A stretch of DNA of 64,000 nt from an uncultured bacterium. GTDB taxonomy: Bacteria > Actinomycetota > Acidimicrobiia > Spongiisociales > UBA5794. Shown piece by piece: positions 1 to 64,000 of the stretch (the first letter of the stretch is position 1; each line of letters starts with the position of its first letter). The notes under the pieces are model-generated. The model was not told the DNA's origin and ran no database searches. It saw nothing but the letters and a program-made list of their open reading frames with translations. Position numbers and translations under genes: made by a program. The stretch is taken from NCBI GenBank assembly GCA_963801165.1, contig CAWDDT010000004.1:64001-128000 (forward strand), in the 5' to 3' direction.

Positions 1-934
1 CCGGAATCCCGGAAGCACGCAGGGCATCTATCCATTCGTGCGCCGGGCGAGCAGCGAACGCTCGATTCAGCTCTCCGGCCAGGTCGTCGACATTGCCGCG
101 GCGGTCTGCATTGGTGCGGAACCTGGCATCTGTTGCAAGGTCGTCCCGCCCGAGCACCGTACAGGTGCGCTGCCATAGCTTGTCGTTGGCGGCGGCCAGG
201 ACGAAATCCCGGTCGGCGGCTCGGAAGACCTCGTACGGGGCGATCGAGGGGTGCCGGTTGCCCTGCGCCGTCGGGACGACACCGCTGTTGAGGAACCCCG
301 ACCCCTGGTTGAGCAGCGCGTTGAGCGCGGCGTCGAACAGCGACACCTCGACATGTCTCCCGCGATTCGTTGTCAGCCGCTCGTGCAACGCAGCAAGCAC
401 GCCGATAGTGGCGTACAGGCCGGCCGCCATGTCGATAACGGCCGCTCCAACCTTCGTAGGGGAGTCGGCCGACTGGCCGGTGATGCTCATCATGCCGCTC
501 ATCGCCTGGATCAGCAGGTCGTAGCCGGGAAGGGTCGCGACGGAGCCTTCTGCTCCGAAGCCGGAGACCGAGCAGTACACCAACCCCGGGTTGGCCGCGC
601 TGAGCGTTTCGAAGCCGAGCCCCAGGTCGTCCATGAAACCGACCCGGAAGTTCTCAACGAGGACGTCGGCGCGTTCCCCGAGGCGGCGTGCCAGTTCGAG
701 ATCGTGCGGGTGGCCGAGGTCGAGCACCACCGATCGCTTCCCCCGGTTCAGCGCCAGGTAGTAGCTCGATGACCCGTCTCCGGCCCACGGAGGACCCCAT
801 GCTCTGGTGTCGTCGCCAGATTCCGGCCGTTCCACCTTGACGACGTCGGCCCCGAGATCAGCCAGGGTCATCGAAACAAGCGGTGCGGCGAGCACACGAG
901 AGAAATCCGCAACGAGTATCCCCGACAGCGGCAT
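1..934 (-). CDS. CaiB/BaiF family (class III) CoA-transferase, runs off the left edge
   Basis: Minus strand read from ATG at 934 gives MPLSGILVADFSRVLAAPLVSMTLADLGADVVKVERPESGDDTRAWGPP...YYLALNRGKRSVVLDL...ENFRVG, which are typical family III motifs. It is missing from the ORF track because there is no stop inside the window. Confidence 0.9.
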   Translation of the reverse strand, partial: MPLSGILVADFSRVLAAPLVSMTLADLGADVVKVERPESGDDTRAWGPPWAGDGSSSYYLALNRGKRSVVLDLGHPHDLELARRLGERADVLVENFRVGFMDDLGLGFETLSAANPGLVYCSVSGFGAEGSVATLPGYDLLIQAMSGMMSITGQSADSPTKVGAAVIDMAAGLYATIGVLAALHERLTTNRGRHVEVSLFDAALNALLNQGSGFLNSGVVPTAQGNRHPSIAPYEVFRAADRDFVLAAANDKLWQRTCTVLGRDDLATDARFRTNADRRGNVDDLAGELNRAFAARPAHEWIDALRASGIP

Positions 935-939
935 TCCGG

Positions 940-1314
940 CTACGCCAGCAGCTCGAGCGCGCGGTTCAGCGTGTCCGCCGGATCGAGCAGCTCGACCATT
1001 GCGGGAGCGTCGGGAATGATCCGGCGCGCCGACTCATGCAGGTGCGTAGGCACTTCCAGGAGCAACGGGATGCCGTAGGTCTTGCAGATGTGGAAGATGT
1101 GATGTGTCTGGATGTTGTCATTGGCAGCCGCGATGATCTTGTGCAGGTATCCGACCAGCACGTCGTAGCGGTTCTGGCTGTTGACGAGCATGATCGATTG
1201 CCCGTGATGATCGGATCCGTTCGACACCGGCAGGGTGTCGAACCCGGACATGACCAGATGCGAGAGCAGCCGGGAGTCGGTTCCTTCGAAGTAGCCGACC
1301 GATTTTCTCGTCAT
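940..1314 (-). CDS. Hypothetical 124-aa protein, receiver/flavodoxin-like; paralog of 1329-1703
   Basis: GGAG RBS upstream; about 60% identical to the neighbouring ORF by hand alignment (75/124). Confidence 0.85.
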   Translation of the reverse strand: MTRKSVGYFEGTDSRLLSHLVMSGFDTLPVSNGSDHHGQSIMLVNSQNRYDVLVGYLHKIIAAANDNIQTHHIFHICKTYGIPLLLEVPTHLHESARRIIPDAPAMVELLDPADTLNRALELLA

Positions 1315-1328
1315 GATCCCTCGCGCTC

Positions 1329-1703
1329 CTATGCGAGGAGCTCGAGAGCACGGTCAAGGATCACTGATGGGTCGAGGAACTCGACGACATCGGGGGCATC
1401 CGACATCAACTTCTTGGCTGCCGGCTGCAGATGGGTTGGCACCTCGAGCAGCAGCGGGATCCCATAGGTCCGGCAGATGTGAAAGACCCCCTGATACGGC
1501 AGGTCGTATTCGACCGGCGCGTACAACTTGTGGAGGTAGCCGATCAGGATGTCGTACTTCTCCTGCTGGTTTATCCGGCGCACGTTCTTGCCGTGGTGGT
1601 CCACCCCGTTGGAAACGGGGAGAGTGTCGTAGCCGGCACAGATCAGACTGGTCAGCAGCAAGGAGTCCGTGCCTTCGAAGTATCCGACTGACTTTCTAGC
1701 CAT
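1329..1703 (-). CDS. Hypothetical 124-aa protein, receiver/flavodoxin-like; paralog of 940-1314
   Basis: GGAGG RBS; directly downstream of gdhA; conserved blocks GYFEGTD, LPVSNGxDHHG, GYLHK, YGIPLLLEVP. Confidence 0.85.
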   Translation of the reverse strand: MARKSVGYFEGTDSLLLTSLICAGYDTLPVSNGVDHHGKNVRRINQQEKYDILIGYLHKLYAPVEYDLPYQGVFHICRTYGIPLLLEVPTHLQPAAKKLMSDAPDVVEFLDPSVILDRALELLA

Positions 1704-1757
1704 TCATGCCTCCACCCTGCATTATCGCGGGCCTCACAGTCTCCGAATCCATATCGC

Positions 1758-3101
1758 TCAGACCACGCCCTGGGCGACCATCGCGCCGGCCACTTTGAGG
1801 AAGCCGGCGATGTTGGCGCCAACGACATAGTTGCCGGGAGTGCCGTGCGCCTCGGCGGCCTGGTAACAATTCTTGTGTATGTCCACCATGATGTTGCGCA
1901 GCTTCTTGTCGACGGTGTTGCGGTCCCACGACGTGTGGCCGGCGTTCTGCGACATCTCCAACCCGCTGGTGGCGACACCGCCCGCATTGGCCGCTTTGCC
2001 GGGTCCGAACAGGACGCCCTCGTCCTGGAAGAAGCGCACCGCCTCGGGCACCGTCGGCATGTTGGCGCCCTCGGCCACCAGCATCAGGTTGTTGGAGACC
2101 AGGCTCTTGGCGTCGTCGAGATCGAGCTCGTTCTGGGTAGCGCAGGGGAACGCGCACTGCGCCCCTTCCACCGCCCATGGCCGTTGTCCCGGGAAGTAGT
2201 CGACACCGAAGTGCTGGGCGTAGTCGGAAATTCGTCCCCGCCGGACGTTCTTGAGGTCTATCACCCAGGCGAGTTTCTCGTCGTCGATACCTGCGGGGTC
2301 GTAGATGAAGCCGTCAGAGTCGGAGAGAGTCACGGCCTTGCCGCCGATCCGGTTGATGTTCTCAACGGCATACTGGGCGACGTTGCCTGAGCCCGACACC
2401 AGACAGGTCTTCTGATAGAGGCTGTCCTGCTTGACTTTGAGCATCTCCTCAGCAAAGTAGATGACCCCGTAGCCGGTGGCTTCGGGACGGATCAAGCTGC
2501 CACCCCAGCCATAGCCCTTGCCGGTGAGGACGCCGGCGAACTCGTTGGCAAGGCGCTTGTACTGGCCGAAGAGGTAACCGATCTCCCGGCCACCTACGCC
2601 GATGTCGCCGGCAGGGACGTCGGTGCGGGCTCCGATGTGGCGCCACAGCTCGTTCATGAACGACTGGCAGAACCGCATGACCTCCATGTCGGTCTTGCCC
2701 TTCGGGTCGAAGTCGGATCCGCCCTTGCCGCCGCCCATGGGAAGGGTGGTGAGGGCGTTCTTGAAGACCTGTTCGAAACCCAGGAACTTGAGAATCCCCA
2801 GGTTGACACTGGGGTGGAAGCGCAGCCCGCCTTTGTACGGGCCGATGGCGCTGTTCATCTCGATCCGGAAACCACGGTTCACCTGGATCTCTCCCTGGTC
2901 ATCGACCCAGGGGACCCGGAACATTATGACCCTCTCGGGTTCGACAATCCGCTCCAGGATCTTCGCCGCCCGAATCTCCGGGTAGCCGTCGAGGATCGGA
3001 AGGATCGACTCGATGACTTCGGTCACCGCCTGGTGGAACTCGGGCTCGCCCGGGCTGCGCCGAACCACCTGGTTCATGAACGCCGATACAGAATTGGTCA
3101 C
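1758..3101 (-). CDS. gdhA: NADP-specific glutamate dehydrogenase
   Basis: Motifs GPYKGGLRFHP, FKNALT, GGGKGGSDFDPKG, DVPAGDIG, EATGYG, GSGNVA, EGANMP, KAANAGGV. GTG start at 3101 with GGAGG RBS; the ORF-track extension to 3233 is unlikely. Confidence 0.95.
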   Translation of the reverse strand: MTNSVSAFMNQVVRRSPGEPEFHQAVTEVIESILPILDGYPEIRAAKILERIVEPERVIMFRVPWVDDQGEIQVNRGFRIEMNSAIGPYKGGLRFHPSVNLGILKFLGFEQVFKNALTTLPMGGGKGGSDFDPKGKTDMEVMRFCQSFMNELWRHIGARTDVPAGDIGVGGREIGYLFGQYKRLANEFAGVLTGKGYGWGGSLIRPEATGYGVIYFAEEMLKVKQDSLYQKTCLVSGSGNVAQYAVENINRIGGKAVTLSDSDGFIYDPAGIDDEKLAWVIDLKNVRRGRISDYAQHFGVDYFPGQRPWAVEGAQCAFPCATQNELDLDDAKSLVSNNLMLVAEGANMPTVPEAVRFFQDEGVLFGPGKAANAGGVATSGLEMSQNAGHTSWDRNTVDKKLRNIMVDIHKNCYQAAEAHGTPGNYVVGANIAGFLKVAGAMVAQGVV

Positions 3102-3379
3102 GCCTATGCCTCCGTCGTACGGGTATCGAGAACGCATCTCTCTTCTGTTTCGGCAGCAGCCGCACGTTCTTGCAGCGATCTCCGCAGACGGCGATAACGG
3201 GAAGCCGTGCCTGAATCCCGGGAAAGAGAGCACCGAGCATTCATTGTGCTCAGTTTATACCTCTATGCAGTCGATGTAGCGGACCGTATTACCCTCGACA
3301 CAGGTCCGACCGGCACCCGTCAACTCAGGCCCCGGCCGGGGGTCTGGGATTGCCCGACGTGGTTGATTATGGTTTTGGC

Positions 3380-3928
3380 ATGGGCGACATAAACCTGGTC
3401 GATCCGAGATATCAGGAGCCGTTACGGCCGGGGTGGTGGAAGACCGGTGCCGGGTGGCTGGCCCTGCTCCGATCGAACCGCGTCGACCGCCGTGCCAAGC
3501 CGGTCGTCATTGTGTTGATCGTAATCGTGTTCTTGCTCGTGAACTGGGTGACCAACCGGCAGATCTGGGGTCCTCTCGCGGCGCTCTCGGGCATTCTCGT
3601 CGCAGTCGTACTGATCTATAGCCCGATCGATTCCGCCAAGGCTGCGCCGCGTCAACCCCTCCAGCCCGGCTGGTGGAAGACGCGCGACGGGTGGAGCGGG
3701 CTGCCCCATGCTGGCTTCGACGAGCCGGGTGTCGGGGTGTTCCGGCTGGTCACCGGCCTAGTTATCGCCGCCGGCATCGTGGCGTGGCGAGGTTGGAGAG
3801 GCGTTCCGTTGGCAGTTCTGTTCGTTCCCTCCCTCGGCAGGGGGGTGTTTCCGGAGCGGTTCAGGCCGTATGTACGCCCCGTTTCGCTTGTTGGTTTCTT
3901 CGTCGCAAGCGCGCTCTGGTGGCGGTAG
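3380..3928 (+). CDS. Hypothetical membrane protein with an internal two-fold repeat
   Basis: Several hydrophobic segments; repeated motif PLRPGWWKTGAGW / PLQPGWWKTRDGW. Confidence 0.65.
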   Translation: MGDINLVDPRYQEPLRPGWWKTGAGWLALLRSNRVDRRAKPVVIVLIVIVFLLVNWVTNRQIWGPLAALSGILVAVVLIYSPIDSAKAAPRQPLQPGWWKTRDGWSGLPHAGFDEPGVGVFRLVTGLVIAAGIVAWRGWRGVPLAVLFVPSLGRGVFPERFRPYVRPVSLVGFFVASALWWR

Positions 3929-3938
3929 CTCGTCGCCC

Positions 3939-5636
3939 TCACCGCGGTTGCGTGATCGCTCGGAACCGACTCATCCATGCCTGCCATGCGAGATCTCCTT
4001 CAGGCACCGAGATAGGGTTGTCTTCGTTCGGTTGCAGGGCCCTCTGAGTCTCCTGCGATACGTCGTCGAGGAGATGATCGATCCGGCTCTGAGGCCAGTT
4101 GACGCCCCCGAGGTCCCATGCAGCTTCACCACCGATAGCCAGCAAGCCCTCGAATACAGGCGCCAGCGCACTCGCCAGCCCGATAGCAATCGTTCCGACA
4201 ATCCAAACCTGGTTCTTGGCGTCGTCGGCGTATCGTCCGAGGGCGTTGGTGAGCGTCCCGGCGAGGTAGGCGAGGTTCTGTGCCTGCGGGAAGGGGTAGC
4301 CCGCGTCGGTGCCCCGCTCTGCGAAGCTGGCCGGGTCGACGGCATTCCCGCCCCGCAAGGCGTTGGTGATGAGAGCCAGGTCGCCGAATCGCTGCCGGTC
4401 GACGAGCTGGTAGAGAAACCCCGTCGTCGCAATGCCTTCCGGGTCGAGCGTCGTTGCCAGCTCGGTGATAACGCCGCTGGCGTCTGTCAGTAGAAGGCTC
4501 ATGGAGTCTGTAAGGAGCTCGTCCCGGCTGCCATCCAGCAACACGGTGGCGGCGTCCCGGTTCCGAGGTATGTAGCCGGGTTCCGGTCTCCAGGTGGCCT
4601 CGAGGTCGTACCGACGATCCAGCAGAGAATGCAGTTGGTCTGGATCGGCGGCGATATCGGCGATGCCGTGGAACGCCCTTGCGATCAGAACCGGATCGGC
4701 TCCACGACAGATGGTGTCGACGACAGAGCCGAGAACGTCGACGCCGTCGGTGTGAGCGATGAGGCCGTCGACGATCATGAGATGCAGCGCGCCGTCGGTG
4801 GTGACGATGGCCCGCGCTGCGGCGGCAGCGGCGCTGCTGTCTTCGATCCCGGTGACGGCGAGACCGGAGGCGAGCGTCGAGAAGCGGTGGTCCGGCAGGT
4901 CGGTGGCCATGACGTAGGCGACGAAATCGACGATGACCTGGTCGGGGGATTCGACCTGGATCGCCATCCCCAAGTCGATGATGTCCTCTTCCGATCCACC
5001 GGCGAGGACGGCGTCGTGGATCTTCCCGAGCGATTCGCTGTTGGCGTTTGTGGCCAAGATGGCAAACAGCCTCCGTTTCTCGTCTCGCGAGAAGCCGTTG
5101 ATGCTGTGACCCATCTCCTCTATCCAATGTCTCAGCTGTCGTGGCGAGAGTGCCCCGACAACCCGGTCCAGCTCATCGCCGGCGAGCCCTTCGAGTGTGT
5201 TGCCTATGTTGTGAAGATCGTTGTTGGTTACGTCGAAGTCGTTCCAGCGTTGATCCAGCCAGTGGGTGATGTTGGCGACTGCCGTGTCGACTCGTTGCCG
5301 GCTCTCCAGCCACCCCTGGAATGCCCGCTCCGGGTCGCAGTCGGGGAATACGCCGGTCGCCGCAAAGTCCGCTCTGAGCCTGGCCCAGGTGTTCTCTGGC
5401 GAATTCTGACCGGTTCGAATGAGCTCGACACGCCAGCGAAGAGCGTCTGCCGTCTCGTCGCCCCAGGTACTGACCCTGTGACACAACGCCTGAAGCGATG
5501 CCGCATCCGCGCGGTGTCCCCAGCGACTCAAGATCTGCACACCCGGTCGCAGCAGTGCCGCCGGCCGCGCCGCGCTGAACGCGAGCTGCGCGCCCAGCTC
5601 GCCCAAGCCTTCTGGATCAATTCCCCGGAATCCCAT
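3939..5636 (-). CDS. Hypothetical 565-aa protein with a WXG100-like helical N-terminus and a C-terminal hydrophobic segment
   Basis: Long ORF with GAGG-containing RBS and an upstream TATAAT. N-terminus MGFRGIDPEGLGELGAQL resembles actinobacterial ESX/WXG100-like starts. Confidence 0.7.
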   Translation of the reverse strand: MGFRGIDPEGLGELGAQLAFSAARPAALLRPGVQILSRWGHRADAASLQALCHRVSTWGDETADALRWRVELIRTGQNSPENTWARLRADFAATGVFPDCDPERAFQGWLESRQRVDTAVANITHWLDQRWNDFDVTNNDLHNIGNTLEGLAGDELDRVVGALSPRQLRHWIEEMGHSINGFSRDEKRRLFAILATNANSESLGKIHDAVLAGGSEEDIIDLGMAIQVESPDQVIVDFVAYVMATDLPDHRFSTLASGLAVTGIEDSSAAAAAARAIVTTDGALHLMIVDGLIAHTDGVDVLGSVVDTICRGADPVLIARAFHGIADIAADPDQLHSLLDRRYDLEATWRPEPGYIPRNRDAATVLLDGSRDELLTDSMSLLLTDASGVITELATTLDPEGIATTGFLYQLVDRQRFGDLALITNALRGGNAVDPASFAERGTDAGYPFPQAQNLAYLAGTLTNALGRYADDAKNQVWIVGTIAIGLASALAPVFEGLLAIGGEAAWDLGGVNWPQSRIDHLLDDVSQETQRALQPNEDNPISVPEGDLAWQAWMSRFRAITQPR

Positions 5637-5668
5637 CGCCCACCCTCCGCTGTGTGACGTTAGATATC

Positions 5669-5674
5669 ATTATA
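5669..5674 (-). promoter_or_regulatory. Candidate housekeeping -10 box (TATAAT) for the 3939-5636 gene
   Basis: ATTATA on the + strand in an AT-rich gap about 33 nt upstream of the start codon. Confidence 0.5.
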
Positions 5675-5696
5675 TAGCGGAGACTGACGATAGAAT

Positions 5697-7358
5697 CTAG
5701 CCGGTCTGGCGCAGATCCCTCCGATTGAATGCAAAGACCGACAAGGCCACCAGTACCAGGAACGTCGCGGCGAGCACGGCCGCGTTGGCCCAATCCATCC
5801 CGTTGCTGAGTGGGGAGTTGGTCAGGTAGTGGCCGAACGGGGTGAACGCGGCAACCACGTCGACGGTGTGGTTGAGGATGGCGATCGAGTTGACGAGGAA
5901 CATCGCCAATGTGATCCCGATAGTGCCGTATAGGGCAACCTTCGTCCTCCCCGTGCTGGCACTGAGGAGCAGGGCCAGCGCCCCAAAGACGAGACCGACC
6001 AGGACCGCCAGCAACGTCGCCGCAGCGATGTCGACGGCACTGATCCCGAGACCGCCGAGCAGCGAGCCGATCCAGACCCCGGCCCAGGTCGCAAAGCCGA
6101 CGACGACGGCATAGACCGTCATGGTGTAGGTCTTCTCCACGACGACGGTGGAACGTCGGATCGGGTTGGCCAGCAGCAAACCCATCGTGCGGTTGGCTTC
6201 CTCGCCGGCCAAGGCTCTGGAGCCGATGGTCACAGTCATCACCATCACCGCCATCCAGGCCATCAGGCCGAATATCTCTCCTTCGTAGAAGTCCTGGGGG
6301 GTGCTCATTCCTTTGGCCGTGGATCCGACGAACGCCCATACCGCTTCGGGAAGTTGGTCGGTGTATTGGAGCAAGACTTGGTCCATGAGGTTGTAGAGCA
6401 GGCCCACCATGGCCGACATGAGGAACATGATGTAGGCGACGACGATGAAGAGTCCCTGGTGCTCGGAGAATGTCTTCATCCAGATGCGGGAGACCCTTAT
6501 GGACCCGGCGACTCGGTCGGCGATCTTCTTGGTCATAGGGTGTTCCCGGAGACGGTCGACGAGGGTGGTGCCTACCGTCTGCCCCTTGAGGTCGCGCCGA
6601 TTGATCCCGACGTAGGCAGCCACTCCCAGCAACAACGTCGCGACCAGCAACACGGCGAAATGACCCGCGCTGAATCCATTACTGGCGGGTTGCGATCCGT
6701 TGAAGTAGTACCAGGGGATGACCTTGGACAAATTCTCCCAGCCCTTGAGCAGCGGAAACACACCAGTGAGGATGAGCCCGAGGATCATCAGGCCGGTGGG
6801 TACCCCGATGGCAGCGCCGCGGTTCCCCGTCCAGGCGCCGAGAGCGCACGCGAGCATCCCGTAGAAGAGCGCATTGATCCACAAATGTGCGCCGTACCCG
6901 GCCACGTGCAGACCACCGAGGGAAACTCCGAGCAGTCCCGCAACGACATAGGCAAGGGCCCAGAGGGCGACGGTGGCTGCTGTGACGAGCGCCACCATGT
7001 TGCCGATCTTGCCGCCGAGCACGTTGCTGCGACTCTTGGGATTGCCCAGTAGAAGCCCCAGGGTCCCGTCACGCTCTTCACCGGCGATCGAGGCGGCGCC
7101 CATGGCGATCGACATCCCGGCGAGGGTGAGCGCACCGTACATGCCGTAGAAGACGGCAATGGCGAGACTGGCGACGTCGGCGTTCTCGGGGATGTTCATC
7201 AACGATCGGAACGCTTCGGGGAGCTTGCTGAGGACATCTGTGGCGAAGCCCCTGTAGACGTACATCGCAAGCAGCAGACCAAGGCCGAGCGAGACCACGG
7301 CTATCGCCATTCCCCGCCAACGATCTCGCACCGTCTTGGTGAAGACCGAGGTCAGCAT
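5697..7358 (-). CDS. ABC-2 type exporter permease with two tandem permease domains
   Basis: Duplicated motif IAGEERDGTLGLLLGNP / LAGEEANRTMGLLLANP; both halves end RRDL; many TM helices. Confidence 0.9.
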   Translation of the reverse strand: MLTSVFTKTVRDRWRGMAIAVVSLGLGLLLAMYVYRGFATDVLSKLPEAFRSLMNIPENADVASLAIAVFYGMYGALTLAGMSIAMGAASIAGEERDGTLGLLLGNPKSRSNVLGGKIGNMVALVTAATVALWALAYVVAGLLGVSLGGLHVAGYGAHLWINALFYGMLACALGAWTGNRGAAIGVPTGLMILGLILTGVFPLLKGWENLSKVIPWYYFNGSQPASNGFSAGHFAVLLVATLLLGVAAYVGINRRDLKGQTVGTTLVDRLREHPMTKKIADRVAGSIRVSRIWMKTFSEHQGLFIVVAYIMFLMSAMVGLLYNLMDQVLLQYTDQLPEAVWAFVGSTAKGMSTPQDFYEGEIFGLMAWMAVMVMTVTIGSRALAGEEANRTMGLLLANPIRRSTVVVEKTYTMTVYAVVVGFATWAGVWIGSLLGGLGISAVDIAAATLLAVLVGLVFGALALLLSASTGRTKVALYGTIGITLAMFLVNSIAILNHTVDVVAAFTPFGHYLTNSPLSNGMDWANAAVLAATFLVLVALSVFAFNRRDLRQTG

Positions 7359-8260
7359 CAGGAACGCACCTCCTCGTAGTAGGTGAGGAAGATCTCCTCC
7401 AGATCCGCTTCCTGTGTGCTGATGTCCAGGAGGTGGTGACCGTTGCTCGCCACCTTCAGCAGCTCGGCCATGTGGCCGTCGAAGGAGACGACGACGTGAT
7501 TGTTGTCGACGGTGACTTCGCGGACACCGGGGACAGCGTCGAACTCGGATTCGTCCACCGGCTCGTCGAAAATCATCGTGACAGTGCGGATGCCCTTGGA
7601 TCTGAGCTCGGCCACGCCCTCGACCGCGATCAACTTGCCGTGGCGGATGATCCCGACCCGATCGGCGACCCGCTGCACCTCGGAGAGCGTGTGGCTGGAG
7701 AGAAAGATCGTGCGGCCGCTGTCGGCGACCTCCCGCATCATCTTCTGGAACTCGCGTTGCACCAATGGGTCGAGACCCGAGCTCGGCTCGTCCATGATGA
7801 GAAGCTCAGGCTTGTTCATGAACGCCTGGATGAGGCCGACCTTCTGGCGGTTACCCGAGGAGAGATCGCCGACCTTCTTGCTGAGATCGGCATCGAGCCG
7901 GTCGGCAAGCGACTCGACAAAGTCCCAATCCACGCCGCCCCGAAGATTGGCAAAGTACGTGATCGTGTCGCGACCGGTCAGGTTTGGGTACATGGCGAGG
8001 TCGCCCGGCACGTACCCGATGTGGCGTCGGATCTCTACCGACTGTGCGTGGCTGTCCAAGCCAAGGATGGTCGCCTTGCCGGTTGTCGGCCTGATCTCGT
8101 CGAGGATGGTGCGGATCATCGTTGTCTTGCCCGCCCCGTTGGGGCCTAGGAAGCCAAAGACCTCTCCGACCCGGACCTCGAGGTCCAGATCGACGAGCGC
8201 GGGGAAGTCGCCGTAGTGCTTGGTCAACTTCTCGGTGTGGATTGCCGTCTGCTCTGTCAC
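7358..8260 (-). CDS. ABC transporter ATP-binding protein
   Basis: Walker A GPNGAGKT, signature LSSGNRQK, Walker B LLIMDEP, H-loop SSH. Confidence 0.95.
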   Translation of the reverse strand: MTEQTAIHTEKLTKHYGDFPALVDLDLEVRVGEVFGFLGPNGAGKTTMIRTILDEIRPTTGKATILGLDSHAQSVEIRRHIGYVPGDLAMYPNLTGRDTITYFANLRGGVDWDFVESLADRLDADLSKKVGDLSSGNRQKVGLIQAFMNKPELLIMDEPSSGLDPLVQREFQKMMREVADSGRTIFLSSHTLSEVQRVADRVGIIRHGKLIAVEGVAELRSKGIRTVTMIFDEPVDESEFDAVPGVREVTVDNNHVVVSFDGHMAELLKVASNGHHLLDISTQEADLEEIFLTYYEEVRS

Positions 8261-8925
8261 TGCTGCCTCTCCTTCGGGGACTCGGGTGGGGGTGCGACGA
8301 ACGCGTCTCGCATCATCTTCACTGTGGCTTCGGTTACGAATCCCTCGCTGACGAGCTCGAGGATGGGACCTATGTACGCCGCGAGTGCGGTTGGATCCTG
8401 TGTGTAGTCGCCGGTTGGGTCGATGCCGATGAGCCGTTCGACATGGTCGTGGAGGACGAGTGCACCGAGCGACCAGATTGCCAGGATCGCCGCCCGCTCG
8501 TACGGATACTGGGATGGTTTGATCATGCCGGTCTCAATACCGGTCTCCATGTACTTGACCGAGTCGGCAACGATCTCGTCGACGAGGTCGGCGACGCGCG
8601 GTGACCCGTCCACCAGCGTTCGGGCGAGGTAGCGGCTATACGGAGGGCTGTCCTTGATCGAGTTGAGCGCCGCTCCCACATCGAAGCCGACACCGGCTGT
8701 CATCGCACTGCTCTTGAGGTCCCGGATGATCGCGGCGACGTGTTGGTCGCATGCCTCCCGAAGCTCCTCCTTGGACCCGAAGTAGTGGATCACGAGGCCG
8801 GGCGACACGCCCGCGGTGGTTGCGATCGTTCTGATGCTGGTGCCGGCGACACCGCCGTCGGCGAAGCATTCAATGGCCGCATCACGGATGCGAGCCCGGG
8901 TGGTGCGGTCGCTCTTTGAACGCAT
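8257..8925 (-). CDS. TetR family transcriptional regulator
   Basis: RIRDAAIECFADGG...SIRTIATTAGVSPGLVIHYFGSKEEL HTH. Start is ATG 8925 or TTG 8931. Confidence 0.92.
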   Translation of the reverse strand: MRSKSDRTTRARIRDAAIECFADGGVAGTSIRTIATTAGVSPGLVIHYFGSKEELREACDQHVAAIIRDLKSSAMTAGVGFDVGAALNSIKDSPPYSRYLARTLVDGSPRVADLVDEIVADSVKYMETGIETGMIKPSQYPYERAAILAIWSLGALVLHDHVERLIGIDPTGDYTQDPTALAAYIGPILELVSEGFVTEATVKMMRDAFVAPPPESPKERQQ

Positions 8926-8951
8926 GTTCAATACATTAAACGATCGTTCAA
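8916..8951. promoter_or_regulatory. Tandem TetR operators overlapping the tetR start
   Basis: TTGAAC-GCAT-GTTCAA (8916-8931) and TTAAAC-GATC-GTTCAA (8936-8951), spaced 20 bp apart. Confidence 0.7.
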
Positions 8952-8976
8952 CAGTTGTGAAGATGGCTCTTCCGCG

Positions 8977-9013
8977 AAAAAGGGGGGGTGGCGGTGATAC
9001 CCGCCACCCCCCC
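8977..9013 (-). terminator. Rho-independent terminator after the PRC-Dps gene
   Basis: 13-bp GC stem GGGGGGGTGGCGG/CCGCCACCCCCCC with a 6-nt loop, followed by T5 on the minus strand. Confidence 0.85.
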
Positions 9014-9030
9014 GCTCGGCGCTGCGTGGA

Positions 9031-10155
9031 TCACACCCTTACCTCGAAGCTGTTGGTCCAGGTGAGCAGTTCGTCGGAGAGCGAGCGGAGCACGACCGCT
9101 GATTCTGGGTCTGTGTCATCGGCAGCATCGATCACCTGATGCATCCGCTTGGCCATACGGGCAAGCCGGGAGGTGAATGCCTTGATAGCAGTGGGCTTGT
9201 CGTATGGACCCGGACCCAGTGGTTCATAATTCAAGTCCTGATAGACAGTGTTGAGGCGACCGTCGGGAGCGACTCCCAGAGTACGCATCCGCGCCGCAAT
9301 TGCGTCACAACCTGCTCTGACGAGTGCGTCGAAGTCGTCTAGCTGCTCGCGCAGTGTCTCGGCATCGTCATCGACGTTCCAGCGCAAATGCTGGATTTGG
9401 AGAGTGAGATCAACCAGATCACCGAGTACCCGCTGTAGCCCGTGTCCGTCGCCGGCGGCAGCCGCACGGTCGTCCGATCCGTTGCTGCCGGCCTGGCTGT
9501 CGTTGTTCCGCTGGTACCTGTCTCTGTCGAACGGCGGCAGTGCGCCAACCGTGGTTGGATCCACACTCAGGTGGACGCCGCCGTCGCCGATGCGTTGTAC
9601 AAAGGTGATCGGTACAGCGCGTTCTGGTGCGGGCACGTCGTAGTTGATGACGAGGTGCGTCGCCCGGCCATCTTCATTGGTGATGACCTCGCTGATCGTC
9701 CCGATCTGGTCACGATCCTTCGAAAAGACAGGCGACTCCGGCTCCAGAGCCACCGCACGCTCCGGAATGTTTCGAGCCGTCACGGTCCTCGTGTATGGCA
9801 ATTCAGGCGGCAGTGGAGCCCCATAAGGGCCGTACCACGCGAGCGACGGAATGGTCGGGTTCGGGGTTGGTGTACCCGAAGCGTCCGTAGCGCCGGATGG
9901 GTTGACCGCCACATATCGGCTCTCGTCAAAGGGCCGGTACTCATCGGGTCTGGCGCTGTCCTTGAGTTCGACGCGCTCCTTGGTGGCTGTGGCGATGTCG
10001 GAGACGGGGACGATCTTCTCCTCAGGCAGGAAGATGCCCTTGCGTACCACCAATTGTGTGACCTCGTCTGCCACCGGATCGATGATGATGCGATCGATCT
10101 TGCCCAGGTCGTCATTGCGGGCGGTATAGACGCGTGCGTTCTCATTGAATTCCAT
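9031..10155 (-). CDS. Two PRC-barrel domains fused to a C-terminal Dps/ferritin-like domain
   Basis: VYT..NDDLGKIDRIIIDP..VTQLVV and VFS.D.DQIGTISEV..ATHLVI (PRC barrels). LQRVLGDLVDL..HLRWNV..LDD..DAIAARMRTLGVAPDG is Dps-like. ATG 10155 with GAAAGGAG RBS. Confidence 0.8.
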   Translation of the reverse strand: MEFNENARVYTARNDDLGKIDRIIIDPVADEVTQLVVRKGIFLPEEKIVPVSDIATATKERVELKDSARPDEYRPFDESRYVAVNPSGATDASGTPTPNPTIPSLAWYGPYGAPLPPELPYTRTVTARNIPERAVALEPESPVFSKDRDQIGTISEVITNEDGRATHLVINYDVPAPERAVPITFVQRIGDGGVHLSVDPTTVGALPPFDRDRYQRNNDSQAGSNGSDDRAAAAGDGHGLQRVLGDLVDLTLQIQHLRWNVDDDAETLREQLDDFDALVRAGCDAIAARMRTLGVAPDGRLNTVYQDLNYEPLGPGPYDKPTAIKAFTSRLARMAKRMHQVIDAADDTDPESAVVLRSLSDELLTWTNSFEVRV

Positions 10156-10185
10156 GGATCTCCTTTCTCGTTCCATGCCGGAGAC

Positions 10186-10212
10186 CTACCCGTTTGAGCC
10201 GTGATGCAAACC
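10186..10212 (-). promoter_or_regulatory. SigB/SigF-type promoter GGTTT-N16-GGGTAG for the PRC-Dps gene
   Basis: AAACC at 10208-10212 and CTACCC at 10186-10191 with a 16-nt spacer; close match to mycobacterial SigF consensus GGWWT-N16-17-GGGTAY. Confidence 0.75.
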
Positions 10213-10229
10213 CGGACAGGATCACACCA

Positions 10230-10256
10230 GGTTTGGAAAGGAGCCACAGCGGGCAC
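10230..10256 (+). promoter_or_regulatory. SigB/SigF-type promoter GGTTT-N16-GGGCAC for the small membrane protein
   Basis: GGTTT 10230-10234, GGGCAC 10251-10256, 16-nt spacer; divergent from the previous promoter. Confidence 0.65.
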
Positions 10257-10292
10257 TTCTGCGCGAGTCGAGCAACAGAGGGGGCCAACACC

Positions 10293-10487
10293 ATGAAGGC
10301 CGTATCCGCCATCGTCGTCGCCGCAATCGTCACAGTTGTCGCAGTTCTGATCTTCGCGCGTCGTGGACGCGAGGTCCCAGGTGAGTTCGCGCCAAAGCAT
10401 GAGCAAAGGACCCAGGACGGCGGCTCGGTTGTCGAAGAGTGGGGTGAAGAGTCATTCCCCGCCAGCGACGCACCGCAGTCCTGGTAG
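10293..10487 (+). CDS. Small single-pass membrane protein (64 aa) ending in ESFPASDAPQSW
   Basis: GAGGGGG RBS, N-terminal TM helix and a C-terminal SFPASDxP motif. Confidence 0.75.
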   Translation: MKAVSAIVVAAIVTVVAVLIFARRGREVPGEFAPKHEQRTQDGGSVVEEWGEESFPASDAPQSW

Positions 10488-10491
10488 CCGA

Positions 10492-11775
10492 TCAGGCCTT
10501 CTCCACCTCGGGCAAGCCCCTGGCGGCAAACGCTCCAGCGACGCCCGCCAATGCAAGGCCGCCCAGGGTCAACTGGCTACCCAAGACGCCGGTCAGAGTC
10601 GAGATCGCACCGGTGCCAAGCAGCACAACGCCGATGACTGTGTTGGATGCAGCTACATAGTTGGTGCGCTGGTCGCCTGTGCCCATGTCTACAACGTACG
10701 TCTTTCTCCCCATACGTGCGCCCGCGTGGGCCACCGCGAGCAGAAAGTAGATGGTGACCGTCAACCAGAGTGGGTCGCCGACCAGCTGGCGGGCAAAAAG
10801 AAACACAAATACGATCACCCCTCCACCCAGCGCCGCAGCCGCCATCACTGAGCGACTGGAGTGATCGCTGAGTCGACCCCACCCCGGTGAGCCGAGGAAC
10901 GAAGCGGTCCCTGCGGCAATTACAAACGGGCCGAGGCCGCGCAGAGTGGCGGAAGTTGAGGCGGCCAACGCGATAACCAGAGGAGGGCTGAGCGCAGTGA
11001 CCAGGAGCAGTGATCTCGCCGCAATGAATCTTCGGAAATGCGGATCACGTCTGAGCATCGAGACGATTGGTTCGGCCCCAATGGTGTCATCGTGGCTCGA
11101 TCGATTCTCCTCAATCGTCGCAAACACCCCACCGGCGGCCACCCAGAGAGCGGCGGCCCCTGCGACGATGGCCACCAGCAATGTCGACTCGGTCTTACCG
11201 CCGAGCAGAGCGACTGCACCGCCGGCCGCTATGGCAATCACCCCGGATATCGCGGCTGCGATGCCGGTGATCGATCCACGTTGCCCTTTGGGAATCGTCT
11301 TGCCGATCACATCCTTGGCGGATATGGAAGAGAGTGACCTCGATATGGCAAACATGGCGAGCGAGAGCAGCATCGCTGCGGCAGCGACTGCGCCAGACCA
11401 CAGGGTTGCGCTGGCTGCTATGGCCAGCACGGCAATCGCCTGCCCGACGCTGCCGACGATCCAGACATATTTCCGCAGAGCGAACCGCCGCACCCAGCGG
11501 ACCAGCAACGCCTGAGGCAGCAGCGACCCGGCTTCGCGGATGGGGACCAACAGGGTGGTGCCAAACGACGGGGCACCGACCGCGTGCATCAGCCACGGAA
11601 GGGTGGTCTTTGGGTCGACAACGCGATCGCCCAGTTTGGTGAGTGTGAAGGCACCGATGAGCCTGGCGGCGTTCTCGGGAACCTCGTGGCACGCGTCGTC
11701 GGGCAGATCCGGGCACCCATCATCTTCGGTGTCATCAACGGCAAGCGAGTAGAGACGGGTGGCGGCTTGGGACAT
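10492..11775 (-). CDS. MFS-type transporter
   Basis: About 12 hydrophobic segments; motifs LLVPIREAGSLLPQ, KDVIGKTIPKGQRG, WGRLSDHSSR, GRKTYVVD. Confidence 0.85.
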   Translation of the reverse strand: MSQAATRLYSLAVDDTEDDGCPDLPDDACHEVPENAARLIGAFTLTKLGDRVVDPKTTLPWLMHAVGAPSFGTTLLVPIREAGSLLPQALLVRWVRRFALRKYVWIVGSVGQAIAVLAIAASATLWSGAVAAAAMLLSLAMFAISRSLSSISAKDVIGKTIPKGQRGSITGIAAAISGVIAIAAGGAVALLGGKTESTLLVAIVAGAAALWVAAGGVFATIEENRSSHDDTIGAEPIVSMLRRDPHFRRFIAARSLLLVTALSPPLVIALAASTSATLRGLGPFVIAAGTASFLGSPGWGRLSDHSSRSVMAAAALGGGVIVFVFLFARQLVGDPLWLTVTIYFLLAVAHAGARMGRKTYVVDMGTGDQRTNYVAASNTVIGVVLLGTGAISTLTGVLGSQLTLGGLALAGVAGAFAARGLPEVEKA

Positions 11776-11784
11776 GTATCGGCC

Positions 11785-12117
11785 TCAACTCCGGGCGGCC
11801 ATCATCGAGGCGTCGAACGGCTCAATCATGATGCACTCACCCGGGCATTCCTCGGCGGCCTCAACGGCAACTTCGATCTGATTATCCGGGATCCTGGCCA
11901 CACCCCTGGCGCCGTCGGGCCCATGGCCATCTCCGTCGGCTCCGTCGAAGACGATTGTTTCTCCGAAATTGCTCGACTCTTCCTTGACCACCCACAGGCC
12001 GTCATCCCGCCCCATGAATACGTCGGGGCAGATCTCTTCGCAGATGCCGTCTCCGGTGCACAGATCTTGATCGATCCACACCATCAGTTGGGTCCCGTCA
12101 GCCATCGTCTTTGTCAC
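11785..12117 (-). CDS. Actinobacterial single-cluster ferredoxin (C-x2-D-x2-C ... CP)
   Basis: VWIDQDLCTGDGICEEICPDVF ... AAEECPGECI; 4-bp overlap with the upstream gene. Confidence 0.9.
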   Translation of the reverse strand: MTKTMADGTQLMVWIDQDLCTGDGICEEICPDVFMGRDDGLWVVKEESSNFGETIVFDGADGDGHGPDGARGVARIPDNQIEVAVEAAEECPGECIMIEPFDASMMAARS

Positions 12118-12530
12118 GCTCCCTGTGAGTCGGCGGTGGAGCGGAGTGTCCTTATCCGCCGCGCTTCTGCGCTCGTCTTCTCGAGCAGATCGATGCCGTG
12201 GTTGAAGGACCGGGCGTCGCGGCCGTGCTTGATGTAGGTCAAGCCTTCGACCTGCCGGATGGAACGTGCGGTTCGTCCCAAGCGCTTTGCGATCCTCGAG
12301 TAGGTCTCGCCCCTCGAGCGGAGTGCGATAACACGCCGCTCAATCGGGCGTGGACCGGGCCGGTGCCGTCGACCGTTCCGCTCGAGCTTCATCCATTTGA
12401 GCATGCGCCGCACGAGACCCGGGCTTTTCTGTATCCGATCGGCGATTTCGGTGATCCCATCGCCCTTGTCACGCATCTGGCGCACGACCCGCTCGATCGG
12501 GCGCAGCTTCTGTGTCGGTACCTGCTTCAT
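12114..12530 (-). CDS. Basic protein with two tandem HTH-like repeats
   Basis: LRPIERVVRQMRDKGDGITEIADRIQKS / PRPIERRVIALRSRGETYSRIAKRLGRT. ATG 12530 with AGAGGA RBS; the ORF track extends it to 12716. Confidence 0.75.
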   Translation of the reverse strand: MKQVPTQKLRPIERVVRQMRDKGDGITEIADRIQKSPGLVRRMLKWMKLERNGRRHRPGPRPIERRVIALRSRGETYSRIAKRLGRTARSIRQVEGLTYIKHGRDARSFNHGIDLLEKTSAEARRIRTLRSTADSQGA

Positions 12531-12730
12531 ATCAGTTCGTTCCTCTCTTCTCGTTCCGTTGGCATTACCTTCTGCGCCACCTTCTGCCTCACCTTCTGCG
12601 GCGGGCCGCCAGATCGAGGTATCTTCCTCGACCTTCTCGATCAGGAACGCCGGTGCCGCAACCATGGAGTGTCTGTGCGGCCCGGGCTGTGCAACGCGCC
12701 GGTGCAACGCCTTCACCGTTGCCCGTAGGT

Positions 12731-12762
12731 TTCATGTGTAGAAACGTTCATGTGTAGAAACG
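12731..12762. repeat. Perfect 16-bp tandem repeat (TTCATGTGTAGAAACG)x2
   Basis: Read directly from the sequence. Confidence 0.9.
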
Positions 12763-12815
12763 GTTGTGTAAGCCACTGATACCCCACTCGTATGCTCGTT
12801 CAGGGTGTCCTTGCC

Positions 12816-12842
12816 ATACCCGGCGCGGTGGTGCACCAAACC
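12816..12842 (-). promoter_or_regulatory. SigB/SigF-type promoter GGTTT-N16-GGGTAT for the HTH-ferredoxin-MFS operon
   Basis: AAACC 12838-12842 and ATACCC 12816-12821, 16-nt spacer; perfect consensus. Confidence 0.78.
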
Positions 12843-12865
12843 CATGAACGGCCAAACCCATGAAC
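12836..12865. repeat. Direct repeat CCAAACCCATGAAC x2 (16-bp period)
   Basis: Copies at 12836-12849 and 12852-12865. Confidence 0.85.
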
Positions 12866-12881
12866 CTTTGTTGCAGAAGTT

Positions 12882-12908
12882 GGTTTCAAGTTCTGTCTCG
12901 AGGGGTAT
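12882..12908 (+). promoter_or_regulatory. SigB/SigF-type promoter GGTTT-N16-GGGTAT for the RsbW-like gene
   Basis: GGTTT 12882-12886, GGGTAT 12903-12908; perfect consensus. Confidence 0.78.
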
Positions 12909-12982
12909 CGACCGTGAGAGCTGTAAGTGCGAGCCAGTGTGAATCCGAATCTGCAGTTAGGCTCGGTCTGGCTGAGGTACGC

Positions 12983-13354
12983 ATGCAAGTGAGCGAGGCA
13001 AAATTCCCGGCGGACGCTGCTGCGCCCGCTGCGGCGCGTCGGTTTGTACGCGAGGCAGGGATTGTGCCCGAGGACCGTGTCGAGGATGTCGTGCTTCTGG
13101 TCAGCGAGCTAGCGACCAACGCCGTAAAGCACGGGCCGGATCAAGCTGAGATGATCCGGGTTCGGATCACGAAATTGGCCGACTCGGTCCGCGTAGCGGT
13201 TGAAGATCCCGGCTCGGGCTTTGATGACCCAACACCAGCGCCGAGACGCCCGGGTTCGGGAATGGGTCTCTACCTGGTCCATGAACTTTCCAGCAAGTGG
13301 GGTATCGAAGGAGATGGTCAGACGGTGGTCTGGTTCGAGATCGCCGGTGGTTAG
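12983..13354 (+). CDS. RsbW-like anti-sigma factor / serine kinase (HATPase_c_2)
   Basis: AARRFVR, N-box SELATNAVKHG, G1 EDPGSGF, G2 GMGLYLV, WG..TVVWFE. Confidence 0.9.
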   Translation: MQVSEAKFPADAAAPAAARRFVREAGIVPEDRVEDVVLLVSELATNAVKHGPDQAEMIRVRITKLADSVRVAVEDPGSGFDDPTPAPRRPGSGMGLYLVHELSSKWGIEGDGQTVVWFEIAGG

Positions 13355-13357
13355 CGG

Positions 13358-14440
13358 CTAGTCGGATCCCTGTATCCACTTTCGGAGCGACTCAACCGAT
13401 CGTGCCAGGAGCCGTGACACGTGCATCTGCGAGATCCCGACTCGCTCCGCTATCTCGGCCTGGCTGAGGTCTTCGTAGAACCGAAGATATAGGATCCTCT
13501 GCTCCCGCTCTGGGAGTTGATCCATAACCAACGACAGATCGGACCACTCTGGTGCCATGTCGAGGCGTGCGTCGTGGGATGGCAAGACGTCGCGGAGGGC
13601 ACGCGCATCCTCGTCGCCTCTCGGGGCATCGAGTGAGGTCGCGGAGAACGACTTGCGTGCCAGGAGCGCCTGGCCCACTTCACCGGGGTCGGCGTCGATA
13701 TGCTCGGCAAGCTCGTCGAGAGTGGGCTCGCGCCCCTCAGATTGCTCCAGTTGCTCGGCGGCGAGTTTGGCCTCGAGGCCGAGCTCCTGCAAGCTGCGGG
13801 GAACCCTTAGTGACCAGCCCGAGTCACGCAAGTACCGTTTCAGCTCACCGTTGATGGTACGGGCCGCAAAGGTTGTGAACCTGACTCCCCGGTCGGGGTC
13901 GAAGCGGTCGATCGCCTTGATCAGGCCTACTGCGGCTACCTGCCCCAGCTCGTCCCGCTTCAGGCTCGGCCCGGCGAATCTGCGTGCCAGGGAGTAGGCA
14001 AACGACTCGTAGCGACGTATCAGCTCGGCTCGTGCCGGAGTATCCCCCGAGGAAGCCCTGGCAAATAGATCTGATTCCCCGGTGCCTGCAGTGAATGTGT
14101 AAGGGTGATCGAGGGTGAATACTGCTTGGCCGGGCTCGACGAACCAGGTGGATGCCAATGTCTCCAACAGTTCCTCGGCGAGGGGGTCGAGCGACTCCGC
14201 GATGCCATCGCTGCTGGCGGCTACGCGGATCCCGGTGCCGTTGCGCACCACCTCCAGGGTTACCGGAGCGTCGACGTCGATGGCCACCGCCATAACCAGC
14301 TCGTTGACGAGGACCATCAAATCCGAGCGGTCCCTGGCGCGCAGATCCCCAACCATGTCTCTGAGGGCGCGTCGGGCGGCGCGTGCGGCGCTTGCAGTAG
14401 GGAGCTCGAAGCGAGCGGTGTGCTCTCCTCCTCCGGTCAC
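13358..14440 (-). CDS. SigB/SigF family RNA polymerase sigma factor with an N-terminal degenerate RsbW-like domain
   Basis: Sigma core: QVAAVGLIKAIDRFDPDRGVRFTTFA..ELKRYLRD..LRVPR, RFYEDLSQAEIAERVGISQMHVSRLL. The N-terminal ~110 aa (SAARAARRALR..LVNELV..LETLASTW) are RsbW-like. Confidence 0.88.
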   Translation of the reverse strand: MTGGGEHTARFELPTASAARAARRALRDMVGDLRARDRSDLMVLVNELVMAVAIDVDAPVTLEVVRNGTGIRVAASSDGIAESLDPLAEELLETLASTWFVEPGQAVFTLDHPYTFTAGTGESDLFARASSGDTPARAELIRRYESFAYSLARRFAGPSLKRDELGQVAAVGLIKAIDRFDPDRGVRFTTFAARTINGELKRYLRDSGWSLRVPRSLQELGLEAKLAAEQLEQSEGREPTLDELAEHIDADPGEVGQALLARKSFSATSLDAPRGDEDARALRDVLPSHDARLDMAPEWSDLSLVMDQLPEREQRILYLRFYEDLSQAEIAERVGISQMHVSRLLARSVESLRKWIQGSD

Positions 14441-14763
14441 GCCGAATCGGAGAGGGCCGAGAAATCGTCGACAACGGCGAACACCTGGGCCATGTCTGTG
14501 AGGCTCAACAGCCGTTGTACCACCGCGCTGGGGGAGATCAGAGCAACAGGTTCGGCCGTCTGGTTGAGCTGGAACAGCGCACGTAAGCCGCTCGAGTCGA
14601 TGAATCGGACGCCGGAGAGGTCTATCGCTAGATTCCCGTCGACCTCGGCGCTGGATTCGAGGAGGCGGGGCGCGGTGGCCATGTCGAGATCCCCGCTGAC
14701 AGAGACCCTCGTCCAGATACCGTGCTTGTCTACGGCAATGTCGATTGGCAGCTCTTCTGGCAT
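14437..14763 (-). CDS. STAS domain anti-sigma factor antagonist (RsbV-like)
   Basis: VSGDLDMATAPRL, IDLSGVRFIDSSGL (phosphorylatable Ser), VQRLLSLT. Confidence 0.9.
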   Translation of the reverse strand: MPEELPIDIAVDKHGIWTRVSVSGDLDMATAPRLLESSAEVDGNLAIDLSGVRFIDSSGLRALFQLNQTAEPVALISPSAVVQRLLSLTDMAQVFAVVDDFSALSDSA

Positions 14764-14942
14764 ATGGGCGAGGCTCCAGTCGGCGACCGAGGGATACATG
14801 GGCGCGTCGCTTGGAGGTCCGGGCACCCTCTGCGCAATGCGCCCGCTGAGTATAGAAGGACTGGCCTCAGTCCGATCGACGCGGCGCGACCATGCTGGGC
14901 CGGTTTCGAAACAGAAGTGGGGCCGTGCAGATAGGATTGGTC

Positions 14943-16544
14943 ATGTCGGTGGTTGTAGAGATAGGGAATGCGATAACTCGGCAAGCGTTTTCACACCTAG
15001 AGGTGCGTTACGAGTCGCTTCGTGCGCTCGCCATCGATCTGGCCGCGGCAACATCGGTTGACGAAGTCACGGCGGCGATTGCATCAACGGCGGCAAGAGC
15101 ACTTGATGCGCTTGTGTGTGGCGTTCTGGTGGTGCGCCAGGGCGTCGACGGTGTCCATTCGGTGATCAAGGAAGCCGATCGCGATCTGAAGGCAGTTCTG
15201 GATGCCTGCCCGGGGCTACTGGACTCGATGTGGAAAGCGGTCGACCAGGAGATGCCCGCGCGACTCGACCTCGATGTGTGCGAAACCGCACGCGTCGGGT
15301 CGGCCGAGGTGTACCCGATCCCACTGGAGCCGCGCCGTGTGGCAGTTTTGGTGCTGGCCTGGAGCGGGCGCGCCCTTTCCTCATCCGACATTGGAGCTGT
15401 TGTCGGGTTGTGCCGGGCCGCACTAGTCCGGGCCTGGGCCACCCGCCGGGTTCGTGAACTGTCCCCCATCATGGATGCGCTCTTCGAACAAGCGGCGATC
15501 GGATTGGCGTTCCTGGACACTGATTTGCGCTATCAACATGTGAACCACCGTCTCGCTGCTATCCACCAGCGGCCGGTCTCGGAGCATCTCGGCCGGACGC
15601 TGCGGGAGATGACGCCCCACATGGCAGACACCGTTGAGCCCTTGTTGCGCAAGGTGATCGAAACTGGTGAAGCTACCGGCAAGGTCGAAGTGACGGGCCC
15701 GGCGCCGGACGGGAATGGCTCGGCGATCTTCGAAGTCGCCTACCTGCCCGTTGAGGTCGACGGTGAGGTTGTTGGCGTTGCCGCTGTTGTCGATGATGTC
15801 ACCGAGGACCGGTTGCGGCTCGAGGACCTGCGGCACCGCTATGAGTTCGAGCGAGACGTCGCTGCCCGGCTGCAACGCGGGCTGACCCCACGTGACTTGC
15901 ACCAGCCGGAGGGCTACGAGGTGGCGACCAGTTATGCGGTCGGCTCTGCGGGCCTTGGGATCGGTGGAGACTGGTACGACGTCATCGAGCTCCGCGACGG
16001 GTGTGTGGCTTTTGTCATGGGGGATGTTGTCGGGCACGGTCTCGACTCGGCGCTGGCCATGGTGAGGCTCCGGCACACGCTGGCCGGTCTCGCCCATTCC
16101 GGGCTCGATCCAGTCGAGGTCCTCGGCAAGCTCGACGAATATGCTACCGACACCGGTGATCAGTTCGTAGCCACCCTTGTGTATGGCTTGCTCGAGCCGG
16201 AAGGGGGTGGGATCACGTTGAGCTCGGCGGGTCACCTACCCCCATTGCTGATCACCACGGCGCACGTCGACCCTATCCACGCCGCGGGCACGCCGGTCGG
16301 GGTGACGGCAGGAAAGCGCACCCCGACTAACTTCTCGATGGATCACGGAGACACGCTCCTGCTATACACCGACGGGGTGATCGAAGAGCGTGGAGAGTCG
16401 GTGGCGATAGGTCTGCAACGACTCATGGATCTGGCTAGTAAGCCGTTCTCGTCGGCCCAGGAGTTGGCGGACAGGATCTCTGCCGAGGCGGCCCGACACA
16501 ACAACTCGGATGACGCCGCCGTAATGGTGCTGCGCCGATTCTGA
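14943..16544 (+). CDS. SpoIIE/RsbU-like PP2C phosphatase with GAF-like and PAS domains
   Basis: PAS: FEQAAIGLAFLDTDLRYQHVN. PP2C: GGDWYD, GDVVGHG, SAGHLPP, YTDG, DDAA. Start uncertain (14892 or 14943). Confidence 0.9.
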   Translation: MSVVVEIGNAITRQAFSHLEVRYESLRALAIDLAAATSVDEVTAAIASTAARALDALVCGVLVVRQGVDGVHSVIKEADRDLKAVLDACPGLLDSMWKAVDQEMPARLDLDVCETARVGSAEVYPIPLEPRRVAVLVLAWSGRALSSSDIGAVVGLCRAALVRAWATRRVRELSPIMDALFEQAAIGLAFLDTDLRYQHVNHRLAAIHQRPVSEHLGRTLREMTPHMADTVEPLLRKVIETGEATGKVEVTGPAPDGNGSAIFEVAYLPVEVDGEVVGVAAVVDDVTEDRLRLEDLRHRYEFERDVAARLQRGLTPRDLHQPEGYEVATSYAVGSAGLGIGGDWYDVIELRDGCVAFVMGDVVGHGLDSALAMVRLRHTLAGLAHSGLDPVEVLGKLDEYATDTGDQFVATLVYGLLEPEGGGITLSSAGHLPPLLITTAHVDPIHAAGTPVGVTAGKRTPTNFSMDHGDTLLLYTDGVIEERGESVAIGLQRLMDLASKPFSSAQELADRISAEAARHNNSDDAAVMVLRRF

Positions 16545-16665
16545 CGATCCTCGATAGCGCGACCGATTCCAGTCGGTTCGGCGGACTACAACACGGGCTA
16601 GGACGGTTCGACGCTGATCTGTAATCTCGGGATGGATCAGTGTCGAAGAGCACGAAGGAGTTGCC

Positions 16666-18108
16666 GTGACGCTCGTTGCTGGGGTCGACTGCTCTACTCA
16701 GTCCACCAAGGTCTTGGTCGTCGATCTCGAGTCGGGCGAACAGATCGCCATCGGGCGAGCCTCCCACGTGGTGTTCGGTACCGGTGGGGCCCGTGAGTCC
16801 GACCCCGAGGGCTGGTGGACCGCATTGCGGGACGCCGTCGCCATGACAGGCATGGGCGCCGAGATCGGAGCCATATCCGTCGCCGGTCAGCAGCACGGCA
16901 TGGTGGTGCTCGACGCCGCCGGCCGCCCGCTGCGAGCTGCCAAGCTCTGGAACGACACCGAATCTGCGCCGGATGCGGCAGCGCTGGCCGAAGCCCTTGG
17001 TGGCCCCGATTGGTGGGCGAACCACATCGGATTGGTTCCGGTTGCCTCATTCACGGCAACGAAGTGGGCCTGGCTGCGTCGTATGGAGCCCGATGTCGCG
17101 GCTGCGACCGCGGCGATCCGGCTGCCTCACGATTTTGTCACGGAGCGCCTAACGGGAGTCGGTGCATCCGACCGCGGAGATACCTCGGGTACCGCATGGT
17201 GGTCCACCGAGACCGGCGAATACGCTGCCGCCGTCCTGGAGCACGCGTTGATCCAGCTGGATCCGGCACTTCTCCCCAAAGTCCTCGGGCCCGATGAGCG
17301 CGCCGGGACCGTCACGACGGCGGCGTCGGAGTTTCTCGGGATCCCGGAGGGCATTGCGGTCGGGCCCGGCACGGGCGACAACGCCGGTGCTGCGGTCGGT
17401 CTCGGGCTGGAGTCCGGAGTTCCGGTGATCAGCCTCGGCACCTCGGGTACCGCGTTCATGGTCTCGGAGTCCCGGATCATCGACCCGACCGGGACGGTTG
17501 CCGGGTTTGCCGACGCCACCGGGCGGTTCCTGCCTCTGGCGGCGACCCTCAATTGCACTGTGGCCGTCGACCGGCTGGCGGCGTGGCTCGGTCTCGACCG
17601 CGAGGATGTTGCCAACGAGACCGGGGTGGTGGTACTCCCGTACTTCGATGGCGAGCGCACCCCCAATCTGCCGAACGCCGCAGCAACCATCGTTGGGCTC
17701 CGGCACACAACCGAGCCGCGCGAGATCCTGCTCGCTGCCTATCGCGGCGCCGTTGTCGGCTTGCTCGATGCGTTGGACGTGATCGATAGCCGGAGCTCGG
17801 GTATCGCCGAAGACGCACCGGTCGTTCTCGTCGGCGGGGGCGCCAAGGGAGAGACATGGCGGAAAGTCGTCGGGCGGATGACGGGCCGGGCGGTGCAGAT
17901 TCCGGAGAACACCGAGCTGGTCGCCCTGGGTGCAGCCGCTCAGGCCGGGGCCATGGTCACGGGGGAGACCCCCGACGAGGTCGCCCGTCGCTGGGATACT
18001 CGCAGGGGGACGACGCTCGACCCCGTGCCGCGAGACGACGAGGCCAGAGCACGCATCGATCGGGTCCGGGAACTCACCGCTGAGTTCAACGAGGAGCGTC
18101 TCGGCTGA
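16666..18108 (+). CDS. xylB: Xylulokinase (FGGY family)
   Basis: AGVDCSTQSTK, AGQQHGMV, AKLWNDT, GTGDNAG, SLGTSG, GERTP, GGGAK. Confidence 0.85.
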   Translation: MTLVAGVDCSTQSTKVLVVDLESGEQIAIGRASHVVFGTGGARESDPEGWWTALRDAVAMTGMGAEIGAISVAGQQHGMVVLDAAGRPLRAAKLWNDTESAPDAAALAEALGGPDWWANHIGLVPVASFTATKWAWLRRMEPDVAAATAAIRLPHDFVTERLTGVGASDRGDTSGTAWWSTETGEYAAAVLEHALIQLDPALLPKVLGPDERAGTVTTAASEFLGIPEGIAVGPGTGDNAGAAVGLGLESGVPVISLGTSGTAFMVSESRIIDPTGTVAGFADATGRFLPLAATLNCTVAVDRLAAWLGLDREDVANETGVVVLPYFDGERTPNLPNAAATIVGLRHTTEPREILLAAYRGAVVGLLDALDVIDSRSSGIAEDAPVVLVGGGAKGETWRKVVGRMTGRAVQIPENTELVALGAAAQAGAMVTGETPDEVARRWDTRRGTTLDPVPRDDEARARIDRVRELTAEFNEERLG

Positions 18109-18135
18109 GCACGATGTAGGTCAGCTGTCCCCAAG

Positions 18136-18163
18136 GGTGATGCTGATCACAATTAGCATCACC
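18136..18163. terminator. Hairpin after xylB (possible terminator or operator)
   Basis: Inverted repeat GGTGATGCTGA / TTAGCATCACC; no U-tract. Confidence 0.4.
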
Positions 18164-18197
18164 ACTCGAGAATCTGTCGAGCTCGATCACACTTTGT

Positions 18198-18225
18198 TCT
18201 CAGGAAACTCCCAGGGTTCGCACAG
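18198..18225 (+). promoter_or_regulatory. OmpR-family (MprA/PhoP-like) direct-repeat box upstream of the response regulator
   Basis: TCTCAG-N5-TCCCAG-N5-GCACAG with an 11-bp period. Confidence 0.65.
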
Positions 18226-18272
18226 GTTTGGCTAAGGCTGGGCATCTATGGTTGGCTTCGTTGAACCACGGA

Positions 18273-19004
18273 ATGGACACTCTGGGAGTAGGCGTGGAGA
18301 CTCACAAAACCAACACCCCGCGAGCTCAGGTGCTTGTTGTCGACGATGAGGAATCGCTTGTCGACATGTTGACGACGGCATTGCGCTTCACCGGCTACGA
18401 CGTTGTCAGTGCAGGATCGGGTTTCGATGCGTTGCGTGCGGTCAAGGACTCCCGACCGGACCTGATAGTGCTCGATGTGAACATGCCCGACCTCGACGGC
18501 TTCGAGGTGTGCCGGCGTATCCGGCGTGACGGCATCGATTCCCCTGTCATCTTCTTGACGGCGCGCGATGCACCTGAGGATCTCCGCATGGGCTTCTCTC
18601 ATGGTGGCGACGACTACTTGACCAAACCGTTCAGCCTCGAGGAGCTTTCGCTCCGGATCGAGGCCATTCTGCGCCGGGTGCGTGGCACCGGGACCGAATC
18701 GAACCGGCTCGTCTGTGGCGAGTTGCTTCTCGATGAAGATGCGCACCAGGTTTTCGTGGGTGCCAACGAGATCGAGCTGTCACCGACCGAGTTCCGGTTG
18801 CTGCGCTACCTCATGCTCAACCAGGGCCGGGCGCTATCGAAGCTGCAGATCCTGGACTACGTCTGGGAATACGACTTCGATGGCAACGCCGCGGTTGTGG
18901 AGACCTACATCAGCTATCTACGCAAGAAGCTCGGGCCCGAGGCCGCCGAATGGTTGCGAACGGTGCGTGGGGTCGGGTACATGTTGCGGCATACGTCGGC
19001 GTGA
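18273..19004 (+). CDS. OmpR/PhoP family response regulator
   Basis: VLVVDDE, LIVLDVNMP, FLTA, YLTKPF, winged helix LSPTEFRLL..VETYISYLRKK..TVRGVGY. Confidence 0.95.
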   Translation: MDTLGVGVETHKTNTPRAQVLVVDDEESLVDMLTTALRFTGYDVVSAGSGFDALRAVKDSRPDLIVLDVNMPDLDGFEVCRRIRRDGIDSPVIFLTARDAPEDLRMGFSHGGDDYLTKPFSLEELSLRIEAILRRVRGTGTESNRLVCGELLLDEDAHQVFVGANEIELSPTEFRLLRYLMLNQGRALSKLQILDYVWEYDFDGNAAVVETYISYLRKKLGPEAAEWLRTVRGVGYMLRHTSA

Positions 19005-19008
19005 CACG

Positions 19009-20391
19009 ATGCGGTTACGTACCCAGCTGGTAGTCACCTTCACCCTGTTGCTGCTGGCGGTGATAACCGCGGTCGCATTTGTTGTCGTCCGCTCGAGCCG
19101 GGCGGTGCTCACCAATCAGGTCGACGACTCGCTCAGGGGAATCCAGATCCGTATCGAGCCGAACCGGCTGATTCCCATAGGTGCTCCCAATCGAGCCGGG
19201 GACCCTTCCCCCCAGCATGTTGCCCACATCGTGCTCGACGCCGCCGGCAACGTCGTATTCGAGGACCCGTCGGGTTTTCGCGATTCGCCCGATCCTCTGC
19301 CCTACATCACCGACCTCTTCGAGAACGCGTCTCTTCGTGAGATCGTGACGATTCCCTCCGTCGACGGGTCGTTGCACTACCGGGCGTTCTACCAGGAACA
19401 GCCAGACGGGCGCGCCGATGTGTGGGCGGCGCCGCTTACCGAGGTGGACAACGCGGTCAATCGGATGCTGCGGATGCTGCTGCTGGCGGGTGCCGGTGTC
19501 GCTCTGATCGGGGCGACGGCGACGTGGTGGCTGGTGAGGCGCGGTCTCCAACCTGTCGATCACATGGTCGAAACCGCTACTGCGATAGGCGGCGGCGATC
19601 TGAGCCGCCGGGTACCCGCGGCCAAGCCGAAGACCGAGCTCGGTCACCTGGGCCTGGCGCTCAACGAGATGATGACCCAGATCGAGGATGCCTTCGCCCA
19701 CGAAGCGGAAGCACAGGAGCGGCTCAAGACGTTTGTCGCCGATGCGTCCCACGAGTTGCGAACCCCGATCGCCGCCATCCAGGGCTATGCCGAGCTGTAC
19801 CGGAAGGGTGCGCTCGAGGAGGAGGGGGCGCTGAACAATGCGATGCGCCGGGTCACATCCGACGCGGCCCGGATGCACCGGCTGGTCAGCGACCTGCTGC
19901 TGCTGGCCCGACTCGATCGCGGTCAGGTGAGCGAGCCGCGCTCGATCAACGTCGCCAACGTCATCCACGATGCGGTCACCGACTTCGGGGCCATCGATCC
20001 GGAGCGGGATATCGTGGTCGAGGGGAGCCTCGACTCTGCGAAGGTGCTCGGTGACTATCACCAGCTCGCCCAGGTCTTCTCGAACCTACTGGCGAATGCC
20101 CGTATGCACACTCCGGCCGGCACACCGGTGACGATCCGGATGCGCCACGATGCTGCCGCTGTCGTCGTCGACGTCATCGACGACGGCCCGGGTCTGCCCG
20201 AGGATGTCACGGCAAAGGTGTTCGATCGCTTCTACCGGATCGACACGTCACGAGCCCGTAAGAGCGGTGGCAGCGGTCTCGGTCTGGCCATCGTGGCTGC
20301 GATCGTCGCCGAGCACGGCGGCACGGTGGAGGCCGGCAACGAGCCGGGCCGTGGGGCGAGGTTCACCGTACGGCTCCCGGTGGTTGCCTAA
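19009..20391 (+). CDS. Membrane sensor histidine kinase (HAMP-HisKA-HATPase)
   Basis: Two TMs, DASHELRTP, NLLANA, DDGPG, FDRFYR, GSGLGL; ATG at 19009. Confidence 0.95.
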   Translation: MRLRTQLVVTFTLLLLAVITAVAFVVVRSSRAVLTNQVDDSLRGIQIRIEPNRLIPIGAPNRAGDPSPQHVAHIVLDAAGNVVFEDPSGFRDSPDPLPYITDLFENASLREIVTIPSVDGSLHYRAFYQEQPDGRADVWAAPLTEVDNAVNRMLRMLLLAGAGVALIGATATWWLVRRGLQPVDHMVETATAIGGGDLSRRVPAAKPKTELGHLGLALNEMMTQIEDAFAHEAEAQERLKTFVADASHELRTPIAAIQGYAELYRKGALEEEGALNNAMRRVTSDAARMHRLVSDLLLLARLDRGQVSEPRSINVANVIHDAVTDFGAIDPERDIVVEGSLDSAKVLGDYHQLAQVFSNLLANARMHTPAGTPVTIRMRHDAAAVVVDVIDDGPGLPEDVTAKVFDRFYRIDTSRARKSGGSGLGLAIVAAIVAEHGGTVEAGNEPGRGARFTVRLPVVA

Positions 20392-20395
20392 TCCC

Positions 20396-20690
20396 TCTCA
20401 GGTCCAGCTCCGCCGGCCAGGCGTACCTCAACGCCACGGGGTAGATGTGCGCCGGGTTTGCCGCCGCTGATTACCACGAGCTGGCTGTCGATGCGCTGCG
20501 TTGCCAGATCGATTCGACTTGTGTCGATTGCCAGCGTGTCGGTCTGGATGTCGATCGTCGCGGTTCGCTGACCTCGATCGAATCGGCTCAGATCGGGTAC
20601 GAAGGCCTCGATCAGAAACCGGCCACCCGGTCGCAGGTGAGACGCAACCGAACGGAAGCAACTCAGCTGGGCATCATGTGTGAGTAGGCC
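20396..20690 (-). pseudogene. Internal fragment of a class I SAM-dependent methyltransferase with a frameshift
   Basis: Minus strand reads LLTHDAQLSCFRSVASHLRPGGRFLIEAFVPDLSRF..., then after a frameshift HIYPVALRYAWPAELDL; both termini are missing. Confidence 0.75.
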
Positions 20691-20824
20691 AAGGATTCCC
20701 CGGTCGTATTGGTGGTGGGATCACCTGACCGCCGCGGCGAACCGTGACGCCTGGCCGTCCCTCGCAGTGGTGTCGACGGCGTAGCATGTGGGTCCGCCCG
20801 CCGAGATGAGAAAGGGCGTGTCGC

Positions 20825-21805
20825 GTGAAGACACCGGGAGCACTCGAGGCGGACGCGATGCCGGACGGGCCTGCGCTGACGGCCCAGCGTCTCACCAAGC
20901 GGTTCGGGGACCGCCTCGCGGTGGACGACGTCTCGTTCGAGGTGGCGCGCGGCGAGGTGTTCGGGTTCCTGGGTCCCAACGGCGCCGGCAAGACGACCAC
21001 GGTGCGCATGCTGGGGACGCTGATCGCGCCGACATCGGGCTCCGCGTCCGTCCTCGGCATCCCCATCACCCGGACGAGTGGCGTTGAGATCCGGCAACGG
21101 GTCGCCGTCATGCCGGAGGTGCCGGGGCTGTATGCCCGGCTCAGCGTCCGCGAGAACCTCGAATGCTTCGCCGACCTGTACGAGACGCCCGATCCGAAGG
21201 CGCGCATCGGCCAGGCGCTCGAACTGGTCCACCTGTCAGACCGGGCAAATGACGTCTGCGGTGGCCTGTCGAAGGGACTCCGACAGCGGGTCGCCCTGGC
21301 CCGGGCCCTGCTGAGCGACCCGGAGGTCCTGTTCCTCGACGAGCCCACGGCAGGACTCGATCCGGCCGCGGCCCTGGAGGTGCACCAACTGATCGACGGC
21401 CTTCGCAAGCAGGGCGTGACGATCTTCCTCACCACCCATCGGCTGGAAGAAGCGGAGCGGCTGTGCGACCGCGTCGCCATCCTGAACACGAGCCTGCGGA
21501 GCATCGGCAAGCCGGAAGCCTTGCGTGATCAGCTGTTCAAGCGTTCCCTGGTCGTGCGGACCGCTGCACCCCTGGCCGATCCGGACGCCGTGTTCAGCGG
21601 TCTGCCGGGGGTGGACGGTTGGCACGCCGATGGCGTGGCCTCCTACGTGCTTGCCGTGACGGACGCCTCGATGGCCGCTCCGTCGGTGACGCGCGCGCTG
21701 GTTGCCGCAGGCGCCGACGTGCTCACCGTCGGCAAGTCGCAGCACTCACTCGAGGATGTCTACCTGGAGCTGGTCGACGAGAGCCGGCCGGCGGCGGCGT
21801 CATGA
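20825..21805 (+). CDS. ABC transporter ATP-binding protein
   Basis: GPNGAGKT, LSKGLRQR, LFLDEP, TTH. Confidence 0.93.
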   Translation: MKTPGALEADAMPDGPALTAQRLTKRFGDRLAVDDVSFEVARGEVFGFLGPNGAGKTTTVRMLGTLIAPTSGSASVLGIPITRTSGVEIRQRVAVMPEVPGLYARLSVRENLECFADLYETPDPKARIGQALELVHLSDRANDVCGGLSKGLRQRVALARALLSDPEVLFLDEPTAGLDPAAALEVHQLIDGLRKQGVTIFLTTHRLEEAERLCDRVAILNTSLRSIGKPEALRDQLFKRSLVVRTAAPLADPDAVFSGLPGVDGWHADGVASYVLAVTDASMAAPSVTRALVAAGADVLTVGKSQHSLEDVYLELVDESRPAAAS

Positions 21806-22524
21806 ACCACAGCTGGCGGCGCATCAGCGCCATCACCCGCAAGGAGCTGCGCGAGTACGTGCGCAACCGACCTGTGCTGGTGGCCGTGGCGATATTCCCG
21901 CTCATCTTCCTGATCCAGCCCGTGGTGCTGGTCCTGAAGCTGCCCACTGAGGTCGCGGTCCAGCTGAGCCAACGACACCTCCTGCTCTACATGCTGGCGG
22001 TGCCGATCCTGGCGCCCGGCATCCTGGGCGGGTATTCCGTAGCGGGGGAGCGTCAGCAGGAGAGCCTGGAGCCGGCGCTCACCACGCCCATCCGCAGCGA
22101 CGAGTTCCTGCTGGGCAAAGCGATTGCCGCCGTGGTGCCCTCGGTGGTGATCGCGTACCTGGTCTTTTCCCTGTTTATGGGCTTCGTACTGCTCTTTGCC
22201 CCGCCGGGGGTCGGTTCCGGTCTGCTGCAGCCAGGCGACATCGCCGCACAGGCCATCCTCACCCCGTTGCTCGCCGCGGCGGCGACGTGGATCTCGGTGG
22301 CCGTCTCGACCCGCATGAGCGACACGCGGGTGGCGCAGCAGCTCAGCCTGCTCGGGTGCATGCCGCTGGTGGTGGTGACCTCTCTCGTCGCCTTTGACGT
22401 GATCCCCATTCAGGACACGCCGCTGGTCCCCGTGGCGGTGCTGCTTCTCGTCGCCGATGTCGTGGGCTGGCGCCTGGTTGTGCCCCTGTTCAACAGGGAA
22501 CGCCTGATCACCGGATCGAGGTAG
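21802..22524 (+). CDS. ABC-2 type permease
   Basis: RKELRE, SVAGERQQESLEPALTTP, LLGK; about 6 TMs; 4-bp overlap with the ATPase gene. Confidence 0.9.
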   Translation: MNHSWRRISAITRKELREYVRNRPVLVAVAIFPLIFLIQPVVLVLKLPTEVAVQLSQRHLLLYMLAVPILAPGILGGYSVAGERQQESLEPALTTPIRSDEFLLGKAIAAVVPSVVIAYLVFSLFMGFVLLFAPPGVGSGLLQPGDIAAQAILTPLLAAAATWISVAVSTRMSDTRVAQQLSLLGCMPLVVVTSLVAFDVIPIQDTPLVPVAVLLLVADVVGWRLVVPLFNRERLITGSR

Positions 22525-22579
22525 CCTGCCGACCGCGACGTCGGAGCCGGGCTCACGGCCCCACGTCGGGACCGTTCGG

Positions 22580-22730
22580 TCACCAGGCCGGAGCGCGGTC
22601 GGCGATCGCCACGATGTCAGTGGCGTCGACGGACGCGGGCCCTCCCGTGTACCGGGCCTCGAACCGGATATGGGTGAAGCCGGCGAGCTCGAGGATCAGG
22701 CGCAGCTCCTGCGCCGAAGTAGAGCGAGCG
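22580..22730 (-). pseudogene. C-terminal remnant of a SAM-dependent methyltransferase
   Basis: (LYF)AQELRLILELAGFTHIRFEARYTGGPASVDATDIVAIA, with an apparent frameshift just upstream. Confidence 0.55.
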
Positions 22731-22779
22731 GCACCCGGCCAGCATGTCCTCCGAGGGTCCGCCTCATGGACGCCGAGGC

Positions 22780-23024
22780 CCTCCGCCACCAGCGGGATCC
22801 AGGGGTCAAAGCCCCGCACCGGCGTCGGTGTCATCGACGGTAACCATTTCGTATTCGTCGTCGTCGACGGTCGGGCCACCGGATACAGTCGGGGCGTCAC
22901 CATGACCGAGTTTGCCGGCAACTACGGAATCATCCATCTGCTGTACCGGCGGTTCGGGATCAACCTCGCCTTGGCCAAGATCGCCACCGAATCGGTGCTC
23001 TTTGCAGCCAGCTACCACGCCTAG
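22780..23024 (+). pseudogene. Fused remnants of a phosphodiester-glycosidase (NAGPA-like) gene and a GtrA-like gene
   Basis: PRTGVGVIDGNHFVFVVVDGRATGYSRGVTMTEFA (NAGPA-like) runs directly into NYGIIHLL..GINLALAKIATESVLFAASY (GtrA-like C-terminus). Confidence 0.6.
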
Positions 23025-23145
23025 CGGACCTTCGTGTTTCGTCCCGAGAAGGTCGAATCGGTGTCGCGGTCGGTTCTTGCCGACTACCGCTGAGCGGAAT
23101 GAGCCGGCGACCCGAACCGCGCCCGGGTCATGCCGGGCATTCGGG

Positions 23146-23541
23146 TCAGTCGCGCAACAACTCGATCCTGCAGCGTGGGCCGTGGGCGGCGGCGAGTCTG
23201 CGGTCGAGCGTGAGCAATGTTGCGTTGGCCCGCTCGGCGATTGCGACATAGGCGGCGTCGTACGGCGTGACGGAGTCCCTCAGTTCCCAAATTCGGCGCA
23301 CGAAGTTGGCGTGGGAGTGGCGGTAGATTCTCATCCGGCTAAGCCCGCCCAGGACATGCAGCGCGTCAGGGGGTGTGACTTCGCCCTGTACTGCTAACCG
23401 CCTCAGCGCGGAAAGGACTTCGAGATCGATCAACTCAGGGGCGTGGATCTCGGTCGAGCCGAGGCGGTAGCGGGCGAGCCGACCGTACTCGCCCGACGAC
23501 AACAGGGCCTCGAGCACGACCCCGGCGTCAGCGACGATCAC
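23146..23541 (-). CDS. VapC-type PIN domain toxin
   Basis: IVADAG, APELIDLEV, YDAAYVAIAE, LLTLDRRL; GTG start at 23541 overlaps the antitoxin. Confidence 0.9.
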   Translation of the reverse strand: MIVADAGVVLEALLSSGEYGRLARYRLGSTEIHAPELIDLEVLSALRRLAVQGEVTPPDALHVLGGLSRMRIYRHSHANFVRRIWELRDSVTPYDAAYVAIAERANATLLTLDRRLAAAHGPRCRIELLRD

Positions 23542-23761
23542 GTTTGTCTGCGATGATCGCATCGACGATGACATCGTGGTCGATGTCGATTCGATACGGT
23601 TCCATCTCCTCGAATACCTCGGCGAGCGACTTTTGCTCGAGCAGATTGCTCAGCTCCCGCTTTAGGAAGTCGGAAAGCGACATTCCCTCTCGAGCGGCCC
23701 GCGCCTTGAGCTCGGCGTGCATCTCTTCCGGTACGTTGCGGATCTGGATCATCTTTGACAC
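23528..23761 (-). CDS. FitA/VapB-like ribbon-helix-helix antitoxin
   Basis: MIQIRNVPEEMHAELKARAAREGMSLSDFL; acidic C-terminus; upstream of the PIN toxin. Confidence 0.88.
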   Translation of the reverse strand: MSKMIQIRNVPEEMHAELKARAAREGMSLSDFLKRELSNLLEQKSLAEVFEEMEPYRIDIDHDVIVDAIIADKRDRR

Positions 23762-23774
23762 ACTCCCAACCTAG

Positions 23775-23793
23775 CACATGTGTCTCACATGTG
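23775..23793. promoter_or_regulatory. Candidate TA operator CACATGTG-TCT-CACATGTG
   Basis: Two palindromic octamers 14 bp upstream of the antitoxin start. Confidence 0.6.
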
Positions 23794-23836
23794 GCAGAGA
23801 TATCAGAAGTAGAATGCCATACCTAGAGATATATAG

Positions 23837-24520
23837 TCACCCGTGGATGATGCGGCTGATGACATCCTGATCGGGCTTGCCGTCGTAGACGACCTCGCCA
23901 TCGCGCAGCCCGATACAGCGGGAGGAGATGGTAGTGAGGTTGGGCTGATGGGTCGAGCAGATGACGCTCTTACCGGCCTCGGCGAGAGCGCCGAGGATCG
24001 TCACCAGGGCGTTCTGCCCGGCGACGTCGAGCCCGAGGAACGGCTCGTCGATGAGCAGCAGCTCGAAGGGGCGTACCAGCCCGACGATCATCGCCGCCTT
24101 CTGCCGCATGCCCCGAGAGAACCTGGCAGGCAGATCGTCCATCCGGTCGGTGAGTTGGAAGTTGGCGAGGAGCTCCTCGGCTGCCGCCTCCCATTCGGGG
24201 GCGTTGTGGAGCGCGGCGTTGAAGGCGATGTGCTCCCAAAGTGTGAGGTCGTTGTAGAGGATCGGCTCGTCGGGGAGGTAGCTGCGGCTGGTGCGGGCGG
24301 TGACGCTGTCGGGAGACGCACCGAGGATGGAAACGGAGCCTTCTGTGGGGTCGAGAAAGCCGCTGAGCAGACCGAGCAGCGTGCTCTTGCCCGATCCGTT
24401 GTGTCCGACGAGCAGCACCAGCTCGCCGCTCCCAACCGTCAGGTCGGTTGGGGAGAGGCCGAAACCGTCGCCGTAGTCCTTGGCGAGTTGTTCTGCGGAC
24501 ACCACAGGTTGGTCGTTCAT
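23837..24520 (-). CDS. ABC transporter ATP-binding protein
   Basis: GHNGSGKS, FSRGMRQK, LLIDEP; ATG at 24520. Confidence 0.92.
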   Translation of the reverse strand: MNDQPVVSAEQLAKDYGDGFGLSPTDLTVGSGELVLLVGHNGSGKSTLLGLLSGFLDPTEGSVSILGASPDSVTARTSRSYLPDEPILYNDLTLWEHIAFNAALHNAPEWEAAAEELLANFQLTDRMDDLPARFSRGMRQKAAMIVGLVRPFELLLIDEPFLGLDVAGQNALVTILGALAEAGKSVICSTHQPNLTTISSRCIGLRDGEVVYDGKPDQDVISRIIHG

Positions 24521-26073
24521 GTCATCTCCGGTTTGCGAGAACGTAGCCACATCAGGGCGAGGCTGCAGGTGATCCCCATGAGGAACAGGCTGTTGGTACC
24601 GCTCGCAGCGGGCGCAACATCGCCGACGATCCCGGCGACGACCGGGATAAGGGGGATGACGGCGATCGCCGGCGGCGCCAGAATCCGCGGCACGGTGGTG
24701 AGGGCAAACATCTCGGACTCCATAGATGCCGACGAGATCGTGGGCGCCCCGAGAACCGTGCTGACCCCGGCACCGACTGCGGCGCCTACGGTTGCGGCAG
24801 GCACGGCACCGAGTGCGACGACCAGCATGTCGACGCCGCCGACGAGCCAGGCCGTCACTACCGCGACAACGGCAACCGGCGCCATGCACGCGGCGCCGGC
24901 CATGGTGAGCCGGACCACAATGTCACCCGGCCAGACCGGTTTGTTGGCCCAGAGCGTCGGCTTGTCTATCTCCTGGGCGAGCGCCTCGACGAAGTCGTAG
25001 GCAGCGAGGAACAGGAGCAGACCGGTGAGCAACGCCACAGGGGCGGCCCACCGTTGTGCCAGCCCCAGGGCAGCCCCGGCGCCTATCCCGAGCGTCGCCG
25101 CCCTGATGAGCGTCGACGGCGGCGAGTGGAGAAGGCCGCGCATGGTTCGCTGGAGCGCCGGCGCCCGGTTCCCTGTCGTGCGGGGGATCGGGAGCCACGC
25201 CTTCGATCTGTGAGTGTGCCCGGTGAGGCGGCGCCGCAGCACCACCACCGTCCGCAGATCCTGCATCGTGAGCGCGAATCGGATCTGGCTCACCAGACCG
25301 GAACGACGCAGCGCGGCCTCGAGCGAGATGGAGCCGGCCGAGGCCATGGCGAGAAAGAGCAGCGCAGCGACGACAACGATCCCGATGAGTGAGGTGACTC
25401 GAGCCGTGTCTTTGAGCAGAGCGAGCTCACCGATGAGACTCATCGGCGATGTAGCCGTCCTGGCGACCAGGTCGGCCGCAGACCACCCGACGACGGCAAG
25501 CCCGATTACGGCGGCGCCGGTCGGTTTGAGCCGGTGTCCGGAAGCGACGAGCGCAGACGCAAACAGTGCGACGGCCGTAAGCACACCCACGACGCCAAAC
25601 CCGACGACGAGCAGGAATGCTCCCCCCGGCAGCGCCGCCGAGGTACCGAGACCGACAGCCATACCACCACCTGCCCCCCAGGTCGCTGCCGAGCGGAGCT
25701 GGCTGAGCGCGCTGCGTCTTGTGATGAACGCCCGATCGACCGGGGATTGGAGCAGGTAGTGCACTGTCGGTGGCTCGAACACCAGAGGCCCGCCACGCGA
25801 GCCCGATCGCAGCCCGACGGCAACAGCAAGCGCGAGCACCAGCCCGACCACCGCAGGCGCACGGGCGATGACTGTGGCGAACTCGCCGGCGGTGACCTGG
25901 TCTTCGGGCAGGAACGAGGCGACCACGGCCGCCGCCCCGGCGAGGGCGAAGCCGGCAACATACGCCTGGTAGAGCGCCTCCCAGAAGTCGATCCGTTGCC
26001 GCCGCGAGTCCCGCCGGGCTCGCTCCAGATCACGAACCGCGTCGCGCGCGTCGAACTCTGCTTCCTCGGTCAT
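24517..26073 (-). CDS. Large membrane protein, probable ABC exporter permease
   Basis: Many TMs; RGGPL..EPP..YLL.SP motif; 4-bp overlap with the ATPase gene. Confidence 0.8.
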   Translation of the reverse strand: MTEEAEFDARDAVRDLERARRDSRRQRIDFWEALYQAYVAGFALAGAAAVVASFLPEDQVTAGEFATVIARAPAVVGLVLALAVAVGLRSGSRGGPLVFEPPTVHYLLQSPVDRAFITRRSALSQLRSAATWGAGGGMAVGLGTSAALPGGAFLLVVGFGVVGVLTAVALFASALVASGHRLKPTGAAVIGLAVVGWSAADLVARTATSPMSLIGELALLKDTARVTSLIGIVVVAALLFLAMASAGSISLEAALRRSGLVSQIRFALTMQDLRTVVVLRRRLTGHTHRSKAWLPIPRTTGNRAPALQRTMRGLLHSPPSTLIRAATLGIGAGAALGLAQRWAAPVALLTGLLLFLAAYDFVEALAQEIDKPTLWANKPVWPGDIVVRLTMAGAACMAPVAVVAVVTAWLVGGVDMLVVALGAVPAATVGAAVGAGVSTVLGAPTISSASMESEMFALTTVPRILAPPAIAVIPLIPVVAGIVGDVAPAASGTNSLFLMGITCSLALMWLRSRKPEMT

Positions 26074-26118
26074 TCGGACGATTGTGGCACTTCTCGGCCC
26101 GGAGCCGTGCCACGCGGG

Positions 26119-26601
26119 TCATTCAATCCAGTGGTTGTCGTGTTGGAGGTAGAACGCCAGACGCTCGTCGTCCGACATCGTGGCAACCTCGACCAACCCC
26201 TCGAAGTAGCCCTCGCGGGGAGCACCCGGTGTGAATAGGAGCAGCATCGACGCCGGCACACCGGCAGTGCTGCGGAATCCGTGGATCCCCCCCGGCGGGA
26301 CGAACACGAAGTCGCCCGGCTTGGTGTCGACCCATTCGTGACCGTTGAAGATCAACATAGATCCACTGAGGATGTAGAACGACTCGGCGATCGTGCGGTG
26401 GTAGTGCGGGCCGGGGCCACTCTCGGCCGGTCCCGTGGTCCACCGGTACAGACCCATCAGGCCGCCACTCCCGGCACCTGTAGTGAGATAGTGGACGGTG
26501 GTGCCGTTGGGGTATATCAAGTCCGGAGGCGCATCGGACGGGTGGAGACGTGCCGTCGTCTCGCCTTCTGAACCTCCGTAGAGGGCCGGTGGGTAACTCA
26601 C
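26119..26601 (-). CDS. Cupin domain protein
   Basis: PHYHRTIAESFYILSG ... PGDFVFVPPGGIHGF. Confidence 0.9.
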   Translation of the reverse strand: MSYPPALYGGSEGETTARLHPSDAPPDLIYPNGTTVHYLTTGAGSGGLMGLYRWTTGPAESGPGPHYHRTIAESFYILSGSMLIFNGHEWVDTKPGDFVFVPPGGIHGFRSTAGVPASMLLLFTPGAPREGYFEGLVEVATMSDDERLAFYLQHDNHWIE

Positions 26602-27053
26602 TCGTACCGTCCTTGTTCATCGCCGCGGAGCAGAGCCCGCAGCGCCGTCTTGAACTTGTCTATGTCCGGGGAGGAGAGCGGGGCAAAGAACGTCTGCTCT
26701 GCGGCGGCGACCTTCTTGCGCGCCCGCTCGAGGGTGCGGCGCCCGTCGGTCGTCAGTTCGACGATGTTCTTACGGCGGTCCTCGGGGTGCCGGCTGCGCC
26801 GGGCCAGGCCCTTGTCCTCCAGCCCGTCGACGAGCGCCACCATCGTGGTTCGATCGATTCCGAGCGCGTTAGCCGCCTCCTGCTGGGACAACTCTTCGCC
26901 GGATCCGATAGTGACCAGCACTGCCCATTGCTTGCCGTCGATGCCTAACTGCTCGAGAGCCGCACCGGCAAGTTGCTGATACCGGCTCTGAACATGCTTG
27001 AGGAGGTACCCAAACCGGTTCTCGATTTCATTGCCCGCAGTCTCGTCGCTCAT
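26598..27053 (-). CDS. MarR family regulator
   Basis: LSQQEAANALGIDRTTMVALVDGLEDKGL..PEDRR..LTTDG. Confidence 0.92.
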   Translation of the reverse strand: MSDETAGNEIENRFGYLLKHVQSRYQQLAGAALEQLGIDGKQWAVLVTIGSGEELSQQEAANALGIDRTTMVALVDGLEDKGLARRSRHPEDRRKNIVELTTDGRRTLERARKKVAAAEQTFFAPLSSPDIDKFKTALRALLRGDEQGRYE

Positions 27054-27072
27054 GGGGGCATTCTACCGGTAC

Positions 27073-27101
27073 ACTGATAATCAGTAATACCGATAATCAG
27101 G
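27073..27101. promoter_or_regulatory. Candidate MarR operators between the divergent genes
   Basis: Palindrome ACTGATAATCAGT and a second copy CCGATAATCAGG. Confidence 0.6.
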
Positions 27102-27124
27102 GTACATGACGAGAAGGGAAGGCC

Positions 27125-28024
27125 ATGCACCGACTGCGCTTTGGGATCAAGACGACGCCGATGAATACGAGCTACGAGGACATACTCAGGGTATGGCTCG
27201 AGGCAGACCGAGAAGAGCTCATCAGCGATGCCTGGCTCTGGGACCACTTTCTGCCGCTTGCGCCGGATCCGGCTGTTCCCGTTCATGAAGGATGGACCCT
27301 GTTGGCGGCTCTCGCCGCACAGACCAGAAGGCTGCGTCTCGGGCTGCTCGTGACCAGCAACGCAGTGCGCCCACCCGCAGTGTTGGCGAAGATGGCGGCC
27401 ACCGTCGACGTGATCTCGGGGGGTCGGCTGATCCTCGGCATCGGTGTCGGGGGGACCCGCCAGCCCGCCGGAGTGGCCAACCCGGCCACCCGCGAGCATG
27501 CGGCCTATGGGATACCTCTCCCGTCACCCGCCGACGGCATCGCCCGGCTCGACGAGGCCTGTACCCTCATCCGTCGCCTCTGGCAGGAGGACGGCTTCGA
27601 TTACACCGGGACGCACTATCAGCTGCAGGGGGCGACGTGTCGACCCCGACCTGTCCAGCAGCCCGTGCCACCGCTGCTGCTGGGCGGCTGGGGAGACAAG
27701 ACGCTTGGCGTTGTCGCCCGTCACGCCGACATGTGGAACATCCCCGGCCCGCCACACGGTGAGATCTCTTTCCTTATCGAGCGCAACGAGGCGCTGGACG
27801 CCGCCTGCCGGGAGATCGGGCGCAACCCGGACGAGATCGTGCGGTCCACCCAGATGATCGCCGACTACGACGATCCCGGCGCCGTGCGTAATTTCGTTTC
27901 CGAGCTTGCAGACGCCGGGTTCTCGCACTTCGTCGTCGCGCTGCGCCCTCCCTATCCCGAGGGCGCCGCCCGATGGCTTGTCGACGAGGTCATCGCACCC
28001 GTTACAGCCCGACCCGCTGGTTGA
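27125..28024 (+). CDS. LLM class (probably F420-dependent) oxidoreductase
   Basis: WLWDHF, EGWTLLAALAAQT, RPPAVLAKMAATVDVISGGRLILGIG, ARHADMWN. Confidence 0.9.
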   Translation: MHRLRFGIKTTPMNTSYEDILRVWLEADREELISDAWLWDHFLPLAPDPAVPVHEGWTLLAALAAQTRRLRLGLLVTSNAVRPPAVLAKMAATVDVISGGRLILGIGVGGTRQPAGVANPATREHAAYGIPLPSPADGIARLDEACTLIRRLWQEDGFDYTGTHYQLQGATCRPRPVQQPVPPLLLGGWGDKTLGVVARHADMWNIPGPPHGEISFLIERNEALDAACREIGRNPDEIVRSTQMIADYDDPGAVRNFVSELADAGFSHFVVALRPPYPEGAARWLVDEVIAPVTARPAG

Positions 28025-29459
28025 ACTGGTCGATCAGCTTGTCGATGGGGTCGACCAACGCCTGGATGTTGGTCCAGTAGTCCGGGTCGTACCACTGACG
28101 CTGGATCTCGTCGTAGGTCTTGCCTTGCTGCTCGACCCAGGTGTAGTACTTGAGGTTGTGGATTCGCTTGCGCTCGTAGTAACCGAGTTCCTGGGTGTTG
28201 GCGGTGCTCTGACCCATCAGATGGCGGTGATAGGCACCGGCTGCATCCGAGGCGGTGAACTCGCCACGCTCCTGACGCAGCTCGTTGATCCGTGACCCGT
28301 ACATCTCCATCGAGTCGGTGCCGAGCGTCATGACGATGTCGTTGCCGGTGAGCTCGTACCACTTGGCGAATTTGATTGCCATCAGCATGTTGGCGACACC
28401 GGAGATACCGAGAAGCGGCAGCTTCTCGATGAAGTCCGCCGACACACCCTGCTTGGCCAGGTACTCCTGACCGGCCGGCTCGTTGAAGAGACGGATCAAG
28501 CTCATCGGCGACTCGTCGTCAATGGCCATCGCCATGTCCGTGTTCCTTATGTTGTGGACCCACGGGATGTGCTTGTCACCGATGCCTTCGATGCGGTGCT
28601 CGCCGAAGCCGTTGAGGATCATCGTCGGGCACTCGGTCGCCTCGCCGGCGACGATCTTCGAAGTGGGGTACACCTGCTTCAAGTAATCGCCCGAGCCGAT
28701 GGTCCCGGCAGAGCCCGTAGTCAGGGTGACGCCGGCGAACCGGTCGCCCGCACCCATCACCTGCTCCAACACTTCGACCATGGCGGGGCCGGTCACCGAG
28801 TAGTGCCACAGGTAGTTGCCGAACTCGTCGAACTGATTGAAGATCACCAGGTCCTGGCCGGACGCCCGCAGCTCGTTGCACTTGTCGAAGATCTCCTTGA
28901 CGTTGGACTCTGAGCCCGGTGTCTTGATGATCTCGCCGGCGACGTTCTCCAGCCATTGAAAGCGCTCCTTGCTCATCCCCTCGGGGAGGATGGCGATGGA
29001 TTCGCAGCCAAGCAGGTTGGAGTCGTAGGCACCGCCGCGGCAGTAGTTGCCGGTAGACGGCCAGACGGCCTTCTGCGTGGCGGGGTCGAACTGACCGGTG
29101 ACGAGACGCGGGGCGAGGCAGCCGAACGCAGCGCCGACCTTGTGGGCGCCGGTGGGGAACCACTTGCCCTCGAGCATGATGATCCGGGCGTCAACACCGC
29201 TGATCTCCTTGGGGATCTCCAGGTAATTGACCTTCCCAAAACCTCCACCCGACGCCGTCGGCTCGTTGTGCCAGGTGATGCGGAACAGGTTCAGCGGGTT
29301 GAGATCCCACAGTCCGACGTCGCTGAGCTGATTCTTGATGGAATCCGGGATCAGGGCCGGGTTGCGCATCTGCTTGAAAGTAGGAATCCGAATCGATCGA
29401 TCCCGCGCCACCCTGGCTGCGGATTCGAGCACCGACTCGTTGACCGTCAGATCGATCAT
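28002..29459 (-). CDS. Fold-type II PLP-dependent enzyme (large, cysteine-synthase-like, uncharacterised)
   Basis: PTGAHKVG (PLP Lys), PSTGNY, NQF, TGSAGT, IEGIG. Confidence 0.85.
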   Translation of the reverse strand: MIDLTVNESVLESAARVARDRSIRIPTFKQMRNPALIPDSIKNQLSDVGLWDLNPLNLFRITWHNEPTASGGGFGKVNYLEIPKEISGVDARIIMLEGKWFPTGAHKVGAAFGCLAPRLVTGQFDPATQKAVWPSTGNYCRGGAYDSNLLGCESIAILPEGMSKERFQWLENVAGEIIKTPGSESNVKEIFDKCNELRASGQDLVIFNQFDEFGNYLWHYSVTGPAMVEVLEQVMGAGDRFAGVTLTTGSAGTIGSGDYLKQVYPTSKIVAGEATECPTMILNGFGEHRIEGIGDKHIPWVHNIRNTDMAMAIDDESPMSLIRLFNEPAGQEYLAKQGVSADFIEKLPLLGISGVANMLMAIKFAKWYELTGNDIVMTLGTDSMEMYGSRINELRQERGEFTASDAAGAYHRHLMGQSTANTQELGYYERKRIHNLKYYTWVEQQGKTYDEIQRQWYDPDYWTNIQALVDPIDKLIDQFNQRVGL

Positions 29460-30721
29460 TAGTTGGTTCCCTTCTGTATCGCTTCTTTGAGTGCTTCGAG
29501 TGTCGGGTCGACAACCATCGGTGTCGTTCCAGCGGCGGCCACTGCCTTCATTGCCGAGGCAACGTCCTTGAGGCCGGAACCGGTGGACAGCACGACGACC
29601 TCTTCGTTCTCCTTGACCAGACCGGTAGCAACCGCCTTGATCAGGCCGGCGTATGCGGTCGCTCCGGCAGGCTCGGCGAACACGCCGGAGCCGCGTGCCA
29701 GCAGCGGCATCGCCGCCAGGATCTCGCCGTCGCTAACCCGGACGTAGGCGCCGTTGGTCTCGGTGACTGCTCGCATCGCCTTGATACGGTCCCGGGGGAG
29801 GTCGGCGCTAATCGAGTCGGCGATCGTATCTGCGGAGATGGGTGCCTTGGTCAGCACATCCTCACCGGACTCGAACGCCTGCACCATGTAGTCGCTGCCT
29901 GCGGCCTGGATGCCGTAGATCCTGGGGGAGTAGTCGATCCAGCCGAGGGCCAGAGCGTCCTTCATGGCCTTATGCACGCCGCCGATGATGGAACCGTCGC
30001 CGACGCTGACGAAGATTGCATCGGGCGGACTCCAGCCGAGGTCTTCGAGGATCTCCCAGCCTGCGGTCTTCTTGCCTTCGGTCATGTACGGGTTGTAGCC
30101 GGTGTTGCGGTTGTACCAGCCGTACTCAGCAGCCGCCAGCATGCACAGCTCGAAAGCGTCGCCGTAGTTGCCGTTGACCAGCGCCACCGTCGACCCGTAC
30201 GTCAACAGTTGGGCGATCTTGGCCTCAGGCGCTGTCTTGGGGACGAAGATGACGTTCTTCTGCCCGACGCTCGCCGAGATACCGGAAAGTGCCGCTGCGG
30301 CATTGCCGGTGCTGGCGGTGGTGACCACCTCGGCGCCGACCTCGCGTGCCTTGACGACGGCCATGGCTGAAGCCCGGTCCTTGAGCGACGCTGTCGGCTG
30401 TCGCCCCTCGTCCTTGACCCACACCCTTGCTATGCCGAGGTCGGCAGCAAGGGGCCTGGCGTCGTACATCGGGGTGCAGCCAACCGTGAGCGGCGGCACC
30501 TCAGCGTCCGGGGCAACCGGCATCACCGGCTTGTATCGCCACATCGTGCGGTCCGGGTTGGCGGCGAGGTCTTCCTTGGTCCATTCGGACGAGATCGTGT
30601 CGTAGTCGTACTGGACGTCGAGGATGCCTTCATTGCCGTGGTCGGTGCAGACGTACCCGGCGTAGTCCGCCGGGTACGTCTTGCCGCAGATCACACAGGT
30701 GAGCCCGGTGACATGGTTCAT
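29459..30721 (-). CDS. Threonine synthase-like fold-type II PLP enzyme with an N-terminal zinc ribbon
   Basis: CVIC..CTDH, PTASLKDR, ASTGNA, EGKKT, VGDG, EPAGA, TGSGLKD; ATG at 30721. Confidence 0.85.
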   Translation of the reverse strand: MNHVTGLTCVICGKTYPADYAGYVCTDHGNEGILDVQYDYDTISSEWTKEDLAANPDRTMWRYKPVMPVAPDAEVPPLTVGCTPMYDARPLAADLGIARVWVKDEGRQPTASLKDRASAMAVVKAREVGAEVVTTASTGNAAAALSGISASVGQKNVIFVPKTAPEAKIAQLLTYGSTVALVNGNYGDAFELCMLAAAEYGWYNRNTGYNPYMTEGKKTAGWEILEDLGWSPPDAIFVSVGDGSIIGGVHKAMKDALALGWIDYSPRIYGIQAAGSDYMVQAFESGEDVLTKAPISADTIADSISADLPRDRIKAMRAVTETNGAYVRVSDGEILAAMPLLARGSGVFAEPAGATAYAGLIKAVATGLVKENEEVVVLSTGSGLKDVASAMKAVAAAGTTPMVVDPTLEALKEAIQKGTN

Positions 30722-31659
30722 CGAACGATCCTGGTGCCGGTCTCGCCGGCAACGGCGCGCTCGATGTTCTCGGGGTTGGTGATGAGAGCTTCCTTGCCGC
30801 CGCCTTCGAGGAACTTGACCACGGCCCTCATCTTCGGGGCCATCGACCCCTCGGCGAAGTGGCCGCCCTCTTCGAGGTATTGCTTGACCTCGGCGAGAGT
30901 GAGCTTGTCCATCCACTCCTCATTTGGCTTGCCGTAGTTGAGGGCGACCTTCTCGACTGCGGTCGAGATCAGCAGCATGTCTGCGTCGATATCGAGAGCC
31001 AGCAGTGCAGAAGCCAGGTCCTTGTCGATGACGGCAGCGACACCTTGCAGGTCGCCGTTCTCGGTGGTGACGACGGGAATGCCGCCACCGCCGACACAGA
31101 TCACAACGACACCGGAATCGATCAGCTGTCGTATGACATCGATCTCAACGATGCGTTGTGGCTGTGGGGAAGCGACGACCCGACGCCAACCACGTCCGGC
31201 GTCTTCCTTGATCGACCAGCCTTCTTCGTCCCTGCGCCGCTTGGCTTCGTCCTCCTCGAGGAAGGTGCCGATCGGCTTCGACGGGTTGATCATGGCGGGG
31301 TCTTCCGCGCTCACCTCGACCTGGGTGACCACCGTCGCCACGGGCTTGTTGATACCCATCGCGCGGAAGTCGTTGATCAGGTTCTGCTGCAACGCATAGC
31401 CGATTGCTCCCTGCGTGTCGGCTCCGGCGACGTCCATCGGGATCTCGTGAAGCTCATGGCGCGAGAGCTCCGAGCGCCGCATGATGAACCCGACCTGTGG
31501 TCCATTTCCGTGCGAGATGGCTACGTCCCATCCGGCCTTGACCAGTTCGGCGATGTGCTGGTCGGTGACCGCAGCTGCCGCATACTGGTCGGCGACCGAC
31601 TGATGCGCCTTGTCGGCGATCAGCGAATTGCCACCAATGGCGATGACGACTTTAGACAT
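30718..31659 (-). CDS. arcC: Carbamate kinase
   Basis: AIGGNSL, HGNGPQVG, PSKPIG, GWRRVVASP, GGGGIP, AVIDKD, GSMAPK. Confidence 0.95.
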   Translation of the reverse strand: MSKVVIAIGGNSLIADKAHQSVADQYAAAAVTDQHIAELVKAGWDVAISHGNGPQVGFIMRRSELSRHELHEIPMDVAGADTQGAIGYALQQNLINDFRAMGINKPVATVVTQVEVSAEDPAMINPSKPIGTFLEEDEAKRRRDEEGWSIKEDAGRGWRRVVASPQPQRIVEIDVIRQLIDSGVVVICVGGGGIPVVTTENGDLQGVAAVIDKDLASALLALDIDADMLLISTAVEKVALNYGKPNEEWMDKLTLAEVKQYLEEGGHFAEGSMAPKMRAVVKFLEGGGKEALITNPENIERAVAGETGTRIVR

Positions 31660-31662
31660 CCC

Positions 31663-32613
31663 TCACTCCCAGACTCCGAGGACGGAAGACAGGAGAGCCA
31701 TACGCATGACGACGCCGTTGTAGGCCTCTTGCCAGTAACGCGCGTGACGGGAATCGTCGACCTCAGGAAGTAGCTCGTCACGACGGGGGAGCGAGTGCAG
31801 GATGATCGAGCTGCCCTTGGCCTTCGACATCACCTCTGAGGTCACCTGGTACTTGGCGTCGGTGTGGGCGTATACCTCTTGCTTTTCCTGACGAGCCTTT
31901 GTGTAGTCGGGCTGGACCACCGGCTCCATGTAGATGACGTCTACCTCGTCGATCACGTCGTCGATGTGGTCGACGATGCGGTAGTTGGTGCCCTTCTCAT
32001 CGAGTTCGGCGAGGAACTCAGGAAGCGGTGACATCTCTTCAGGGGCCAGGATGAGCATCTCGGCATCGAACTGCGACAGGGCGTAGCCCAGTGAGTGCAT
32101 GGTGCGCATGCGATGATCGCCGACGGCCAGGATGGTCTTGCCGTCGACCGATCCCATCTCCTTGGTGATGGTGTAGAGGTCGGTGAGGATCTGAGTCGGG
32201 TGCTCGCCCCAGCCGTCGCCACCATTGATGATCGGGATCGATGCCCATTTGGCCGCCTCGTGCGGGGCGCCTTGCTCGAAGTGACGCATGACGATGACGT
32301 CGCCGTAGAACTCGAGCATGTGGACCGTGTCCTTGATGGACTCCTGATAGAAGTCGCCCGCCCGCGTCATCTTGGCATCTGAGAAACCTGTGACATGGCC
32401 GCCGAGGCGGTGCATAGCGGCTTCATGGGCGAGACGGGTACGTGTGGACGGCTGATAGAAAGCCGTGACGAGAGTCTTGTGAGCGAGGAGGTCTGTGTTG
32501 CGACGCTCCCGAGCGATCGGCTCGACCCGGTCGGCGATCTCGAAAAGATGCATGAATTCGTTGCGTTCGAAATCCTTCAGCGAAAGGATGTCGCGTCCCG
32601 CAAAACTGCGCAT
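31663..32613 (-). CDS. ATCase-like carbamoyltransferase with altered substrate-binding motifs
   Basis: PSTRT, MRH, HPTQ and HSLPR are present. The KGE and RxQ aspartate-binding motifs are replaced (YQES; YMEPVVQP). Confidence 0.85.
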   Translation of the reverse strand: MRSFAGRDILSLKDFERNEFMHLFEIADRVEPIARERRNTDLLAHKTLVTAFYQPSTRTRLAHEAAMHRLGGHVTGFSDAKMTRAGDFYQESIKDTVHMLEFYGDVIVMRHFEQGAPHEAAKWASIPIINGGDGWGEHPTQILTDLYTITKEMGSVDGKTILAVGDHRMRTMHSLGYALSQFDAEMLILAPEEMSPLPEFLAELDEKGTNYRIVDHIDDVIDEVDVIYMEPVVQPDYTKARQEKQEVYAHTDAKYQVTSEVMSKAKGSSIILHSLPRRDELLPEVDDSRHARYWQEAYNGVVMRMALLSSVLGVWE

Positions 32614-32670
32614 ATGTGTGCCCTCCTTCAAGAGCTCGTGGTTTGGGTCAGATTTCGACCCTTGTCGAAT

Positions 32671-32681
32671 TGGTCATACCA
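32671..32681. promoter_or_regulatory. Candidate GntR operator TGGTCATACCA in the divergent promoter region
   Basis: TGGT-N3-ACCA palindrome between the catabolic operon and gntR. Confidence 0.5.
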
Positions 32682-32722
32682 TCGTACAATATGATCACAT
32701 TACCGGCTAGTCTAATTTCGAA

Positions 32723-33451
32723 ATGATCACCAGAAGCCCATCGCTAACTGAACAGGTGAAGGCCCACCTAAAAGAGCAGATTGTCAACGACGAGTTTGTC
32801 GACGGCCGGATCCCACCCGAGGCCACACTCGCCGAAGAGCTCGGGGTCAGCCGCACCACTATCCGCGATGCGCTCGGCAAGCTCGAGCACGAAGGTGCCA
32901 TCTACCGCAAGCAGGGCGCCGGCACCTTCGTCAACGAGGCCGGTCTCCAGATCAAGTCACGGCTCGAGGAGATCTGGTCTTACGAGCAGGTGCTACGTGA
33001 CCACGGATACACGCCTTCGGTCGAGGTCCTCTCCGCCGAGATCCTCCCCGTCAATGAGGACACCGCAGAGGCGCTCGGTCTCAGTGACGGTGATCGGGTG
33101 TTCGTCATCGAGAAGCTCTTTCTCGAGGATTCGACGCCCGTGGTCCTGGCGAGAAACCGGATCCCGGCGGGCCTGATCGACCTGGCGCCGCCCGGCAAGG
33201 TCGAGCTTCCGGTATATGAGTATCTGGAGGAGATCAGCAACCGCCGCCTCAGCTACTACCTCTCTGAGATCGTGCCGGTGGCATTCAATGCCGACCAGGC
33301 CGGGAAGCTCGGGGTTGCCCCGGGCACAGTGGGTCTCTCGTTTGTTGAGGTCGGCTTCGACCAGAACAACGAGCCGGTCGTGCATGCCACCTCGTATTTC
33401 CGCGACGATTTGCTCCGCTTCCGTCTGATCAGACGGAAGACCGGTGCATGA
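32723..33451 (+). CDS. GntR family regulator (HutC subfamily, UTRA domain)
   Basis: IPPEATLAEELGVSRTTIRDAL..QGAGTFV, plus a UTRA-like C-terminus. Confidence 0.92.
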   Translation: MITRSPSLTEQVKAHLKEQIVNDEFVDGRIPPEATLAEELGVSRTTIRDALGKLEHEGAIYRKQGAGTFVNEAGLQIKSRLEEIWSYEQVLRDHGYTPSVEVLSAEILPVNEDTAEALGLSDGDRVFVIEKLFLEDSTPVVLARNRIPAGLIDLAPPGKVELPVYEYLEEISNRRLSYYLSEIVPVAFNADQAGKLGVAPGTVGLSFVEVGFDQNNEPVVHATSYFRDDLLRFRLIRRKTGA

Positions 33452-33465
33452 AGAACAGAAGAGAA

Positions 33466-33506
33466 AACCCAGACATAGAACCCAGACATAGAACCCAGAC
33501 ATAGAA
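33466..33506 (+). repeat. 13-bp tandem repeat (AACCCAGACATAG)x3 directly before the RBS
   Basis: Three perfect copies at 33466-33504, then AAGGAG. Confidence 0.92.
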
Positions 33507-33516
33507 GGAGCAGTTG

Positions 33517-34491
33517 ATGCAGACCCATCTGCACGGTCGCGACATGATCACGACCCAGGAGTGGACCAAGGACGAGCTGGACACGGTCCTCGACATCGCC
33601 CTCGACCTGAAGCGCCGTCGGGCCCTCGGTGAGCAGCACGCCCTCTTGGACAACAAGGTGCTGGCCATGTTGTTCTTCTTCTCCAGCACCAGGACCCGGG
33701 CCAGCTTCGAGGCGGGCATGGCCCAGCTCGGTGGGCACGCCATGTTCCTCGACAGCACGAGCACCCAGATCGGCCACGGCGACACGTGGAAGGAGATCGG
33801 TGAGATTCTCGGCCGCTACAACGACGGCATCGCAATCCGCCAGGTCGACTGGGGTATCGGCAACAAGTACATCCGTGCGGTAGCCGAGGCGAGCCGGGTG
33901 CCCGTGCTCAACATGCAGTGCGACGTGTACCACCCGCACCAGGCGCTGGCCGATCTGCTGACGATCATCGAGCAGAAGGGCGATCCCTCGAAGCTGACGG
34001 TCAACATGAGCTATGCGTATGCGGCCAGCTATCAGAAGCCGATAAGCGTGCCACAGAGCCTGATCCTGCTGATGACCCGCTACGGCGCCAACGTCCGTTT
34101 GACCCGGCCGCCCGAGTTCAAGCTCATGCCTGAGATCGTTGCCCAGGCCGAGGAGAACGCCAAGAAGGCGCACGGCAGCTTCGAGATCGTCGAGGATTTC
34201 GAGGAGGGCATGCGTGGCGCCGACGTCGTCTACGCCAAGGCGTGGGGCTCGATGCTGACCACGTCGGATCTCGAGGAGTCGGCGAAGATCTCGGCGCAGT
34301 ACAAGGACTGGATCGTCGACCCCCGCCGTATGGAGATGGCCGACGAGGACGCCATCTACATGCACCCGCTGCCCGCCGACCGCAACATCGAGGTTGCCGA
34401 CGAGGTCATCGACGGTCGCTGGAGCCGGGTCTTCGACCAGGCCGAGAACCGTCTCCACGCCCAGAAAGCTGTCATGGCGCTGACGATGTAG
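33517..34491 (+). CDS. YgeW-like (knotted) carbamoyltransferase
   Basis: SSTRTR, HPHQALAD, HPLPAD, AENRLH. The segment SYAYAASYQKPISVPQSLILLMTRYG resembles YgeW as I recall it (TWAYSPSYGKPLSVPQ). It lacks the OTC DxxxSMG motif (AKAWGSM instead). Confidence 0.82.
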   Translation: MQTHLHGRDMITTQEWTKDELDTVLDIALDLKRRRALGEQHALLDNKVLAMLFFFSSTRTRASFEAGMAQLGGHAMFLDSTSTQIGHGDTWKEIGEILGRYNDGIAIRQVDWGIGNKYIRAVAEASRVPVLNMQCDVYHPHQALADLLTIIEQKGDPSKLTVNMSYAYAASYQKPISVPQSLILLMTRYGANVRLTRPPEFKLMPEIVAQAEENAKKAHGSFEIVEDFEEGMRGADVVYAKAWGSMLTTSDLEESAKISAQYKDWIVDPRRMEMADEDAIYMHPLPADRNIEVADEVIDGRWSRVFDQAENRLHAQKAVMALTM

Positions 34492-34499
34492 CCGCTTTG

Positions 34500-34535
34500 G
34501 CGTCGCAAACCGGAACATGTTCCGGTTTGCGACGC
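34500..34535. repeat. Perfect 36-bp palindrome (REP-like or terminator)
   Basis: GCGTCGCAAACCGGAACATGTTCCGGTTTGCGACGC equals its own reverse complement. Confidence 0.9.
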
Positions 34536-34612
34536 TAGAAGCCTCTCCTCGCGTTGCGGCGGGTCCCCTTGACCCGCTGCGCAACTCCAGGCTCGCTGCC
34601 AGTATGAGGGCT

Positions 34613-35731
34613 ATGAGAACCTGCGACTTCCTCGTCATCGGAGGAGGCATAGCCGGGGCCTCGGCCGCCTACGAGCTGGCGGCATACGGCAAAACCGTCC
34701 TGGTCGAACGAGAGCGCATTGCCGGATACCACACCACTGGTCGCTCAGCCGCCCTGTTCACCGAGTCATGGGAGCACGGCATTGTCCGCAGCCTCACCAC
34801 CGCCAGCCGGTCCTTTCTAGAGGACCCGCCTGCGGGTTTCACCGACCACCCGCTACTTTCGCCGCTGCACTTCCTGGTGATCGGTCGCGAGGATCAGCGC
34901 GAGGCGGTTGCAGCGTTGGCGGACGACACGGTCGCCGCCGGCACGGTGCAGGTGCTGGACGGCAACGGTGCCGTATCGGTCTGTCCGGTCCTGCGGCCGG
35001 GCTATGTGGTGGCGGCGATCCTGGAACCCGGCTCGATGGAAATCGACGTCAACGAACTCCATCAAGGGTTCGTGCGGGGTCTGCGCCGGCGGGGAGGCGA
35101 GGTCCGGCTCAATGCAGAAGTCAGTGAGATCCGCCAGGTCGGGGATGGTTGGGTCGTAGCCGCCGGGGAGTCGACGATCTCTGCCGGCGTCGTCGTCAAC
35201 GCCGCAGGAGCGTGGGCGGACGCGGTTGCTGAGCTGGCAGGTGTCGGACCGATCGGGCTGGTGCCCTATCGGAGGACCGCATTCGTGTTCCCGGCGCCGA
35301 TCGATACCCATGGACTGCCGATGGTCGTCGATGTCGATCAGCAGTTTTACTTCAAGCCGGAGAGCGGTCGATTCATGGGCTCGCTGGCGGAGGAGACTCC
35401 GATGGAGCCACACGACGTGCGACCGGAGGAGATCGACGTTGCGCTGGCGATCGACCGGATCAAGGCCGCGACGACCCTGGATATCCGTCACGTTTCCCGG
35501 ACGTGGGCAGGGCTTCGTTCGTTCGTCGCCGATCGCCTTCCCGTCGTGGGCATGGAGCCCGACCATCCGGGTTTCTTCTGGCTGGCGGGTCAAGGCGGCT
35601 TCGGGATCATGACCTCGCCGGCAATGGCACGCCTCGCCGCCGGGCTCATCGCCGAGGGTCGGGCTTCGACCGAGCTGGTAGCGGCGGGAGTAGACCCATC
35701 CCAGCTCGGTCCGGGCCGGTTCCGGAGCTGA
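34613..35731 (+). CDS. FAD-dependent oxidoreductase (D-amino acid oxidase/glycine oxidase family)
   Basis: VIGGGIAG, TGRSAA, VNAAGAW, WAGLR, AGQGGFGI; start 34604 or 34613. Confidence 0.9.
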   Translation: MRTCDFLVIGGGIAGASAAYELAAYGKTVLVERERIAGYHTTGRSAALFTESWEHGIVRSLTTASRSFLEDPPAGFTDHPLLSPLHFLVIGREDQREAVAALADDTVAAGTVQVLDGNGAVSVCPVLRPGYVVAAILEPGSMEIDVNELHQGFVRGLRRRGGEVRLNAEVSEIRQVGDGWVVAAGESTISAGVVVNAAGAWADAVAELAGVGPIGLVPYRRTAFVFPAPIDTHGLPMVVDVDQQFYFKPESGRFMGSLAEETPMEPHDVRPEEIDVALAIDRIKAATTLDIRHVSRTWAGLRSFVADRLPVVGMEPDHPGFFWLAGQGGFGIMTSPAMARLAAGLIAEGRASTELVAAGVDPSQLGPGRFRS

Positions 35732-35798
35732 AGCTCTTAGGACGCGTCGCCGACCGGCGCCCTAGTCTCCCCGTGTCTGGATCAGGATCGGAGATGGG

Positions 35799-36749
35799 GT
35801 GGCGGGTCGCATGCACGTAGTCACTGGTGCCTTTGGTTACACGGGCAGATACATCGCACACGAACTGTTGCGCCGTGGCGAGCGGGTCCGCACGCTGAGC
35901 AACTCCGTTAGCAGGGGCAATCCGTTCGGTGATGCGATCGAGATCCACCCGCTCGACTTCAGCAAGCCCGAGACCCTCACCGAGTCGCTTCGCGGCGCCG
36001 ATGTGCTGCACAACACATACTGGGTTCGGTACGACTACAAGGACGGGTCTGCCGACTTCGGCTATGCACAGGCAGTCGCCAACACTCGCATCCTCTTTGA
36101 CTGTGCCCGTGCGGCCGGAGTGACAAGGATTGTCCACCTGAGCGTTGCCAATGCGAGCGAAGACTCGAGTTGGGGCTACTTCCGGGGCAAGGCCCAGCTC
36201 GAGCAGGATCTTGCCGCATCGGCAGTGTCGTACGCAATAGTCCGTCCCACCATCATCTACGGCCGCCCGGAGAACGTGCTGATAAACAACATCGCCTGGC
36301 TGCTGCGCAAGTTCCCGGTGCATGGGGTCTTCGGGAGAGGCGATGCCCGGGTCACGCCGGTCCACGTCGATGACGTTGCTCGGATCTGCGCAGACGCAGC
36401 CGATCGCAACGGGGGCGAAGTGCTGGATGCCGTCGGTCCCGAGACGTTCACTTACAAGGAAATGGTGCGGATGATGGCGAAAGCCATGGGTCTCCGCAGG
36501 CTCATAGTGCCTATGCCCGACCTCATGATTCTGGCCGCCGCAAGGGTCCTGGGGAGGTTTCTCGATGACATCGTGATCACCCGGCACGAGATCTCGGGTC
36601 TCCGCGACGAGACCATGTACACCGGCACCGAAGCTCTCGGGCGGATCCGCTTCACCGGGTGGCTTCACTCCGAGGCCGACACGCTCGGCCGCAGCTACGT
36701 GAACGACCTAGCGCGCCGGCGCGCTTCCACCGACGATGCAGGAGGATGA
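35799..36749 (+). CDS. NAD(P)-dependent epimerase/atypical SDR (NDUFA9-like)
   Basis: VTGAFGYTG, YFRGK, RPT, PVHVDD, GPETFT. Confidence 0.88.
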   Translation: MAGRMHVVTGAFGYTGRYIAHELLRRGERVRTLSNSVSRGNPFGDAIEIHPLDFSKPETLTESLRGADVLHNTYWVRYDYKDGSADFGYAQAVANTRILFDCARAAGVTRIVHLSVANASEDSSWGYFRGKAQLEQDLAASAVSYAIVRPTIIYGRPENVLINNIAWLLRKFPVHGVFGRGDARVTPVHVDDVARICADAADRNGGEVLDAVGPETFTYKEMVRMMAKAMGLRRLIVPMPDLMILAAARVLGRFLDDIVITRHEISGLRDETMYTGTEALGRIRFTGWLHSEADTLGRSYVNDLARRRASTDDAGG

Positions 36750-36842
36750 GGCGATGTCATCACACGACGAGCTACGCGCGGCGACCGCCCAGGTCAGAGA
36801 GGATCTCGATCTCGATGGGCTGCTGGCGGAGATCGGTGAGCC

Positions 36843-38189
36843 TCATTCTCCGTCCGGCTGCTCGTAGGGGATGTGCTGCCACCACAGCTGCTCACCGGTG
36901 TTGGCGTCAAGTGCCACCACGGCGAGGGCAGTGGCCACGTAGGCGGTCGTGTCGTCGGCGGCCACCGCGAACGAGTAGCTGAGACCCACCGGTGCCGTCC
37001 AGACTCGATTGCCCGTTTGCGGGTCGAGCCGCGCCACGACGCCGGCGGCAGGGTCGAGAGCCCAGATCGCGTTTCCCGAAACGGTCACCGTGGACTGGTT
37101 GAGATCTCCGGAGACCCAAATGGACTCGCCGGTGTCCGGGTCGATCGCCGTCACCCGCAGCGGGCTCGCAACGATGATCGCCCCACCGGCATATCCGATC
37201 GGCGTGCCCAGCCCGCTCGGGCGTCGGAGAAGCTCTTCGCCGCCAGGCCCGAGCACAACGAGATCTGCTTGTTGACCGCCCACGACGACACGGTCCCCCG
37301 CAGCTATGGCACCGTCGAAGCCTTCGACCTGGTCGTCGATACCGTCGTCGATAGCCCGGCTCAGGACCAGGTCGCCGGTTGTGGCGTCGAGCAGCACCAG
37401 CTCAGAACCACCGTCAATGTCCGGGTCTCTGCCGATGATGGTGACTACGTCGCTACCGACGACGACCATCTCGCATGGCGTGTCGGCGGTCCATGCCTCG
37501 ACTCCGGTGGCGCCATCGAGGAATGCAACCGATTCAGCATCGGAACCGCGACACATCAACACGGCATCGTCACCCACCACTGCCTGTGCCCCTTCGTCAG
37601 ACCAGAGCTCATCGCCCGTGCTCGGATTGCGACCGACGGCGTGCCGTCCATCTGATGTGACCACAACATCACCGGTCACGCCGGCCAGGCTGTTCGGCCA
37701 GCTCTGCTCCTGCCAGCGAATCTCGCCTCCGGGATCGACGCCTGTGATCTGGTAGTCGCCCGCGACGACGACTCCGGCGCCGGGGGTTGCGGCTATCGCA
37801 GTGTTGGAGGACATCCATGGTTGCGGCTTGCGGGTCAGACAATCGTCGGTACCGCAGCCAACGAGTTGGCGATCTCCGAGTGGCTCGGCGAGGCCGACGT
37901 CAATCGTCTTGATGATTCCTTCATCGGTGCATCCGCTCGGAAAGCGCTTGCGCCATACCTGTGCCTTGACTTCGACTTGCTCAGGCGTCTCGTTGATCTC
38001 CCACCCTTCCCAGCGGGTGCAATCACTGGCCACTCCGCCGAACAAGGTTGTGATCAGGAGGTGTTGCTGATCAGGTGTGGTGCCGATGAGCGTCCATTCG
38101 TTTTGGCTCGTCGAACCACCAACGGCACCGCATCCGGTAGTGAGGGCGAGGGCTAGCACGGCGACGCCCGCGGTACGGATCCTCATCAT
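36843..38189 (-). CDS. Lipoprotein with a PQQ-like beta-propeller
   Basis: Signal peptide with lipobox-like LTTGC; repeated D..TG...W blades. Confidence 0.82.
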   Translation of the reverse strand: MMRIRTAGVAVLALALTTGCGAVGGSTSQNEWTLIGTTPDQQHLLITTLFGGVASDCTRWEGWEINETPEQVEVKAQVWRKRFPSGCTDEGIIKTIDVGLAEPLGDRQLVGCGTDDCLTRKPQPWMSSNTAIAATPGAGVVVAGDYQITGVDPGGEIRWQEQSWPNSLAGVTGDVVVTSDGRHAVGRNPSTGDELWSDEGAQAVVGDDAVLMCRGSDAESVAFLDGATGVEAWTADTPCEMVVVGSDVVTIIGRDPDIDGGSELVLLDATTGDLVLSRAIDDGIDDQVEGFDGAIAAGDRVVVGGQQADLVVLGPGGEELLRRPSGLGTPIGYAGGAIIVASPLRVTAIDPDTGESIWVSGDLNQSTVTVSGNAIWALDPAAGVVARLDPQTGNRVWTAPVGLSYSFAVAADDTTAYVATALAVVALDANTGEQLWWQHIPYEQPDGE

Positions 38190-38268
38190 CGATCGCCTCC
38201 CCATGAGAGCACATCCACATTATGGACGCGGAGGAGATATACCGGTCCTCCGTCGGTGGTCGCGACCC

Positions 38269-39495
38269 CTACGGTCCTCGGGCCGGGTGGATGAATTCGT
38301 ATCCGCCGTTGGCGGTGCGTTTGATGTCCCATTTGGTGTTGTGGATGAGGGTGTGGTGGCGGCGGCAGAGGAGGATGAGGTTGTCGACATTGGTCTCGCC
38401 GAGCGATTCGATCCATCCGTCGATGTGGTGGATGTCGCACCATTGGGGCTTGCGGTTGCAGCCGGGGAAGCGGCAGTGGCGGTCTCTGACGGTGATGGCT
38501 TGTCGTTGTGCTTTGGTGGGGAAGCGGGCGGAGCGGCCCATGTCGAGGATCTCCGAGCCACCCGCCATGATGAAGCGGGTGAAGCGGGCGTCGCAGCACA
38601 TCTGGTCGAGGATGGTGCGGGTGACACCGCCGACACCCTCGATCTCGCAACGGGAGGTGGCCATCTGTGGTGTCTCGCCGAGCAGACTTGCCACGTCGAT
38701 GACTGTGCTGACATTGGGTGGGTTGCTGCCGGGCCGGCCGCGATTGATGTGCATATTGAAGATGTCGACCAGGGCATCGGCGCGCCGCTGCGAGAGAGTA
38801 CGGGGCCCATCGGGGGCGTCCTCAGGATCCGGTGGCGCGTTGTGGTCGAGGGCGCTGAGGAACTGAGCGCCAAAGACGGGATCGAGGTAGAAGTCCCCGT
38901 TGACCCACCCGTCGAGACCGACCGACGCATGCACGTGGCGACGCTCCCACTTCTCGGCATACTCCTCCTTGGCCAGCTCGTCGTCGGCGAGCGAAGCCCA
39001 GTGGTGCATGACTTTGGTGAAGTCTTCGACGGGGAGTTTGCTCGCCTGATCCACCAGGACCGGGGCATGCTCGCCCAGCAGTGGGAGGCGGTCGCCTGAC
39101 ATCACCCGGCCCATGGCCTCGACGTGTTGCGTTGTGATCTCGCCGTCAGCCAGACCTGTGGCCACGGGCTCGTGCTCGGCAACGATGCGGGCATTCCGTA
39201 CCAGACGCTGTGCTTCACCCCCTGCGAGGGGAGTGTTGCGGGTGAGCCAGGACCGCGGTGAGAGCGACCCGTCGATCTCCCAGGCGCGGTCCCGCTCCCA
39301 CTCGCCGGTGAGACGCAGGATCTCGGCGTCGAATCGCTCTCGGGTCTCCAGCAGCTCGGCCAGCCGCTCTGATTTCGAGGCTCCGGTCCAATACGAGCGA
39401 TCCTCGCCGGCCAGCACGGCGACACCCATCCGGATCTGGAGAACCGGATCGATGCTGCCAGGCGGCGGAGTTCGTGTCTCTCTTGTATCGAACAT
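38269..39495 (-). CDS. DUF222 + HNH endonuclease (13E12-repeat family like)
   Basis: QRRADAL, CCDA, RDRHCRFPGC..CDIHHI..GET..DNLILLCRRHH. Confidence 0.92.
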   Translation of the reverse strand: MFDTRETRTPPPGSIDPVLQIRMGVAVLAGEDRSYWTGASKSERLAELLETRERFDAEILRLTGEWERDRAWEIDGSLSPRSWLTRNTPLAGGEAQRLVRNARIVAEHEPVATGLADGEITTQHVEAMGRVMSGDRLPLLGEHAPVLVDQASKLPVEDFTKVMHHWASLADDELAKEEYAEKWERRHVHASVGLDGWVNGDFYLDPVFGAQFLSALDHNAPPDPEDAPDGPRTLSQRRADALVDIFNMHINRGRPGSNPPNVSTVIDVASLLGETPQMATSRCEIEGVGGVTRTILDQMCCDARFTRFIMAGGSEILDMGRSARFPTKAQRQAITVRDRHCRFPGCNRKPQWCDIHHIDGWIESLGETNVDNLILLCRRHHTLIHNTKWDIKRTANGGYEFIHPARGP

Positions 39496-39503
39496 ACGTT
39501 CGA
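39488..39503. promoter_or_regulatory. Actinobacterial LexA (SOS) box overlapping the start codon of the HNH gene
   Basis: TCGAAC-ATAC-GTTCGA is an exact consensus match; TTGACT-N16-TAGTAT promoter on the minus strand. Confidence 0.88.
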
Positions 39504-39600
39504 TACTACACGATGCTTAGGACAAGTCAAGAACCGTGAGCGGTCTGTGCGGGTTGACATGTCTCGGTGTCCGGAAGATCGGCGCGTAGCCGCAGGATAT

Positions 39601-39639
39601 ATGTCATTGACACATGTGGATTACATATGTAAGTTACAT
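39601..39639 (+). promoter_or_regulatory. Three tandem 13-bp ATGT-N5-ACA(C/T) operators over a TTGACA-N17-TAAGTT promoter of padR
   Basis: ATGTCATTGACAC | ATGTGGATTACAT | ATGTAAGTTACAT, ending 2 nt before ATG 39642 (likely leaderless). Confidence 0.7.
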
Positions 39640-39641
39640 CT

Positions 39642-40061
39642 ATGACACGCGGACAACACCCTGGCCACCACGGACGACATGGCCCACGCTCACGGAATCG
39701 TTGGTATTCCGAGCGAACGGGCTGGCAGGTGCAAGCCCGGATCGAACGTTTTGTCGAGCCGGCGCTGCTGCTGCTGCTCTCCGAGGGCCCAACGCACGGG
39801 TACGACCTCGCCGATCGACTAGCGACGCTCATGGACGCCGAGCGAGTCGACTACGGCAACCTCTACCGGGCGTTGCGTGAGGCCGAGTCGGAGGGGATCG
39901 TTGCCTCACAGTGGAACGACACCCTTCCCGGCAGAACCAAGCGCACCTACGAGCTCACCCCCTCGGGCCGGGAGCTCCTCGAAGCCTGGGTGTTGTCGCT
40001 GCGAGCCGCAAGAGAATCGATCGACTCCTTCTTGGAGCGATACACCGAAAGGAACACCTGA
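39642..40061 (+). CDS. PadR family regulator
   Basis: LLLLSEGPTHGYDL, GNLYRALREAE, KRTYELTPSG. Confidence 0.9.
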   Translation: MTRGQHPGHHGRHGPRSRNRWYSERTGWQVQARIERFVEPALLLLLSEGPTHGYDLADRLATLMDAERVDYGNLYRALREAESEGIVASQWNDTLPGRTKRTYELTPSGRELLEAWVLSLRAARESIDSFLERYTERNT

Positions 40062-40062
40062 C

Positions 40063-40317
40063 ATGCATGGTGATCACCACCGCAACCGACGCCGGGTTGC
40101 CCGGCGCATGATGATGAAGCGTCACTTCGGGATGACGGCGGCCATGGGCCGCGGTCCCTGTTTTGACCATGACGACTACGACGAGGGCTGGGGGCCGACA
40201 GTGGAGCAGAAGGTCCGCTGGCTCGAGGAGTACCAAAGGGACCTCGAGCAGGAGACCGCCGACGTTGCGTCACGCATCGCCGACCTCCGCGCCACAGCCG
40301 GAAGCCCGACCGAGTAG
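40063..40317 (+). CDS. Small hypothetical protein with an Arg/His/Met-rich N-terminus and coiled-coil C-terminus
   Basis: GAAAGGA RBS; WLEEYQRDLEQETADVASRIADL. Confidence 0.75.
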   Translation: MHGDHHRNRRRVARRMMMKRHFGMTAAMGRGPCFDHDDYDEGWGPTVEQKVRWLEEYQRDLEQETADVASRIADLRATAGSPTE

Positions 40318-40361
40318 TAGCCCGATACCCACCTGCGATCCGCGATGGTCCGCCCGTCGCG

Positions 40362-40395
40362 GATCGTTGCGCGGTTGATCGTTGCGCGGTTGATC
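40362..40395. repeat. 15-bp tandem repeat (GATCGTTGCGCGGTT)x2 plus a partial copy
   Basis: Read directly from the sequence. Confidence 0.8.
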
Positions 40396-40447
40396 CCGGC
40401 ATCGGACTGGGGAGGTCACGCTGCCGGGATCTGTGTTCTCGGGAGCG

Positions 40448-40900
40448 TCAGAGTCCGAGAATGAGCGTGCCTAGTTCGGTGAATAACCAGAACGCCTTGG
40501 CACCCTGGCCAACCTCGGGGAACTGCAGATCTGTCGGGCAGGCATCGAGCGTGCCCATAGGCGCCTCATCGGTGGCCTCATCAGATTTGCTCACCTCGTC
40601 GCCGGGGGCGACGGTGACGCCGGCGCACTGCTGGAGGTGGCCGTAGGGCATCCCGTATTCGTCGATGATGCGTCTGCCGTAGGCCTTGGCCCAGTCGGGC
40701 ACGTGCGACGTGGTGTCACCGGGGGCGACGGTGTCGCCGGTGTCGTCGGTCTCGTCGGTCTCGTCGGTCACAGCGTTGTGGCCGTGGTTTCCGTGGTCGG
40801 CGGGCGGGCCGGGTACACCACCCGGTGCCGCGTACACCGGAGCGGCGCCGAACAGTACGAGCATGGCCGCTGCCAGTAGCAAGATCAGTCGTTTCCTCAT
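40448..40900 (-). CDS. Secreted low-complexity hypothetical protein
   Basis: Signal peptide MRKRLILLLAAAMLVLFGAAPVYA; GAAAGGA RBS; acidic repeats. Confidence 0.75.
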   Translation of the reverse strand: MRKRLILLLAAAMLVLFGAAPVYAAPGGVPGPPADHGNHGHNAVTDETDETDDTGDTVAPGDTTSHVPDWAKAYGRRIIDEYGMPYGHLQQCAGVTVAPGDEVSKSDEATDEAPMGTLDACPTDLQFPEVGQGAKAFWLFTELGTLILGL

Positions 40901-40913
40901 GTGTTTCCTTTCG

Positions 40914-41804
40914 TCAATGGTCTTTCTTCTGTTGACCGGGCTTGGAATCGCTGTGACCGGGCGGGTTCGCAGGAACACCGTCGGGCGGTCCGTGGTCCTT
41001 GTTGGAGAGCCCGGGTGGCTCGGCCGGCTTGTCTGCCGGCGGGCCTGGGTCGTGGCCGGTGAGACCGGGCGGCTCGGCGGGGCTGTTGCCCGGCGTGTCG
41101 GACACGGTTGCTGTCGCCGGCGGTGTGGGCTTCCCGATCTCAGCTGCCAACTCGGCCACCTGTCTTCCATCGAGGTCGTCGATGTTGGCGGCGAGATAGC
41201 TGAGCAATGTGTCCACGCTGTCCCGGTTTGGTCCGGCGGAGTCCTCCATCCGCTTGGCCGCAGCCTCGAGAGCCGCCGCGGCCGCTGAGCCCGAGACATG
41301 TTCGTCGAGCGCCTCGGCGGCGTGTTGCAGGCCACGTTGGATCTCGCCCGCGTCGAGCAACGCCTCGGCCTCGCTGAGCCGCTCGTGCTGCGCCCCGGCG
41401 CCGATCCCTACGGTTTCCAGGGCGCGGTCGACACCGTAGAGGAGATCGCCGGGCTTGGCCCCGTCGGCAGCAAGAGCGAGACCACTCGTTCCCCCAACCA
41501 CAACCGCGACCGCGGTCGCAATTGCCGCGGCTCGGCGTTTGAGGGCGCCGAACGATGACCGTGAGATGGCCGGGGCGGGGGAATCGAGGGCGGCCGTGGA
41601 CCCCGCTACCGCTGCCGTGACAAAGCCAGCAATGGCCTCTTCTTCAAGCTCGTCTGCACAGTCGGTGCGAAGTGCGGCGAGGAGGTCGGCCAGGGGCGCG
41701 AGCTCGCCGCCGGTGGCGGACGACCCCGTCAGCAAACGCTCTATCTCGGCTTCGGTGATGCTCTCTCGACCCATGTCACCCTGGTAATCGCCGAGATCGC
41801 TCAT
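40914..41804 (-). CDS. Probable membrane-anchored anti-sigma factor (DUF5667-like extracytoplasmic domain, Pro-rich tail)
   Basis: 4-bp overlap with the ECF sigma; single TM; AKPGDLLYGVDRALE; PPG repeats. Confidence 0.7.
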   Translation of the reverse strand: MSDLGDYQGDMGRESITEAEIERLLTGSSATGGELAPLADLLAALRTDCADELEEEAIAGFVTAAVAGSTAALDSPAPAISRSSFGALKRRAAAIATAVAVVVGGTSGLALAADGAKPGDLLYGVDRALETVGIGAGAQHERLSEAEALLDAGEIQRGLQHAAEALDEHVSGSAAAAALEAAAKRMEDSAGPNRDSVDTLLSYLAANIDDLDGRQVAELAAEIGKPTPPATATVSDTPGNSPAEPPGLTGHDPGPPADKPAEPPGLSNKDHGPPDGVPANPPGHSDSKPGQQKKDH

Positions 41805-42355
41805 TTGGATACGCCCGGGCGCTCGATTTCTTTGCGCAGGGCTGCGATGGCACGCCGCTGCAACGCTTTGACCGCGCCGATGCGCTTTCCCATGGCCCGT
41901 GCCGTCTCGTCCAGGGTCAGCCCGGCAACGACCCGCAACAAGATCACATCCCGCTGATCGTCGGTGAGGATCGAGAGCATCCGGGCGACTGCGGCGCTGC
42001 CCAGAGCTTCCATTGCTTCGTCTTCGGCGCTTGGTGCCGATAGCTCGGGTTCGGGCGGCGTGTCCATCGGGGTCTCCTCGGGGCGACGACGCAGTCGGCG
42101 CCACTCGTCGGACATACGCCGGTACGCGATGACGAACACCCACGATCTGAACGCCTTCTGATCACCCTCGAACGTGGTCAGGTTGCGCGCCAGATCGGCG
42201 AACACCTCACCGACCAGAGCTTCGGGATCGGGCAATCCACGGGTGCGGAAGAAGCGCAGCAGGCTCGGCCCGAGATGGCGGACGAGGATCTCCCACGCCC
42301 ACTCCGACCCCTCCCGAGCCGCGGCAAGAACAGTGTCGAAACCAGATATCTCCAC
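41801..42355 (-). CDS. ECF RNA polymerase sigma factor
   Basis: FRSWVFVIAYRRMSDEWR, LTDDQRDVILLRVVAGLTLDETA..VKALQRRA; GTG 42355 with AAGGAG RBS. Confidence 0.92.
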   Translation of the reverse strand: MEISGFDTVLAAAREGSEWAWEILVRHLGPSLLRFFRTRGLPDPEALVGEVFADLARNLTTFEGDQKAFRSWVFVIAYRRMSDEWRRLRRRPEETPMDTPPEPELSAPSAEDEAMEALGSAAVARMLSILTDDQRDVILLRVVAGLTLDETARAMGKRIGAVKALQRRAIAALRKEIERPGVSK

Positions 42356-42476
42356 CGGCAAGAACTCCTTGCACCGCGCGTCGATGGCATCGGCCATTGT
42401 GAAGCCAAGCTTGAGAACGCTGCGGTCTTGGCCGTGTTTTCAAGTCTCGCCAACGAGAACCCAGGGTTCCGGCTGC

Positions 42477-43976
42477 TCAATCGCCGGAAAGGGCGAACAG
42501 CCAGGTGCCGTCCTCGGCTATCCCGACGCGGAAGAGACCATACCCGCCGAAAACGTTCCAGGCGTCCTCCAGCTGCTGCGGGCTCAGCCCGTTGAGTAGA
42601 CCGAGGAGGCGCCTCTGCTCGTCTTCGAGCTGGGCCCAGTCTTCGACCTGAGCGGCGGCGGGCCATTCGTAGTAGGTGAGCGGGTTTCCCGATCCGTCGG
42701 TCGAGCTGACTACCGCCGGTTCGGTGGCGCTGAGGGCGATGACGAGCATGCGGAGGGCGCCATCCCGGTCGGCGGTCTGGAGGTTGGAAACGTCGCCGTT
42801 GGCACCCCACCAGAAACTGTCGTCCGGTTCGTCGGTCCCGATGAGATCGATCAGCCTGTCGTAGTCACAGTCGATGGCGGCCCGGATCAACTCGTCCCGG
42901 GCCTCGATTACGGCGTCCGGAAGGGCCACGGGGGCCAGATCACCGAGGAGGTCCTCAGCGTCACCGCCGAGATCGGTCGCCGAGCAGGTCACGTCCTCAT
43001 AACCCCGCTCACCCTGGAGGTACACGTCGGCGAGCGATTCCGGCCCGGTGTACCAGAGCCTGTTGTTGTAGCGATTCCACATCTGCCGCACCGCCTCGAG
43101 CGGGTTGTTGGTCGTCTCCCTGCGCATCACCAACTCGAGGGCATCAGCCATACCCTGCGGAACCGGATGGAGAAGCTGCCCGTCGGTATCGAAGACGAGC
43201 TCGGTGAGGTCGCCACGGGTGATGGTGGTCAGCCGGTCACCCGGCTGGAGCGAGGTGTAAAGGCTCTGGTATTCCTGCGAGTGGAGCTCGTCGGTCGCTT
43301 GCCAATCCTCGCGAGCCTTGACAGCCTCGACGTCCTCGACCCGAAGGACCGGGTTCTCGCAGCATCTGCCGATCTCGACGGCCGTCGCCTCGACAATCGC
43401 GTTGCTACTGAGGAGCGAGTTGAGAGCGTCGACGACACTGAAGTCTTCCCAACCCTCGAAGTCGCCGACGATGACGCCGTTCTCGGCTCGACCGCTGCCC
43501 GTTTCCGATTGCTCGTAGAGGTCGCCGTCCCACTCGAGCAGGACTTCGCCGGCGGTGCCGGCAACGAACTGAGCGTCGACGCCCAACCACTCCGGGCTGG
43601 TCGTCAGACGGCCATCCGTACATGCATAGCCGACCAGTTGGACCGTGTCGGAGCTTCGCCACGACGCTTGGTTGGCCGATTGAAACGTGATGGCCCAATG
43701 GATCAGTGCCGTCCCGCCACCCGGAGCATCCCCGCCGGATAGTTCTTGAAGAGAGACCCACTCGGTATCGACGAGATCACCACAGTCGACCACGGGCGGC
43801 ACGGGTGGCGCGTTGGTGGTAGTCGAGACGATTGTTGTTGTAGGGATCGCGTGTGAGGTGCCTCCCGTCCTCTGCACCAGGATGGTGCCGAGAATCACGA
43901 CAACGACCATCGCCGCACCGGCCATGAACGCCGAGACGCGATGCGTTCGCAATGTCTCGATCCCGCGCTTGTTCAC
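42477..43976 (-). CDS. Membrane-anchored/secreted acidic hypothetical protein
   Basis: N-terminal TM, Thr/Pro linker, C-terminal YEWP..GGY..RVGIAEDGTWLF motif. Confidence 0.75.
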   Translation of the reverse strand: MNKRGIETLRTHRVSAFMAGAAMVVVVILGTILVQRTGGTSHAIPTTTIVSTTTNAPPVPPVVDCGDLVDTEWVSLQELSGGDAPGGGTALIHWAITFQSANQASWRSSDTVQLVGYACTDGRLTTSPEWLGVDAQFVAGTAGEVLLEWDGDLYEQSETGSGRAENGVIVGDFEGWEDFSVVDALNSLLSSNAIVEATAVEIGRCCENPVLRVEDVEAVKAREDWQATDELHSQEYQSLYTSLQPGDRLTTITRGDLTELVFDTDGQLLHPVPQGMADALELVMRRETTNNPLEAVRQMWNRYNNRLWYTGPESLADVYLQGERGYEDVTCSATDLGGDAEDLLGDLAPVALPDAVIEARDELIRAAIDCDYDRLIDLIGTDEPDDSFWWGANGDVSNLQTADRDGALRMLVIALSATEPAVVSSTDGSGNPLTYYEWPAAAQVEDWAQLEDEQRRLLGLLNGLSPQQLEDAWNVFGGYGLFRVGIAEDGTWLFALSGD

Positions 43977-44189
43977 GACGTCAGTCTGTCACACCTCGAT
44001 AGCAAGAATCCCTGAGCGACCGGCGAGACGCAGGCGACGTGCACCGTCACTTGCGGGCGAGGGTTCCTGTCGGCTTAGCGAAGACTTCGGTCATCACTCG
44101 GCGAATTCGGACGGCCTATCGAAGTTGGCGCGCTTGCCAGCGTCCAGGATCACCGTCTGCTCACCATTTCGCACCCGTGATGAGCATGT

Positions 44190-44465
44190 TCACTCATTAC
44201 CCCGTTCCTGGGTGTGTCGTGCCCGGCTCCGGGCGATGCCGCTGCCTACCGTCATACCCATAGCGAGGATCACGATCCACAGCACGAACGAGTCGGTCCA
44301 GATCCAAACGGCGTACCCCAGCAGCAGCCCGACGAGGAGTCCGGTCCAGCGTGCTCCGGCCATGGGATCCTGGCCGGCGGGTGTCCCTCGCCGAGCAGCG
44401 AGGACAACGACCGCGGCAGCCGCTGCGGAAGCGGCGGCTGCGAGAGCGGAGGTGGTAATCGTCAT
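44190..44465 (-). CDS. Small membrane protein
   Basis: About three hydrophobic segments; co-oriented with the upstream genes. Confidence 0.6.
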   Translation of the reverse strand: MTITTSALAAAASAAAAAVVVLAARRGTPAGQDPMAGARWTGLLVGLLLGYAVWIWTDSFVLWIVILAMGMTVGSGIARSRARHTQERGNE

Positions 44466-44488
44466 GATGTGTCTCGTCTCGGTGGATG

Positions 44489-45313
44489 TCAGATGGGAGT
44501 CGTGATGGTTGGGCGGTCCGGTCGATGGCTTGTGCCGGGCTGCCTGACGCCGACAGCGGCGATAGCCGCGCCGGCCGCGGCGATCACGGCGAATCCGATG
44601 GGGAGGCTCGGGTCATCGAGCGATCCGTGGGCAGCCTGAACGATGAACAGCCCCATGATGCTGAGAGCCATGAGCACGCTGAATACCAGACAGCCAAATG
44701 TCACGGCACGTGCTCCGGGCGAACGCAGAGCGAGCATCACCGCGGCGACCACGAATACCGGCAGGACGAATGCCAGGTCGAGCGCATACACCGCACTCGT
44801 GGGCACCTGCAGCTCGGCTACCGACTTGGGTAGGTCGCCGGTGACGATCGCTTGACCGATCTGGCTCAGCCACATCCCGCCGAAGACGATGACTATCAGC
44901 GAGAGAAACCCGATCGACGTGCGGCGCGGCAGACCCTCACCAACCTGGTCCTCGTCGGTGCGGAGGTCGTGTGCCTGAAGTGCGAGGCTCCAGCAAGCCA
45001 GGCCAAGGATGCCGATGTGTGCCGGGGTGAGTGGGTTCACGACGACCTGGAATGCGTAAATCGCATAGGTGTAGACGAGGTAGCCGAGGCCGGCGGCGAC
45101 GGCTACTCGAGTAGTGGCCGATCCCAGCCGGATGCGCCTCAACGCGGTCGCGAGCAGGGGGACGGCTACGAACAGGGTTGCCAGATCAGTCCCGCGCGCC
45201 TGGTCCACCATGGCAGGAGCATCGCGGTAAGCGGAGGTAAGCAGGCCGGCGACACTTGCGCCGCCGGCGAGCGCCGTCGCCAGGCAAGCCAACACGTATG
45301 CAGGTCGTTTCAT
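44489..45313 (-). CDS. Multi-pass membrane protein
   Basis: About 8 TMs; motifs GTDLATLFVAVP and VYALDL; GAAAGG RBS. Confidence 0.8.
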   Translation of the reverse strand: MKRPAYVLACLATALAGGASVAGLLTSAYRDAPAMVDQARGTDLATLFVAVPLLATALRRIRLGSATTRVAVAAGLGYLVYTYAIYAFQVVVNPLTPAHIGILGLACWSLALQAHDLRTDEDQVGEGLPRRTSIGFLSLIVIVFGGMWLSQIGQAIVTGDLPKSVAELQVPTSAVYALDLAFVLPVFVVAAVMLALRSPGARAVTFGCLVFSVLMALSIMGLFIVQAAHGSLDDPSLPIGFAVIAAAGAAIAAVGVRQPGTSHRPDRPTITTPI

Positions 45314-45317
45314 TGTT

Positions 45318-45809
45318 TCATACCTTTCGATCGTCTATGGGATTGCGGCGCCCGATATCGCCGGTCTCGGCAGCGAGCAACTGAACGACCAGGTCGCGTA
45401 GCATCTCGATCCCATCCGGGTCGAGAGCGCCGAACACCGCATCGAGCGTGTCTTGCTGTATCGCCCGCACCGCGGGCTCGTTGAAGGTCGCGATCTTCCC
45501 GGTGAGCTCGAGGCGGGTGGCCCGTCCGTCGGCATCGTCCGACACCAGGCGGAGGTAGCCGCGGCGCTGCAAGCCGAGCGCAATCTGCTTTACGTTCTGT
45601 CGTGATGACCCATACCGCAACGCGGCCTCGGTCAGAGTCGGGCCCCGGTCGGGAAACCAGCGCTCAATGACGGCCAGGAGCAGCCACTGGCGTGACGTCA
45701 GGCCAAGCGGTCCTAGGGCCTCGTCGAGCCGTCGCGAGATGTGCTGTACGAGCACGAGCAGCGATCCGAAGAGCTCGGGCCGGGGGTCTGTGTCATTAGA
45801 GGTGGTCAT
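45318..45809 (-). CDS. MarR family regulator
   Basis: LTSRQWLLL, SSRQNVKQIALGLQRRGY, DGRATRLELT. Confidence 0.88.
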   Translation of the reverse strand: MTTSNDTDPRPELFGSLLVLVQHISRRLDEALGPLGLTSRQWLLLAVIERWFPDRGPTLTEAALRYGSSRQNVKQIALGLQRRGYLRLVSDDADGRATRLELTGKIATFNEPAVRAIQQDTLDAVFGALDPDGIEMLRDLVVQLLAAETGDIGRRNPIDDRKV

Positions 45810-45831
45810 ATACGCAAGGTATTACGTATAT
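45808..45831. promoter_or_regulatory. Candidate MarR operator overlapping its start codon
   Basis: Near-perfect inverted repeat ATATACGCAA-GGTA-TTACGTATAT. Confidence 0.65.
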
Positions 45832-45951
45832 CGTTCGGCGTGCACCGGCCGAAGGTCCCTTACCGCGTGGTCCAGACGTCCTCTCGCGATGTGCCCGGCC
45901 CGGGTACGCTGATGTAATCGGGCGGCATCGGACGCCGCCGGGAGGGACGTC

Positions 45952-47548
45952 ATGTGTGCACGGCTAGTCGCTGGTCTGGCAGCTGTTGTTCTGTTTGTTG
46001 GTGTGTTGGTGTCATCTGCTGTGGCTGAGTTGCCTCCTGGTGGCACGTTTCTTGATGATGACGGTTCGGTGTATGAGGGTGCGATCGAGGCGGTTGCTGC
46101 TGCGGGTTTCACGGTTGGTTGTGACGGGTTGGGGGAGCGGTTTTGCCCTGACCAGTCGGTGACTCGTGGGGAGATGGCGACGTTTTTGGTGCGGGCTACG
46201 GGTTTGTCGCCACGAGAGCCGGTGCGGTTTGTCGATGCTCAGGGGGTGCATCGGGGGAGTGTTGGTGCGGTGGAGGCTGCGGGGTGGTTCAAGGGTTGTA
46301 ATCCGCCGGACAATGATCTGTTTTGTCCTGATGTGGTGTTGACGCGGGGTGAGGCGGCTGCGGTGTTGGTGCGGGCGTTTGATTTGCCGGCCGTGTCTGG
46401 TGGTGGCTTTGTTGATGTTGGCGGTTCGGTGTTTGCGGATGACATAGGGTCGTTGGCTGCTGCCGGGGTGACCAAAGGTTGTGACCCGCCTGCCATTGAT
46501 CGGTACTGTCCTGACCGTCCGGTGTCTCGTGGCGAGATGGCCACCTTCCTCACCCGGCTGATGGGACTGACACCAACCACACCTGAGAAACCGCTTCGAA
46601 GGAAGGATCGTGCTCGGGCTGTTGGGTGGTCATCTCTACAACGGGGGCATTGCCACGATGGAGGGCGATCGTGATCCGCAAACCCTGGTCGACGCCACGG
46701 TGGGTCTTCCCGACCTTTCACCCGATGGACAGCTGGTCGTGTACCGGGACGAGGCGCGGGTTTGCCCCACGCCGACGTCAACGTGGTGGGAGTGCTACTA
46801 CCGGATCTTCACCATCCCCTTCACGGGCGGTGCAGAGAAACAGATGACCCCGAACGAGCTGCGGTACTCCGGGTTCGAGTGGATCCCCGAGTCCGAGTCG
46901 GTTGGGTTCGCGGCGAGCTGGGGGGACGGCGGTTCGGGAGACGACTGGTTTGTAGCCAAGGTCGATACGGAGACGCCGCTGGTCGTCGACGTCGTTGCCG
47001 ACTCCAGCAGCTACGCACTGTTGTCGGCCGACTGGTCGGTAACGGGGGAGATCGCCACGGCTGCCCACAAACCTGGTGGCAGAACTGTGCTCCTTGTTCT
47101 TGACGCCGACGGGAACGAGGAATCGGTGATCGCAGCCGCCGATGCGGACATCGGAGGTGCGTCCTGGTCTCCCGACGGAAAGCTGCTGGCGTATTTTGTC
47201 TATCGCGGCAACAACAGCGAGCTGGTTGTGAGCGCACCGGACGGAACCGACCGGCATCTCGTAGCTTCCGGCGATGACTTGTACCCGTATCGGTGGTCGC
47301 CTGACGGCAGTATGTTCGCCTATGAGAGCAGGTTTCCCTCGGTGCTGGTGGTCTGCGCCGGTGATGGCGCCGACTGCAGGACCATCGCCGAACTCGAGAA
47401 CCCTTTCGACCTGGCATGGTCGCCCGATGGATCCGTGCTGGCATATATCGACGCTCACCGGGCATGGGCGATTCCCGTCTCGGGCGGGGATGCCTGGCCG
47501 TTGACTCCGTCAGACGAATGGGTGGCTTCGCTTGATTGGGCTGCGTGA
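45952..47548 (+). pseudogene. S-layer homology (SLH) + TolB-like beta-propeller surface protein, split by an apparent +1 frameshift near 46588-46590
   Basis: Frame 1 has a signal peptide and three SLH-like repeats (C..FCPD..TRGEMATFL). Frame 2 reads NRFEGRIVLG and then WSPDG blades. Removing one A from GAGAAAC joins them. It could be a sequencing error or two separate genes (45952-46674 and 46610-47548). Confidence 0.7.
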
Positions 47549-47558
47549 ATACGTGAGT

Positions 47559-47782
47559 GTGGCTCGACGCCTTGTCTTTCTGATTGTGGTTGCCGTGGGG
47601 CTCGCCCTGGCGACTCCTGCTGTTGCCGAGTTGCCGCCTGGTGGCACGTTCTTTGATGATGACGGTTCGGCGTGGACCGGGACCGGGCTTGGGCGGTACC
47701 GGCATCGGGAGGAGCCGCGTGGCCATTGACGCCGTCGGACTTGCAAATCGCCGAGCTCGACTGGGGCCCGACCCCGCCCTGA
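47559..47782 (+). pseudogene. Internally deleted paralog of the SLH-TolB gene
   Basis: Signal peptide + AELPPGGTFFDDDGS is joined near 47670 to VDRDRAWAVPASGGAAWPLTPSDLQIAELDW, which matches the upstream gene's C-terminus IDAHRAWAIPVSGGDAWPLTPSDEWVASLDW. Confidence 0.8.
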
Positions 47783-47788
47783 ACGACG

Positions 47789-48538
47789 TCACGCCGGGAT
47801 CGTCTTGACCCGCTCCACATAGCGGGTGATCTCGTGTTCCAGCACACCGGCGGCCCCGATCTTGCCAAAGTGGGTCAGCCGTGCTCGCAGGTCGTCGCGG
47901 GCGATGTACCAGGCACCGGCGTCGGGATGGAAATCGCCGGATGGGGCGAAGTACATCCTGCGGCCGACGTGGCGATACCCCTGGACCAGGAGCGGTACCC
48001 GGGTGACGATGTCGATGGAGTTGATCACCCGGTAGGTGCTCGAACCGAGCCGTGAGTTGTATGCGGCGGCGAACGGCGCCAGACCGTTGCGCGGGCCGCC
48101 GTAGGTGTAGACATCGGCCACGGGGATCCCGCTCTCGGCCAGCCTGGCGGCAGCCAGCACCGCAAGCCCGGCGCCGAGGCTGTGGCCGGTCAGTACCAGC
48201 TTTCGATCCGTTTGCGACGCCAACGGCACGACATCGTCCCAGACCTCGTCGAGCGCCCTCCGGAAACCCGAATGCACCTTGGTGCCGAACACACCGGGCA
48301 CCGGTCGGAACTCGGCGTCCCGGATCCAATCGGTGGCGTTGGTCGACTCGGTGCCTCGAAACACGAGGAACCGTCGCTGCTCGTCTTCGGCCAGGAACGC
48401 CTGGGTGCTGGCCCCCGAGAACGGGCGAGAGCCACCCAGGACGAGCATGCCCAGATCGTGTTCCACCTGGGCAAGAGGGTGGTACGCAATGCGGGAGAGT
48501 TGTACCGTCGTGAGTGCCAGTTGTGCGTCGAAAGCCAT
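47789..48538 (-). CDS. Class 3 lipase family protein
   Basis: VFRGT, VHSGF, TGHSLGA, TYGGPR, DIVTRVP, YRHVG. Confidence 0.9.
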   Translation of the reverse strand: MAFDAQLALTTVQLSRIAYHPLAQVEHDLGMLVLGGSRPFSGASTQAFLAEDEQRRFLVFRGTESTNATDWIRDAEFRPVPGVFGTKVHSGFRRALDEVWDDVVPLASQTDRKLVLTGHSLGAGLAVLAAARLAESGIPVADVYTYGGPRNGLAPFAAAYNSRLGSSTYRVINSIDIVTRVPLLVQGYRHVGRRMYFAPSGDFHPDAGAWYIARDDLRARLTHFGKIGAAGVLEHEITRYVERVKTIPA

Positions 48539-48603
48539 GAGAGTCCTCCTCGTGTTCTACACGACGCGCGGCCGATTCGGGTGATACGCGAAAAACCGCC
48601 GAT

Positions 48604-49596
48604 TCAGGATTGAACCCGGGCGCGGCTCGGCTTGGGAGCAGACCGGCGTAGACCGGTTATGTCGATCGTCGCCACCGATGCCCCGCGAGGTGTCGAGCGG
48701 GATCCGCCCACCACCCGGCCGATGAGCGCTCCCGCCTCGGTGCGTTGCTTGCCCCGGTACATGAGATCGTCGGCCACATGCACCATCTCCTCGACGGAAT
48801 CGGGTGGTGTGAGAAACGTTACGTACCCCGCGGTCGCCGTCACCATGGGGATGTCGGTGCGCATGGCGATGCGGTGGCGGATGCGCTGGAGAACGGCGTG
48901 CGCCGCAAACTGGTCGGTGTTGGGCAGGACGATCGTGAACTCGTCGCCGCCCACCCTGCCCACGACATCGACGCTGCGCACTGAGTGGGCGAGGATCTGG
49001 CCGAACGCGGTCAGCACCGCATCACCGACGACGTGGCCGTGGCCGTCGTTTATCTGCTTGAACTGGTCCAGGTCGAGGAACGCTATCGAGATGGGCTCGC
49101 CGGTGCGGGTAGCTCGCGCCCGCTCCCGCTCGGCGACCTCCTGGAACGCTCTCGTGTTGAGTAAGCCTGTCAGTGAGTCCCGGCTGGCGTCCTCAATCAT
49201 CTGGAGGACGAGCAGGCGGAACATCCGCGTCAGCACGATCCCGATCGTGAGGAGGACAACGCCGGAGATGAGTCCCACAACCGCTTGCGCCGTCAGTCGG
49301 CCCGCGGGAGCGCTCGTGCCGAGAATCGCACGTGCTGCCAGCAAGACTTCGGCGGTGAGCATTGCGGCCACTGTGTGTCCGGTCCAAGTGATCGCGGCGG
49401 TGATCACGAAGAAGCCCAACAGCACGTGGGCATCCGAGTTGATCAAACGATCGACCAGCAGCAGTGACCCGCCGGCCAACCCGGCGAGTGGCAGCACGAG
49501 CCACCGGGGCGCTCTCATAACTCTTATCAGCAGCTCCCACGCCGGCACGACGTTGTAGTCGACCGGGGAAGAGCGACCGTCCCATCTCGCAGACAT
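48604..49596 (-). CDS. Membrane-bound diguanylate cyclase
   Basis: About 4 TMs; RDSLTGLLN, DLDQFKQINDGHGH, RVGGDEF. Confidence 0.92.
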   Translation of the reverse strand: MSARWDGRSSPVDYNVVPAWELLIRVMRAPRWLVLPLAGLAGGSLLLVDRLINSDAHVLLGFFVITAAITWTGHTVAAMLTAEVLLAARAILGTSAPAGRLTAQAVVGLISGVVLLTIGIVLTRMFRLLVLQMIEDASRDSLTGLLNTRAFQEVAERERARATRTGEPISIAFLDLDQFKQINDGHGHVVGDAVLTAFGQILAHSVRSVDVVGRVGGDEFTIVLPNTDQFAAHAVLQRIRHRIAMRTDIPMVTATAGYVTFLTPPDSVEEMVHVADDLMYRGKQRTEAGALIGRVVGGSRSTPRGASVATIDITGLRRSAPKPSRARVQS

Positions 49597-49687
49597 GTGT
49601 GAAACATCGGATCGTCGGCACCACGACTAAACGTTTTTCCGAGCGAAATCCCGCTCCGTTAACCTACGAACGAATCGGAGGACGGCT

Positions 49688-50449
49688 ATGGATATCACTG
49701 GAGCCTCGGCGATCGTCACCGGAGGGGCGTCGGGGCTGGGCGCGGCGGTGGCGCGGCGGCTCGCCGGAGACGGGGCGCATGTCGTCCTTGTCGATCTCCA
49801 GGCGGACCGTGGCGCTGAGATTGCAGACGAGATCGGGGGTGTTTGTGTTCCCGCCGACGTCACCGACGCCGAGCAGGTCGCGACGGCGGTTGCCGCGGCC
49901 GGCGATATGGGACCGCTGCGGGTCCTCGTCACCTGTGCCGGGATCCTCATCCCGGCGCGCACGCTGAATCGGGACGGGCGACCGGTAGACCTCCACCTGT
50001 TTGAGAAGAGCATCTCGATCAACCTCGTCGGGACGTTCAACTGCATCCGTCTCGCCGCAGCGGCGATAGCCAGAACGGATCCCCTCGACCACGGGGAGCG
50101 AGGAGCCATCGTCACGACGGCATCGGTTGCCGCGTTCGAGGGTCAGATCGGTCAGGCAGGCTACTCGGCGTCGAAGGGCGGGATCGTCGGGATGACGCTT
50201 CCCGTGGCTCGTGACCTGTCGGTGATCGGCGTCCGGGTGAACGCCATTGCTCCCGGGATCATGGACACACCCATGCTCGCCGGTCTGTCCGAGGATGCCA
50301 GGACGTCGCTGGGTGCCCAGGTTCTCTTCCCGAAGCGGCTGGGCACGCCTGAGGAATTCGCCGCGCTGGCGCATTTTCTCATCACGCACTCCTATATGAA
50401 CGGCGAGACGATCCGCATGGACGGCGGTATCCGGATGGGACCGAAGTAG
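49688..50449 (+). CDS. SDR 3-hydroxyacyl-CoA dehydrogenase (HSD10-like)
   Basis: TGGASGLG, TASVAAFEGQIGQAGYSASKGG, NGETIRMDG. Confidence 0.93.
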   Translation: MDITGASAIVTGGASGLGAAVARRLAGDGAHVVLVDLQADRGAEIADEIGGVCVPADVTDAEQVATAVAAAGDMGPLRVLVTCAGILIPARTLNRDGRPVDLHLFEKSISINLVGTFNCIRLAAAAIARTDPLDHGERGAIVTTASVAAFEGQIGQAGYSASKGGIVGMTLPVARDLSVIGVRVNAIAPGIMDTPMLAGLSEDARTSLGAQVLFPKRLGTPEEFAALAHFLITHSYMNGETIRMDGGIRMGPK

Positions 50450-50533
50450 GCCGGGCGAATCCCGCATGATGGGCCACTCCATGAATTGGAAGCCCGCACG
50501 CAAGCCCATTTCTCCTAGAGTCTCGACGATGTT

Positions 50534-51364
50534 GTGTCGGAACCTCAACAACCGACACGAGCTGCCGACAGGTCGGGTATGAAGCCGGTAATTGCAGTAT
50601 CAGCGCAAACCGCCGTTGCCAACAATGAGTTCTACGGCGAGCAGAGGCTGACCAGCCTCTACGAGTTGTATGTGCGTGCCCTCGAGTCCGCGGGTGTGCT
50701 CCCGGTGGTGCTGGCTCACTGCGACCCCGCCGACGTCCCCGAGCTGCTCGACCGGTTCGATGGCCTGCTGATCCCCGGCGGTGGTGACGTCGATCCGACG
50801 GCATACGGCGAGGAGCCTGCGACGGAGACGCTGTACGGGGTCCATCCCCACGCAGACGCCTTCGAGATCGCCCTGGTTCTCGAAGCAGCCAGACGGCACC
50901 TGCCCGTGCTCGGTATCTGCCGCGGTCTCCAGATCGTCAACGTGGCCTTTGGCGGAACGCTGCATCAGGATCTGCCCGAGCATCCCAGGGATCTTATGGG
51001 CCGGGCATTCGCCGGCCACTACCGGACCAACGTCGTCCCCGGAACCCGTCTTCACCGGGTGGTCGACCGTGAGGAGATCGTGGTCAACTCCCTGCATCAC
51101 CAGGGTGTCAAGGAGCTGGGCGACGGGCTGCGGATCGCGGCGACGGCGGGTGACGGCGTCGTCGAGTCGATCGAGGCTTCCGATCCGAACTGGGACATGG
51201 TTGCGGTCCAATGGCACCCCGAATGTCTCCGCAAGGACGACGCCAGGGCACTGTTCGACTGGCTGGGTGACGCGGCCGCGCTCCGGATGACCCGGGTCGA
51301 TGTCCGGCTGCTCACCGAGAGCGTCGAGGCCACCGCGATGAAGCAGTCCGCTGCCGCATCCTGA
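50534..51364 (+). CDS. PuuD-like class I glutamine amidotransferase (peptidase C26)
   Basis: PGGGDVDP, GICRG, NSLHHQ, QWHPE; start may be 50579. Confidence 0.9.
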   Translation: MSEPQQPTRAADRSGMKPVIAVSAQTAVANNEFYGEQRLTSLYELYVRALESAGVLPVVLAHCDPADVPELLDRFDGLLIPGGGDVDPTAYGEEPATETLYGVHPHADAFEIALVLEAARRHLPVLGICRGLQIVNVAFGGTLHQDLPEHPRDLMGRAFAGHYRTNVVPGTRLHRVVDREEIVVNSLHHQGVKELGDGLRIAATAGDGVVESIEASDPNWDMVAVQWHPECLRKDDARALFDWLGDAAALRMTRVDVRLLTESVEATAMKQSAAAS

Positions 51365-51388
51365 GCCGTAGCCGCTAACTTGATCGAG

Positions 51389-52756
51389 ATGAGCACTCTC
51401 TTGATCAAGCATGCGCACGTTGTGGCAACGATGGACGGCGACCGGCAGGAGATCGCCGATGGGGGGATGCTGATCGTCGACGGTGTGATTACCGCCGTCG
51501 CTCCTACCGCCGATCTACCCGGTGACGCCGACGAGGTTCTCGATCTGAGCGGGCACGTCGTCCTGCCCGGCTTCATCAACACCCACCACCACTTCTACCA
51601 GACGCTGACCCGTGCGGTCCCCGGGGCCCAGGACGTCGGGTTGTTCGACTGGCTGCGCACCCTTTACCCGATCTGGGCGCGGATGACTGCAGAGCACATC
51701 GAGGTGTCCACCAAACTGGCGCTGGCCGAGCTGGCATTGTCGGGATGCACCACCGCATTCGACCATCTCTATCTGTTCCCCAACGACTCGCGTCTCGACG
51801 ACGAGATCGAGGCGGCGGCCGGGGTGGGGCTCCGGCTTCATGCGTCGCGGGGATCTATGTCGCTGGGAGAGAGCGACGGCGGCCTCCCGCCAGATTCCGT
51901 GGTGGAGACCGACACGGCGATCCTGGCGGACACGCAACGGCTGATCGAGACCTACCACGACGCCAGTCCCGTCGCGATGACACGCATCGTCGTCGCTCCC
52001 TGCTCGCCGTTCAGCGTCACCACCGACATCATGCGCGAGTCTGCGGCGCTGGCTCGTTCGTTCGGCGTGACGATGCACACCCACCTCGCAGAAACCATGG
52101 ACGAGGAGGATTTCTGCGTCTCGACCTACGGGCGCCGTCCCGTCGAGCTGATGGAGGATCTCGACTGGATGGGCGACGACGTCTGGTTTGCCCACAGCGT
52201 GTTCATCAACGACGACGAGATAGGCAGGATGGCAGCGGCGCAAACCGGTGTGGCTCATTGCCCCTCGTCGAACATGCGCCTCGCCTCGGGGATCGCTCCG
52301 CTGCGCAAGTACCTCGCCGCCGGGGTTCCGACCGGTCTCGGTGTCGACGGTTCGGCCAGCAACGACGGCAGCCACCTCCTCGGTGAGGCCCGGCAGGCAA
52401 TGCTGCTGGCCAGGCTCGATGCCGCCCCGAATCAATCAGGGGGCAGCTTGCTGTCTGCCCGAACCGCTCTCGAGCTGGCCACCAGGGGAGGCGCCTCCGT
52501 GCTGCGGCGTCCCGAACTCGGGTCGCTCGAGCCCGGCAAGGCGGGCGACTTCATCGCCATCGACCTGAACCGCCTCGAGTATGCCGGGGCCCTCCACGAT
52601 CCAGTCGCCGCCGTGATGCTGGCGGCTCCGGTGAACGTGGATTTCAACTATGTGGGCGGCAAGCCGGTCGTCCAGAAGGGCAACCTGGTGACCCTCGAAC
52701 TCGAGCCGCTGATCGAACGGCACAACCGCCTCGCCGGCGAACTGTTCCAGCCGTAA
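51389..52756 (+). CDS. 8-oxoguanine deaminase-like amidohydrolase
   Basis: NTHHHFYQTLTR, PCSPFS, HTHLAE, HCPSSNMRL, GVDGSASND (PCSPFS and SASND motifs, as I recall for this group). Confidence 0.88.
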   Translation: MSTLLIKHAHVVATMDGDRQEIADGGMLIVDGVITAVAPTADLPGDADEVLDLSGHVVLPGFINTHHHFYQTLTRAVPGAQDVGLFDWLRTLYPIWARMTAEHIEVSTKLALAELALSGCTTAFDHLYLFPNDSRLDDEIEAAAGVGLRLHASRGSMSLGESDGGLPPDSVVETDTAILADTQRLIETYHDASPVAMTRIVVAPCSPFSVTTDIMRESAALARSFGVTMHTHLAETMDEEDFCVSTYGRRPVELMEDLDWMGDDVWFAHSVFINDDEIGRMAAAQTGVAHCPSSNMRLASGIAPLRKYLAAGVPTGLGVDGSASNDGSHLLGEARQAMLLARLDAAPNQSGGSLLSARTALELATRGGASVLRRPELGSLEPGKAGDFIAIDLNRLEYAGALHDPVAAVMLAAPVNVDFNYVGGKPVVQKGNLVTLELEPLIERHNRLAGELFQP

Positions 52757-52819
52757 GGAATCGCGAGCGCTTGCGGCCTGACAGAATGAGCGACAAATCG
52801 CGACCAACCCGGAGCCACC

Positions 52820-53308
52820 ATGACTACGCAGCAGCATCACATCCTGCCTCACCCTCTGCACCTGTATCACGGTGCGTTTGGGTCGGACACCTTCGGTCGG
52901 CGCGCCGAGTCGTTCGCCCGCATGTTCGGCACGCCGCGATTTCTGATCGTGCAGACCATCCTGGTTGCAGGCTGGATCGCACTCAACGTGTCCGTCCTTG
53001 CCCTCCGTTGGGATCCCTATCCGTTCATCCTCCTCAACCTGGCGTTCTCGCTGCAAGCTGCCTATGCGGCACCCCTGATCCTGCTGGCGCAGACTCGACA
53101 GGCGGATCGCGACAAGGCGATGAACGACGCCGACACCCAGCACAGGGAGGCCCTGTCCGCACGAACCCTCGACCTGCTCGAGCTGACCAAGCGACAGGGC
53201 GACGCCATCAGTGCGCTGCTCGATCACAACACCAAGCTCACCGAGGAGCTGGGTCGGTTGACCAGGGACATCCACGAGGCCGTTGCGGGCGACATACCGC
53301 GATCCTGA
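52820..53308 (+). CDS. DUF1003 domain membrane protein
   Basis: WDPYPFILLNLAFSLQAAYAAPLILLAQTRQ. Confidence 0.9.
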   Translation: MTTQQHHILPHPLHLYHGAFGSDTFGRRAESFARMFGTPRFLIVQTILVAGWIALNVSVLALRWDPYPFILLNLAFSLQAAYAAPLILLAQTRQADRDKAMNDADTQHREALSARTLDLLELTKRQGDAISALLDHNTKLTEELGRLTRDIHEAVAGDIPRS

Positions 53309-53356
53309 ATCGCACCGCCGTGTGCGGTTTACAATCTGTAAACCAGGAGGTGTCGG

Positions 53357-54163
53357 TTGGAGATCATCCGTCCCACAAGTCTCAATGAAGCTCTCGATGC
53401 CCGTGCCGACGGCCCGGGATCAGACCTCCTCGCCGGTGGCACCGACCTCATGGTGGAGGTCAACTTCGGGCACAAGAAGCCCGAGCAGGTGATCGCCTTG
53501 CGCAGGATCGGTGAGCTGGCCGAGATCGAGTCGAACCGGATCGGGGCGGGGGTGACGTGGGCGCGGCTGGAGACCAGCGAGCACCGTGCCCTGGCGCAGC
53601 TGGCCCGTACCGTCGGGTCGCCGCAGATCCGGGCGGCGGGGACGCTGGGTGGCAACATCGGCACGTCGAGCCCCGCCGGGGATGGTCTGCCATGGCTGGC
53701 GGCGATGAACGCCGACATCGAAGTCGCTTCGCGCGACCGGGGCACGCGACGGATTCCCTGGAACGAGTTCTTCACCGGCGTAAAGAGAAACGCTCTCCAG
53801 CCCGACGAGGTCATCGTCGCCGCCGTTCTCCCCGACTACGTGCCCTCTAACCAGCATTTCGCCAAGATCGGACAGCGCAGTGCCATGGTCATCTCGACGG
53901 TGGCCGCCTGCGTTGCTCGGGACGACGACGGCCTGGTGCGGGTGGCCCTGGGCTCAGTGGCGCCGACCCCGATGCGAGCCACCAGGGCCGAGGCGCTCAT
54001 CGCCGATAACCCGCAGCCGTCGCAGAGGGTGCTCGAAGAGTTCGCCAGGACCGTCTCCGAGGAGGTCCGGCCGATAACCGACCACAGGTCGACAGAGGCC
54101 TACCGGCGCTACGCCGCCGGGGTGCTTGCCCGCCGTCTGCTTGAAAGGTGCCTCGCCTCATGA
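53357..54163 (+). CDS. Xanthine dehydrogenase family FAD-binding subunit (PucC-like)
   Basis: AGGTDL, VGSPQIRAAGTLGGN, SPAGD, DHRSTEAYR; TTG start with AGGAGG RBS. Confidence 0.92.
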   Translation: MEIIRPTSLNEALDARADGPGSDLLAGGTDLMVEVNFGHKKPEQVIALRRIGELAEIESNRIGAGVTWARLETSEHRALAQLARTVGSPQIRAAGTLGGNIGTSSPAGDGLPWLAAMNADIEVASRDRGTRRIPWNEFFTGVKRNALQPDEVIVAAVLPDYVPSNQHFAKIGQRSAMVISTVAACVARDDDGLVRVALGSVAPTPMRATRAEALIADNPQPSQRVLEEFARTVSEEVRPITDHRSTEAYRRYAAGVLARRLLERCLAS

Positions 54164-54621
54164 TCATCAAGTTCACCGTGAACGGAACGGACCAGGTCGC
54201 CAACGTCGCCGGGTCGGAGAGCCTGCTCACCGTCCTGCGTGAGGAGCTCGACCTGCCCGGGTCGAAGAACGCCTGCGAGCAGGGCGAATGCGGTTCGTGC
54301 TCGGTAATCCTCGACGGCTCGCTGGTGACCTCATGTCTGGTCATGGCGGCCGACTGCGAAGGGTCGGACGTCACAACCGTGGAGGGGATCGGCAGCGAGC
54401 GCGAGCTTCACGCCGTCCAGCAGGCTCTCCTCGACCACGGTGCCGTCCAGTGCGGCTTCTGCACCCCCGGGTTCGTGGTCGCCGCCACCCATCTGCTCGA
54501 GCACGACCCGCATCCCTCCGAGGACGAGATCAAGGAAGCCCTCTCGGGGAACATCTGCCGGTGCACCGGGTACGGCGCCATTCTCAGAGCAATGGTCGAC
54601 CTGACCGAGGAGACGGCATGA
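54160..54621 (+). CDS. Xanthine dehydrogenase family 2x[2Fe-2S] subunit (PucE-like)
   Basis: CEQGECGSC, QCGFC, CRCTGY. Confidence 0.95.
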   Translation: MIIKFTVNGTDQVANVAGSESLLTVLREELDLPGSKNACEQGECGSCSVILDGSLVTSCLVMAADCEGSDVTTVEGIGSERELHAVQQALLDHGAVQCGFCTPGFVVAATHLLEHDPHPSEDEIKEALSGNICRCTGYGAILRAMVDLTEETA

Positions 54622-56846
54622 CCACCGCTGCTCCCATCACCAGAACACGGATTCGCGGCGGAGTCGGGGAGTCGCCGCAGCGGGTCGACGGCATCCCCAA
54701 AGTCATGGGCAACTTCACCTATGCGTCCGATCTGCACGCCGACGGGATGCTGTGGGCGGCCACGCTGCGCAGCCCGCACCCCCACGCCCGGATCACCAAC
54801 CTCGACACCTCGCCCGCGCTCGCCGTCGGTGGGGTGGTGGCGGTGCTCACCGCCGAAGACGTCCCGGGGCGCATCGGATTCGGGATGCACGCTCCGGACC
54901 AGCCGGTATTTGCGCGAGGCGAGACCAACTACTACGGCGAGCCCGTCGCCGTGGTGGTCGCGAGCGATCTGCCGACCGCCAAGCTCGGAGTGGCCGCCAT
55001 CGACGTCGCATACGACATCCTCGAGCCGATCAGCGACATGGAAGAGGCTGATGCGGCGGGCTCGGTGTTTCGGCGGATGACGGTATATCGCGGGGACCGT
55101 GACGTCTCCGGCGATGTTGTTGTCGCGGGCTACTACGAGGTAGGGCAGCAGGACCAGGCCCCGCTCGGGAATGAGGCAGGCGTCGCCATCCCCGACGGCG
55201 AAGGGGGTGTCGATCTGTATGCCGTCTCGCAGTGGGTGCACAGCGATCACATGCAGATCTATCCCTGTCTCGACCTGGCGCCGGAGCAGGTCCGGTGCCA
55301 TCCCGTCGGTATGGGCGGTGCCTTCGGTGCCCGTGAGGACGTCAGCATGCACATCCATCTCTGTATGGCGGCCCTGCGCACCGGCCGGCCTGTCAAGATG
55401 ATTTACGACCGCGCAGAGTCTTTCGTCGGCCACGTGCATCGCCACCCGGCGCGGCTGTGGTACCGCCACGAGGCCGACCGCTCCGGCAAGCTCGTGAAGG
55501 TGGAGGGGCGGATCATCCTCGACGGGGGAGCGTACGAGTCGTCGTCGATGGCCGTCATCGCCAACGCCGCCTATTTCGCGGTCGGGCCCTACAACTGCGA
55601 CAACGTGTTTGTCGATGCGGTGGCGGTCAGGACCAACAACCCACCGGCGGGAGCGATGCGCGGGTTCGGCGGGGTGCAGACCGCATACGGTCACGAGGCG
55701 CAGATGGATCTGCTCGCCGCCGAGCTGGGCATCGACCCGCTCGAGGTGCGGCGTATCAACGCGCTCGGTCAAGGAGACCGGATGTGCACTTCGGGCCAGC
55801 TCATCGAGGGGTCGCTGCCCACGGCCGAGCTGATCGACGAGCTGGCGCAGATGCCGATAGTCGATCCGAGCGACAGTGACGACCCCCGGCATCTGCCCGG
55901 CGGGACCGGGCTCACCACCAGCCCCGAGCACGTTCGCCGCGGGGTCGGCTACGGGGTGACCCTCAAGAACCTTGCCTTCTCCGAAGGCTTCGACGACTAC
56001 TCCGACGTTCGGATCGTGCTCAGCCCGCTCGGGGTCGAGGTGCACACCGCGGCTGCCGAAGTGGGGCAGGGTCTGGTGACGGTTCTCCAGCAGCTCACCA
56101 GAGAAGTGCTCCAGATCGAACAGGTCGCCGTGGTGTGGGACGACACCGGGCAGATCGGATCGGCCGGGTCGACATCGGCGTCCCGGCAGACGCAGATGAC
56201 CGGGGGTGCCACTTACCAGTGTGCCGTCGAGCTGCGAGACGAGATCCTCACGGAGTTCCTGGGCGACGACCTCAGCGAAGACGGAGTGTGGCGCGACGGT
56301 CAGCTGATTGTCACCCTCGACGAGGTGTGTGCCCTGCGACCGCGGGAGCACTCCATCCGGTATCGCCACCCGGAGACATACGCGACCGACGAGAACGGGC
56401 AGGGAAACCCGCACCCGGCGTTTGCCGTGGCCGCGCATCGTGCGGTCGTTGATGTTGATCCCGAGCTCGGGCTGGTCCGGGTAGTACAGATCGATGCGGT
56501 CCACGACGTCGGCAAGTTGCTCAACCCGGTCGCCGCCATCGGCCAGATCGAAGGTGGCACGGCACAGGGTGTTGGTCTGGCGACCCTCGAGGAGCTGGTC
56601 GTCGACAAGGGCGTCATCAAGAACGGCAACTTCACCGATTACCTGTTGCCGACCTTTCTCGACACCCCGCACGTCGAGGTCCGCTGGGTGGAGGAGCCGG
56701 AGCGGTGGGGTCCACTCGGGGCCAAGGGCATCGGCGAACCACCGACGATCTCCTCGGGTCCGGCGGTGGCGGCGGCGATCCGGGACGCCATCGGCAGGCA
56801 CCTCTACCGGGTACCGATTCTCCCGCAAGACATCGTGGGGTTGTGA
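54618..56846 (+). CDS. Xanthine dehydrogenase family molybdopterin-binding subunit (PucD-like)
   Basis: GGAFGARE, AMRGFG, EVGQG, SASRQ, GQIEGG, AKGIGEP; ATG 54618 with GAGGAG RBS. Confidence 0.93.
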   Translation: MTTAAPITRTRIRGGVGESPQRVDGIPKVMGNFTYASDLHADGMLWAATLRSPHPHARITNLDTSPALAVGGVVAVLTAEDVPGRIGFGMHAPDQPVFARGETNYYGEPVAVVVASDLPTAKLGVAAIDVAYDILEPISDMEEADAAGSVFRRMTVYRGDRDVSGDVVVAGYYEVGQQDQAPLGNEAGVAIPDGEGGVDLYAVSQWVHSDHMQIYPCLDLAPEQVRCHPVGMGGAFGAREDVSMHIHLCMAALRTGRPVKMIYDRAESFVGHVHRHPARLWYRHEADRSGKLVKVEGRIILDGGAYESSSMAVIANAAYFAVGPYNCDNVFVDAVAVRTNNPPAGAMRGFGGVQTAYGHEAQMDLLAAELGIDPLEVRRINALGQGDRMCTSGQLIEGSLPTAELIDELAQMPIVDPSDSDDPRHLPGGTGLTTSPEHVRRGVGYGVTLKNLAFSEGFDDYSDVRIVLSPLGVEVHTAAAEVGQGLVTVLQQLTREVLQIEQVAVVWDDTGQIGSAGSTSASRQTQMTGGATYQCAVELRDEILTEFLGDDLSEDGVWRDGQLIVTLDEVCALRPREHSIRYRHPETYATDENGQGNPHPAFAVAAHRAVVDVDPELGLVRVVQIDAVHDVGKLLNPVAAIGQIEGGTAQGVGLATLEELVVDKGVIKNGNFTDYLLPTFLDTPHVEVRWVEEPERWGPLGAKGIGEPPTISSGPAVAAAIRDAIGRHLYRVPILPQDIVGL

Positions 56847-56992
56847 GAGCGTCGACCAGCGCATTCGGGTGTGAAAGTCTTGGTCCCATTCGGCTCCGCG
56901 GGGCGTAGTGTTTTTCTCTTGGGGGGAAGGAAGACGGTCCCGTTGCGATGTACACCACGTCGCAATCTCGCTTTTCGAGAGATGGAGGCAAT

Positions 56993-57997
56993 ATGGCCAC
57001 CAAGAGCTCAAGCGGAAGCAGACGCACCGCAAGGACGCCATCGTTTGAGACGATCGTTCCCGAGTCCCTGACTCGCAAGGGTTTCAAGATCCGCGGTCTC
57101 GGTTCACTACCCGAGAAGTTCGACCCCCTGGAGGCGACCGCCCGGCAGATTGCGGCATACCGGCTACCGCGCCGGCCGGATGTCGAAAAGGAGCCGGAGC
57201 TGCGCGCCTTGTGGGACCGGACAATGTCCCGCACGCAACTGTGGATAACCCCCGAGTTCGAGCACCACGATCAAATTACGCATGGTCGGGCACGCACCGC
57301 TGCGGGTCGTGCCGTCAGTGCTCGGCTGTCGTCGGGAGGGGTCGCCAACGCAACGTCGAGCAACTGGTCGGGTGCCGCACACTTCTCGCCTGCCGGCAAG
57401 CCATACGGCTTCGTGGGCGGGCAGTGGACGGTACCCAGCCCGAACTCCACGCCCGACGGTGCCTACTACGCCTCGGAGTGGGTCGGCATCGATGGGTGGG
57501 GTTCGAGTGACGTCCTTCAGGCAGGCACCGAGACCCAGATAACGAAGGTCTGGTTCATCACGGCGAAGCAGGTGTATGCGTGGTGGGAGTGGTTCCCGTC
57601 GGGGGAGGTCAAGATCAGCAACCTCCCGGTTTCGGCTGGTGACATCATGTACTGCCTCATCTGCGCCGACTCGGATACCCACGCGACCTTCTATTACAGC
57701 AATCAGTCCCAGGGGGTGGGCACCCGCTTCGACGTCACTGCGCCGGGCTCGACCAAGCTGATGGGGAACGTCGCCGAGTGGATCGTCGAGCGCCCCACCG
57801 TCGGTGGTTCGGTCGCAAACCTCACCGATTACGGTGCGTGCTACTTCGACGAGTGCATCGCCGGAGGGTCGGGGAGCGTCGACAACCTCGGTGGCAGCTC
57901 GCTGATCACGATGACCGGTACCGGGGGTGCGTCGCTGTCCGAGCCGGTGCAGGAGAACGATCGCGTCCTCAAGGTCAACTGGCGCAAGTCGAGCTGA
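56993..57997 (+). CDS. Glutamic peptidase family G1 (eqolisin, Peptidase_A4) precursor
   Basis: SSNWSG, WVGIDG, LQAG (catalytic Gln), AWWEWFP, AEWIVERP (catalytic Glu); ATG 56993 with GGAGG RBS. Confidence 0.9.
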   Translation: MATKSSSGSRRTARTPSFETIVPESLTRKGFKIRGLGSLPEKFDPLEATARQIAAYRLPRRPDVEKEPELRALWDRTMSRTQLWITPEFEHHDQITHGRARTAAGRAVSARLSSGGVANATSSNWSGAAHFSPAGKPYGFVGGQWTVPSPNSTPDGAYYASEWVGIDGWGSSDVLQAGTETQITKVWFITAKQVYAWWEWFPSGEVKISNLPVSAGDIMYCLICADSDTHATFYYSNQSQGVGTRFDVTAPGSTKLMGNVAEWIVERPTVGGSVANLTDYGACYFDECIAGGSGSVDNLGGSSLITMTGTGGASLSEPVQENDRVLKVNWRKSS

Positions 57998-58018
57998 ATC
58001 GAGGCGGGCAGAAATGGA

Positions 58019-58050
58019 GAGAGGACGGGCTTGGCCCGTCCTCTCGTTTC
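58019..58050 (+). terminator. Terminator hairpin after the peptidase
   Basis: 12-bp stem GAGAGGACGGGC/GCCCGTCCTCTC with a short T-tail. Confidence 0.75.
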
Positions 58051-58258
58051 CCTGTGGGAATGCAGTGGTTTCCCGAGATCTTGCCTAAGCGACTCGGCGG
58101 TGCCAACGGCCAGGTGTCACATCCACCAGGGCCGATATGCCTGGCGGTGCATCCGCCAGGATCCGGGTGAGTGATCGGTTGCGGTCAATCGCCATGTTGT
58201 CCTGGTCATCTCGGGCTCTTTCTCGTCTACCGATATCGTCGGCATTCGCGGCGAGCGC

Positions 58259-58819
58259 TTAACCCGCAATGCAGGAGGTGGCCACGGCGAGGCGGGCGCG
58301 GCCGGCGAAGTCCATGGTGGGCTCGAGCATCCAAAGGAACGCGAGCCCGCTGAGTGTGGCGAGGACGATCTCCGCGTGCGCCCTGGCCTCGTCGTTTGGA
58401 AGCTCGGGATGCTCGCGGGCGATGGCATCCGAGAACCGGGCCACCCGGCGCTCGTGGTGACGGCGCACACTCGCTTCGAGCCCCCCGTTGGTTGCCCCGG
58501 AGATGGCGATCTTTAGATAGACCCTGGCGACGTCCGGCTGGACGAGGATGAAGGCGATGTATGCCTCCACCAACTCACCGAGAGAATCGGGCACGTCTTT
58601 GGCGGGATGGGGGTCGACCGCCCGGATGGCGTCCTTGACCACCCGCAGCACGGCATCGTCCTTGGAGTCGAACAGGTTGTAGAAGCTACCGGAGCGCACC
58701 TCGGCGCGGTCGCAGATCGCCTTGAGGGTGGTGCCTTCCAGACCCACCTCCCCGAGCAACTCGCGGGTGGCCTCGATGATTCGTCTTTCGGTGCGGATGC
58801 CCGCCTGGTAGCGCGCCAC
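58259..58819 (-). CDS. TetR family regulator, divergent from the acyl-CoA dehydrogenase
   Basis: RIIEATRELL..TTLKAICDRAEV..SFYNLFDSKD; GTG 58819 with GAAAGGGAG RBS. Confidence 0.88.
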   Translation of the reverse strand: MARYQAGIRTERRIIEATRELLGEVGLEGTTLKAICDRAEVRSGSFYNLFDSKDDAVLRVVKDAIRAVDPHPAKDVPDSLGELVEAYIAFILVQPDVARVYLKIAISGATNGGLEASVRRHHERRVARFSDAIAREHPELPNDEARAHAEIVLATLSGLAFLWMLEPTMDFAGRARLAVATSCIAG

Positions 58820-58861
58820 ATCTCCCTTTCCATAGCCGACACTAGCCGATCCAAACAAACT

Positions 58862-58897
58862 TAGAGCGTTCACTCAAAATAGAGTGTATAGTCAAAA
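58862..58897. promoter_or_regulatory. Candidate TetR operator pair
   Basis: 18-bp imperfect direct repeat TAGAGCGTTCACTCAAAA / TAGAGTGTATAGTCAAAA. Confidence 0.5.
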
Positions 58898-58930
58898 TCC
58901 GGGTAGATAAGGCCAGACACGAGGTGATCC

Positions 58931-60736
58931 ATGAGTCACTACAAGACCAACCTGAGGGACGTCTTCTTCAATCTCTTCGAGGTTTACAACACCCAGGAAT
59001 ACATGGGTGAGAAGCCTTTCGAGGACATGGACCAGGAGACCGCCGAGCACATGCTCAGCGAGATAGAGCGCTTTGCGGTCGATGAGTTTGCCGCCAGCTT
59101 TGTGGATGCAGACCGCAATCCACCCAAGCTCGAGAACGGCGAGATCAAGCTTCCACAGAGTCTCAAGGACGTGATGCGGGCATACAAAGAAGCGGGCTGG
59201 GACAACCTGTTCCGCCCACCGGAGCTCGGTGGGGTGGCAGCGCCGATGTCGCTGCGGTGGGCGGCTCAGGAGTTGCTGATCGGCGCCAATCCGACGGCTT
59301 TCCTGTTCAACGGAACCCTCATGCCCGTTGTCCTCAATGCGATCGGTACCCCCGAGCAGATCGAGCGGTTTGTCAAGCCGGCGCTCGAGCACAACTGGGG
59401 CGGCACGATGGTGCTGACCGAGCCCGACGCCGGGTCGGATGTCGGCGCCGGGGTGACCAGGGCCACGCCCGTCGACGAGGAGAACGGGGTCTATCACCTC
59501 GAAGGCGTCAAGCGGTTCATCACCTCGGGCGAGCATGACGGCGCCGAGAACATCATCCATCTCGTCCTGGCACGGCCGCTCGGCGCCGGGCCGGGCACCA
59601 AGGGCTTGTCGCTGTTCGTCGTTCCGAAGTACATGGTGAACGATGACGGATCGCTCGGTGAGCGCAACGGTGTGTTTGCCACCAACCTCGAGAAGAAGAT
59701 GGGCATCAAGGCCTCCACGACCTGCGAGCTCAGCTTTGGTGTCGACAAACCCTGTGTCGGCTACCTGGTGGGCAACGTGCACGACGGTATCCGTCAGATG
59801 TTCATGGTGATCGAGCGGGCCAGGATGCTGATCGGCACCAAGTCGACGGCGACGCTGTCGACGGCCTATCTCAACTCGCTCGAATACGCCAAGGAACGAG
59901 TGCAGGGACCCGACATCACCCAGATCGGCGACAAGAACGCACCAAAGGTCGAGATCATCCGCCATCCCGACGTGCGCAGGATGCTGATGCTGCAGAAGTC
60001 CCACTCCGAGGGTCTGCGCGCTCTGCTCTACTACACCGGCTGGGTTCAGGACCAGCAGATGCGTCATCCCGACGACGAAGCATGGGCGAAGCTCGGCGAC
60101 TTCCTGCTGCCACTGGTCAAGGGTTACTCGTCGGAGAAGGCCTACGAATTGCTGGCGACGTCGCTGCAGATCTTCGGCGGTTCCGGGTTCACCCAGGACT
60201 ACCCGATCGAGCAGTACATCCGCGACACCAAGATCGACACTCTGTACGAGGGCACGACCGGCATCCAGGCGCTCGACCTGTTCTTCAGGAAGATCGTCCG
60301 TGACCAGGGTCAGACGCTGACCAGGCTGGCCGGCGAGGTGCTGGAGATGGTCAAGGGCGGTCCCGAGGAACTGGCTGGCGAGCGGGAGATGCTCGGCAAG
60401 GCTCTCGACGACACCCAGGCCCACCTCGGGGTGATGGTCGGTCATCTCATGGGTGCTCAGCAGGACCCCGCCGGGATATACAAGCTCGGTCTGCACGCCA
60501 ACGACTTGCTGGAGAGCATCGCCGAGGTGACCATCGGATGGTTGCTGCTCCGGCACGCCGAGGTGGCGCTGCGGGCCCTTCCCGAAGCGTCGGGCGGGGG
60601 CCGGGCGTTCTACGAGGGGAAGATCGCGGCGGCTCGCTTCTTTGCCCGACACGCCCTGCCCAAGACACGCGTTCGCCGGAAGGCGGCCGAGCATGAAGAC
60701 GGTGCCCTCATGGAGTTGCCGGACGAGGCGTTCTAG
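58931..60736 (+). CDS. Acyl-CoA dehydrogenase (FadE5-like)
   Basis: MSHYKTNLRD, MVLTEPDAGSDVG, KRFITSG, KMGIKAS, GGSGF, LYEGTTGIQ. Confidence 0.93.
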   Translation: MSHYKTNLRDVFFNLFEVYNTQEYMGEKPFEDMDQETAEHMLSEIERFAVDEFAASFVDADRNPPKLENGEIKLPQSLKDVMRAYKEAGWDNLFRPPELGGVAAPMSLRWAAQELLIGANPTAFLFNGTLMPVVLNAIGTPEQIERFVKPALEHNWGGTMVLTEPDAGSDVGAGVTRATPVDEENGVYHLEGVKRFITSGEHDGAENIIHLVLARPLGAGPGTKGLSLFVVPKYMVNDDGSLGERNGVFATNLEKKMGIKASTTCELSFGVDKPCVGYLVGNVHDGIRQMFMVIERARMLIGTKSTATLSTAYLNSLEYAKERVQGPDITQIGDKNAPKVEIIRHPDVRRMLMLQKSHSEGLRALLYYTGWVQDQQMRHPDDEAWAKLGDFLLPLVKGYSSEKAYELLATSLQIFGGSGFTQDYPIEQYIRDTKIDTLYEGTTGIQALDLFFRKIVRDQGQTLTRLAGEVLEMVKGGPEELAGEREMLGKALDDTQAHLGVMVGHLMGAQQDPAGIYKLGLHANDLLESIAEVTIGWLLLRHAEVALRALPEASGGGRAFYEGKIAAARFFARHALPKTRVRRKAAEHEDGALMELPDEAF

Positions 60737-61089
60737 CCCTCCAGCGCCTGTCTGGCAGCGGTGCGCAACTCGTCGGGTCGAAACGGCATTCTGACGACGC
60801 TGTCGACGCCTGCATCCAGGATCTCCTGGATCGAGCGGTCCCGGGTGTCGGTTGTGATTGCCACGATTCCTGGCGGGTTGGTGCGGCTGCGGAGACGTCT
60901 GACTATCGCCAGCCCGGTGGTGAACGGCTGGTAGACGCCGATCACGACCAGGTCGGCTTCCGGAAAGCCGCCGAGACGTTGTGCGCTATGGGGAAGCCGC
61001 TGGGCATCGAATTCGGCATTGAAATCACGGAAACAGGTCTCGATGAGACGGCGCAGCACAGCCGAATCTTCGATTATCAGCACACGCAT
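60733..61089 (-). CDS. Stand-alone atypical (pseudo-)receiver domain protein
   Basis: MRVLIIED..DLVVIGVYQP..IVAITT..VVRMPF: CheY pattern with Asp->Gly and Lys->Met. Start 61089 or 61101. Confidence 0.75.
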   Translation of the reverse strand: MRVLIIEDSAVLRRLIETCFRDFNAEFDAQRLPHSAQRLGGFPEADLVVIGVYQPFTTGLAIVRRLRSRTNPPGIVAITTDTRDRSIQEILDAGVDSVVRMPFRPDELRTAARQALEG

Positions 61090-61298
61090 CTGATAGTCCA
61101 TCCGTGGTATCTGGGTATTCGTCAATGGTATGACGGACTCAACCAAGCACATCTCTCCCTGTCGGCCATAATCGAGAATCGGTTCTTTGCCTCGAAAGCA
61201 GCCAATATGCACTTATACGCAGGTCATTTTGCCACGACCTGGCGATTCCGGTCGCACACTAGTACCCCCGGCAGGCCCGCACCTTGTAGCGTTGCTCT

Positions 61299-61796
61299 AT
61301 GGCAAATAGCAGCTACGACTTCGTGATCGGACTCCGGGCGATCCGGGAGTACACCGACAAGCCGCTTGCGGCCGAGCACCTCGCCGCCATCCTCGAGGCG
61401 GCCCGGTGGACGGGTTCTGCCAAGAACCGTCAGGACTGGTCGTTCATCGTCATCGAGGACGGCTCGCAGCTGGCGAAGGTTGCCGAGTGCGGCGATCACA
61501 CCGATCCGCTGCGGCACTCTGCGGCGACCATCGTCATCGTTGCCGAGCCGGGGGGCTACGAGTTCGACACGGGCCGGTTGGCGCAGAACATCATGCTGGC
61601 CGCCGCGGCTATCGGGGTCGCCTCGTGCCCCATCACCCTCCACCGCGGCGAGGATGCGGCACGTGTCCTCGGTGTCGGCGAGGGTCGCAAGTGCCGGTTT
61701 GCCGTTGCCCTCGGGTATCCGGCGGAGCACGCCGCTCCCGCCCGGTTTGGTGGTCGCAAGCCGCTCGATGACCTTGTCCACCGGGAACGCTACTGA
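61299..61796 (+). CDS. Nitroreductase family protein
   Basis: RAIREY, WTGSAKNRQDW, DTGRLAQNIML, LGYP, RKPL. Confidence 0.92.
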   Translation: MANSSYDFVIGLRAIREYTDKPLAAEHLAAILEAARWTGSAKNRQDWSFIVIEDGSQLAKVAECGDHTDPLRHSAATIVIVAEPGGYEFDTGRLAQNIMLAAAAIGVASCPITLHRGEDAARVLGVGEGRKCRFAVALGYPAEHAAPARFGGRKPLDDLVHRERY

Positions 61797-61983
61797 GCGT
61801 GGTCTGAAACCTGCACCTTGTGGCTGATGGTTAGTCATGCCATATCCATTTGCACACACACTGAGCAGTATCTAGCGTTATATAATAACGAACAGACCGT
61901 TGTAGCGGCTCGAATGGTGTAGACCCCCGGCTGGCGATCGCAACCAGCCGTTGGTAGCGTCTCGGGCGGGACTGGTGGGAGCG

Positions 61984-62709
61984 ATGACCGAACTAGATAG
62001 TTCTATAGACACCTCATACCCGGCCGCATCGCCGGGTCGTCGGAGTCTGCTGAGTCGGGTCAGGCTCGGCCACGTTGTAATGATCACGGCGGCGATCCTC
62101 GCGTTGGTGTTCAACCTCGCGGTGCTCCGCAGCCGGGATGCGATGATCGATGTCGCGGTCGCCAATGCCGACATCCCCGCCGGGACCACCCTGACTATGT
62201 TGCATTTCTCGACGGCTGCGGTGCCTGCAGACGATCTGCTCACCTCGCGCTTTGTCACCGCCGACCAGGTCGAGTCGATCGTCGGTGAGCTCACCACGAG
62301 GGCGATCGCAAACGGCGACCCCATCCTCAACTCGGATCTACTCGTCGTCCAGAACCGTCAGGGGTTGCGAGCGATGAGCGTGCCGCTCGACCAAACACAG
62401 GCCGTCGATGGGCGGCTGTCGGCGGGAGACTCCGTCGATGTCATCCTCGTCAAGGACGGTGTGGCCACCTACATCGCCACAGGGGTGGAAGTGCTCGACG
62501 TACCCGGCTCGGACACCAACGCCCTCGGGGCCCGCATCGGCTACGCCCCCACGCTTGCGGTGGATGCCACCCAGGCATTGCGGATCGCCTCGGCGCTCGA
62601 CATCGGCGAGGTGCACATTATCCGATCAACCGGGTCGGCGTTACCCGAGTTGGAGCAGGCGACGGCAATCGAGGAGCCGGCGGATTCAGGGGAAGGCGGG
62701 TCCGGATGA
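61984..62709 (+). CDS. Flp pilus assembly CpaB/RcpC-like protein (SAF domain)
   Basis: TM, VAVANADIPAG, RAMSVP, AGDSVDVI. Confidence 0.82.
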   Translation: MTELDSSIDTSYPAASPGRRSLLSRVRLGHVVMITAAILALVFNLAVLRSRDAMIDVAVANADIPAGTTLTMLHFSTAAVPADDLLTSRFVTADQVESIVGELTTRAIANGDPILNSDLLVVQNRQGLRAMSVPLDQTQAVDGRLSAGDSVDVILVKDGVATYIATGVEVLDVPGSDTNALGARIGYAPTLAVDATQALRIASALDIGEVHIIRSTGSALPELEQATAIEEPADSGEGGSG

Positions 62710-63935
62710 CATCGCGTTCGGCGCGACAGAGCGAGCCTGCCGTCGCCGTCGGGTCCTCGCAACGCACCTGGGTGGCCGAACTGATGAGCTATGCCCAGGA
62801 CCACGCCGGGGTGCGTGTCGTCGGGACGGTGCTCTCAGCTCGTGAGGCGGTGGAGAACGACTACGACGTGCTTCTCATCGACGACTCCACCTCGTACCTG
62901 ACCAAGCGTCTCATCGACCGGGTCCAGGCGCTGCGCCGCATCGTCATCGGCGTGTATGAGTCGACCCGGGGCGACGTCGGCAAGGACAAGCTGCTCGAGC
63001 TCGGTGCCGATGCTGTCATCGACGCCGAATCGTCGCCGAAGGAGTTTCTCGCTCGTATCCGCTACGTGACCGAGCAGCGGCTCGTCGACCGGGACTTCGT
63101 CGAGATGCTGGCGATGGAGTCGCTCGAGGAGCCGGAGCCCGACAGCCCCGTCGCCGCACCGGAGCACAGCGGTGGTTCGTCGCGGTCCCTGATCGTTGTC
63201 AGCGGAGCTGGGGGGGTTACCGAGGTCGTCGTCGGCATCGCCGCCGAGTTAACCCGACGCAAGCAGCCCGTGGTCGTCGTGGACTTCGACACCCTCGAGC
63301 CGACGATTGCCCAGCGTCTCGACGTGGCGCTTTCGCCAAACGTGCTCACCGCCATCGAGTCGCTTCGCCACGCCGGCAACATCAACGGAGCGGTGGCCAC
63401 CCACCCGGCCGGGATGAAGGTGGTCCCCGGTCTGCCGAGCCCCAGGGAGTGGGAAGCCTGTGGTGTCGACGATTCCGCCGACCTGGCCTCGTTGCTCTGC
63501 GAGCGTCACATGAACGTGGTTGTCAAGGTCAACCGGCACCTGGAGGATCTGTCACCGTTCGGTGGACGCACCGGCCGGTTCGGAGTCGCCCGCAAGTTCG
63601 TCGCCGACGCCGACCACCTCGTAGTGGTCGGCGATCCATCGCCAACCGGGGTCACGGGGGTGTTGGCCTGGATCGGTGACGCCCGAGCGTTGAGCAGCGC
63701 CCCGATACACGTCGTCCTCAACCACGCAGGCAAGAGCCTCTACCAGCAGGGCGAGGTGAAGGAGGAGATCCGTCGGACGTTCCGTTCCGCCTCCGTCGTC
63801 TTTGCCCCGGAAGATCACCGGGTGCGCAAGGCAGCCTGGCAGGGCGAGCTGCCTCCGGAGGGCAGATTCACTCGTGCTCTCGAACCGGTTGCCTCGCGGG
63901 TGGCCGCGGTGCCGGCTGCAATGGGAGGCTCGTGA
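62706..63935 (+). CDS. CpaE/TadZ-like protein (receiver-like + degenerate MinD/ParA ATPase)
   Basis: N-terminal receiver-like domain; VSGAGGVTE, VVVDFD, HVVLN; sits between cpaB and the next gene. Confidence 0.75.
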   Translation: MTSRSARQSEPAVAVGSSQRTWVAELMSYAQDHAGVRVVGTVLSAREAVENDYDVLLIDDSTSYLTKRLIDRVQALRRIVIGVYESTRGDVGKDKLLELGADAVIDAESSPKEFLARIRYVTEQRLVDRDFVEMLAMESLEEPEPDSPVAAPEHSGGSSRSLIVVSGAGGVTEVVVGIAAELTRRKQPVVVVDFDTLEPTIAQRLDVALSPNVLTAIESLRHAGNINGAVATHPAGMKVVPGLPSPREWEACGVDDSADLASLLCERHMNVVVKVNRHLEDLSPFGGRTGRFGVARKFVADADHLVVVGDPSPTGVTGVLAWIGDARALSSAPIHVVLNHAGKSLYQQGEVKEEIRRTFRSASVVFAPEDHRVRKAAWQGELPPEGRFTRALEPVASRVAAVPAAMGGS

Positions 63936-64000
63936 TGACGGGTCGGTTCAGCGCCTACGAGAAGCTGCGAGCCCGTGCCGCCGAACGGATCGAAGACCGC
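63935..64000 (+). CDS. Start of the next operon gene, probably CpaF/TadA ATPase (partial)
   Basis: GGAGG RBS and ATG overlapping the previous stop; MTGRFSAYEKLRARAAERIEDR. Identity is inferred from gene order only. Confidence 0.45.
   Translation, partial: MTGRFSAYEKLRARAAERIEDR

Follow-up and report, generated by a model that had tools for sequence, protein, structure and literature searches.

Which compound is handled by a gene cluster that encodes two transcarbamylases, a carbamate kinase (CK) and two PLP (vitamin B6) enzymes? Such a cluster lies in a 64,000-nucleotide stretch of DNA (hereafter, the window) from an uncultured aquatic actinobacterium of an environmental Acidimicrobiia lineage, where a sequence-only reading had taken it for a candidate undescribed pathway. 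A reductive urate route, of whose lower half this cluster looks like a variant, was published in 2025 (PMC12507026; bioRxiv 10.1101/2025.04.24.650524), and the pathway can be called undescribed only in part. We consider it probable (roughly 0.6) that these six genes make up a regulated module for the lower steps of a variant reductive uric-acid (2,8-dioxopurine) pathway. The observations behind this reading are gene content, homology, active-site residues, synteny and co-occurrence, from which we infer all substrates, which ureido group is cleaved first, how much ATP is gained and what the two PLP enzymes do. If correct, the locus would encode a hitherto unstudied form of the final steps in anaerobic urate breakdown, one that could yield 2 ATP instead of 1 and includes two uncharacterised PLP enzymes.

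Architecture and conservation of the module

Open reading frames, domain searches and gene junctions bore out the gene order, domains, tight coupling and divergent regulator and transcarbamylase described previously (Table 1). Four coupled genes occupy the minus strand in the order ATCase-like transcarbamylase (ATCl), CK, ThrC-like PLP enzyme and a 485-aa CysK-fold PLP enzyme (PLP485), with junctions that read TGAgggATG (3-nt gap), ATGA (overlap of the CK gene with the one adjoining it) and TAATG (1-nt overlap). The GntR/UTRA gene and the second transcarbamylase gene (OTCl) are divergent from these four. For the ThrC-like gene the ATG at 30721 is the true start, and a long GTG ORF reaching 30916 was set aside. 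A Pfam/NCBIfam scan of ORFs between 24.5 and 39.5 kb found no arginine deiminase, PyrI, PyrC or M20 hydrolase, in agreement with the earlier view that the cluster contains neither these first three nor a YgeY-like hydrolase.

Table 1. Features of the module and of possible feeder genes in the window.
Feature	Position	Strand	Basis
PLP485, fold-type II PLP enzyme, 485 aa	28002..29459	-	PALP domain only
ThrC-like PLP enzyme, 420 aa	29459..30721	-	NF006050, 298 bits (cut-off 303)
Carbamate kinase (CK)	30718..31659	-	TIGR00746, 378.1 bits (cut-off 358.25)
ATCl, ATCase-like transcarbamylase	31663..32613 or 32631	-	OTCace_N and OTCace domains
ATCl/GntR intergenic region, predicted divergent promoter/operator	32614..32722		Sequence read directly, inverted repeats
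GntR/HutC-type regulator	32723..33451	+	PF00392 (wHTH) and PF07702 (UTRA)
OTCl, short YgeW-type (knotted) transcarbamylase	33514..34491	+	Under all NCBIfam cut-offs
8-oxoguanine deaminase, possible feeder	51380..52756	+	NF006055, 661 bits (cut-off 532)
PucCDE-like xanthine dehydrogenase, three subunits, possible feeder	53357..56846	+	pucD, 681 bits (below cut-off 784)

The full six-gene order was present in 10 of 20 relatives' loci and a partial order in five further loci, and the arrangement was also seen in Chloroflexota and other phyla; because it recurs across relatives' loci, it is not due to chance. Two flanking genes, one of the DAO family 3' of OTCl (34517-35731) and a convergent F420/LLM gene (27125-28024), were each found in 0 of the 20 loci and were therefore placed outside the unit. 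The regulator, which joins a wHTH to a UTRA effector domain and is syntenic in 10 of the 20 loci, likely represses both divergent units. The region between it and ATCl contains TGGTcatACCA (32671-32681) and a palindromic sequence (32688-32701), and would act as their divergent promoter/operator.

Transcarbamylases and carbamate kinase

The genome contains four transcarbamylase genes. Two, both on another contig, are housekeeping genes (argF, and pyrB within pyrR-pyrB-pyrC); OTCl and ATCl are extra, non-canonical paralogues in addition to them. A separate thrC is also found elsewhere (G000:C7). The genome search agrees with the non-canonical character that both transcarbamylases had been given.

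OTCl scored below all NCBIfam cut-offs (OTC, 274.5 bits against 306; AOTC, 245 against 288; YgeW, 194 against 453) and clustered in the tree with E. coli YgeW, away from ArgF/ArgI (support 98/95). It carries a proline-rich loop and five of the six residues listed for the second substrate of YgeW (PMC4581275, Table 1), namely Q160, K270, S200, K203 and L331, with D124 altered, and further retains Q98, D334 and E344 of YgeW. The label "YgeW-like" is thus upheld by both tree and active-site residues, and we propose OTCl as a candidate 2,3-diureidopropionate carbamoyltransferase. ATP formation from 2,3-diureidopropionate by YgeW and YqeA has been shown (bioRxiv 10.1101/2025.04.24.650524, section 7).

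ATCl retains S52-T55, R105, H134, Q137 and R167; its carbamoyl-phosphate site and R167 are intact, and R229 and Q231, which bind the aspartate beta-carboxylate, are lost. TRVQKER is changed to EPVVQPD and HPLP to HSLP, and in the tree this pseudo-ATCase forms its own clade next to PyrB sequences (support 97/98). Its proposed role is phosphorolysis at the ureido group on which the hydrolase YgeY acts in E. coli. The CK also exceeded the cut-off of NF009007 (390 bits against 266); carbamate kinases convert carbamoyl phosphate and ADP to ATP and carbamate.

The earlier suggestion that YgeY is replaced by a second transcarbamylase fits the distribution of the two genes. In profile searches YgeY reached its cut-off neither in this genome nor in any of 61 relatives (0 of 61). 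Among 51 YgeW-type loci, 29 had only ATCl, 11 only YgeY, one both and 10 neither; here as in the other comparisons, the genomes are related to each other and do not represent independent samples. In nine of the ten loci with neither, the YgeW-type gene lies at the locus edge. An Anaerolineaceae chromosome with two transcarbamylases has no YgeY. Because ATCl and YgeY almost exclude each other beside a YgeW-type gene, phosphorolysis of both ureido groups is supported as the likely chemistry.

The two PLP enzymes

Both PLP enzymes share a fold-type II core, catalytic Lys and Asn-loop with YgeX, threonine synthase and CysK-type synthases, but YgeX models gave no match to either enzyme at E <= 0.001. 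The ThrC-like enzyme, which has a Cys-rich N-terminal extension of ~60 aa, differs from threonine synthase in lacking the Arg of NPxRxEGQ; throughout its clade this motif reads NPYMTEGK and STGNT reads STGNA, whereas the genome's own ThrC retains R. It is distinct from the housekeeping threonine synthase and is a candidate terminal lyase for a C3 diamino acid. PLP485 has a CysK/beta-substituted-alanine-synthase core and retains CysK motifs, but reaches only 81 bits with CysK models (cut-off 351) and is extended by ~90 aa at both its N- and C-terminus. Its AF2 model (pLDDT 81.7) has beta-cyanoalanine synthase, CBS and CysK as top PDB folds. PLP485 was present in 48 of 61 relatives, with the ThrC-like gene adjoining it in 39, and we regard it as the signature gene of the proposed pathway variant.

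The proposal that this pair replaces YgeX stood in part. ThrC-like genes were present in 69 of 100 loci and YgeX in three, never both in one locus, and among 15 relatives with YgfK but without YgeX, in sets compiled by hand, 13 had the ThrC-like gene and all 15 had PLP485. However, this genome holds a true YgeX gene, adjoining deoD (535 bits, cut-off 276), so the pair is not required merely as a YgeX replacement; true YgeX was also found in 13 of 14 further genomes that were searched within the genus. Likewise, since clusters in three Bacillota genomes carry the whole canonical set (YgeY, YgeW, CK, SsnA, YgfK, XDH, HyuA and YgeX) plus PLP485, PLP485 replaces no known step.

The same co-occurrences, with true YgeX here and with the complete set in Bacillota, favour an alternative that we rate as rather unlikely: that PLP485, alone or together with the ThrC-like enzyme, has an accessory function rather than a part in C3-skeleton catabolism, the transcarbamylases and CK acting as proposed. 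It might invert D-configured intermediates for L-specific enzymes, pathway stereochemistry being an acknowledged open question (PMC12990295), or mobilise sulfur or selenium for the hydroxylase's labile Mo-Se/S cofactor through a CysK-type (seleno)cysteine-forming or -cleaving activity. Consistent with this, PLP485 has the fold and motifs of cysteine synthases, the genome uses selenium (a SelD gene with an in-frame TGA and two copies of YqeB), and in type-B loci of the same order (L019, L028, L030) PLP485 adjoins XDH-like, SsnA-like and YgfK-like genes in a locus without a transcarbamylase. Against it, the operon of PLP485 comes with a metabolite-sensing GntR/UTRA regulator and couples its translation to that of the ThrC-like enzyme, CK and a transcarbamylase, and the same type of hydroxylase is matured without PLP485 in E. 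coli and C. sporogenes. Moreover, the CysK subgroup is not known to include a racemase, and the known Moco sulfurases are NifS-like.

Urate context, proposed route and known systems

The purine/urate link drawn from the sequence proved strong, both across phyla and in this genome. XDH-like, SsnA-like and YgfK genes lie on the same contig outside the window (C4:45.7-52.9 kb). YgfK scored 922 bits (cut-off 835), the XDH-like (Se-type) protein 819 bits, 11 below its cut-off of 830, and the SsnA-like protein, short at 340 aa, also missed its cut-off; a D-hydantoinase gene was found as well (548 bits, cut-off 393). The distance of 39-46 kb between the module and these upstream genes, together with the location of the hydantoinase gene on a separate contig, counts against our preferred reading. 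The deaminase/xanthine dehydrogenase cluster 17 kb downstream of the module (51380..56846), previously suggested as a possible source of its substrate, could supply urate, but the decisive genes are the XDH-like, SsnA-like and YgfK genes.

Relatives of PLP485 occur in Chloroflexota, Bacillota, SAR324, Terriglobia and others, and in many phyla adjoin genes for Se-dependent XDH, YgfK, SsnA, hydantoinase, YgeY, YgeW and CK. Representatives of recurrent neighbours scored 1334 bits for Se-dependent XDH (cut-off 830), 656 for SsnA (444), 573 for YgeY (321), 535 for D-hydantoinase (393), 493 for YgeX (276) and, just under the cut-off, 805 for YgfK (835). An upper-pathway gene was present in 43 of 100 loci, and any transcarbamylase, CK or purine marker in 74. 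YgfK directly adjoins the module in four genomes of the same order (G041, G055, G035 and G034), and across 61 genomes, again in sets compiled by hand, ATCl and YgfK occurred together in 25, ATCl alone in nine, YgfK alone in five and neither in 22. Counting against the urate reading, 18 of 80 other-phyla loci had neither a marker nor a ThrC-like gene; several are short, and in the long ones Pfam hits of the neighbours give no purine link.

It is quite improbable that the module serves another ureido compound (allantoate, pyrimidine-derived N-carbamoyl-beta-amino acids or a citrulline-like amino acid) and that the urate genes nearby reflect a general "N-heterocycle" neighbourhood. ATCl does share an H[ST]LP-type motif with the pseudo-ATCases, among which one enzyme cleaves allantoate phosphorolytically in vitro (PMC4016543, sections 6-10), hydantoinase and dihydropyrimidinase are one family, and in this genome the module lies apart from the upper genes; but at the position of GX[SC] in the Rubrobacter group ATCl carries VQP (PMC4016543, Table 1). 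Furthermore, OTCl retains YgeW-specific substrate residues, the module forms one continuous cluster with YgfK, SsnA, Se-XDH and HyuA in several phyla as well as within this taxonomic order, and the genome yielded no uricase domain and, among its four cyclic-amidohydrolase matches, no AllB-type allantoinase. HutC-type GntR regulators and transcarbamylase-CK pairing are typical of catabolism, which counts against a biosynthetic module. That the cluster produces a carbamoylated diamino acid of albizziin or ureido type, destined for a natural product or osmolyte, and that CK supplies the carbamoyl phosphate, is highly improbable: OTCase-branch enzymes do carbamoylate diaminopropionate and diaminobutyrate (PMC4581275; keywords viomycin, zwittermicin A, padanamide) and CysK-like enzymes make diaminopropionate precursors (SbnA match, 36 bits), but the unit has no NRPS, PKS, ATP-grasp or export genes, its neighbours across phyla are catabolic, and the HDLP motif of those transcarbamylases is absent from OTCl and ATCl.

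In the reductive urate variant that we favour, enzymes encoded elsewhere in the genome (XDH-like, SsnA-like, YgfK and D-hydantoinase) would convert urate to 2,3-diureidopropionate. OTCl would phosphorolyse one ureido group and ATCl the other, where E. coli employs the hydrolase YgeY, and CK would use each of the two carbamoyl phosphates to form ATP, so that one urate could yield as many as 2 ATP rather than 1. A point against this route is that transcarbamylase phosphorolysis is thermodynamically unfavourable, as noted for YgeW (PMC12507026); two such steps would need a strong pull. The PLP enzymes may then convert the C3 amino acids with free amines that result (2,3-diaminopropionate and/or a mono-ureido form, e.g. 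albizziin) to pyruvate and ammonia, the ThrC-like enzyme most likely substituting for the YgeX lyase and PLP485 perhaps performing a beta-elimination/replacement or stereochemical step absent from the E. coli pathway. The regulator would repress both divergent units until an intermediate binds.

With the canonical pathway of E. coli, the module shares a YgeW-type transcarbamylase and CK, and the genome shares XDH-like, SsnA-like, YgfK, D-hydantoinase, YgeX, YqeB and SelD genes; in other phyla, the module is contiguous with pathway genes. It differs in having an ATCase-like transcarbamylase instead of YgeY, a 325-aa OTCl without YgeW's insertions, two PLP enzymes with no E. coli counterpart and a GntR/UTRA regulator rather than the sigma-54 activator YgeV, in being detached from the upper genes, and in its host, which is an environmental Acidimicrobiia and not a gut anaerobe. 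Like the ureidoglycine carbamoyltransferase of Rubrobacter xylanophilus and other pseudo-ATCases (PMC4016543), ATCl is an ATCase-branch paralogue beside a genuine PyrB, retains STRT and HPTQ, has lost the RxQ aspartate motif, has an H[ST]LP-type motif for HPLP, and is paired with CK in a purine-catabolic context; in Nocardioides sp. JS614 a pseudo-ATCase adjoins a YgeW homologue, xdhABC and hyuA (Barba et al. 2013, PMC4016543). However, HSLP with VQP matches the uncharacterised "group 3" (PMC4016543, Table 1) rather than the allantoate-cleaving Rubrobacter enzyme, an allantoinase, uricase or asparaginase context is absent here, and the proposed substrate would be ureido-propionate, not allantoate. 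Finally, the arginine and agmatine deiminase pathways (OTCase or PTCase with CK) similarly phosphorolyse a ureido group to carbamoyl phosphate, from which CK harvests ATP, but the module has no deiminase, OTCl and ATCl lack the OTCase DxxxSMG motif and fall below the PTCase cut-off, and here two transcarbamylases would act serially on one di-ureido molecule.

Gene organization of the module

Open reading frame listing and Pfam and NCBIfam scans bore out the gene map of an earlier sequence-only reading: four minus-strand genes encode an ATCase-like transcarbamylase (ATCl), carbamate kinase (CK), a ThrC-like PLP enzyme and a 485-residue PLP enzyme of the CysK fold (PLP485), and a GntR/UTRA regulator and a second, short YgeW-type transcarbamylase (OTCl) are encoded divergently. 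The carbamate kinase passed both of its family cut-offs. The start of the ThrC-like enzyme was placed at the ATG at 30721 because matches to the family models start only at residue 66 of the longer open reading frame. By direct reading, the junctions within the minus-strand four are TGAgggATG, ATGA and TAATG, from which we take these genes to be translationally coupled, and the divergent region (109 bp) holds TGGTcatACCA and a second palindrome. GC content is uniform along the window (0.60-0.68), so there is no sign of recent insertion.

Module genes and other features. Positions refer to the window unless a contig (C) of the source genome (G000), a relative of the same order (other G) or a locus fetched around a PLP485 homologue (L) is named; scores are in bits, with cut-offs in brackets
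Feature	Position	Strand	Evidence
Module	C4:92,002-98,491		
PLP485	28002-29459	-	General PALP domain only; weak CysK model matches, 81 (351)
ThrC-like PLP enzyme	29459-30721	-	ORF listing, Pfam/NCBIfam
CK	30718-31659	-	TIGR00746 378.1 (358.25); NF009007 390.1 (266)
ATCl	31663-32613, or 32631 from TTG start	-	ORF listing, Pfam/NCBIfam
GntR+UTRA regulator, 5' of OTCl	32723-33451	+	Pfam/NCBIfam
OTCl	33514-34491	+	Pfam/NCBIfam
F420-dependent LLM-class oxidoreductase	27125-28024	+	TIGR03560 202 (231), below cut-off
DAO-family FAD oxidoreductase	34517-35731	+	PF01266
Sigma factor	13358-14440		
STAS anti-anti-sigma-like	14437-14826		
PAS-SpoIIE phosphatase	14892-16544		
Second purine oxidation module	50534-56846	+	
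8-oxoguanine deaminase	17-22 kb downstream of module, with XDH		661 (532)
XDH-like fused 2Fe-2S/Mo protein	C4:45,674-48,256		TIGR03311 819 (830), 11 below cut-off
Short SsnA-like protein, 340 aa	within C4:45674-52861		253 (444), below cut-off
YgfK	to C4:52,861		922 (835)
YqeB maturation gene	C4:62,237-62,998; second copy on C5		
D-hydantoinase	C10		548 (393)
SelD	G000:C9:522433-523359		One in-frame TGA
YgeX	in unit at G000:C11:504202-506264 (L140 8202-10264)		535 (276)
YgfK, then ATCl, OTCl, ThrC-like, PLP485	G041 C39: YgfK 54.8-58.1 kb, others to 64.4 kb		
YgfK N-terminal-like proteins	G029:C16:39048-40256; G045:C41:34833-36041; G059:C1:538366-539571		Full-length YgfK not found
Anaerolineae module with ABC transporter	L062 2630-12117		

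Two bordering genes were considered as members of the unit and dropped, as neither had a homologue in any of the loci fetched from relatives in the same order (0/20). The DAO-family gene starts 25 nt past OTCl and its product has weak ThiO/glycine-oxidase similarity; a neighbour of the D-amino-acid-oxidase type is suggestive, given that amino-acid intermediates of the pathway are D-configured, but its position may be coincidental. The F420/LLM gene converges on PLP485, the 3' ends of the two overlapping by 23 nt. F420 'luciferase-family' enzymes are described as standing in place of YgfK in Chloroflexota urate clusters (PMC12507026); here the gene is not syntenic and a full YgfK is present in the source genome. 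The partner-switching set at 13358-16544 is ordinary and unrelated to the module.

The source genome (98% complete, 13 contigs) contains four transcarbamylase domains in total. A real PyrB lies in a pyrR-pyrB-pyrC operon on contig C6 (TIGR00670 378 and NF002032 305 bits, both well above cut-offs), a separate argF is found elsewhere (378 bits, well above cut-off), and a second thrC copy on contig C7 (288 bits) is the housekeeping one. The module enzymes are thus not the housekeeping copies, as had been proposed from the sequence, and the prospect of their being the genome's only copies, which would have told against that proposal, is removed.

The two transcarbamylases

OTCl scored below every NCBIfam cut-off (NF005538, 194 against 453; TIGR03316, 180 against 500; NF001986, 274.5 against 306). 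In a maximum-likelihood tree of 46 sequences, its clade (19 rows, support 100/100) joins the true YgeWs with support of 98/95 and is separate from ArgF/ArgI; the references were PyrB, ArgF/ArgI and YgeW, so OTCl is unplaced relative to AOTCase, SOTCase and PTCase. The marks of YTCases in Table 1 of PMC4581275 are a proline-rich loop (the signature of knotted transcarbamylases), an extended 120s loop, and Q98, Q160, S200, K203 and K270. Aligned with E. coli YgeW, OTCl has both loops and retains these five residues together with D334 and E344, the sole change being at D124, whereas in E. coli ArgI, positions 160, 200, 203 and 270 are occupied by L, D, N and D. The KPxSVPQ loop and the five residues are kept in all 5 aligned OTCl-clade sequences (OTCl included), with Q or H for D124; in the sister group, represented by L107 and L051, N replaces D124 and the five residues are unchanged apart from T at S200 in L051. 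OTCl differs from YgeW in length (325 versus 396 residues), is without its long insertions (240s loop) and its extra N- and C-terminal helices, and falls outside the YTCase equivalog. It also departs from ornithine carbamoyltransferases, with K at the D231 position, KAWGSML for DxxxSMG, HPLP for HCLP and a score below the cut-off. Phylogeny and active-site residues thus agree with the earlier description of OTCl as YgeW-like.

The ATCl clade (14 rows, 97/98 support) lies beside the PyrBs in the same tree. An alignment with the PyrBs of E. coli and of the genome itself shows S52-T55, R105, H134, Q137 and R167 retained in ATCl; TRVQKER is changed to EPVVQPD, HPLP to HSLP, and the K84 region is altered. 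These changes are the same in six of six aligned clade members from two phyla, all of which therefore lack the RxQxER and HPLP motifs of PyrB. In ATCase, R229 and Q231 of RxQxER (240s loop) bind the beta-carboxylate of aspartate, and HPLP is the second PyrB motif (PMC4581275); with R229 and Q231 replaced, aspartate would be an unlikely substrate of ATCl. On the PyrB models it scored 266 with TIGR00670 (above the cut-off of 237) and 241 with NF002032 (below 263), the pyrimidine-operon copy being the different gene on C6.

Instead, the combination of STRT, HPTQ, HSLP and V-Q-P in ATCl is the motif set of pseudo-ATCase 'group 3' (PMC4016543, Table 1), a row ('pseudo-ATCase 3') that is uncharacterised in Barba et al. 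2013 (PMC4016543). The gene context named there for this group (Na+ symporter, asparaginase, HyuC) is absent from the scanned neighbourhood of ATCl. Ureidoglycine carbamoyltransferases (UGTCases) are marked by H[ST]LP, GX[SC] at the RxQ position and an allantoinase or uricase context; ATCl has HSLP with VQP in place of GX[SC], and no allantoinase or uricase domain was found in the source genome. Among cases in PMC4016543, a related pseudo-ATCase from Rubrobacter phosphorolyses allantoate, and in Nocardioides JS614 a pseudo-ATCase is encoded next to xdhABC, hyuA and a YgeW homologue.

Distribution of the module and its purine context

As the most distinctive protein of the unit, PLP485 was used to trace it through genomes. 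Of 61 genomes of the same order, 48 encode it; among the 20 relatives' loci that were fetched, 10 have all six genes in this arrangement and 5 more have part of it. With one genome per GTDB species, at least 597 relatives were confirmed among at least 599 candidate stretches; the best 80 of these share 62-84% identity and come from Chloroflexota, Bacillota, SAR324, Terriglobia, Desulfobacterota, Synergistota, Atribacterota, Opitutales and Thorarchaeota. Neighbouring genes in the PLP485 loci were clustered and family representatives were scanned against NCBIfam-type models. Recurrent neighbours include selenium-dependent xanthine dehydrogenase (XDH; TIGR03311, 1334 bits, cut-off 830), SsnA (NF005540, 656, cut-off 444), YgfK (TIGR03315, 805, just under the cut-off of 835), YgeY (TIGR03526, 573, cut-off 321), D-hydantoinase (TIGR02033, 535, cut-off 393) and diaminopropionate ammonia-lyase (NF006058, 493, cut-off 276), as well as a Bmp/PnrA-type ABC transporter, carbamate kinase and transcarbamylases. 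Beside PLP485 there are true orthologues of E. coli K-12 YgeW (identity 66-72%); L057, L067 and L095 have the ThrC-like gene as well, and YgeX takes its place in L073 and L097. These genes are those of the reductive urate, or 2,8-dioxopurine, pathway as published in 2025 (PMC12507026; bioRxiv 10.1101/2025.04.24.650524; PMC12990295).

Across the 100 loci (20 from the same order and 80 from other phyla, 12 of the latter shorter than 8 kb), an upper-pathway gene (XDH, SsnA, YgfK or hydantoinase) lies within ~10 kb in 43, and a transcarbamylase, CK or purine marker is present in 74. These counts rest on tblastn hits, since ORF calls by longest frame and GC3 sometimes had wrong starts or strand. 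As a rough yardstick, a given gene is expected by chance in ~0.4% of random 20-kb stretches of a 4.5-Mb genome, because each such gene occurs about once per genome; the loci come from related genomes and so are not independent. Eighteen of the 80 other-phyla loci have no marker and no ThrC-like gene, and in the long loci among them, two from Thorarchaeota included, the neighbours' Pfam matches show no purine link. The two Thorarchaeota homologues (L105, L113) are 65% identical to the actinobacterial protein and lie in Asgard-archaeal bins, with no purine gene among those neighbours that have a Pfam match; this points to recent horizontal transfer or mis-binning. In Anaerolineae loci (L056-L109), the Bmp/PnrA-type transporter interrupts the module, and a GT2 (PgfS/ArnC-like) glycosyltransferase gene lies between the ThrC-like and PLP485 genes, followed by a conserved family-less protein of ~190 residues, membrane proteins and SelB. 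Canavanine/O-ureidohomoserine, ectoine, creatinine/N-carbamoylsarcosine, cysteate and pyrimidines found no support as substrates from the neighbourhoods.

In the source genome, a deaminase and xanthine dehydrogenase cluster 17 kb from the module had been put forward as its feeder. That cluster, a second purine oxidation module of the non-selenium type, encodes a peptidase C26/gamma-glutamyl hydrolase-like protein, 8-oxoguanine deaminase, a DUF1003 protein and a three-subunit PucCDE-like xanthine dehydrogenase; the deaminase and the dehydrogenase could both make urate, but the decisive XDH-like, SsnA-like and YgfK genes are found beyond the window, at a distance of 39-46 kb upstream from the module. 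The SsnA-like protein matches SsnA positions 57-339, and its open frame runs into the beginning of a YgfK frame of unusual length (1223 residues versus 1032 in E. coli); because this short form is conserved at 67-77% identity in L019, L028, L030, L065 and L084, it is a real variant rather than a broken gene. The in-frame TGA of SelD indicates that the organism probably makes selenocysteine and has the selenophosphate that a selenium-dependent molybdenum hydroxylase requires. Overall, YgfK, D-hydantoinase, CK and YgeX score above cut-off, the XDH-like protein lies just below it, the SsnA-like and YgeW-like proteins are variant forms, and YgeY was not found by profile search.

Among the 61 genomes of the order, YgfK passes its cut-off in 30, directly beside the module in G034, G035, G041 and G055 and on the same contig in many other relatives. 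ATCl and full-length YgfK occur together in 25 genomes, ATCl only in 9, YgfK only in 5 and neither in 22 (sets compiled by hand from the result tables, as was the YgfK/YgeX set below). In several genomes with ATCl only, a shorter protein (~600-670 residues) matching the N-terminal ~400 residues of YgfK adjoins the module and may be a split or alternative reductase.

Within the same 61 genomes, YgeY passes its cut-off in none, with one near miss (G035, 300 bits against 321.5). A YgeW-type gene is present in 51 of the 100 loci, accompanied by ATCl only in 29, YgeY only in 11, both in 1 (L083) and neither in 10; in nine of these ten, the YgeW-type gene is less than 2.5 kb from where the locus stops, and truncation may explain the missing neighbour. 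For the 80 other-phyla loci, the corresponding numbers are 41 with a YgeW-type gene, split 19, 11, 1 and 10. YgeY is missing from a complete Anaerolineaceae chromosome that encodes both transcarbamylases and present in four genomes with a single YgeW. Given this distribution, and given that ATP formation from 2,3-diureidopropionate by YgeW plus YqeA has been shown in vitro (bioRxiv 10.1101/2025.04.24.650524), we propose that ATCl would phosphorolyse the ureido group that is otherwise hydrolysed by YgeY. One more carbamoyl phosphate, and with it one more ATP, would result, a prediction that is well grounded comparatively. The retention of R167 and the ATCase ancestry of ATCl suggest that it may take the alpha-ureido group, with OTCl taking the 3-ureido group; as noted in PMC12990295, two 2025 papers disagree on which of the two YgeW cuts. 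The comparative data support the core of the earlier interpretation, namely that ATP would be conserved through two phosphorolytic steps on a di-ureido substrate derived from purines.

The PLP enzymes and known routes of purine breakdown

The sequence-only reading suggested that both PLP enzymes may replace YgeX; this may hold for one of them. The ThrC-like enzyme carries the Lys and Asn-loop of ThrC and an N-terminal Cys-rich extension of ~60 residues. In 15 of 15 ThrC-like sequences, the Arg of NPxRxEGQ(K/Q) is Met, Thr, Val, Leu or Ser (R in four of four solved ThrCs and in the genome's own ThrC) and the Thr of STGNT is Ala; in ThrC, these two residues bind the substrate's phosphate. With these motifs changed and another thrC in the genome, the enzyme does not look like a threonine synthase, even though it passes TIGR00260 (181 against 167). 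Neither PLP enzyme matched the YgeX models TIGR01747 or NF006058. By tblastn, the ThrC-like gene is present in 69 of the 100 loci and YgeX in 3, together in none. In the order, the ThrC-like gene occurs in 39 of 61 genomes, each time adjoining a type-A PLP485, and YgeX passes its cut-off in 17: besides the source genome, these comprise 13 of 14 further genomes from its genus and three others. YgfK without YgeX is found in 15 genomes; PLP485 accompanies it in every one of these and the ThrC-like gene in 13. From this distribution, the ThrC-like enzyme would be a reasonable stand-in for YgeX. The source genome's own true YgeX directly follows genes for DeoD purine-nucleoside phosphorylase and an MFS transporter (Bcr/CflA / PunC-like), forming a second small purine-linked unit.

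For PLP485, replacement of YgeX is rejected, since YgeX adjoins it in L073, L086 and L097 and is present in the source genome. Replacement of YgeY fails likewise: 11 loci hold both, and in three Bacillota genomes the order YgeY-YgeW-YqeA-SsnA-YgfK-XDH-HyuA-PLP485-YgeX comprises the full canonical set plus PLP485. PLP485 therefore adds a function and replaces none. In type-B loci of the same order, it adjoins XDH-like, SsnA-like and YgfK-like genes (L019, L028, L030), with a carbon-nitrogen hydrolase and Bmp protein in L019, a carbon-nitrogen hydrolase in L028 and adenosine deaminase in L030.

PLP485 keeps the CysK catalytic motifs AHK, STGNY, GSAGT and HRIEGIG, at a length of 485 residues versus ~310. 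Its AF2 model (pLDDT 81.7) matched beta-cyanoalanine synthase, CBS and CysK cores in Foldseek, with TM of 0.74-0.81, normalised to target, for the ten best chains listed; this generic fold carries no information on the two extensions of PLP485. Matches in a PDB sequence search were family-level relatives only, and a protein-cluster search returned only generic 'pyridoxal-phosphate dependent enzyme' clusters. A predicted complex of PLP485 with the ThrC-like enzyme scored 0.12 against a mark of 0.32 and was counted neither for nor against their association. On motifs and modelled fold, PLP485 should bind an alpha-amino acid and carry out beta-elimination or beta-replacement, chemistry for which albizziin and diaminopropionate are the pathway's only suited compounds. 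It could act as a lyase for a mono-ureido amino acid or in a stereochemical step, an option raised because the D configuration of the intermediates is named as an open issue in the field (PMC12990295); a sulfur or selenium role for the hydroxylase cofactor is less likely. Publicly, close homologues, from Acidimicrobiia MAGs, are named only 'cysteine synthase' or 'pyridoxal-phosphate dependent enzyme'; such labels, like the partial threonine-synthase model passes of its partner, are probably wrong.

The idea that the pathway as a whole is undescribed has been overtaken, as the reductive urate pathway was solved in 2025. We found no description of the two-transcarbamylase form or of the PLP pair in main-text literature, although the SSN neighbourhood tables in the supplements of PMC12507026 might list PALP neighbours beyond YgeX, and no literature on carbamoyltransferase with carbamate kinase in Acidimicrobiia. 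With a probability of roughly 0.35, the PLP pair would represent new enzymology ending reductive purine breakdown (for example, urea- or ammonia-eliminating and stereo-inverting steps on albizziin or diaminopropionate) and, with a second transcarbamylase for YgeY, would give 2 ATP per urate in a widespread energy- and nitrogen-yielding route of environmental Acidimicrobiia and Chloroflexota. With this variant, 'group 3' pseudo-ATCases, unexplained since 2013, would gain a testable role, and characterisation of the pair would settle two questions named in PMC12990295, the order of ureido cleavage and the stereochemistry. The known pathway is described as confined to obligate or facultative anaerobes (PMC12990295) and as gaining one ATP through YgeW and CK; compared with it, the present form would double the substrate-level ATP yield by exchanging the hydrolase for a second transcarbamylase, add two uncharacterised PLP enzymes, and carry the pathway into environmental Acidimicrobiia and Chloroflexota, which are represented here solely by metagenome-assembled genomes.
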